From: Caldimicrobium thiodismutans | GTDB taxonomy: Bacteria > Desulfobacterota > Thermodesulfobacteria > Thermodesulfobacteriales > Thermodesulfobacteriaceae | Direction: 5' to 3' | Assembly: GCF_001548275.1 (NCBI RefSeq) | Contig: NZ_AP014945.1 | Span: 1,680,001 to 1,712,000 of the forward strand | Length of the DNA stretch: 32,000 nucleotides | Part shown: positions 1 through 32,000 of the stretch, piece after piece | Layout of the letters: each line of letters starts with the position of its first letter | How positions within the stretch are numbered: position 1 is the first letter of the stretch | The notes under the pieces: generated by a model | Seen by the model: the letters and a program-made list of their open reading frames with translations, nothing else | Told to the model about the DNA's origin: nothing | The model's database searches: none | Program-made: the position numbers and the translations under genes

Positions 1-36
1 ATTTTTTGAAACTGTGTAAAAGGAGGCGAAGTTTTT

Positions 37-861
37 ATGCCTATAAAAAAGTCCAAGCCCACATCAGCGGGGAGGAGATTTCAGACCATCTTAATTAATC
101 CTGAGTTGACACCTAAGGAGCCAGAAAAATCGTTAACTGAGCCTCTTAAAAAAACTGGTGGCAGAAACAATTACGGTAGAGTTACCCTTAGATTCAGAGG
201 GGGTGGTCATAAAAGACTATATAGAATTATTGATTTCAAGAGAGACAAAGATGGGATTCCTGCTAAGGTTATAGCCTTAGAGTATGATCCCAATAGGTCA
301 GCTAATATTGCCCTTTTACAATATATGGATGGTGAAAAGAGATATATCCTTGCCCCGCAAGGCTTAAAGGTTGGGGACACAGTGATGTCTGGAGAGTCTG
401 CGGAAATCAAGGTTGGGAATGCCCTACCTTTAAAGAGTATACCTGTTGGAACTATGGTGCATAATGTAGAGTTGAGGCCAGGCAAGGGTGGACAGTTAGC
501 CCGTTCAGCTGGTGCTTTTGCTCAGCTCCTTGGAAAAGAAAAAGATTATGTTATATTAAGACTTCCTTCTGGAGAGATTAGAAAGGTTCATGGAAATTGT
601 AAGGCAACAGTTGGTCAGGTGGGAAATCTTGAATGGGAAAATGTTATCTGGGGTAAGGCAGGAAGAGTCAGGTGGAGGGGAAGGAAACCCCATGTGAGAG
701 GGGTTGCCATGAATCCTGTGGACCATCCCCTTGGTGGTGGTGAGGGTAAGACCCATGGTGGTAGACATCCCTGTTCACCCTGGGGCCAGCCTGCTAAAGG
801 GCTTAAAACTCGCCGTAAAAAGGCCTCAGACAAACTAATACTTAAAAGAAGAAAAGGTTAA
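37..861 (+). CDS. rplB: 50S ribosomal protein L2
   Basis: 274-aa ORF with an AGGAGG RBS upstream. L2 hallmarks are present ([30 protein letters not shown]). It is the first gene of the conserved order L2-S19-L22-S3-L16-L29-S17. Confidence 0.97.
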
Positions 862-876
862 GAGGTGAGGTAAAAG

Positions 877-1164
877 ATGCCCAGATCTAAGAAAAAAGGC
901 TTTTTTATTGATGATCATCTTTTTAAGAAGGTGCTTAAGGCAAGAGAGGCAGGGGATAAGAAACCGATTAAGACCTGGAGCAGAAGATCAACCATTATTC
1001 CTGAAATGGTTGGGCTTACCTTAGCGGTGCATAATGGGCATAAATTTATTCCTGTCTATGTTACAGAAAATATGGTTGGGCACAAACTTGGTGAATTTGC
1101 CCCTACAAGGACCTATAAGGGGCATCCTGCGGATAAGGGAAAGGTTTCTGGTAAAAAGAAATAA
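877..1164 (+). CDS. rpsS: 30S ribosomal protein S19
   Basis: 95 aa with [11 protein letters not shown] and [16 protein letters not shown] motifs. Synteny after rplB supports the call. Confidence 0.97.
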
Positions 1165-1176
1165 AGGAGGTTAACC

Positions 1177-1530
1177 TTGAAAGCCAGAGCTACAGCAAAA
1201 TATATTTTAATTTCTCCTTATAAGGCAAGATTGGTGGCTGATTTAATAAGAGGCAGAAAAGTTAGTGAGGCTATAAATATCCTTGATGCTACCCCAAAGA
1301 AAGCCTCTCGATTGATTAAGAAGGTTTTACTAAGTGCTGTAGCTAATGCAGAAAACAACTATGGTCTTGATGTGGATAAGCTATTTGTCACTGGGGCTTA
1401 TATTAATGAAGGGCCAGTGCTAAAGAGGGTTTGGCCAAGGGCCTGGGGAAGGGCAAGTAGAATTTTGCGGAGAATGAGTCATATTACCATTGAGGTAGAA
1501 GAAAAAGAAGAGAAAAGGAAGAGGAGGTAA
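1177..1530 (+). CDS. rplV: 50S ribosomal protein L22
   Basis: TTG start preceded by an AAGGAGG RBS (1165-1171). N-terminus is [25 protein letters not shown]. It has a short K/E-rich C-terminal tail. Confidence 0.95.
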
Positions 1531-1533
1531 GCC

Positions 1534-2196
1534 TTGGGCCAGAAAGTTGATCCAAGAGGATTGAGAATTGGGATTACCAGAACCTGGGAATCACGCTATG
1601 TAGCTAAACCAAGAGAGCTCCCTAAGTTTGTCCAGGAGGATTATCAGATACGAAAGTATCTGAAAGAGAAATATTATCATGCTGGAATTCCAAAGATTGA
1701 AATAGAGAGAGCGGGAAATAATGTAAAAGTTATTATCTATTCAGCCAGGCCGGGTATTGTTATTGGAAAGAAGGGAGCTGAGATAGAAAAGATAAAAAAA
1801 GAACTTCAAAAGAGATTTAAGGAGAGAGAGATTGAGGTAAGTGTTGAGGAGATTAGAAGGCCTGAGCTTGAGGCTCAACTGGTAGCTGAAAATATTGCCC
1901 AGCAGATTGAAAGAAGGGTCTCTTTTAGAAGGGCCATGAAAAGAGCAGTGACCTTGGTGATGAGATTTGGAGCACAGGGAGTTAAATTACAGTGCTCTGG
2001 GCGTTTAGGAGGGGCTGAGATTGCCAGATCTGAATGGTATAGAGTGGGAAGAGTTCCTCTTTCAACGCTAAGGGCTGATATTGACTATGGTTTTGCTACT
2101 GCGGTTACCAAATACGGAACTATTGGAGTGAAGGTTTGGATATTCAAAGGAGAGGTTTTACCTGAAAGAGGCGGACAAGAAAAAATGGTTATATAA
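1534..2196 (+). CDS. rpsC: 30S ribosomal protein S3
   Basis: TTG start. Begins [21 protein letters not shown] and carries a KH-domain [11 protein letters not shown]. Synteny supports the call. Confidence 0.96.
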
Positions 2197-2217
2197 AAAT
2201 TATTGAGGTGAGGTAAG

Positions 2218-2634
2218 ATGCTTTTACAGCCAAAGAAGACCAAATATAGGAAGATGCATAAGGGAAGGGTAAGAGGTATTGCTACAAAAGGTAATACCCT
2301 TTCCTTTGGAGATTATGGCTTAAAGGTTCTTGAAGGGGGCTGGATGACCGCTCAGCAGATTGAGGCAGGCCGTGTGGCTATTGTCAGAACAGCCCGAAAG
2401 GGTGCTAAAATCTGGATAAGAGTTTTTCCAGACAAGCCCATTACCAAGAGGCCAGCAGAAACCCGTATGGGAAAGGGAAAGGGGCCTGTTGAGGGGTATG
2501 TTGCGGTAGTCAAACCCGGCAAGATTATCTATGAGATTGCAGGTGTTCCTGAAGAGGTAGCTAAGGAGGCTCTTAAGCTTGCAGCATCTAAGATGCCTTT
2601 TAAATGTAAGATAGTTAGCAGGGAGGAGCTTTAA
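2218..2634 (+). CDS. rplP: 50S ribosomal protein L16
   Basis: N-terminus [17 protein letters not shown], 138 aa, GAGGTGAGG RBS. Confidence 0.97.
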
Positions 2635-2837
2635 TGAAGGCCAAGGAGCTTAGGGAGCTTTCGCTTCCCGAGTTAAAGGAAAAGCTTTCCCAATTGAGGG
2701 AAGAGCTTTTTAATTTGAGATTTCAGAAGACTATTCATCGCCTTGAAAATCCCCTTAAGATAAGAAATTTAAAGAGAGATATTGCCAGAGTTTTAACTAT
2801 CCTTAAGGAAAAGGAGTTAAATTTAAGAAAGGGGTAA
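2634..2837 (+). CDS. rpmC: 50S ribosomal protein L29
   Basis: 67 aa with [28 protein letters not shown]. Its ATG overlaps the rplP stop (TAATG). Confidence 0.96.
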
Positions 2838-2844
2838 GTTTATC

Positions 2845-3129
2845 ATGGGTAGAAAAAAAGAATTTATTGGAACAGTTGTAAGTAATAAGATGGATAAAAC
2901 AGTCGTGGTTATGGTAGAGACACTTGTTAAGCATCCTTTATATGGAAAATTTACAAAGAGAAGAAAAAAATTTATGGCTCATGACGAAGGGAATACCTGT
3001 AAGATGGGGGATAAGGTCCTTATTGAAGAGACGAGACCTCTTTCTAAACGCAAAAGATGGAGAGTTAAAGAAATCTTAGAAAGGGCTAAAGTATTGGAAG
3101 TTGAGCCTTCTGAGGAAGGGGGGGAATAA
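2845..3129 (+). CDS. rpsQ: 30S ribosomal protein S17
   Basis: 94 aa with [21 protein letters not shown]. Synteny supports the call. Confidence 0.95.
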
Positions 3130-3132
3130 TCT

Positions 3133-3501
3133 ATGATACAGCAGCAGTCTTTTCTGAATGTGGCAGACAATTCAGGAGCTAAAGAGCTTATGTGTATTAG
3201 AGTTCTCGGTGGTTCTAAGAGAAGATATGGTTCTGTTGGGGATATAATTGTAGCAACGGTTAAGGATGCTCTTCCAAATTCTAAGGTAAAAAAAGGAGAT
3301 GTGGTTAAGGCTGTGATAGTGAGGACCAAAAAAGAGGTTCAGAGAGCTGATGGATCTTCCATTCGTTTTGATGAAAATGCAGCGGTGTTGATTAATCAAT
3401 ATAAAGAACCCATTGGGACGCGTATTTTTGGGCCTGTAGCAAGAGAATTAAGGGCCAAGGGATTTATGAAGATTATTTCCCTTGCCCCTGAAGTGTTATA
3501 A
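3133..3501 (+). CDS. rplN: 50S ribosomal protein L14
   Basis: N-terminus [28 protein letters not shown], 122 aa. Confidence 0.97.
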
Positions 3502-3515
3502 AGGAGAGGATCTTT

Positions 3516-3884
3516 ATGCTGAAGAGAGGATCTCATAAAAATTTACCCAAGCCGCATGAAGCAAAATGCCATGTTAAAAAGAATGACATGGTGGTTGTGA
3601 TTACTGGTAAGGATAAGGGAAAAATTGGTAAGATTTTACAGGTTTTTCCTCGTAAGGGCAGGGCAGTAGTTGAGGGAGTAAATATTGTCAAAAGGCATAC
3701 GAAGCCAACCCCTTACAGTAGTGGGGGTATTGTAGAGAAGCCAGCCCCTATTCATGTTAGCAATCTTATGCTTTATTGTCCAAAGTGTAAAAAAGGTGTA
3801 AAGGTTAGGCGAAAAATTTTGGAAGATGGCACTAAGGTGCGGGCTTGCAAAAAATGTGGAGAAATCATTGAGCCAAAGGAGTAA
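3516..3884 (+). CDS. rplX: 50S ribosomal protein L24, Zn-ribbon-containing form with an N-terminal extension
   Basis: KOW motif [22 protein letters not shown]-terminal CPKCKK...CKKCGE. GGAGAGG RBS before ATG 3516, and no alternative in-frame start before the KOW motif. Confidence 0.94.
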
Positions 3885-3890
3885 GGAAAG

Positions 3891-4427
3891 ATGGATCTGA
3901 GGCAGAAATATCATAATGAGGTTAAGCCAAGACTTATGGAAAGGTTTAAATATCCCAATCCCCATCAGGTGCCCAAGATAGAGAAGATATCAGTAAATAT
4001 AGGTTTAGGAGAGGCAGTTGTAAATCCTAAGCTTATTGATCAGGCCCTGGTTGAGCTTACGCAGATTACTGGACAGAGACCGAGAATTTGTAAGGCCAGA
4101 AAATCTATTGCAGGATTTAAGCTTAGAAAGGGCATGCCTATAGGAGTTATGGTAACCCTTAGAGGAAGGAGAATGTATGATTTTTTAACCAGGCTAATTC
4201 ATATAGCTCTCCCCAGGGTTAGAGATTTTAGGGGACTTCCAAGGTCAGGTTTTGATGGAAGAGGGAATTATACCTTAGGAATTAATGATCATACTATATT
4301 TCCAGAGATAGATTCAAGCAAGATAGAAAAGATAAAGGGTATGAGCATTACTATTAGCACCTCAGCTAAGACGGATGAAGAGGCTTATGAATTATTAAAA
4401 GAATTGGGAATGCCCTTTAGGAGGTAA
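3891..4427 (+). CDS. rplE: 50S ribosomal protein L5
   Basis: 178 aa with [21 protein letters not shown] and [16 protein letters not shown]. Synteny supports the call. Confidence 0.96.
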
Positions 4428-4433
4428 ACATAA

Positions 4434-4619
4434 ATGCCAAGAAAAGCACAGTTGGAAAAGGCAAAAAGAAAGCCCAAATTTGAGGTGAGAAAGAGAAATA
4501 GATGTTCTATCTGCGGGAGACCCAGGGCTTTTATCAGAGCTTACGGGCTTTGCAGGATGTGTTTTAGAAAACTTGCTGGGGAGGGAAAACTCCCTGGTAT
4601 CAGAAAAGCAAGCTGGTAA
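4434..4619 (+). CDS. rpsN: 30S ribosomal protein S14, short Zn-binding (type Z) form
   Basis: 61 aa with [22 protein letters not shown] (CxxC...CxxC). It lies between L5 and S8 as expected. Confidence 0.96.
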
Positions 4620-4635
4620 GGAGGTTTAACCAAAT

Positions 4636-5031
4636 ATGATGACAGACCCCATTGCAGATATGCTGGCAAGGATAAAAAATGCCTTGAGGGCCAGAAAAAA
4701 GACAGTGACTGTGCCAGCCTCCAGATTAAAAATGGAGATTGTTAAAATTTTAAAGGAAGAGGGATTTATTGAAGATTTTCAATATATTGAGGAGAAACCC
4801 CAGGCCAAAATTGAGATAACCTTAAAATATGACGAAGCTAAAAGGCCTGTTATTGCAGGATTGAAACGGGTTAGTAAGCCAGGAAGAAGACTCTATCTTG
4901 GATATCAAAAGCTTCCCAAGGTTATGGATGGCCTTGGAATAGCTATTGTTTCAACATCTCAGGGCATTATGCCTGATTACGAGGCCAGAAAGAGAAAGAT
5001 TGGTGGCGAAGTAATCTGCGAAATTTGGTAA
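4636..5031 (+). CDS. rpsH: 30S ribosomal protein S8
   Basis: N-terminus MMTDPIADMLARIKNA, 131 aa. Confidence 0.96.
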   Translation: MMTDPIADMLARIKNALRARKKTVTVPASRLKMEIVKILKEEGFIEDFQYIEEKPQAKIEITLKYDEAKRPVIAGLKRVSKPGRRLYLGYQKLPKVMDGLGIAIVSTSQGIMPDYEARKRKIGGEVICEIW

Positions 5032-5044
5032 AGGGGTGATTGTA

Positions 5045-5632
5045 ATGGGTGAGGTTTCTCGTCTTGGAAGAAAACCTGTGGAGATACCACAGGGGGTTAA
5101 GATTGAGTTAAAAGAAGATGGCCTTATCAAGGTGCAAGGACCTAAGGGAGTTCTTGAGAAAAAGCTTCCTCCCTTAGTAAGGATTAAAATTGAGGGGACC
5201 CAGCTTCTCGTTGAAAAGGATGCCCCTCAGAAAAAATTGCAAAATAAGGCCAAGGCTTTTCAGGGATTAGCCTGGGCCTTGATTAATAACATGATAACAG
5301 GGGTAACTAAGGGATTTACCAAATCTCTTGATATTGTTGGATTGGGATATAAGGCTGAAGTTAAAGGACAGGAAATTGTTTTTTCTTTAGGGTATTCTCA
5401 TCCTATTAATTTTCCTCTTCCCCCGGGTATTACAGCAAAGGCTGAGAAGGGGACAGAGCAGGTTCAGGTAAGGCTGACCTTAGAGGGAGCTGATAAGGAG
5501 CTTCTTGGTCAGGTTGCAGCCAATATTAAACGCTTGAGACCACCTGAGCCATATAAAGGAAAGGGAATTAGATATACAGGGGAGACTATTTTAAGAAAGG
5601 CAGGAAAATCTGGAAAGGGTGGTAAAAAATAA
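5045..5632 (+). CDS. rplF: 50S ribosomal protein L6
   Basis: The track ORF opens at GTG 5036. ATG 5045 sits behind an AAGGGGTG RBS and gives the usual L6 N-terminus (MGEVSRLGRKPVEIPQGV). Confidence 0.93.
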   Translation: MGEVSRLGRKPVEIPQGVKIELKEDGLIKVQGPKGVLEKKLPPLVRIKIEGTQLLVEKDAPQKKLQNKAKAFQGLAWALINNMITGVTKGFTKSLDIVGLGYKAEVKGQEIVFSLGYSHPINFPLPPGITAKAEKGTEQVQVRLTLEGADKELLGQVAANIKRLRPPEPYKGKGIRYTGETILRKAGKSGKGGKK

Positions 5633-5644
5633 GAGGGAGAAACG

Positions 5645-6031
5645 ATGAGGCCAGAAGTAAAAATTGAAAAGAGACTTAGAAGGAAAAAAAGAATTAGAAA
5701 AAAAGTCCTCGGCACACAGGAGAGACCTCGTTTAGCAATCTTTAGAAGCAAGAAACAGATTTATGCTCAGGTTATTGATGATTTAACTGGGCATACCCTT
5801 ATTGCCTGTTCCTCTTTAACCCCAGAGGTTAAGGAAAAGCTTAAAGAATTAAAGGAAAAGGGTGAGGTCAAAAATAAAGTTGAGGCTGCTTTTATAGTTG
5901 GAAAGTTTTTAGCTGAGAAAGCTAAAGCAAAAGGGATAGAGAAGGTAGTATTTGATCGGGGTGGGTATAAGTATCATGGAAGGGTTAAGGCCCTGGCTGA
6001 AGGGGCAAGAAGTGGTGGTTTAGAATTTTAA
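5645..6031 (+). CDS. rplR: 50S ribosomal protein L18
   Basis: Contains [20 protein letters not shown] and [20 protein letters not shown]. Confidence 0.96.
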
Positions 6032-6054
6032 GAGAATGGCTTGGAGGTGAAGCT

Positions 6055-6558
6055 TTGGCAAAGGCAGGAGAAGAGTTTATTGAAAAAATTATTCAAATTA
6101 GTAGGGTTACAAAGGTTACCAAGGGAGGAAAAAAGCTAAGGTTTGCAGCCTTAGTTGTGGTTGGTGATGGAAAGGGAAAAGTTGGTTTTGGTCTTGGAAA
6201 GGCCCCTGAGGTCCCTGATGCTATAAGAAAGGCTATTGATAAGGCTAAAAAGACGATGATTCAGATACCTATAGTTAAGGGAACTATTCCCCATAGTATA
6301 AAAGTAAAGTTTGGAGCTTCTTCTCTTTTACTTAAGCCAGCTCCTGCGGGAACAGGCGTTATTGCAGGGGGAACTGTGCGTGCAGTTATGGATGCTGCAG
6401 GAATTACAGATATAGTTACTAAAGCCATTGGTAGCACAAACCCTCATAATCTCATAAAGGCTACTTTTAGAGCCCTTTCTCAGATTCAGGGCTTAGACTA
6501 TGTGGCTCGTAAAAGAGGAAAAGAAGTTGATGAAATTCTTGCGAGGGTGAGGGCATGA
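6055..6558 (+). CDS. rpsE: 30S ribosomal protein S5
   Basis: TTG start behind a GGAGGTGA RBS (6043-6050). Contains [36 protein letters not shown]. Confidence 0.96.
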
Positions 6559-6740
6559 AAAAGGTTAAGATTACCCTGGTTAGAAGTAGATTTGGTTGGA
6601 ATTCCAAACAGAGGGAAACCTTAAAAGGCCTTGGTCTTAAAAGGGTTGGTCAATCAGTATTAAGAGAGGATAACCCAAGTATTAGGGGTATGATAGAAAA
6701 GGTGAGACACCTTGTTTGCGTGGAGGAAGTCAATGAGTAA
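6555..6740 (+). CDS. rpmD: 50S ribosomal protein L30
   Basis: 61 aa with KVKITLVRSRFGWNSKQRETLKGLGLKR. It overlaps the rpsE stop by 4 nt. Confidence 0.95.
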   Translation: MKKVKITLVRSRFGWNSKQRETLKGLGLKRVGQSVLREDNPSIRGMIEKVRHLVCVEEVNE

Positions 6741-7194
6741 ATTGATTAAGATTGATAATCTTAAACCTGATCCAGATTCTAAGCACAGGGAAAAAAGGGT
6801 TGGTAGAGGTCATGGTTCTGGCCATGGCAAGACCTCTTGTAAGGGGCATAAAGGTCAAAAGTCAAGGACAGGTCTTGATATTAAACCAACTTTTGAAGGT
6901 GGTCAGACTCCTATTATCAGAAGAATTCCCAAAAGAGGTTTTACTAATATATTTAAGGTGGAATATGAAGTGATAAATGTGAAGGATCTGGCAGAGAGAT
7001 TTAAAGAAGGAGAGATTGTTGACCTTGAATCCATGAAAATCAGAGGGCTTTTAAAGGGAAAAGATAAGTTGGTAAAACTTCTTGGTGATGGAGAGATAAA
7101 TTTTCCTCTAACAGTAAAGGTTCATTCTGCCTCCCGCAGTGCTATTGAAAAGATAGAGAAGGCTGGCGGGAAGGTAGAGCTTGTCTCAGGTTAA
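6733..7194 (+). CDS. rplO: 50S ribosomal protein L15
   Basis: The track ORF opens at 6712 inside rpmD. ATG 6733 follows a GGAGGAAG RBS and gives MSKLIKIDNLKP...KRVGRGHGSGHGKTSCKGHKGQKSR. It overlaps rpmD by 8 nt. Confidence 0.93.
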   Translation: MSKLIKIDNLKPDPDSKHREKRVGRGHGSGHGKTSCKGHKGQKSRTGLDIKPTFEGGQTPIIRRIPKRGFTNIFKVEYEVINVKDLAERFKEGEIVDLESMKIRGLLKGKDKLVKLLGDGEINFPLTVKVHSASRSAIEKIEKAGGKVELVSG

Positions 7195-7210
7195 GGGAGA
7201 TTGATTTAGA

Positions 7211-8521
7211 GTGAACGGAAAAGAGAGTCTTCTTGGCTTAGCCAATATACCAGAGTTAAAGCGCAGACTTTTTTATTTATTTCTCGGATTAGCTATATAC
7301 AGGTTTGCTATTCACATTCCTGCCCCAGGTATTAATGCAGAAGCCTTTCTTGAGTTTTTCCAGAAGGCAGGGGGGACCCTTTTTGGTTTTTTGGATATCT
7401 TTTCAGGTGGAGCGTTGAGAAGATTTTCTATCTGTGCTCTTGGGGTTATGCCTTATATTAGTGCTTCCATTATTATGCAGCTTATGACTGTGGTTTTTCC
7501 CAATATTAAGGAATATTATAAGGAAGGACCAGAGGGACGCAGAAAAATAGCCTATTATACGCGCTACCTCACAGTAGTTATTTGTTTGATTCAGGGTTTT
7601 GGAATTGCGGTTGGACTTGAGAGAATGGTTTCTCCTTCGGGGATTCCCATTGTTGCTGATCCTGGTTGGACCTTTAGAATCATGACCATGATTACCCTTT
7701 GTGCGGGGACGCTTTTTTTGGTCTGGCTTGGTGAACAGATGACGGAGCATGGGATCGGGAATGGAATTTCCATGATTATCTTTGCTGGAATTGTAGCTGG
7801 AATATTTCCCGCAGTCTTTAGGACGCTTAAGTTTGTGCAGACTGGTGAATTTTCCTTTTTCGGCTTACTTTTAATCTTTCTTTTACTCTTTGGTATTCTT
7901 GCCTTTACCTGTTTTATGGAGCTTTCTCAGAGAAGAATACCTGTGCATTATGCAAAAAGACAAGTTGGAAGACAGATGGTTGGAGGACAAACAAGTTATT
8001 TACCTTTAAAGATCAATTCTGCAGGAGTTATTCCCCCTATTTTTGCCTCTTCTGTATTGATGTTTCCTGCCACAGTTGCCAGTTTTGTGCCTTTGGCCTT
8101 TTTTCAGGATCTATCTCGCCTACTTAGTCCAGGTGGGATTCTTTATAACCTTATCTTTGCTGGCTTAATTATATTTTTCTGTTATTTTTATACAGCAGTT
8201 GTTTTTAATCCCAAGGAGGTTGCAGAAAATCTTAAAAAATGGGGCGGTTTTGTTCCTGGTATAAGACCAGGCCGAGCAACGGAGGAGTTTCTTGAAAGGG
8301 TTTTAATGCGTATTACCTTGATAGGAGCCCTTTATGTAGCTTTTATATGTGTTTTGCCAAATTTTTTGATTTATAAAATGAGCATACCCTTTTACTTTGG
8401 AGGCACCTCCCTTTTAATTGTGGTTGGTGTTGCCCTGGATTTAGTAGGACAGATTGAGGCCCATTTACTCTCCAGGCAGTATGAGACCTTTATTAGGCAA
8501 AGTAAGATTAAAACACGCTAA
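7211..8521 (+). CDS. secY: Preprotein translocase subunit SecY
   Basis: 436-aa polytopic membrane protein with a GTG start. Begins IPELKRRLFYLFLGLAIYR and contains GISMIIFAGIVAG. It holds the canonical position after rplO. Confidence 0.96.
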   Translation: MNGKESLLGLANIPELKRRLFYLFLGLAIYRFAIHIPAPGINAEAFLEFFQKAGGTLFGFLDIFSGGALRRFSICALGVMPYISASIIMQLMTVVFPNIKEYYKEGPEGRRKIAYYTRYLTVVICLIQGFGIAVGLERMVSPSGIPIVADPGWTFRIMTMITLCAGTLFLVWLGEQMTEHGIGNGISMIIFAGIVAGIFPAVFRTLKFVQTGEFSFFGLLLIFLLLFGILAFTCFMELSQRRIPVHYAKRQVGRQMVGGQTSYLPLKINSAGVIPPIFASSVLMFPATVASFVPLAFFQDLSRLLSPGGILYNLIFAGLIIFFCYFYTAVVFNPKEVAENLKKWGGFVPGIRPGRATEEFLERVLMRITLIGALYVAFICVLPNFLIYKMSIPFYFGGTSLLIVVGVALDLVGQIEAHLLSRQYETFIRQSKIKTR

Positions 8522-8544
8522 AAATCTATTATTGGAGGTGAGCT

Positions 8545-9192
8545 ATGAATATAGTATTTTTAGGTCCTCCAGGGGCAGGAAAAGGCACTCAGGCCAAAAT
8601 TTTGATTGAGAAATATGGTATTCCCCAGATTTCTACAGGAGATATGTTAAGGGAACACAGGGCTAAGGGAACAGAGCTTGGGAAAAAGGCTCAGGAATAC
8701 ATGGATAAAGGCCAACTTGTGCCAGATGAGATTATTCTTGGTATGGTTAAGGAGAGATTGTCTCAGGCTGATTGTGCTAAGGGTTTTATTTTGGATGGTT
8801 TCCCAAGGACTGTGGCGCAAGCTGAGGCTCTTGATAAGATTCTTTCTGAAATGGGGAAAAAGCTTGATTTTGCTCTTGCCCTGGTTGTGCCGGATGAATT
8901 ACTTGTTGAGAGACTTACAGGCAGAAGAACCTGCAAATCCTGTGGCATGATGTATCATGTAAAATATAAACCACCCAAAGTTGAGGGTAAGTGCGATGCC
9001 TGCGGTGGTGAACTTTATCAAAGGCCTGATGATAATGAGGAGACGGTAAGAAACAGGCTTAAGGTCTATCACGAAAGCACAGCTCCTCTTATTGATTATT
9101 ATAATAAGAAGGGAATTTTAAAGGAAATAGATGGAAGTAAAAGTATTGATGAGATAACCAAACAGCTTATTCAGATACTTGAAGGAAAGTAG
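8545..9192 (+). CDS. adk: Adenylate kinase with Zn-binding lid
   Basis: P-loop GPPGAGKGTQA. The lid carries CKSCG...CDACGG, four Cys in total. Confidence 0.96.
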   Translation: MNIVFLGPPGAGKGTQAKILIEKYGIPQISTGDMLREHRAKGTELGKKAQEYMDKGQLVPDEIILGMVKERLSQADCAKGFILDGFPRTVAQAEALDKILSEMGKKLDFALALVVPDELLVERLTGRRTCKSCGMMYHVKYKPPKVEGKCDACGGELYQRPDDNEETVRNRLKVYHESTAPLIDYYNKKGILKEIDGSKSIDEITKQLIQILEGK

Positions 9193-9201
9193 TGATTTAT
9201 T

Positions 9202-9960
9202 TTGAAGGGTAGACCTATTTTAAAAACTCCCAAGGAGATTGAAATCCTTCGTAAGGCTAATGCTATTGTAATGGAAATCCTTTATAGAATTAAAGAAGAA
9301 GTAAGGCCCGGAAAAAGTACTTATGAATTTGAAGAGATGGCTTTAAGTCTTTGTGAAAAAAAGGGAGTTAAACCAGCGTTTAAGGGGTATAGGGGATATC
9401 CCTATGCCCTTTGTATATCTGTTAATGAAGAAATTGTGCATGGGATGCCTCGCAAAGATAAAGTTTTAAAGGAAGGGGACCTTGTGAGTTTTGATTTTGG
9501 TGTAATTTATGATGGTTATTTCGGGGATGCCGCTTTAACAGTTGGTGTTGGAAGGGTTTCTGAATTAGCTGAGAGACTTATGAGAGTTACTGAGTCTGCC
9601 TTATACTTGGCTATTGAAAAGGCAAGAATTGGTAATAAAATAGGAGATATTTCCTTTACAGTTCAGAGAACTGTTGAGAAAGAGAATTTTAATGTGATTA
9701 GGGATTTTGTTGGGCATGGTGTTGGAAGGTCTCTTCATGAACCTCCGGAGATCCCAAATTATGGTAAGGCAGGAAGGGGGCCTAAAATTGAGGCAGGCAT
9801 GGTTTTAGCTATAGAACCAATGGTTTCAGCAGGTTCTTGGGAAGTAAAGATTCTTGAAGATGGCTGGACAGCAGTAACTCGGGATGGGAGTTTGTCAGCT
9901 CATTTTGAGCATTCTATTGCTGTTACTCCTTCAGGCCCAATAATTTTATCCCAGTTATAA
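9202..9960 (+). CDS. map: Methionine aminopeptidase, type I
   Basis: TTG start. Metal-site contexts are present: [30 protein letters not shown] and FEHSIAVT. Confidence 0.95.
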
Positions 9961-9970
9961 TGGAGAAGGA

Positions 9971-10222
9971 ATGGCTAAGGAAGATGTGATTCAACTTGAG
10001 GGAAAGGTTATTGAATCTTTACCCAATGCTATGTTTAAAGTAGAGCTTGAGACAGGTCATACAGTTCTTGCCCATCTTTCTGGCAAGATGAGAGTTCATT
10101 ATATTAGGATCTTGCCAGGTGATGCAGTTGTGGTAGAATTGTCGCCTTATGATTTAACTCGCGGTCGTATTATTTATCGCGGGACAAAGGCAGAAATGGA
10201 GAAGGGGAGGGAGCATAAATGA
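9971..10222 (+). CDS. infA: Translation initiation factor IF-1
   Basis: [41 protein letters not shown], an S1-like fold. About 11 extra C-terminal residues compared with the usual 72 aa. Confidence 0.95.
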
Positions 10223-10332
10223 AGGTCAGCCCATCTGTTAAGAGAAGATGTAGAAAATGCAAGGTTATTCGAAGAAAGGGGGTAGTGCGGATTATCTGTG
10301 AAAACCCCAAACATAAACAAAGGCAGGGATAA
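10219..10332 (+). CDS. rpmJ: 50S ribosomal protein L36 (Zn-binding form)
   Basis: Not in the ORF track because it is too short. My translation from ATG 10219, which overlaps the infA stop as ATGA, is [37 protein letters not shown]. It ends at TAA 10330-10332. Confidence 0.93.
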
Positions 10333-10344
10333 GGAGGAGTTGAG

Positions 10345-10713
10345 ATGCCCAAGATTGCAGGTGTGGATATACCTGAGAGAAAGCCTGTGGATGTAGCTCT
10401 AACTTACATTTTTGGTGTAGGTAGAACTCTTGCTCAAAAGGTTTGCACTCAGGCTGGTATTGATTGGTTTAAAAAAGTGAAAGATCTGACGGAAGAAGAA
10501 ATAAACCGTCTCAGACAGATAATTGAAAAAGAACATGTGGTTGAAGGAGAGCTCCGGAAACAGGTAAGAAATAATATCAAAAGATTAATGGATATTGGAT
10601 GTTATAGAGGTCTTAGACACAGGATGGGACTTCCTGTTAGAGGACAAAAAACAAGGTCTAATGCCAGAACGAGAAAAGGGCCAAGACCTGGTTCTTTAAG
10701 AAAGAAGAAATAG
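10345..10713 (+). CDS. rpsM: 30S ribosomal protein S13
   Basis: N-terminus [30 protein letters not shown] with an AAGGAGG RBS. Confidence 0.96.
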
Positions 10714-10726
10714 GGGAGGGTGAAAA

Positions 10727-11107
10727 GTGGCAAAGCCAAGGAAAAAAAAGATCAAAAAAAGTGTAGCAGAAGGGATTGTGCACATACATTCCACTTTCAA
10801 TAATACTATTATTACAATTACAGATAAGCAGGGGAATACCCTTTCCTGGGCAAGTGGAGGAACAGAGGGTTTTAAAGGAACCAGGAAGGGGACTCCTTAT
10901 GCAGCGCAACTTGCTATGCAGAATGCCTTGAAGAAGGCTCAAGGATATGGTTTGAGAGAGGTTTGGGTTTATGTGAAAGGGCCAGGGCCAGGGAGAGAAG
11001 CAGCCTTAAGGGCCCTTCAGGGGTCAGGTCTTAGGGTGACCCTTATTAAAGATGTTACCCCTATACCTCATGATGGATGCAGACCACCCAAGAGGAGAAG
11101 GGTTTAA
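10727..11107 (+). CDS. rpsK: 30S ribosomal protein S11
   Basis: GTG start. Contains [18 protein letters not shown] and ends [15 protein letters not shown]. Confidence 0.96.
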
Positions 11108-11130
11108 TTTAAAAGAGGAGGAAGAAGAAT

Positions 11131-11763
11131 ATGGCCAGATATACAGGTGCCCGTTGTAGACTTTGCAGAAGGGAAGGTATGAAACTTTTTTTAAAAGGCG
11201 AAAGGTGCTATACTGATGCTTGTGCCTTTGAGAGAAGGAGTTATCCTCCAGGGCAGCACGGTCCTGTTCAACTGAGGATTAAACTTTCAGACTATGGAAT
11301 TCGTTTAAGAGAGAAACAAAAGGTTAAGAGAATTTATGGTATTTCAGAAAAACAGATGCAAAAATATTATGAAATGGCCATAAATATGGCTGGGCCTTCA
11401 GGACACAATCTTTTACAGCTTCTGGAGAGAAGACTTGATAATGTAGTTTATAGACTTGGCTTTGCCCCTTCCAGAACTCAGGCCAGACAGATGGTTAATC
11501 ACGGCTTTTTTACAGTTAATGGGAGACCTGTGGATATACCAAGTTATATTGTCAAACCTGGAGATGTGATTGAACTTAAGGAAAAATATAGAAGTAATTC
11601 CCAGATTCAAGAGAATTTGCAGGTAAGAGTCCAGAGAGGAATTCCGGCTTGGCTTGAGCTGGATGCTGAGAACTTTAAGGGAGTTGTTAAGTCCTTACCT
11701 TCAAGAGAAGACATAACTATACCCATTCAGGAATCTTATATAATTGAGTTTTACTCCAGATAA
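11131..11763 (+). CDS. rpsD: 30S ribosomal protein S4 (Cys-cluster form)
   Basis: N-terminus [31 protein letters not shown]. An S4 RNA-binding domain follows ([24 protein letters not shown]). Confidence 0.96.
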
Positions 11764-11792
11764 CGAATTTTAATCAAGAGGGGTAAGTATCT

Positions 11793-12773
11793 ATGAAAAA
11801 AACCGTGGAATTAATTAAGCCAGAGGGGATTAGAACTCACAAGGATAGTCAATTCCCCTATTATGGAAAATTTATAATTGAACCCTTAGAAAGGGGATTT
11901 GGGCAAACCTTAGGTAATGCCTTTAGAAGAATATTATTATCCTCTATCCCGGGTTATTCTATAACAGAGGTCAGAATTGTTGGAGCTCCTCATGAGTTTA
12001 CCAGTTTGCCAGGAGTTATAGAGGATGTTACAGATATTATTTTGAATTTAAAGGGAGTGAGGTTTAAGTTAGAAGGGGAGGGCCCTTTTAATTTTAGTCT
12101 TAAAAAAAGTGGTCCTGCTGAGGTAAAAGCTGGAGACATTCAAGTTCCTGCTGAAATAGGGCAGGTTGTAAATCCAGAACATTATATTGCTACCCTTTCT
12201 GGGGATGGGCAGATTGAAATGGAATTAAAAGTTGAGAAGGGAAGGGGATATGCACCTGTGGAATATACTCGTAATAATGAGGTAGGTGTAATCCTTGTGG
12301 ATGGCCTTTTTTCTCCTATTACAAGAGTTAATTATACTGTCGGTCTTGCTCGTGTTGGTAAGAGTAGTGATTACGATAGTCTTGTTCTTGAAATTTGGAC
12401 AGATGGAACCATTGACCCCCAGTCAGCTTTTTTACAGGCTGCAAGAATTTTGGTTGAGCAATTGATGGTCTTTCTGGCAGGAGAAGAGATTTTTGCAACT
12501 GGGAAGCCTAAGAAAGAGCCTATAACTATATGCAATTATCTTAATATGACTGTGGATGAACTTGAGCTTTCTGGAAGATCTATAAATTGCTTAAAATCTT
12601 CGGGAATAAATTATGTTGGAGAACTGGTTCAAAAAACAGAATCTGAGCTTCTAAAGATCAGAAGTTTTGGAAGAAAATCCTTAGATGAGATTGTAGAGAA
12701 ACTTCGCCAGTATAATCTTAATCTTGGTATGAAAGATATTAAGTGGAAGCCTCCTAAGGTTTTGTCTGAATAA
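11793..12773 (+). CDS. rpoA: DNA-directed RNA polymerase alpha subunit
   Basis: 326 aa. N-terminal domain has FIIEPLERGFGQTLGNAFRRILLSSIPG. C-terminal domain has ELELSGRSINCLKSSGINYVGELV. Confidence 0.96.
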   Translation: MKKTVELIKPEGIRTHKDSQFPYYGKFIIEPLERGFGQTLGNAFRRILLSSIPGYSITEVRIVGAPHEFTSLPGVIEDVTDIILNLKGVRFKLEGEGPFNFSLKKSGPAEVKAGDIQVPAEIGQVVNPEHYIATLSGDGQIEMELKVEKGRGYAPVEYTRNNEVGVILVDGLFSPITRVNYTVGLARVGKSSDYDSLVLEIWTDGTIDPQSAFLQAARILVEQLMVFLAGEEIFATGKPKKEPITICNYLNMTVDELELSGRSINCLKSSGINYVGELVQKTESELLKIRSFGRKSLDEIVEKLRQYNLNLGMKDIKWKPPKVLSE

Positions 12774-12801
12774 TACTTGAAGATTTGAGGGGGAAGAAGA
12801 G

Positions 12802-13389
12802 ATGAGACACAGAAAAATAAGTAGAAGACTTACATCAACCACTGAGCACAGATTAGCCCTTATGAGAAATCAGGTAAGAGATCTCCTAAAGCATGGAAGA
12901 ATTACAACCACCCTTCCTAAGGCCAAAGAACTCAGAAGGTTTGCAGAAAGAATGATAACCTTGGCAAAAAGGGGAGATCTTGCTTCTCGTAGAAGGGCTT
13001 TAGCTTTTCTTCAAGATAAAGAGGTGGTTAAAAAACTTTTTTCAGAATTGAGAGAAAAATTTTTAGATAGATCTGGGGGCTATACAAGGATTATCAAGAT
13101 AGGTTTGAGAAGGGGAGATTCAGCTGAAACTGCTATTGTGGAGCTCGTTGAAGAAAAGGTCTCTTTCAGAAAATCAAAGAGGGGTGGAGAACGCTTAAAA
13201 AGGCTCCAAGAATTTATTGAGAGAAAAAAGAAGGAATATGGATTAGCACCAACTGAATCTAAGGAAGCTTCAGCTGAAGAGGTTTCAACAAAGGAATCTG
13301 AAATTGAACCTGAAAAAGTTGAACCAGCTCCATCAAAAGAAGGGTCTACTTCTGAAGAAAGTCCACAGCAAACAGATACTTCTAAATAA
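12802..13389 (+). CDS. rplQ: 50S ribosomal protein L17 with a long acidic/Ser-rich C-terminal tail
   Basis: MRHRKISRRLTSTTEHRLALMRNQ...GGYTRIIKIGLRRGDSAETAIVELV forms the L17 core (about 116 aa). About 79 low-complexity residues follow. Confidence 0.94.
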   Translation: MRHRKISRRLTSTTEHRLALMRNQVRDLLKHGRITTTLPKAKELRRFAERMITLAKRGDLASRRRALAFLQDKEVVKKLFSELREKFLDRSGGYTRIIKIGLRRGDSAETAIVELVEEKVSFRKSKRGGERLKRLQEFIERKKKEYGLAPTESKEASAEEVSTKESEIEPEKVEPAPSKEGSTSEESPQQTDTSK

Positions 13390-13390
13390 A

Positions 13391-13417
13391 AGGGTGTGGG
13401 CATAGCCCACCCTTTTT
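13391..13417. terminator. Bidirectional intrinsic terminator after rplQ
   Basis: AGGGTG(T)GG - loop - CCCACCCT hairpin (13391-13413). TTTTT follows on the + strand and TTTTATTT on the - strand. It closes the ribosomal cluster. Confidence 0.75.
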
Positions 13418-13449
13418 AATATTAATTTAAAAGGTAGTTCTAAAGTGGT

Positions 13450-14046
13450 TTAGAAAAGTAAAATTTTCCTGAACTTATAGCACATCAGCTTCACCTCTAT
13501 GGCCTCAAGCACAAGCTCCCTTGCATCCTCAATTAACCACTGATATTTCCCCTGCTTATAAAACTTCTCTCCCACTCTATCCCAAAAGCTCTTTAACTCC
13601 ATCTTTCAAATTCTCTTGTTTCCGCCTTCATTAAATAAAGATAACACCCAAGCCCTGCTAAAATATCAAATACCCTCAAAATCTTCTCATCCTCCACCCT
13701 CTTTAAATCTACCACATGAACCTTAAAAAGTTCTCCCTTTAATCCCTCTGGCACTGAAAATATCTCCTCTATCCTTTCAGGATACCCCCAGGGCTTATCC
13801 CCTTCATAAAACACAAGGGGTAAAACAGGGAGAGAGGGAGACCTGCTCTTCAGGGATGATTTTAAGGGAGTCAAGGTCAAGATGAGTTTTAATATGCTCA
13901 GGGAGGAAGGTTGAGAGGAAGCCTTTTAAGTTTTCAGGATCTTTGAGGAAGGCCTTGGCAAAAAGGTCATAGGGAACAGGATTTTTCTTCTGGGGATATG
14001 AACTTATGCAGCTGAAAATTTTTAAAGTTGAGTTATATTTTGGCAT
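13450..14046 (-). pseudogene. Decayed Rpn/YhgA-like PD-(D/E)XK nuclease (putative transposase-like) gene, split into three frame fragments
   Basis: Fragment 13804-14046 has the family N-terminus (PYDLFAKAFLKDPENLKGFLSTFLPEHIKTHLDLDSLKI). Fragment 13593-13880 has the later LPVLPLVFYEGDKPW segment. A third 50-codon piece (13450-13602) lies in another frame. The catalytic core that normally sits between the first two segments is absent. Confidence 0.6.
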
Positions 14047-15393
14047 ATGAAAAAGCTATATATTAAGACCTTTGGCTGTCAGATGAACGAAAATGATGCG
14101 GAAAGGGTTTATCTGCTATTAAAAGACAACTTTAAGCCTGTAGATAATCCTGAGGAAGCAGATCTTATTCTCATCAATACTTGTTCAGTTAGGGAAAAAC
14201 CAGAACACAAGCTTTACAGTGAAATTGGACGCTATAAAGAGTTAAAACTTAGAAGGCCAGAAATTATTATTGGAGCAATGGGTTGTGTGGCTCAGCAAGA
14301 AGGGGAAAGACTCTTTGAGCGATTTCCCTATCTTGATTTGGTTCTCGGAACTCAGGGATTTTACAGAATCAGAGAGGCTCTTGAAGAGCTTATAAAAACC
14401 GGTAAACCTGTGGCTTATACGGAATTAAAAGAGGATTTTAAGATTCCCTTAGTTTTACCAGAGGATAATTCTAAAAAAATGAAACCTAAAAGAGTAAAAG
14501 CTTATATCAGTATTATGCAGGGATGCGATAATTTTTGCACATACTGTATTGTGCCCTATGTGAGGGGAAGGGAAATAAGCAGACCTCCAGAGGAAATACT
14601 CAAAGAAGCTGAAGAACTGGTAAAAAAGGAAGGAGTTAAGGAGATTACCCTACTTGGGCAGAATGTTAATTCCTACGGGCTGAAAGAGAGTGGATACCCT
14701 GATTTTGCAGATCTTCTTGTCATGCTATTCCAGATTGAAGGTTTATTCAGAATCCGTTTTACAACCAGTCATCCCAAGGATCTTTCTGAAAAACTGATGA
14801 GGGTTATTGCAGAAAATCCAAAGGTATGCAAGCATATTCATTTGCCCCTTCAGGCGGGTTCAAACAAAATTCTTAAAAGAATGAACCGGAAATACACTAA
14901 AGAGGAATATCTTGAAAAGGTAGAAAAACTTAGAAGCCTCTGCCCTGAGATTGCTATAACCTCTGATATTATTGTTGGTTTCCCAGGTGAGAGTGAAGAG
15001 GATTTTCTTGAGACCCTTGATATGCTTGAAAAAGTGAGATTTCATGAGGTGTTTTCCTTTAAATATTCTGATCGCCCTTTTACCTCTGCAAGAAAATTTG
15101 AGGATAAGGTTTCAGAAGAGATAAAGGAAGCAAGACTTAAGAAGGTGCATGAGGTTCAGGCAAGGATTACTGAAGAAATTTATGGTTCTTATGTGGGAAA
15201 AGAGGTAGAAGTTCTTGTTGAAGGTAAAAGTGAAAGGGATCCTCAAAAACTTACCGGAAGAACCACCACCAATGTGGTTGTTAATTTTACAGCCCCAAGG
15301 ACAGGTCTTGAAGGAGCCCTGGTGAAGGTGCTTATTACAGAGGCTGGGAAACACTCCCTTAAAGGAGAATATAAGAAAACCTTAGTCTTTTAA
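14047..15393 (+). CDS. miaB: tRNA-i6A37 methylthiotransferase MiaB (radical SAM)
   Basis: N-terminus MKKLYIKTFGCQMNENDAE (UPF0004 domain). Radical-SAM motif CDNFCTYCIVP. C-terminal TRAM-like domain. 448 aa. Confidence 0.93.
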   Translation: MKKLYIKTFGCQMNENDAERVYLLLKDNFKPVDNPEEADLILINTCSVREKPEHKLYSEIGRYKELKLRRPEIIIGAMGCVAQQEGERLFERFPYLDLVLGTQGFYRIREALEELIKTGKPVAYTELKEDFKIPLVLPEDNSKKMKPKRVKAYISIMQGCDNFCTYCIVPYVRGREISRPPEEILKEAEELVKKEGVKEITLLGQNVNSYGLKESGYPDFADLLVMLFQIEGLFRIRFTTSHPKDLSEKLMRVIAENPKVCKHIHLPLQAGSNKILKRMNRKYTKEEYLEKVEKLRSLCPEIAITSDIIVGFPGESEEDFLETLDMLEKVRFHEVFSFKYSDRPFTSARKFEDKVSEEIKEARLKKVHEVQARITEEIYGSYVGKEVEVLVEGKSERDPQKLTGRTTTNVVVNFTAPRTGLEGALVKVLITEAGKHSLKGEYKKTLVF

Positions 15394-16383
15394 TTTTTTG
15401 GCAAGGTCACTTAAAATTTCAAGTTTTTTTCTTTCTCCCAGGGCTATCAGGATATCTCCGGGAAGAATTTTTTCTTGTGAACTCGGATTGAAGACCATTT
15501 CACCAGATCTTCTTTTTATTGCAAGGATAATGGCATTGGTTTGTTCTCGGATTTTGCTTTCCAGAATGGTTTTATGAGCAAGGGTTGAACCCTCCTCCAC
15601 AAAGATTTCCTCAATTTGTAAATCCATTTGAAGTTCAGGGGAGGCAATTTCCATAAAATCCATCACATTGGGTTTTAATAGGGAAAGGGCCATTTTTCTT
15701 GCTCCAATTACATAAGGAGATAATACTCTATTAGCTCCAGCCTGAAGAAGCTTCTTTTCCACTCTTGGATTATCCGCCCTTGCTACAATATAAAGCTGGG
15801 GATTTAAATTCCTTGCGGTAAGAACTATATAAACATTTTCAGCATCTTCTCCAAGGACAGCAACGAGATATTTAGCTCTTTCAATTCCTGCTTTAATAAG
15901 AATCTCCTCAGAAGTGGCATCTCCTTCAAGATGAAGGATTCCCTTTTCTTTTAATTCCTTGAGAATTTCTGAATTTTTTTCAATGACAACCATGGGTATC
16001 TCTTGATGGATAAATTCATAGATATATCTACCTATTCTTCCAAATCCACAAAGAATGCAATGATCTTTTAATTTAGCAATTTGCTTTTCCATCTTTTTCC
16101 CCCACAAATTTTCAACGGTATTTTTAACTACAATCTCACTGAATACTGCTAAGATATAAAAGAAAAAGCCTACACCTCCAAGGGCAAGAAAGATGGTAAA
16201 AATCCTTCCTGCTGTGGAAAGGGGCACATATTCTTCGTATCCGATAGTGGTTATAGTAATTACAGTCATATAGAGGGCATCAAAGGGGTTTGCACCTTCA
16301 ATGATTATATACCCAAGAGTTCCACCAAAAATCAAAGTGCTTAGCCAGAAAATACCAAGAAGAAGCAATTTTTTAGGTTCCAT
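15382..16383 (-). CDS. 2-TM potassium-channel-like protein with cytoplasmic RCK (TrkA-N/TrkA-C) domains
   Basis: Two N-terminal TM helices flank a pore helix and filter (DALYMTVITITTIGYEEY). A Rossmann CGFGRIGRY motif and a TrkA-C-like tail follow. The 3' end overlaps miaB convergently by 12 nt. Confidence 0.85.
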   Translation of the reverse strand: MEPKKLLLLGIFWLSTLIFGGTLGYIIIEGANPFDALYMTVITITTIGYEEYVPLSTAGRIFTIFLALGGVGFFFYILAVFSEIVVKNTVENLWGKKMEKQIAKLKDHCILCGFGRIGRYIYEFIHQEIPMVVIEKNSEILKELKEKGILHLEGDATSEEILIKAGIERAKYLVAVLGEDAENVYIVLTARNLNPQLYIVARADNPRVEKKLLQAGANRVLSPYVIGARKMALSLLKPNVMDFMEIASPELQMDLQIEEIFVEEGSTLAHKTILESKIREQTNAIILAIKRRSGEMVFNPSSQEKILPGDILIALGERKKLEILSDLAKKLKD

Positions 16384-16398
16384 GCTCTATAAATATAA

Positions 16399-16443
16399 TG
16401 CAAAATTTGCAAAGGAAAGATACTTTATATTGCAAAAATTGCA
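16399..16443 (+). promoter_or_regulatory. Two palindromic boxes (TGCAAA-A-TTTGCA and TGCAA-AAA-TTGCA), candidate activator binding sites
   Basis: Perfect inverted repeats at 16399-16411 and 16431-16443, 32 bp apart. Each is followed by AAGGAAAG. They lie 55-100 bp upstream of the sigma54-like element. Confidence 0.35.
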
Positions 16444-16495
16444 AAAGGAAAGCTCAGCCTCCTTTTTAAGACCTGATTTTTCATGGTAAAAATTC

Positions 16496-16511
16496 AGGCA
16501 CAAAATTTGAA
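16496..16511 (+). promoter_or_regulatory. Sigma54-like -24/-12 element (imperfect)
   Basis: AGGCACAAAATTTGAA compared with consensus TGGCAC-N5-TTGCW. The GG and TTG spacing is correct, but the -12 element reads GA rather than GC. It lies about 40 nt upstream of ATG 16552. Confidence 0.3.
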
Positions 16512-16551
16512 AGATATAAATAAAAATAAAATCCAAGGAGGAGGTGCTAAG

Positions 16552-16998
16552 ATGAGGAGGAAGGTTTTGAAGGGATTAGCAGTGGTAGGTTTAATTGGTG
16601 GGCTTGCTTTTACTGCTTTTGCCGATGCCCCTCAGGAGCAAAATCCTAACCCAGGATATCAGATGGGGCCAATGATGATGGGACCTGGATTTGGTGGACC
16701 AGGGAAAGGTTGTAGATGCGGATACACTATGCAAGCTAATGTTGATCCTGCTAAACTTCAAAAGTTCTATGAGGAGACAAAGGTTTTAAGACAGAAGATG
16801 TGGGAAACAAGAGAGGCCCTAAGAATGTCTTATCTCTCTACCAATCCCGATTGGAAGGCTATTTCTGAAAAAAGAGCAGAGCTTGCAAAGCTTATGACGG
16901 AACTTCAGGCAAAGGCCTCTCAATCAGGGGCTCCTTATGTATATGGAATGGGGATGGGAAGAGGCTTTTGTGGAATGGGCTATGGCCCAAGAATTTAA
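16552..16998 (+). CDS. Periplasmic ZraP/CpxP/Spy-family protein with Gly/Met/Cys-rich termini
   Basis: ATG 16552 follows an AAGGAGGAGG RBS; the track start at 16483 has none. Signal peptide MRRKVLKGLAVVGLIGGLAFTAFA. Helical core KLQKFYEETKVLRQKMWETREALRMSYLSTNPDWKAISEKRAELAKLM. The G/M-rich tail YGMGMGRGFCGMGYGPRI recalls the E. coli ZraP tail. Confidence 0.75.
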   Translation: MRRKVLKGLAVVGLIGGLAFTAFADAPQEQNPNPGYQMGPMMMGPGFGGPGKGCRCGYTMQANVDPAKLQKFYEETKVLRQKMWETREALRMSYLSTNPDWKAISEKRAELAKLMTELQAKASQSGAPYVYGMGMGRGFCGMGYGPRI

Positions 16999-17020
16999 AA
17001 ATAACTTAGGGGGTGATAAA

Positions 17021-17359
17021 ATGAAAGGATTAAAAATGTTATTAACAGGCCTTGCAGTTTTAACTTTTTTGGGAACATCTGAGGTTATGGCTAAAAGAGG
17101 AGGTCCCTATTTACCACCGGCAGATCCAGTTAAAGTAAAGGAATATTGCACTGAGATCCAGCCCCTTTATCAAAAAGAGTTTCAATTGAGAAATGAGATT
17201 CGTAGCATGATCTGGTCAGGAAATCCTAATTGGTCTGAGGTTGAAAGTAAAGAAATTGAGGCAGCAAAACTTCGGGTTGAGATGATGAAAAAGGCTCAGG
17301 AAAAGGGCTTGCCTCTCCCAAGAGGAATGAAACACATTAGAAGATATTGTGGTTGGTAA
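17021..17359 (+). CDS. Second periplasmic ZraP/CpxP/Spy-family paralog
   Basis: ATG 17021 follows a GGGGGTG RBS. Signal peptide MKGLKMLLTGLAVLTFLGTSEVMA. The core YQKEFQLRNEIRSMIWSGNPNWSEVESKEIEAAKLRVEMMK parallels the upstream gene (S-x-NP-[DN]-W). Confidence 0.7.
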   Translation: MKGLKMLLTGLAVLTFLGTSEVMAKRGGPYLPPADPVKVKEYCTEIQPLYQKEFQLRNEIRSMIWSGNPNWSEVESKEIEAAKLRVEMMKKAQEKGLPLPRGMKHIRRYCGW

Positions 17360-17388
17360 AAAAACAAACAAAAAAAGAGGTGTGAGCT

Positions 17389-17643
17389 ATGTTTAGAGGA
17401 GGTTTTTACAAAAAGTTTTTGGCATTGAGTTTGGTGGGTGGTTTTGTGGTTTCAAGCTGGACTTTTGTTCATGCCAGAGGCCCGATGGGAGGAGCTGGAC
17501 AAGGAAGGGGGCCAATGCATTATCAAAACCAGCAAAATGTTCAGACTCAGCAACAAAATAAAACTATGCAGCAGGAACGCAAGAGACAGAGAATTCATGC
17601 ACCTGGCACCGGACTTTCATCAAATACTACAAGTGGGACCTAA
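17389..17643 (+). CDS. Small secreted Gln/Asn-rich protein, unknown function
   Basis: GAGGTG RBS. Signal peptide ending VHA. The mature part begins RGPMGGAGQGRGPMHYQNQQNVQTQQQNK, which shares the GPM/G-rich motif with the first gene of the cluster. Confidence 0.6.
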   Translation: MFRGGFYKKFLALSLVGGFVVSSWTFVHARGPMGGAGQGRGPMHYQNQQNVQTQQQNKTMQQERKRQRIHAPGTGLSSNTTSGT

Positions 17644-17653
17644 AGATTTAGTA

Positions 17654-17680
17654 AGGGGGCTATAATGCCCCCTACTTTCA
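17654..17680 (+). terminator. GC-rich hairpin, possible partial terminator or attenuator inside the cluster
   Basis: AGGGGGC-TATAAT-GCCCCCT (7-bp stem, 17654-17673) followed by ACTTTCA. The U-tract is weak. Confidence 0.4.
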
Positions 17681-17693
17681 ATGGGAGGATAGT

Positions 17694-18149
17694 ATGCTAA
17701 AAAAGAGCTCTTTAAAGTGCTTATTTTTAATATTGACTTTATTAATAACCACAAAGGGATTTACCCTTGACAAACCTTTACCTGAATTTAAAGATGTAAA
17801 ACTTGAGACTCAGAAATACATTGATTATTTTTACAGTCTTAAGCTTTCACCCACTGAGCAAAAGACTTTGGAGCAGGCTTTAAAACCTATTCCTGCCCCT
17901 TGCTGTGCTGATAACTCTGCTTTGACCTGCTGATGCACTTGTAATTTATACAGGTCCTGGACGGGCCTTGCCAAGTGGATGATTAAAAAGGGATATTCAG
18001 CTGAAGAAGTGAGGGCTGGAGTTCTTAAATGGTTTAGTTTTGTAAATCCCACTGGATTTTCAGGAAAAGATTGTTATATAGGAAATTGTGAAAAGCCCTT
18101 TAATAAAGACGGATGCGGTGGAATGGATCCCAAAAGATTGAGGTGGTAA
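17694..18149 (+). CDS. Secreted Cys-rich protein with in-frame TGA at 17931-17933 (candidate selenocysteine); a conventional reading stops at 17933
   Basis: GGGAGG RBS and signal peptide MLKKSSLKCLFLILTLLITTKG. The sequence PCCADNSALTC-TGA-CTC continues in frame for 71 codons to TAA 18147-18149, 2 nt before the next start codon. Confidence 0.5.
17936..17977 (+). promoter_or_regulatory. Candidate bacterial SECIS-like stem-loop directly 3' of the in-frame UGA
   Basis: Lower stem CACUUG/CAAGUG (17936-17941 with 17972-17977). Upper stem AGGUCC/GGGCCU (17952-17957 with 17963-17968, including one G-U pair). Apical loop UGGAC starts 24 nt after the UGA. Confidence 0.35.
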
Positions 18150-18151
18150 AA

Positions 18152-18604
18152 ATGTTTAAGATTTTTAAATGGGGGGGTATTTTCCCCCTGTTTTTATCTA
18201 TAATGATATTATTTTTCTCAATTCCTGAGGTAGCTTTTTCTCAAGAAGATTTCCCTGAAATGGATTTAGAAAATTACGATCCCAATACAGAGATTGTATT
18301 AAAAGGAGAGATTAGAGAGATCATTATTCCTAAAAAGCCTAAAAAGAAAAAGGGGATGGTAAGGCTTCTTGTAGCTAAAGGCGATAAAATTTATACAGTT
18401 TTTCTTTCTCCATGGTGGTTTTATTTTAAATTAAATCCTAACCTCAAGATAGGAGACAGGGTTGAAATTAAAGGAGCAAAAATTTATACACGAAAACATG
18501 GCCTTGCTTTAGTGGTAAAGACTTTAAAAAATCTTTCTACAGGGGAAGAGCTAATCCTTAGAGATACCACCTGTAAACCCTGTTGGAGCGGAGGGAGAAA
18601 TTAA
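18152..18604 (+). CDS. Secreted OB-fold-like protein (MamS/BOF-type periplasmic domain), unknown function
   Basis: ATG 18152 follows a GAGGTGG RBS; the track start at 18113 overlaps the upstream gene. Signal peptide MFKIFKWGGIFPLFLSIMILFFSIPEVAFS. The pattern VLKGEI...YTVFLSPWWFY...IGDRVEIKG...LRDTTCKPCWSG is typical of these small periplasmic beta-barrel proteins. Confidence 0.6.
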   Translation: MFKIFKWGGIFPLFLSIMILFFSIPEVAFSQEDFPEMDLENYDPNTEIVLKGEIREIIIPKKPKKKKGMVRLLVAKGDKIYTVFLSPWWFYFKLNPNLKIGDRVEIKGAKIYTRKHGLALVVKTLKNLSTGEELILRDTTCKPCWSGGRN

Positions 18605-18617
18605 AATAAAGGCAATT

Positions 18618-19934
18618 TTAATCATTCTCAAGATTATAGAGCTTAAGTTTATAGTAAAGGGTTCTAAGGGCTATTCCCAGTTTTTTAGCAGCCTCCTTTT
18701 TATTACCTCCTGTTTCCTTAAGAGCCTTTAAAATTGCCTCCCTTTCAAGTGCTTCAAGAGATTTAACCTCATTTGGCTTAGAAGATAAATTCTCTTTTTC
18801 CTCTTCAACCTCAATTTCAAGATAAGGGCCTCTACAAAGTAAAAGAGCCCGTTCAATGAGATTTTCAAGCTCTCTTATGTTTCCGGGAAAAGAATAATTT
18901 AAGAGTCTTTTTTTAGATTCTTCACTTAAAGGTCTGGGTTCTTTACCAAGAGACTCAGCCTTTTTTTGAATGAGATATTCAGCAATTTTAAGAAGTTCTT
19001 TTTTTCTCTCTCTCAAAGGTGGAAGAGTAAAGGCAACTACATTGATTCTGTAATAGAGGTCTTCCCTGAATTTTCCTTCTTCCACAAGTTTTTTAAGATC
19101 TCTATTTGTGGCAACTACAAAGCGGGCATCAGTTTTAAGGGTTTCAAGCCCTCCAAGTCTTTCAAAGCTTTTATCCTGAAGCACTCTCAAGAATTTAGCC
19201 TGTATGGGAAGGGCCATTTCTGAGATTTCATCAAGAAAAAGAGTTCCTCCTCTTGCTAATTCAAGTTTTCCGGGTTTGGTTTTTATAGCCCCGGTAAAAG
19301 CGCCTTTTTCATAACCGAAAAGTTCAGCCTCAACAAGATTTTCAGGAAGGCTTGCGCAATTAATTTCCACAAAGGGCCCTTTTCTTCCACTTAAAAAGTG
19401 TATAGCCTTTGCCATAGCGGATTTTCCAGTTCCTGTCTCACCAAGGAGAAGGACTGTGGCACTGGTTGGTGCTATTTCAAGAATTTTTTCATAAAGATCT
19501 TCAAGACCTGCAAAAAGGATTTCAAAGGGAGGAACTTCAAGGGCTTTTTCTTCAGGCCTTTTTTTGTGCTTCAAAATTTTTTTAACTTTTTCAATCAGCT
19601 CTTCAGGTGAGGAAAGAGGTTTAGTTAAATAATCAATGGCTCCCTTTTTTAAGGCAGATACTGCAGATGGTATGCTTCCAAAGGCTGTGATTACTATAAA
19701 TTCAGAATCTGGTAATAATTTTTTTGCTTTTTCAAGAAAGGAAATTCCATCCATACCCGGAAGTTTCAAATCAGTTATTACAAGCTCTGGCTTAAGCTCC
19801 GGAAGTTTCAAAAGGGCACTCTCTGCATCTTTAAAGCTTTTGATCTCAAATCCCTCCTCTTCAAGAATGGTCTCAAGAAAGTTCAAAAAAGAGGGATCAT
19901 CTTCCACTATAAGGATCTGGGGATTTTTAGGCAT
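18618..19934 (-). CDS. Sigma54-dependent response regulator (NtrC/ZraR family: REC + AAA+ + Fis-type HTH)
   Basis: REC domain (ILIVEDDP...VITDLKLPGMDG). Walker A GETGTGKSAMAKAI. Sigma54-contact loop GAFTGA. C-terminal HTH NKKEAAKKLGIALRTLYYKLK. Confidence 0.93.
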   Translation of the reverse strand: MPKNPQILIVEDDPSFLNFLETILEEEGFEIKSFKDAESALLKLPELKPELVITDLKLPGMDGISFLEKAKKLLPDSEFIVITAFGSIPSAVSALKKGAIDYLTKPLSSPEELIEKVKKILKHKKRPEEKALEVPPFEILFAGLEDLYEKILEIAPTSATVLLLGETGTGKSAMAKAIHFLSGRKGPFVEINCASLPENLVEAELFGYEKGAFTGAIKTKPGKLELARGGTLFLDEISEMALPIQAKFLRVLQDKSFERLGGLETLKTDARFVVATNRDLKKLVEEGKFREDLYYRINVVAFTLPPLRERKKELLKIAEYLIQKKAESLGKEPRPLSEESKKRLLNYSFPGNIRELENLIERALLLCRGPYLEIEVEEEKENLSSKPNEVKSLEALEREAILKALKETGGNKKEAAKKLGIALRTLYYKLKLYNLEND

Positions 19935-21187
19935 GCCCTTGTTCCCTTTCCTTTTTCTGATTCAATTTTTAAGTCAAGTCCCAGTTCCTCACAGAATTTT
20001 TTCACAATAGCAAGGCCAAGGCCTGTTCCCCTTGATTTGGTGGTAAAAAAGGGTTCAAAGATGTAAGGTAAAATCTTTTCATCAATTCCCAGGCCTTCAT
20101 CTCTTATTTTAATAATATAATACTCTCCCTTTTCTTTCAAACCTACAAAAATTTTTTCTTTTCCAGCCTCAAAACTTGCATGCAGGGCATTTTCCATTAA
20201 GTTGAGAAATATACTTCTCAATTTTTCAGGATCACTTTTGGTCTTAAAATTTTCTCCCTCAGGGGTTATTTCAATTTGGACCTCTTCATAGAGAAATTTA
20301 AGGGACTCCACCACCTCTTCAAGAAGTTCTTTCAAATCTATTATTTTGAGTTCAGGTTCCCTTGAAAAGGTAAAATGGGAAAGCTCCTTTAAAAGATTTT
20401 CAATTCTTAGAGTCTCTTTGAGAATAATAGTTAAGGGTTTTTCAGCCGGTTTTTCTACACACTTTCTTTGCAGATACTGGGCAAAGCCCTTTATGCTTGC
20501 TAAGGGATTTTTGATCTCATGAAGAAGAACTCTTGTAATAAATTGCCATCTTTCAAGCTCCTCCATTCGGGAAAGTGACCTTTCAATTCTTGAAAGAATA
20601 AAAAAAGCCCCTAAACCTCCTGTAAAAAGAAGAAGGCTTAAAGAAAAGTCAATATAAAAGTGTCTTCTTGCAAAGTTAAGACTTTCCATTACTGGCCCCA
20701 CATGAAGGGCAATCCTGAGTATCAGGGGATTTTGTTTATTGATTACATAATTTTCATATAGATAAACAGTTTCTCCTGTCTTGAGAGTAAAAAAACTTGT
20801 CTGTCTTTTCTCTTCAAGAAGAAAACTTTTTTCAACTTTTTGACCTATTAAATCAGGATTGGAGTGAAGCACTATAGTTTTATTGGTATCATAGAGAGTA
20901 ATAAAGGCAACCCCCTCCCATCTTTCATTAAGGAGTAGTTCTGAAAAAAAGTCCTTCCTTTCTTTTAATAGATTTATGTCAAAGGTTTTAAAAAGGCTTT
21001 GTAAGACTACTTCAAGGCTTAAAGCTTGTAATTTCAGATTGGTATCCAGAGTTTTTTCTGTATTTTTGTAACTTAAAAAAGCAGACATAAGTAAAAGAAA
21101 GCCTGCTAAAAAGGAAGAAATTAAAGCTATAAAACCTGGTTTGAGAAGTTTTTTAAGAGGTTTTTCCAATCTGAGAGATAAGTTCAT
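19907..21187 (-). CDS. Sensor histidine kinase with two TM helices and a periplasmic domain (ZraS/AtoS-like)
   Basis: H-box LLHEIKNPLASIKGF. N box LMENALHA. G boxes DEGLGI and GTGLGLAIVKK. The track opens at TTG 21202 and the first ATG is 21187. Either start lies inside the 3' end of the upstream platform gene. The 3' end overlaps the RR start by 28 nt. Confidence 0.88.
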   Translation of the reverse strand: MNLSLRLEKPLKKLLKPGFIALISSFLAGFLLLMSAFLSYKNTEKTLDTNLKLQALSLEVVLQSLFKTFDINLLKERKDFFSELLLNERWEGVAFITLYDTNKTIVLHSNPDLIGQKVEKSFLLEEKRQTSFFTLKTGETVYLYENYVINKQNPLILRIALHVGPVMESLNFARRHFYIDFSLSLLLFTGGLGAFFILSRIERSLSRMEELERWQFITRVLLHEIKNPLASIKGFAQYLQRKCVEKPAEKPLTIILKETLRIENLLKELSHFTFSREPELKIIDLKELLEEVVESLKFLYEEVQIEITPEGENFKTKSDPEKLRSIFLNLMENALHASFEAGKEKIFVGLKEKGEYYIIKIRDEGLGIDEKILPYIFEPFFTTKSRGTGLGLAIVKKFCEELGLDLKIESEKGKGTRACLKIPRSL

Positions 21188-22358
21188 AAATAGGTCCAAC
21201 AAGAGCTATGATAATAATAAGGAAGATAATACCTGCAATGGCAAGGACAACAGGCTCAAGAATTTTGGTAAGGGTATCTACAATATTCTGAACCTCCTGA
21301 TAATAAAAGTTAGCAAGCATTTTCATCTGTTCTTCAAGTCTTCCTGTTGCTTCTCCAACTGAAATCATTCTTATATCAAGGGGTCTAAAAATTTTTTCTT
21401 TTTTAAGAGCGCTTGCAATATTTTCACCTGCTAAAATAGACTCTTCAATATTTTTAACAATTTTTTTGTGATACAGCCTGTGAAAGGATTCATACATAAG
21501 TTTTAAAAGTCTCAGAAGATCAATTCCCGCTGAAAGTAACAGAGCAAAGTGTTCAAAAAAGAAGGCGAGAAAATTAAGTCTTCTAACTCTTCCAAAAATG
21601 GGGATTTTAAGTAAAAGCCTTTCAAAGGGAATCTGTGTTTTAGGATGGCGATATAAGAAAAGAATTGTTATTATGGATATGATAAGAAAAAGGGGAAGGT
21701 AAAATTTTATGGCTAAAAAGAAATTTACTACTTTCATCAAAATGATAGTAGGAAGGGGAAGTTTAACTCCCATTTCTTTAAAGGTCCCAAGAAGTTTGGG
21801 AAGCACAAAAAAGATCCAGAAGGCAAGGGCTCCTGACATGGCAAATAATACAAAAGCTGGATAAATTAGGGCCCTTTTGGTCTGGGAAATTATTTCATCA
21901 ACGCGATAAAGATGTTTTGAGGCTTCCTCTAAGGTTCTATCAAGGGTTCCTGATTCTTCTCCTATTTGAATGAGAGATATAACCACTGGAGGGAAAAGCT
22001 TGGTTTTTTCAACAGCACTTCTAAAGGTTTCTCCTCTTGTAATAGCAATCCTTATTTTATTGATTTCTCTTTTGAGTTTTGGATTTTTAGTTTCTTTTTC
22101 AAGGTCTTCAAGGGAAGTAATCAGGGGAACACCACTTCTTAATAAAAAGGCAAGATGATGTAAGAACTCAGCAAGTTCCTTTCTTTTAACTCGCCCGGAG
22201 AAAAACTTTGGAAAGATAGTTCTTTTTACCGAGTAGTTAACCAGAGTCAGCCCTTCTCTTTGAAGGGCATAGTAGAGCTCTTCTGGGCTCTGGTATTCGC
22301 CTTCTCCTTTAGTAAGGGTGCCCTCTCTTGTAAGGGCTGTGTATGTGAAAAGGGGCAT
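21153..22358 (-). CDS. Type II secretion / type IV pilus inner-membrane platform protein (GspF/PilC/MshG family)
   Basis: 401 aa made of two repeated T2SSF-type halves (LSRMLRSG-like LAFLLRSGVPLITSL and LALLLSAGIDLLRLL). Three TM segments. Confidence 0.9.
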   Translation of the reverse strand: MPLFTYTALTREGTLTKGEGEYQSPEELYYALQREGLTLVNYSVKRTIFPKFFSGRVKRKELAEFLHHLAFLLRSGVPLITSLEDLEKETKNPKLKREINKIRIAITRGETFRSAVEKTKLFPPVVISLIQIGEESGTLDRTLEEASKHLYRVDEIISQTKRALIYPAFVLFAMSGALAFWIFFVLPKLLGTFKEMGVKLPLPTIILMKVVNFFLAIKFYLPLFLIISIITILFLYRHPKTQIPFERLLLKIPIFGRVRRLNFLAFFFEHFALLLSAGIDLLRLLKLMYESFHRLYHKKIVKNIEESILAGENIASALKKEKIFRPLDIRMISVGEATGRLEEQMKMLANFYYQEVQNIVDTLTKILEPVVLAIAGIIFLIIIIALVGPIYELISQIGKTS

Positions 22359-23996
22359 CTATCCTACTACTCTCTTTATTTCTTCAGGAGTGGTTATTCC
22401 AGCAAGAACCTTTTCTTTAGCATCTTCCCTTAAATTTTTAAAACCCTTCTGTCTTGCCCTTTCATAAATGACAGATAAAGGAGGATCCTCCCCAATTAAT
22501 TTAGAAAGCTCTTCATCCACAAAGAAGATTTCACAGACCACTGTTCTTCCAAGATATCCCTTACCTCCACACTGAAAGCAACCCTTTCCACGGTAATATT
22601 CTCTATCTTCAGGAAGCTTGTAATATTCAAGAACTTCCTTAGGTGGTTTATAGGGCTCTTTGCAGGCAGGGCAGATTTTTCTTATCAATCTCTGGGCAAT
22701 AACTCCCTTTAAAGCTGAAGACAGAAGATCTGCCTTAATCCCCATATCTTTAAGCCTGAATATCGAGGAAATAGCATCATTGGTGTGAAGGGTTGAAAGG
22801 AAGAGATGGCCTGTTAGAGCTGCTCTTACCGCCATGGTGGCAGTTTCTTCATCTCTTACCTCACCTACCAGTATCACATCAGGGTCAAGTCTTAAAAAGG
22901 CTCTAATTGCCCTTGCAAAGGTATAACCAATTTCTTCACTAACTTGCGTTTGCCTGGCAAGGGGAAGGAGATATTCTACTGGATCTTCTGCTGTTAAAAC
23001 ATTTTTTTCAAGGAGATTTATTCGTCTCAAGGCTGCAAAGAGTGTGGTTGATTTCCCAGAACCTGTTGGTCCTGTAATAAGAAACATACCATAAGGTTGG
23101 GCAATAATTTCATCAATAAGCTTTATTTCTTCAGGGTCAAAACCGAGATATTCCAGATTTTGCACCTGGGCCCCTGTTGGAAGATATCTTATTACCACCG
23201 TTTCTCCAAAGGAGGTCGGGGCTGTGGCTATTCTTAAGTCATATTTGCTCTCAAGAAAGGTGAAGCTCATTCTTCCATCTTGAGGCCTTCTTGTTTCTGC
23301 AATATCTAATTGGGATCTAATTTTAATGACATTGATAAGTCTTCTGAAAACAGTATGGGGAAAAACTATAGCTGGATCAAGTATCCCATCTACTCTGTAA
23401 AAAATTTGAAGACTGCGCTGGGTAGGTATAAGGTGAAGATCGGTTGCCCTTCTCTGAATCCCCAGAATTAATAATTTATTTAATAAGTCCTCAACATCAA
23501 AATCCATGGTTGGATTGGTTTTCAATCTCTCTGTGAGATTCTTTAAATCTTCTTCTATAGAATGCTCTTTAAAGTAGTAAAATTTCTCAATAGCCTTGGC
23601 AAGACTTTGAGCTCCAGTTACAAAGAAGGAAACATTTCTTCCTGCAACCCTCTGAATAGCATTCATTAGATGCTGGTTAAAGGGATCGGAAATAGCAACT
23701 TTTAAAGTTCCATTTTCAAAGGAAAAGGGGAGCACAAGATTATTTTTAGCAAAATTAAAAGGAATACTCTCAAGGGCTTTTGGCTCAGGAGTAAGGATAT
23801 CTATATCAAGAAAAGGAAAAACCGCCTGTTCAGAAAGTGCCCTTGCAATCTCAAGATCTGTGACCATTCCCACTCTTACAAGGACTTCACCCAGCTTTTC
23901 CCCTGTTGCCTTCTGCTCAAGAAGAGCAAATTTAATATAATCATCAGTTATAAGACCTCTCTCCTTTAAAATTTCACCAAGGGGTTTTCTTTGCAT
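22359..23996 (-). CDS. Type IV pilus / T2SS assembly ATPase (GspE/PilB/MshE family) with an MshEN-like N-terminal domain
   Basis: Walker A GPTGSGKSTT. Asp and His boxes (ILVGEVRDEETA, TGHLFLSTLHTND). Tetracysteine CPACKE...CFQCGGKG. The N-terminus carries two 24-residue xLGxxL...G(L/M)(I/V)...L..Q motifs. Confidence 0.93.
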   Translation of the reverse strand: MQRKPLGEILKERGLITDDYIKFALLEQKATGEKLGEVLVRVGMVTDLEIARALSEQAVFPFLDIDILTPEPKALESIPFNFAKNNLVLPFSFENGTLKVAISDPFNQHLMNAIQRVAGRNVSFFVTGAQSLAKAIEKFYYFKEHSIEEDLKNLTERLKTNPTMDFDVEDLLNKLLILGIQRRATDLHLIPTQRSLQIFYRVDGILDPAIVFPHTVFRRLINVIKIRSQLDIAETRRPQDGRMSFTFLESKYDLRIATAPTSFGETVVIRYLPTGAQVQNLEYLGFDPEEIKLIDEIIAQPYGMFLITGPTGSGKSTTLFAALRRINLLEKNVLTAEDPVEYLLPLARQTQVSEEIGYTFARAIRAFLRLDPDVILVGEVRDEETATMAVRAALTGHLFLSTLHTNDAISSIFRLKDMGIKADLLSSALKGVIAQRLIRKICPACKEPYKPPKEVLEYYKLPEDREYYRGKGCFQCGGKGYLGRTVVCEIFFVDEELSKLIGEDPPLSVIYERARQKGFKNLREDAKEKVLAGITTPEEIKRVVG

Positions 23997-24005
23997 ATCT
24001 TTTAC

Positions 24006-24842
24006 CTACTTACACATTTCTTCTAAAGTTTTAACTTTATCCTGTAAGCCCGGAGGAAATGTCTTGAGACGAAGTTCTCTGCAGGCTTTTTCCCTTTCTC
24101 CCTTTTTTAAAAGAACCATAAGGTAATTGAGCTCATAAAAGGGGTCATGTTTTAATTTAAGTGCTTTTTCAAAGGCAATTTTTGCCCCATCAAAATTTCC
24201 AGTTAAGTAATAAAGTCCCCCAAGATTATTGAGTGCATCAGGGTCTGTCCTGTGTTTAAGATATTCTTCATAAAATTTTATAGCAGACATATAATTCCCC
24301 TTTTTTCTCTCCTCCTCGGCATTAAAAAGCAGGTTTTCAAGTAGCCCTTTTTCTTTAAGAATAGGTGCCCCTTGAGGAGTAAGAGTTTCTATTTTTTCCT
24401 CAAGTTTTTCAGGTTCCCTTTTTTTCTTTAACATAGAGAGAGTCTCTTTGTCCCTTTTTATTTTATCTTTATTTTTTGAAAGGGTTTTATTTCCAGGGGT
24501 TGAATCTTTTGGAAGAGCAGATTTTTTAACCTCCTTGTCAGTAACTTCTAAACTCCCTTTAGGTTGGGTAGCATTATTTTGTGTAGGGGGAATCTCTCCT
24601 TGAGGTGATCTTTTGACTTCATATACATATTCTGGAGGATTCTGAAAAGGCTTTTTATCTTTAGCCTTTAATAAACTAAACATTTTTACCAGATAGAATC
24701 CCCCCAAAAAAGAACCTGAAAATAAAATCGCAAAGAGAATCAAAAAAAAGAATCTGCGTTTTGAAACTTTTTCTTTTTCTTTAAAAGGAGAGGGCTTCTT
24801 TTCTTTTTTTATCTCTCTTAAAAATTCAGCAAGTTTTCCCAT
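24006..24842 (-). CDS. Membrane-anchored TPR-repeat protein (MshN-like position)
   Basis: N-terminal TM helix (FFFLILFAILFSGSFLGGFYLV), a K/E/P-rich linker, then TPR-like repeats (GNYMSAIKFYEEYLKHRTDPDALNNLGGLYYLTGNFDGAKIAFEKALKL). Confidence 0.7.
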   Translation of the reverse strand: MGKLAEFLREIKKEKKPSPFKEKEKVSKRRFFFLILFAILFSGSFLGGFYLVKMFSLLKAKDKKPFQNPPEYVYEVKRSPQGEIPPTQNNATQPKGSLEVTDKEVKKSALPKDSTPGNKTLSKNKDKIKRDKETLSMLKKKREPEKLEEKIETLTPQGAPILKEKGLLENLLFNAEEERKKGNYMSAIKFYEEYLKHRTDPDALNNLGGLYYLTGNFDGAKIAFEKALKLKHDPFYELNYLMVLLKKGEREKACRELRLKTFPPGLQDKVKTLEEMCK

Positions 24843-24845
24843 AGC

Positions 24846-26375
24846 TCAGTCTAAAAGAATTCTTATGAGGATTACAAGCTCTGCTTTTTTTCCTTCATGA
24901 ATATTACTTTTGAATAATTCAGAAAGTAAAGGGATGGCTACCTTCCTTTCAGTTGTTTTATCCCGATCAAGAATTAGCCCACCAATAACAATCAAATCAT
25001 TGGGGCGAGCCTTAACAATAGAGGTCATCTCCCTCAAATTTACCCTTGGGAGGGTTATAAAGTAATTAGCTCCAAAACGAACTTCCTTTAAATCTACAAT
25101 ATCACTTTTTATGGGAACAATGTGAAGAAAAATCTGATCCTCTTCTGCAATATAAGGTGTTATCCCGAGAAGTATCCCATCGAATACAGAAGAGGGGCTA
25201 ACGGATGGATTTGTTGCATTACCTTCATATTTAATTTCTCTTATATAGGCTTGAGAGGTTCCCACACTTATTAAGGCAGGCTGAGAGTGAAGAACTCTTA
25301 TCTTTGGGTTTGAGATTACTTTAAGTTCTCCATATTCCTTCAGAAGATTTAAAATCAAATTCACATTGGGCTCACCACTTATGGTCAGGGCAAAGGAGAA
25401 TGGAGGTGGAACTCCCGTTTGATCATTTTTTTTAAGATCAAGGGTATTAAAGGAAACCCTGTTATTCCCCATAAGATAACCTGTTATTTCAAACCAATCC
25501 ACCCCAAGGTTATGCCCTTTACTAAGCTCAATTTCAATAATCTGAGCGGAAAGAAGAATCTGCCTTCCATATTTCTTTTTAAATTCTGAAACAAGCCTTT
25601 CAACAGCCCTTATTCTGCTTGGTTTAGCCTTCACATAAAGTATCCCTGTGAGCCTGTTCAAACTATAACTCCCCTCTTTAGAAAGAAGGGTAACTAAACT
25701 AACTTCAAGGGCTTTATAAAGGTCAAGACTTTCTTTTGAAAGCTCGGCATTAATAGAATATTCACCCTTAAGAGGTGAAGGTGCAATGGTTCCACCCACT
25801 CCACCCCCAATATTTCCAAGAACATCCCCTCCCATAGAAGTTCTACTCTCTTTTATCACAGGAAGAAAACCAAGATTTATAATCTTTTCTGCAAAGGGTT
25901 CAACATAAAGAATACCTCTGTCAACTCTAAAATTTATATCCAGAAGTTCACATACCTTTTGTAGTATATCCTGAACAGGTTGATTCTTCATCTGCAAGGT
26001 TATTCTTTCCTTTTCAGGTGGTATTTCCTTTTTAACCTCAGGATCTATAACAAGGCTTAATCCTGTTTGATAAGCAAGGAAAAAAAGAATACTTTCAAAG
26101 TGTTCTTGATAAAATGCAACGGTTAAAGGTTTTTGTAAAGGGGAAAGTTCTTTAAATAGGGGCTTAAGAGCAGGTTTTTCCTCAGTTCCTGGCTTTACCT
26201 GAGGAGTGGTAGCATTTTCAAGAACCTGTCTGTATTGATTATAGGCCTTTTCTGTTTCAGGGGAAGGAACCTTTCCACCACAGGAAACAAGAAAACTAAT
26301 AATCAGAAGAAAGAGTAAAAACTCCTCCAACCTCAAGTTTAACCCTTTTGCCCCTGGGAAGTAAAAGTTCCACAT
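24846..26375 (-). CDS. Outer-membrane secretin, lipoprotein type (PilQ/GspD/MshL family)
   Basis: C-terminal secretin domain (NPKIRVLHSQPALISVGT...GILLGITPYI...IVIGGLI...VAIPLLSELF...ELVILIRI). Lipobox FLVSC. The track ATG 26375 overlaps the upstream gene by 80 nt; in-frame TTG codons at 26336 and 26330 are alternative starts. Confidence 0.88.
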   Translation of the reverse strand: MWNFYFPGAKGLNLRLEEFLLFLLIISFLVSCGGKVPSPETEKAYNQYRQVLENATTPQVKPGTEEKPALKPLFKELSPLQKPLTVAFYQEHFESILFFLAYQTGLSLVIDPEVKKEIPPEKERITLQMKNQPVQDILQKVCELLDINFRVDRGILYVEPFAEKIINLGFLPVIKESRTSMGGDVLGNIGGGVGGTIAPSPLKGEYSINAELSKESLDLYKALEVSLVTLLSKEGSYSLNRLTGILYVKAKPSRIRAVERLVSEFKKKYGRQILLSAQIIEIELSKGHNLGVDWFEITGYLMGNNRVSFNTLDLKKNDQTGVPPPFSFALTISGEPNVNLILNLLKEYGELKVISNPKIRVLHSQPALISVGTSQAYIREIKYEGNATNPSVSPSSVFDGILLGITPYIAEEDQIFLHIVPIKSDIVDLKEVRFGANYFITLPRVNLREMTSIVKARPNDLIVIGGLILDRDKTTERKVAIPLLSELFKSNIHEGKKAELVILIRILLD

Positions 26376-26763
26376 AGTAATCTCCTATTTTGAAAATTTT
26401 AATTTTTCCAATTTTATCCCCTTCTCTATAGAATTTTCCATTTATTACACAGGCACTCTTTTTTTCTTTAAAAATAGAAGTCAATTTAAGAGTTTCAGGG
26501 GAAAAGATCTGAGCTTGCCTTTTAGAATCCTCGTCATAAAAGGGATTTTTGGCAATAATAAGGGGTTCTTTACTTTTTTCATGGATTCTCTCAAATTGCC
26601 TTATAGCCTGCATAAATTGACGATGCTCCTCCGGTATCCTCACTTCTTGTTTTACCGGATAAGCAATTTTTTTCAAGGGATAATAAAGCATTATGAAGAA
26701 GAATAAAAGAGGAAAAATCCAGAAAAGAATGAATAGTTGCCCCTTTAGAGAAAATTTTTTCAT
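26296..26763 (-). CDS. Pilus assembly protein, MshK/PilP/GspC-like
   Basis: One N-terminal TM helix. The C-terminal beta domain (LKLTSIF...ACVINGKFYREGDKIGKIKIFKIGDYYVELLL) is typical of the small secretin-proximal component. Confidence 0.55.
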   Translation of the reverse strand: MKKFSLKGQLFILFWIFPLLFFFIMLYYPLKKIAYPVKQEVRIPEEHRQFMQAIRQFERIHEKSKEPLIIAKNPFYDEDSKRQAQIFSPETLKLTSIFKEKKSACVINGKFYREGDKIGKIKIFKIGDYYVELLLPRGKRVKLEVGGVFTLSSDY

Positions 26764-27191
26764 TGAAAAATTATTTTAGTCCCTTTAATATTTAATATGG
26801 GATTTTTTCCTTCCTGCCTTTCAAATTTCATTTCCCGTAGAGAAAAAAAGGTATCCAGCTGGGAATTAGTCAGGGCTTCCAAAGTGGTAAAGGCCTGCTG
26901 GTGATTTCTAAGATCAACTTCCAGGGAGACTTCAAGTTCTCTTTTTTTAAATTCCCTCTGCCAGTCCACTTTACTTAAGGCCTCTTTCAGCCTGACAATT
27001 TCTGGCTGAATCCTGTAATAGGATTCTTCTATTTTACCATAACTTTCCTTCAAAGCGATAAAAGTTTTAAGCTCTTTAACCAGGAAAAAAAGAGAGATCC
27101 CAAAAAAAAGAACACCAAAAATCCAGAAATAAAACTCTTTTTTATAATAGGCCCCTACCTCTTCCTTTAAAAACTTGAAGTTTAAACTCAT
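26760..27191 (-). CDS. Pilus assembly protein, PilO/GspM/MshJ-like
   Basis: 143 aa with a single TM (FYFWIFGVLFFGISLFFLV), a coiled coil and a small alpha/beta domain. It overlaps both neighbouring genes by 4 nt. Confidence 0.5.
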   Translation of the reverse strand: MSLNFKFLKEEVGAYYKKEFYFWIFGVLFFGISLFFLVKELKTFIALKESYGKIEESYYRIQPEIVRLKEALSKVDWQREFKKRELEVSLEVDLRNHQQAFTTLEALTNSQLDTFFSLREMKFERQEGKNPILNIKGTKIIFQ

Positions 27192-28468
27192 GGTTTCAAT
27201 TTTCCAGAAATTTTAAAGATAATTATATTTTTTTCTTGAAAATAGTCAAACTGATTTTGTTGAATTTCCATAAAACTTCCAAGTTTTTTAAGAAGCTCTT
27301 GAGTAAGAATATTTGCCTCTTGAGGATAGGCACTTTTTTCTCCTGAAAGACTGATGTGGTAAGTATTATTCCCCTCTTTTATTTCAAAAGAGTTGATTTT
27401 GAAGCCTTCGCAGGCCTTGACAATATTATAGAGTAATTTATCAGCAGAAGGATTTCTGATAAGTTTCTCCCTCTCTTCAAGATAGGTTCTAAAGTTTCTA
27501 ATTTTATCTTCAGGGTATTCTCTTAAAAATCTGTTTATACTCTCTGTTATTAAGGCTTCCTTTTTAGACATTTCTTTTTCAAGCTCGGAATTTACTTTTT
27601 TCAAAAAGAAACTAAATAGCAGAAAAATTAAAGCCAATCCTATGAAGGCATAGGAAATCTTGTAATTTCCTTCCATAACTTCTTTAACTGCTCTTTCTTC
27701 TTCTGGAAGGAGATTAAAGGAAGCTTCAACAAGGGGAGCATAAAGAAATTCAGGGAATTGAATTTCCTGTAAAATTACTTCAAACCCGCTATTCTCTAAC
27801 CCCTCCTTGAGATCCCTACTGAATAGATAGATTCTTGTTAATTCCTTAGAATGGTCCCTGTAAAAGAGATTTTTTAAAAAGTTTAATCTTCCAGTGAGTT
27901 CATCAAAATTAATTCCAAGGAGTTCCTCTACCTGGAAAAATTCAATATATAAAGGAAGCCCCTCTTTAAAAATGAGTATCCAGAGACCTTCTTTTTCCCT
28001 GTGAATTAAAAGGGATTCCTCCTTTACATCTTTAAAAACCCTTGCAAGGGCAAAGGGTAAAAAGGAAATTCCTTCAAGTTTGCTTTTAGTAACCCCTTTT
28101 AAAAGATTTTTTAATCTCAAAAGTTCTCTATTTTCAAGGGCAAGATAGCTAAGTTCATAAAAATTTCCCTCTTTTTTTAGAATCTTCCAGTAAAGATAGT
28201 ATGGGCCTGTTAAATATCCTGTAGTGTTCACCCTATCTGTAAGTCTTAGCTTGAGAATTTCATCGCTATAAACAGGAAGATTTAAACCATAAATTTCGTA
28301 AAAAAATTGAGGATTCTTTAGAATTAAAAAGACCTTTTTTCCTTTAAGTTCTTCAGAGGTTAAAACTGAAAAGTATTCCAGTTTTTTGGGAGAGGGTAAT
28401 TTCCCTTCAATTCCCAGGCCTTCAAAGAGATCTTCCTTTAAAGGCTTAACTATATAAAATTTATACAT
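27188..28468 (-). CDS. Fused PilM-like/PilN-like pilus assembly protein (MshI/GspL-like)
   Basis: About 255 cytoplasmic residues, then the NLLPEEER motif characteristic of PilN N-termini, a TM helix (ISYAFIGLALIFLLFSFFL), and a periplasmic coiled coil plus alpha/beta domain. Confidence 0.6.
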   Translation of the reverse strand: MYKFYIVKPLKEDLFEGLGIEGKLPSPKKLEYFSVLTSEELKGKKVFLILKNPQFFYEIYGLNLPVYSDEILKLRLTDRVNTTGYLTGPYYLYWKILKKEGNFYELSYLALENRELLRLKNLLKGVTKSKLEGISFLPFALARVFKDVKEESLLIHREKEGLWILIFKEGLPLYIEFFQVEELLGINFDELTGRLNFLKNLFYRDHSKELTRIYLFSRDLKEGLENSGFEVILQEIQFPEFLYAPLVEASFNLLPEEERAVKEVMEGNYKISYAFIGLALIFLLFSFFLKKVNSELEKEMSKKEALITESINRFLREYPEDKIRNFRTYLEEREKLIRNPSADKLLYNIVKACEGFKINSFEIKEGNNTYHISLSGEKSAYPQEANILTQELLKKLGSFMEIQQNQFDYFQEKNIIIFKISGKLKP

Positions 28469-28469
28469 A

Positions 28470-29348
28470 TCAGACCTCTAAGAGTTCATTCTGAAAGGTT
28501 TTTCTGGCTTCTTTTAGGTATTTTTTGCGAATAGTTTTATCTCTTTTAGCATAGGCAATGAAAAGGGTTCTATCCATAAGTTTATTGATTAATCTTGGAA
28601 CTCCCCTGGTCCACTTGTAGAGAGGTTTTTCAAGCTTTTTCTCAAGGATAATCTCTGGAGTTTCAGAAACTTGCTTAATCCTGAACCAGAGATAGGGGAA
28701 AAGTTCTTCCTTTTCAAGGGGCTTTAAAACCTCCCATACAGAGATTCTCTGTCTTAAGGGTGCATGTTCTGGTTTTTTAAGCTTTTCTGATAAGCCAGGC
28801 TGTCCTGAAAGAAGTATCTGAAGATTAATTTCCTTTCCCTCATTTAAATTGGTAATGAGCCTTAATTCTTCAAGGGTTTCATCAGGAAGAAGCTGGGCTT
28901 CATCAATGATGAGAAGATATTTTTTTGGTTTTTCAGATTCTTTAAAAAAGACCTTTAATTTTTTTAACACCTCATCCTTGGTAAAAAAGGAGTTTTCAGT
29001 GAAAAGCCCCATTTCCTTAAAAAGGGCTTGAAAAAACTCCTCGGGTTTCAGGGCTGGGTTGTAAATGTAAAGGGGGTTGATATCTTTGCTTAGTTTTGAA
29101 AGAAGGGTTAAAACTACCTGAGTTTTTCCAAAGCCCGGATCACCCGTCAAAACAGAGATTAAGCTTCCCTGGTTTAAGGCAAAGGTGAGAACTTCAATGG
29201 ATTCAAGATGAGCCCTTGCTGGAAAAAATAAGGATGGATCTGGAACTAAGGAAAAGGGAGGCTCCCTGAGATTAAAAAAGGAAAGATAGGAATAGAGATT
29301 TTCATGCATAAAAATTTTAATTCTTAAAAAATCATTTATTGGGGTCAA
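28470..29348 (-). CDS. ExeA/GspA/MshM-family AAA ATPase
   Basis: YLSFFNLREPPFSLVPDPSLFF family N-terminus. Walker A GDPGFGKTQV. Walker B LLIIDEAQLL. The track start is TTG 29348, but ATG 29309 (MHENLYSYLSFF...) fits the family N-terminus better. Confidence 0.82.
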   Translation of the reverse strand: MTPINDFLRIKIFMHENLYSYLSFFNLREPPFSLVPDPSLFFPARAHLESIEVLTFALNQGSLISVLTGDPGFGKTQVVLTLLSKLSKDINPLYIYNPALKPEEFFQALFKEMGLFTENSFFTKDEVLKKLKVFFKESEKPKKYLLIIDEAQLLPDETLEELRLITNLNEGKEINLQILLSGQPGLSEKLKKPEHAPLRQRISVWEVLKPLEKEELFPYLWFRIKQVSETPEIILEKKLEKPLYKWTRGVPRLINKLMDRTLFIAYAKRDKTIRKKYLKEARKTFQNELLEV

Positions 29349-29456
29349 TAGTAAAATGTCCTGACCCTTTCATCAGGGGCAGAACTAAAATAACAGGCAT
29401 TATGTAAATTTTATAAAAAGAATAAGCCTTTTGATTTGCACAAAAGTTTTTACAGC

Positions 29457-29987
29457 TTATGGTTGTTTATCAAAAAAGTATCTGGCAGTTACTATACTAT
29501 TTGGGTCTGTTGTTGGCCAATCAGCTGTGGTATTATCCGCTCTACGGAATCTTCCTGCTAAACCATTTGCTGAGCCATCAATGGAAGTATCAATCATTTG
29601 AGCTGCAAAGGAAGGAATATTATCTATGGTGATTGCATTAAAAGTAGCGTTATTAGTAGTAAAGTTTCCAATAGTAAAGTTACCACCAAAGGCATGTCTG
29701 ATTCCATTTGTTCCATTGGGAAGCAATCCTTGAGCTACAAGTTCTGCTGTAGCATTAGTTGGATCATCAATAATTCCATCATTATTTGTATCACCTGGTA
29801 AATTTCCTCTACGGTCATAATAAGTCCAAATTATAGCCTCAAGCCCTCTCAAATCATTTTGAACTCTTTTGGCTCTTGCATTAGCAATAAGCTCTTGACC
29901 CTTAAGCACTGCCCCTAAAATGATTCCAATGATAACAAGCACTATAGCCAGCTCAACTAAAGTAAATCCTTTAGCCCTTTCTTTCAT
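29457..29987 (-). CDS. Type IV pilin / pseudopilin (major subunit candidate)
   Basis: ATG 29987 follows a GGGAGGTG RBS; the track ATG 30002 lies within that RBS. Class III leader MKERAKG/FTLVELAIVLVIIGIILGA with Gly at -1, Phe at +1 and Glu at +5. 176 aa with no cysteines. Confidence 0.9.
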   Translation of the reverse strand: MKERAKGFTLVELAIVLVIIGIILGAVLKGQELIANARAKRVQNDLRGLEAIIWTYYDRRGNLPGDTNNDGIIDDPTNATAELVAQGLLPNGTNGIRHAFGGNFTIGNFTTNNATFNAITIDNIPSFAAQMIDTSIDGSANGLAGRFRRADNTTADWPTTDPNSIVTARYFFDKQP

Positions 29988-30034
29988 AGCTTCACCTCCC
30001 AAAATTTTAATAAAAATTTTAATAATGAATGATG

Positions 30035-30062
30035 ATATTACATCTTTTTACAAAGTTGTCAA
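30035..30062 (-). promoter_or_regulatory. Sigma70-type promoter candidate for the pilin gene
   Basis: On the minus strand: TTGACA (30057-30062), a 16-nt spacer, then TAATAT (30035-30040). It lies about 45 nt upstream of ATG 29987. Confidence 0.5.
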
Positions 30063-30118
30063 GGGATATCTGTAGGAGGTGAAAATTTTAAACCCCCTGA
30101 TTTTTGTGTCTGTTGTAG

Positions 30119-30190
30119 CACAGATATTCTTGTCTGTGTTTCTTTAATACCTTGGAATGTAATTTACCTTCACAGGCAAGATTGCCTGTG
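30119..30190. promoter_or_regulatory. Twin 20-bp palindromes CACAG-N10-CTGTG in the divergent pilin intergenic region
   Basis: 30119-30138 reads CACAGATATTCTTGTCTGTG. 30171-30190 reads CACAGGCAAGATTGCCTGTG, with arms extendable to 9 bp. Their centres are 52 bp apart. Confidence 0.45.
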
Positions 30191-30260
30191 TTACTTTCAT
30201 ACTTGATCCCCTCTTACCACCCTTTCTTTTTCTTGTAAGGATCTGAACTTGTGCACTACC

Positions 30261-30288
30261 TTGACCTTTTTTAATTTTAAGTTATAAA
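30261..30288 (+). promoter_or_regulatory. Sigma70-type promoter candidate for the large prepilin-like gene
   Basis: TTGACC (30261-30266), a 16-nt spacer, then TATAAA (30283-30288). The -10 box ends 9 nt before ATG 30298, and there is no SD in between. Confidence 0.35.
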
Positions 30289-30297
30289 ATAATTTTT

Positions 30298-32000
30298 ATG
30301 AGGAAAAGGGTTTTTGGGTTTACCCTTGTAGAGATAGCTATCATTCTTGTTATTCTTGGTTTTCTCATAGGTCTTGGTGCAGCCCTAATCGGGCCTTTAA
30401 CCAAGCGAATGAAAATCAATGAGACCCGTGAAACCCTCGATGCCATAACCGAGGCAATTATCAGTTATGCAGCGGGAAATAAATGTCTCAGTGGTAATCT
30501 TACTACTATGGGAGTTAGGAAAACCATGGATGCCTGGAATAAGGATATACACTACATTCCAGCTAAAGAGGTTGTTAACGGAAATTATACGCTTAACAAT
30601 AATATTTATCAAGGTAATTGCACATTTTATGAAAAAGATATTTGCGGAAGAAAGGGAACCTCTCTTAAACTTAGGATATGTAATGATGCGACTTGTACAG
30701 CTCCCACGGTTTATGAAAATATTGCTTTTGTCATTGTAAGTGGAGGTCCGAATTATAATCTTCAGACTTTTTATAATGATACTGAAGTCATAATTTATGC
30801 TCCGGGAACGCCCAATGTAGATGGTTATCCTTTTGATTTAAGTAGGCCTGAGGAATTTGATGATATTGTTAAGTGGGTGACCCTTGATGAATTGAGGGTC
30901 AAAATGGGTTGCCCAGGTGCCCAGTTAAGAATCATTACCTCAGAGCTTCCTGTAGCCTATCAAAATAGAGATTATAATGCTACCGTTTACGCACAAGGTG
31001 GAGTTCCTTACGCAAGTGGTGGAAATTATAAATGGAATTACACTTTACCTTCCGGATTTAATGGCAGTCCGGCTTCTGGCAATCAAGGAGGCAACTTAAC
31101 TATATCAGCAAGTCCTGTTAATATATGTCCAGGAACCTATCAAGTTACTGTAACAGTAAGTGATAACGATACTAACCAAGACACAAGAGTATTTAATATA
31201 TCTATCCAACCTGACCCTGTAAGAGTAAGCCCCTATACAGCTGTTTACTACGCTACAAAAAATGTCAGTTATAACAACAGTATTCCATTAAGTATAAGTG
31301 GAGGAAAACCTTCTTATACTGTTAGTTGCCCTCCGACGAGTTGTAATGGTCTTAATGTATCATCTTGTGATACTTCTTCTGTAACCATAACCGGAACACC
31401 CACTGAAACTGGAACTTGTAATTTTTCTATCACAATTAGAGATTCTTGTGGACAATTTACCACAGCTACTTACTCTGTTGTAATTCAAGATGTTTCATCT
31501 GGCGGAGGTGGTGGAGGTGGTGGAGGAGGAGGTGGTGGAGCACCAAGTTGCACCTTAACAGCCTCTTCAAATCCTATAGATTATAATACAAGAGCAACAC
31601 TTAACTGGACCATAATCAATGGGCCTGCTACTTATAATTTTAATCCGACAAGTGGAAATTGCACCAGTGGCACAGGTTCAACTGGAGGAACCTGTCAAAC
31701 AAATCCTTTAACTCGCAATACTCTGTTTACTTTAGTAGTTTCCAATGCATTTGGAAGTAATACTTGTTACTATAAAGTTTGTGTGAGACCTACGAGCGGC
31801 TCAACTTACGAAGTATGGAATGAGAGTGGCAGAACCATTGAAGCAAGGCTTCCAGATGGCACATGTAGGGAAGTCGATAACAATCGAGAAATCACAACCC
31901 AAGCGCAGGAGCTTGGCCCTGGACAGGCTATTTTGATTTATCCTTCAGCTGGACCTGTAGATTGCACTGGAACTCTTCTCTATATTATAACATACGATGA
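30298..32000 (+). CDS. Large prepilin-leader protein with Ig-like repeats (putative pilus-associated adhesin or minor pilin); 3' end lies outside the window
   Basis: Absent from the ORF track. My translation gives 567 codons with no stop up to the window end. N-terminus is MRKRVFG/FTLVEIAIILVILGFLIG (prepilin cleavage/methylation motif, Glu at +5). Repeats of the type Y.ATV.AQGG.PY...Y.W...LP.GF...G.Y.VTVTVSD follow, then a G13 linker and further Cys/Thr/Asn-rich beta modules. Confidence 0.85.
   Translation, partial: MRKRVFGFTLVEIAIILVILGFLIGLGAALIGPLTKRMKINETRETLDAITEAIISYAAGNKCLSGNLTTMGVRKTMDAWNKDIHYIPAKEVVNGNYTLNNNIYQGNCTFYEKDICGRKGTSLKLRICNDATCTAPTVYENIAFVIVSGGPNYNLQTFYNDTEVIIYAPGTPNVDGYPFDLSRPEEFDDIVKWVTLDELRVKMGCPGAQLRIITSELPVAYQNRDYNATVYAQGGVPYASGGNYKWNYTLPSGFNGSPASGNQGGNLTISASPVNICPGTYQVTVTVSDNDTNQDTRVFNISIQPDPVRVSPYTAVYYATKNVSYNNSIPLSISGGKPSYTVSCPPTSCNGLNVSSCDTSSVTITGTPTETGTCNFSITIRDSCGQFTTATYSVVIQDVSSGGGGGGGGGGGGGAPSCTLTASSNPIDYNTRATLNWTIINGPATYNFNPTSGNCTSGTGSTGGTCQTNPLTRNTLFTLVVSNAFGSNTCYYKVCVRPTSGSTYEVWNESGRTIEARLPDGTCREVDNNREITTQAQELGPGQAILIYPSAGPVDCTGTLLYIITYD
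31501..31539 (+). repeat. GGN trinucleotide tract encoding 13 consecutive glycines
   Basis: ggc gga ggt ggt gga ggt ggt gga gga gga ggt ggt gga, lying between two beta-rich modules of the large prepilin-like ORF. Confidence 0.9.

Follow-up and report, generated by a model that had tools for sequence, protein, structure and literature searches.

Several families with Sec/Cys pairing and a bacterial SECIS (bSECIS) are listed in Table 1 of a May 2026 review (PMC13188914), including OS_HP4 (CYCXC/PCYCGC type, PF13798, UxxC motif), MbdU (a metal-binding double selenoprotein, CU motif), SaoC (a Cys-Cys-COOH selenoprotein, CU motif) and the CopZ-like CU-motif proteins. The bSECIS model given there consists of a stem of 4-16 bp and a loop of 3-9 nt with a G in the first two loop positions, located 16-37 nt from the UGA and with an MFE <= -7.5 kcal/mol (PMC13188914).

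The locus described here was found in a stretch of DNA of 32,000 nucleotides, hereafter the window. As in the families above, the evidence consists of an in-frame UGA aligned with Cys, orthologues that carry TGA and a stem-loop just 3' of the UGA, and the protein is small and Cys-rich, with the selenocysteine (Sec) adjoining a Cys and a gene context of heavy-metal flavour. No sequence relationship to any of them was found, however, and its motif, C-U-C-x-C, in which Sec has a Cys on either side, is absent from Table 1 (PMC13188914). The stem-loop is intragenic and located directly 3' of the UGA, like the E. coli fdhF-type SECIS and the consensus bSECIS (Zhang and Gladyshev, per PMC13188914); unlike in the fdhF SECIS, a bulged U is not evident, the hairpin sequence is unrelated and SelB binding is putative. 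Based on sequence comparisons, the protein appears to represent a new and well-supported family of bacterial selenoproteins, which the 2026 inventory with its 119 families does not include (PMC13188914). The UGA at 17931-17933 very probably encodes Sec in an exported, Cys-rich protein of 151 residues.

ZraPSR and Spy/CpxP are envelope-stress modules of proteobacteria. The gene in the window is similarly situated, between secreted Metal_resist proteins and a sigma54 regulator and kinase with sub-threshold matches to ZraR/ZraS; unlike in those modules, there is a selenoprotein, which has no counterpart there, and the regulator and kinase fall below every equivalog cut-off. The Csp copper-storage proteins are Cys-lined helical bundles, some of which are Tat-exported. 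Like these, the window protein is small, mostly helical, Cys-rich and extracytoplasmic, and many of its Bryobacterales homologues have Tat-type signals (e.g. RRDFILGL). Its cysteines, by contrast, are in loops (PCC, CUCxC and GCGGMD) and not along helices, and no match to it was found in the PDB, whether by fold or by sequence.

Results and Discussion

Sequence of the gene and its product

The frame opened by ATG 17694 comprises 79 codons, the last of which read ...PAPCCADNSALTC*, and then the TGA at 17931-17933. Past the TGA, the same frame continues for 71 further codons without a stop, up to the TAA at 18147-18149. The GAGGTGG of the next gene (18140-18146) is contained in the last codons and its ATG (18152) follows 2 nt past the stop. 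Between the TGA and the TAA the only in-frame ATG is at 17979, and it has no spaced ribosome-binding site. These coordinates had been given in a sequence-only reading of the window and were all correct when the sequence was read again. Neither the 79-aa ORF of the window nor the downstream 150-aa ORF had a record in an exact-sequence protein look-up. The features of the locus are listed in Table 1.

Table 1 Features of the candidate selenoprotein locus and its surroundings (window coordinates).
Feature	Position	Strand	Remarks
Two tandem secreted Metal_resist (ZraP/Spy/CpxP-like) ORFs	16483..17359	+	Upstream; syntenic with the candidate selenoprotein gene in relatives
Possible sigma54 -24/-12 element, TGGCAC-N5-TTTCA	17604..17619	+	75 nt before the start codon; weak lead
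Shine-Dalgarno sequence, GGGAGG	17683..17688	+	5 nt ahead of ATG 17694; direct sequence reading
Candidate selenoprotein CDS	17694..18149	+	151 codons with putative Sec at codon 80, then TAA stop; frame open across the TGA
Sec-type signal peptide, N-terminal, ~residues 1-23 (MLKKSSLKCLFLILTLLITTKGF)	17694..17762	+	Cleavage site approximate
First Cys cluster, PCC-x7-C-U-C-x-C (C70, C71, C79, U80, C81, C83)	17901..17942	+	Columns invariant or nearly so
UGA, putative selenocysteine, codon 80	17931..17933	+	Aligned with Cys codons in homologues
Lower stem, 17936-41/17972-77	17936..17977	+	Around the apical hairpin; window MFE structure; not conserved
Candidate SECIS apical stem-loop	17952..17968	+	Stem 17952-57/17963-68 (AGGUCC/GGGCCU), loop UGGAC 17958-62
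Second Cys region: C127, C132 and G-C141-G-G-M-D motif (18111-18128)	18072..18128	+	Nearly invariant alignment columns
Secreted OB-fold protein, MamS/MamX-like	18152..18604	+	2 nt past the candidate selenoprotein stop
Sigma54-dependent response regulator	18618-19934	-	NtrC/AtoC/ZraR-type NCBIfam matches, below equivalog cut-offs
Sensor histidine kinase	19907-21202	-	AtoS/ZraS-type NCBIfam matches, below equivalog cut-offs

In the signal peptide, a basic n-region precedes the hydrophobic core, and residues 1-20 are at low pLDDT in the AF2 model. Homologues carry signals at the same position that are of the Sec type, include a lipobox or are clearly of the Tat type, and the protein family is therefore considered extracytoplasmic. 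There are nine Cys/Sec positions in total (C70, C71, C79, U80, C81, C83, C127, C132 and C141). The columns of the first cluster are invariant or almost so, both in the homologue alignment and in 143 translated loci. The TGA is part of a PCC-x7-C-TGA-C-x-C cluster, as described earlier. The AF2 model, a confident one (pLDDT 84, pTM 0.78), is mostly helical, with both Cys clusters in loops.

Distribution of the Cys and TGA forms

A search of ~5.8 billion proteins gave 19 matches, 18 of which are full-length (100-215 aa) and cross the TGA position. The TGA column is Cys in all 18 of these, and residues 81-151 are conserved in the alignment, including W113, C127, C132 and the almost invariant GCGGMD. 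The two properties that the sequence-only reading had proposed to look for in homologues, Cys at codon 80 and conservation downstream, were thus both found. The nineteenth match, P0014, is a fragment of 96 residues that terminates ...ALTC; it derives from the MAG GCA_017880035.1 (locus L001), which shares ~99% identity and the TGA with the window.

Scans of 185,579 species-representative genomes and the JGI metagenomes, with GCGGMD as the search pattern, yielded 160 loci. The first motif count covered 143 translated loci; at the central position of the C-C-C triad, 117 of these had TGC, 17 had TGT and 9 had TGA, such that 134 homologues with a Cys codon (TGC/TGT) at position 80 are translated straight through. 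The Cys forms occur in the Acidobacteriota, Binatia and Hydrothermarchaeota. The family is small: in a set of 1.84 billion representatives it makes up 215 clusters (50% identity). As Sec has taken the place of the central residue of the triad, this residue is marked as one that is likely to be functional.

The family is not covered by existing models. The read-through protein had no Pfam match at E <= 1, none of the 19 homologues has a precomputed Pfam domain, and no NCBIfam match at E <= 1 was obtained for the window protein, P0009 or P0019; the single NCBIfam match of P0002, to a hopene-cyclase model, is spurious. The window protein was also unmatched at E <= 1 by the NCBIfam selenoprotein models (NF04xxxx) of PMC13188914 Table 1, and none of the 119 prokaryotic selenoprotein families in that review matches, nor is a C-U-C motif listed. 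A kinship with the PCYCGC-type proteins (PF13798), which had been suggested from the sequence alone, fails because the Pfam and NCBIfam models all fail to match.

TGA is present at the identical codon in 13 relatives (L001-L006, L026, L085, L086, L088, L092, L167 and L168), which with the window makes 14 sequences. Five of them (L005, L026, L085, L167 and L168) came from looser motif searches and two look-ups. The search for TGA-bearing orthologues that the earlier reading had called for was thus successful, and these proteins share 53-79% identity with that of the window, the near-identical L001 excepted. L002 is from Thermodesulfobacteriaceae UBA6232 (79%) and L003-L006 and L026 are from Caldimicrobium MAGs (53-66%), while L085 (64%), L086, L088 and L092 (53-58%), L167 and L168 are metagenome or read-assembly contigs. 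A neighbour-joining tree was built from 133 distinct core sequences, 12 of them TGA forms, and these 12 are monophyletic, with no Cys form inside the group. The TGA forms are therefore a single clade, in which the switch from Cys to TGA happened once and was kept. P0151, which at first appeared to be an independent TGA form, was rejected as an Illumina-adapter artefact. The unrelated high-GC contig L166 has a TGA at the site but lacks a convincing hairpin.

The hairpin 3' of the UGA

The apical loop begins 24 nt past the UGA, on a 6-bp stem, and the hairpin lies inside the coding sequence. The sequence-only reading had considered this distance compatible with a bacterial SECIS, and it falls within the published spacing of 16-37 nt; the window hairpin agrees in every respect with the published bSECIS model (PMC13188914). 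RNAfold predicted a two-tier hairpin for 17931-17985 (-15.1 kcal/mol), with an apical core of -8.5 kcal/mol. The fold energy is unexceptional (z = -1.4, with 15 of 200 shuffles equally stable), so the fold by itself proves nothing and its significance comes only from comparison with the relatives. Of the two tiers described earlier, both were reproduced by RNAfold, and the upper stem is kept in the TGA forms; the lower stem is not conserved, being confined to the window and the relative closest to it and largely missing from the consensus fold of the relatives.

A hairpin is found at the same place in all 12 TGA forms examined, with 23-nt cores of -7.1 to -11.4 kcal/mol. All six pairs (AGRUCC/GGGYCU, with a UGGAN loop) are present in ten of the 12, and L026 and L085 show a one-base register shift that results in GGUCCU-GGAU-RGGACU. 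One or two further pairs lengthen the stem in the L086 group and in four other TGA forms. By contrast, the six pairs do not all form at the homologous columns in any of 119 distinct Cys forms, for which the mode is 2-3 pairs. Compensatory changes were seen at two pairs: the third alternates between G:C and A:U, and the added seventh between C:G and G:C. This covariation is thin, as shuffled controls matched the observed score in 25 of 500 cases. In 10/10 sequences the Ser of the stem is encoded by TCC, while other invariant residues with 4-6 available codons use 3-5 of them. Part of the conservation of the hairpin may have its source in the encoded R-S-W-x-G-L peptide. Searches of Rfam gave no match at the gathering threshold in the window and, for 17880-18040 at E <= 10, nothing beyond chance-level matches to families that are unrelated, which says little because the library has no general bacterial SECIS model.

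Decoding of the UGA

Together, the Cys/Sec pairing, the monophyletic TGA clade, the purifying selection described below and the hairpin specific to the TGA forms strongly support the proposal, first made from the sequence alone, that the gene encodes a selenoprotein. The hairpin at 17952-17968 would act as a bacterial SECIS within the coding sequence and, while the ribosome is paused at the UGA, would recruit to it SelB with its Sec-tRNA(Sec), giving a product with a C-U-C-x-C motif inside the nine-position Cys/Sec cluster. We infer from the sequence comparisons that Sec insertion depends on SelB.

Genes for selA, selB, selD and tRNAs are absent from the 32-kb window. ARAGORN detected no tRNA-Sec in the window or in the loci of 14 relatives, and a tblastn search for selD, with E. 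coli SelD as the query, gave no matches in the window and the relatives' loci. Sec users according to Table S2 of Peng et al. 2016 include Thermodesulfobacterium sp. OPB45, T. geofontis, T. thermophilum and T. hveragerdense, each with 3-5 known selenoproteins, and the Thermodesulfobacteria isolate genomes that carry selC* have complete selA/B/C/D sets (Mukai et al., PMC5389517).

The same hairpin could also recode the UGA to insert Cys, or a mixture of Sec and Cys, for example via a selC* tRNA(Cys). Genes for selC* tRNA(Cys) are known from Thermodesulfobacteria isolate genomes and, in E. coli, a deltaproteobacterial selC* tRNA that has the anticodon UCA inserted Cys at UGA (PMC5389517); in addition, every homologue outside the TGA clade has Cys at the site. 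The opal (UCA) anticodon is, however, tied to genomes with cysS*, which is described in a subgroup of the Desulfobacterales, and all genomes that carry selC* have the full Sec apparatus (PMC5389517). Furthermore, mutation of one base of the TGA, to give TGC or TGT, would suffice to encode Cys without a hairpin, yet the TGA and the hairpin have been kept together in a clade with near-saturated synonymous sites. Insertion of Cys is considered unlikely on these two grounds, the association of the opal anticodon with cysS* and the fact that a Cys codon would make the hairpin unnecessary.

UGA is not reassigned genome-wide, based on its use as an ordinary stop elsewhere in the window, where TGA terminates five of the 36 long ORFs, including 6055..6558 in the ribosomal-protein cluster. 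Only one further pair of long ORFs in the window is in frame across a TGA (24006-26375, minus strand); it was rejected as a candidate, as the TGA there is the normal stop of a secretin gene and the next gene comes after it.

Coding character of the region downstream of the UGA

The codons 3' of the TGA are translated and under purifying selection, as judged from sequence comparison of the TGA forms. In this region pN is 0.03-0.29 against a pS of 0.36-0.90; with the closest pair set aside, pS is 0.56-0.90, which is near saturation, and pN is 0.17-0.29. The dN/dS is 0.06-0.29 wherever it could be computed. Loss of conservation in the 71 downstream codons had been named beforehand as an observation that would tell against Sec, and what was found is conservation at the amino acid level with the invariant residues retained.

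These data bear directly on the proposal that the TGA is a true stop, with a 79-residue protein as the product and the downstream 218 nt as a decaying remnant or non-coding spacer. Automatic gene callers do terminate here, as in P0014 (...ALTC), and the Sec machinery was not seen in the window or in the relatives' loci. The frame is nevertheless open in every TGA relative whose contig covers the end of the gene, the region is under strong purifying selection, and the family-invariant residues C127, C132 and GCGGMD are retained downstream in the TGA forms, which makes a true stop very improbable.

A division into two genes, one for the 79-residue N-terminal protein and the other for a protein of 56 residues that starts at ATG 17979, is still harder to sustain. 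This ATG is common to several relatives, where it is part of a WM(I/V)K motif, and one database entry, P0148, is a gene-caller C-terminal fragment of this type. On the other hand, the ~14-15 codons from the TGA to this first possible restart (CxCNLxRSWxGLAK) are among the best conserved of the protein, the restart codon is missing in L086, L088 and L092 and is replaced by Thr-Leu at that point in L085, the ATG has no spaced ribosome-binding site, and the Cys homologues are all single polypeptides. Conservation of the codons that follow the TGA and the missing restart in relatives effectively exclude the two-gene split, a genuine stop with junk behind it and a nonsense mutation of recent date.

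A pseudogene with a fresh nonsense mutation, or an error in sequencing, would need only a single TGC-to-TGA change, and L166 has a TGA without a convincing hairpin, but this explanation is scarcely credible given that 13 other sequences, assembled independently, have TGA at this same codon, are monophyletic and show a matching hairpin in each case examined. Both the true stop and the error or pseudogene are thus already contradicted by the comparative data, and the preferred interpretation is that the UGA encodes Sec.

Genomic neighbourhood and proposed role

The sequence-only reading had placed the gene among Spy-like periplasmic proteins beside a sigma54 two-component system, and such neighbours were indeed seen, the former by matches to PF13801 and the latter by sub-threshold NCBIfam matches to ZraR/ZraS. 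The Metal_resist/Spy-like ORFs match PF13801 weakly in the window, at E = 6e-4, and clearly, at E = 3e-8, in L085, which is syntenic. For the OB-fold gene, PF26390 is on record for the orthologue in L001, while the window copy has a weak OB-fold match. The regulator and kinase pair (18618..21202) is convergent with the candidate selenoprotein cluster.

The order miaB, Spy/ZraP-like, selenoprotein is shared by the window, L002 and L085, and in L092 miaB is followed by an ORF of 105 aa and then the candidate selenoprotein gene. The OB-fold gene and the sigma54 regulator and kinase recur in L002 and L026, and the regulator and kinase are also present beside the Cys form L066. Transport and metal-related genes adjoin the family gene at other loci: an SO_0444/SaoE-like permease in L003 and L004, an ACR3/SBF-type transporter in L006 and L026, an ArsR regulator in L008, and CusB/CzcA RND pumps, a YHS protein and a P-type ATPase in L082. 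Among the 131 immediate neighbours at 75 non-redundant loci there are six RND pumps, three YHS proteins and two P-type ATPases. Clustering of the neighbouring ORFs and a Pfam scan of the 131 neighbours revealed no universally conserved partner gene, and the contribution of metal-efflux genes is modest.

The mixed metal-related gene contexts are the reason for proposing an envelope metal or redox role. Based on this gene context, which is weak and variable, the protein is possibly an extracytoplasmic protein that binds soft metals or metalloids, or a thiol/selenol redox protein, belonging to an envelope metal-stress module; we hold this assignment as tentative. Such a module would comprise the Spy/ZraP-like proteins, the OB-fold protein and the sigma54 two-component system, and in it Sec would stand in for the middle Cys of a triad of ligands or redox residues, with residue 80 as the key ligand or nucleophile.

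A wider interpretation, equally speculative in our view, is that this protein is the founding selenoprotein of an unrecognised exported family with nine conserved Cys positions, in which a Cys/Sec metal, chalcogen or redox centre may serve an envelope metal-stress response under sigma54 control and Sec would have evolved once together with its SECIS. The arrangement PCC...C-U-C-x-C...C-x4-C...GCGGMD might then form a centre for binding soft metals, metalloids or chalcogens, or a redox centre, in thermophilic sulfur bacteria.

As gene callers stop at the UGA, giving products such as the 96-residue fragment P0014, the protein is misannotated wherever the TGA form exists, and recognition of the UGA as a probable Sec codon brings forward an uncharacterised family of exported Cys-rich proteins. 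The Cys-form homologues provide expressible material for metal-binding or redox assays, and the compact 17-nt hairpin would offer a simple candidate SECIS, from a thermophile lineage, that is suited to reporters.

The possible sigma54 element upstream of the gene has one mismatch to the consensus, in a window where the number of such matches is no higher than expected by chance, and it is partly conserved in L002. Elsewhere, the window contains a ribosomal-protein cluster, miaB, a K+ channel gene and genes for type II/IV secretion.

Further in-frame TGA codons and an apparently truncated homologue

A further TGA at the codon equivalent to the selenoprotein TGA (codon 80) was identified in an Acidobacteria-like, high-GC homologue, L166 (SAYTC*CVCNLSRTVWGL...), where the frame past the TGA is open and conserved as far as GCGGMQ. 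No convincing SECIS-like hairpin was found at this TGA, which could mark an independent selenocysteine-containing (Sec) form, result from a sequencing error or belong to a pseudogene. The seemingly truncated homologue P0151 (locus L165, positions 690-759), which ends in ...ILTC, is an artefact; its false stop arises because the L165 contig terminates in Illumina adapter sequence (TAG ATCGGAAGAG). Elsewhere in the window, the ORFs for a secretin and a TPR protein share one frame across a TGA. Read-through was rejected here, since the secretin has its natural end (...ILLD*) and the next gene begins 4 nt on.

Features of the window and of homologue L166
Feature	Position	Strand	Details
Small secreted Gln/Asn-rich ORF	17389-17643	+	84 aa; 3' of the Spy-like genes and 5' of the selenoprotein gene
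Sigma54-like site	17604-17619	+	TGGCAC-N5-TTTCA; 75 nt 5' of the selenoprotein start
Strong terminator-like hairpin	18167-18193	+	GGGGGGGTATTTTCCCCC and T-run; starts 18 nt past the selenoprotein stop
Secretin and TPR-protein ORFs	24006-26375	-	509 aa and 278 aa; one common frame across TGA
L166 homologue	639-1100		JGI 3300038469, Ga0436466_0045741; GC 0.64

Signal peptides

Twin-arginine (Tat) signal peptides are present at the N-termini of many of the homologues with Cys at codon 80 (L007, L009, L011, L018, L033, L053 and other Bryobacterales loci), while the signals of the Sec forms and of other lineages are of the Sec or lipoprotein type. The Tat sequences suggest that folding or cofactor loading precedes the export of some family members.

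Genomic context of the selenoprotein gene

The Gln/Asn-rich ORF upstream of the selenoprotein gene had no family match and is also kept in L002 (Thermodesulfobacteriaceae UBA6232). The sigma54-like site, which lies near the gene for a sigma54-dependent regulator, is only partially conserved in L002, and such sites are not more numerous in the window than expected by chance. Downstream, the terminator-like hairpin falls within the first codons of the following ORF, where it may cause partial termination or attenuation between the selenoprotein gene and this ORF. At this position L002 has a weaker hairpin and the Caldimicrobium MAG L026 has none.

Compared with window 17350-18200, 254 nt are deleted in frame from the near-identical MAG GCA_017880035.1 (L001, positions 9900-10560), a change which joins the small secreted ORF to the mature portion of the selenoprotein in one fused frame. 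This MAG is also without the region that encodes the K+ channel and the first Spy-like protein in the window. These differences could be strain variation or misassembly.

In two Caldimicrobium MAGs (L003, positions 1-3420; L004, positions 2216-6509) the gene order is NifS, NifU(IscU), selenoprotein and a SO_0444/SaoE-like permease, with MoeB/ThiF-rhodanese on the strand opposite to this cluster. Unlike that of the window, this setting is a sulfur/selenium-trafficking neighbourhood.
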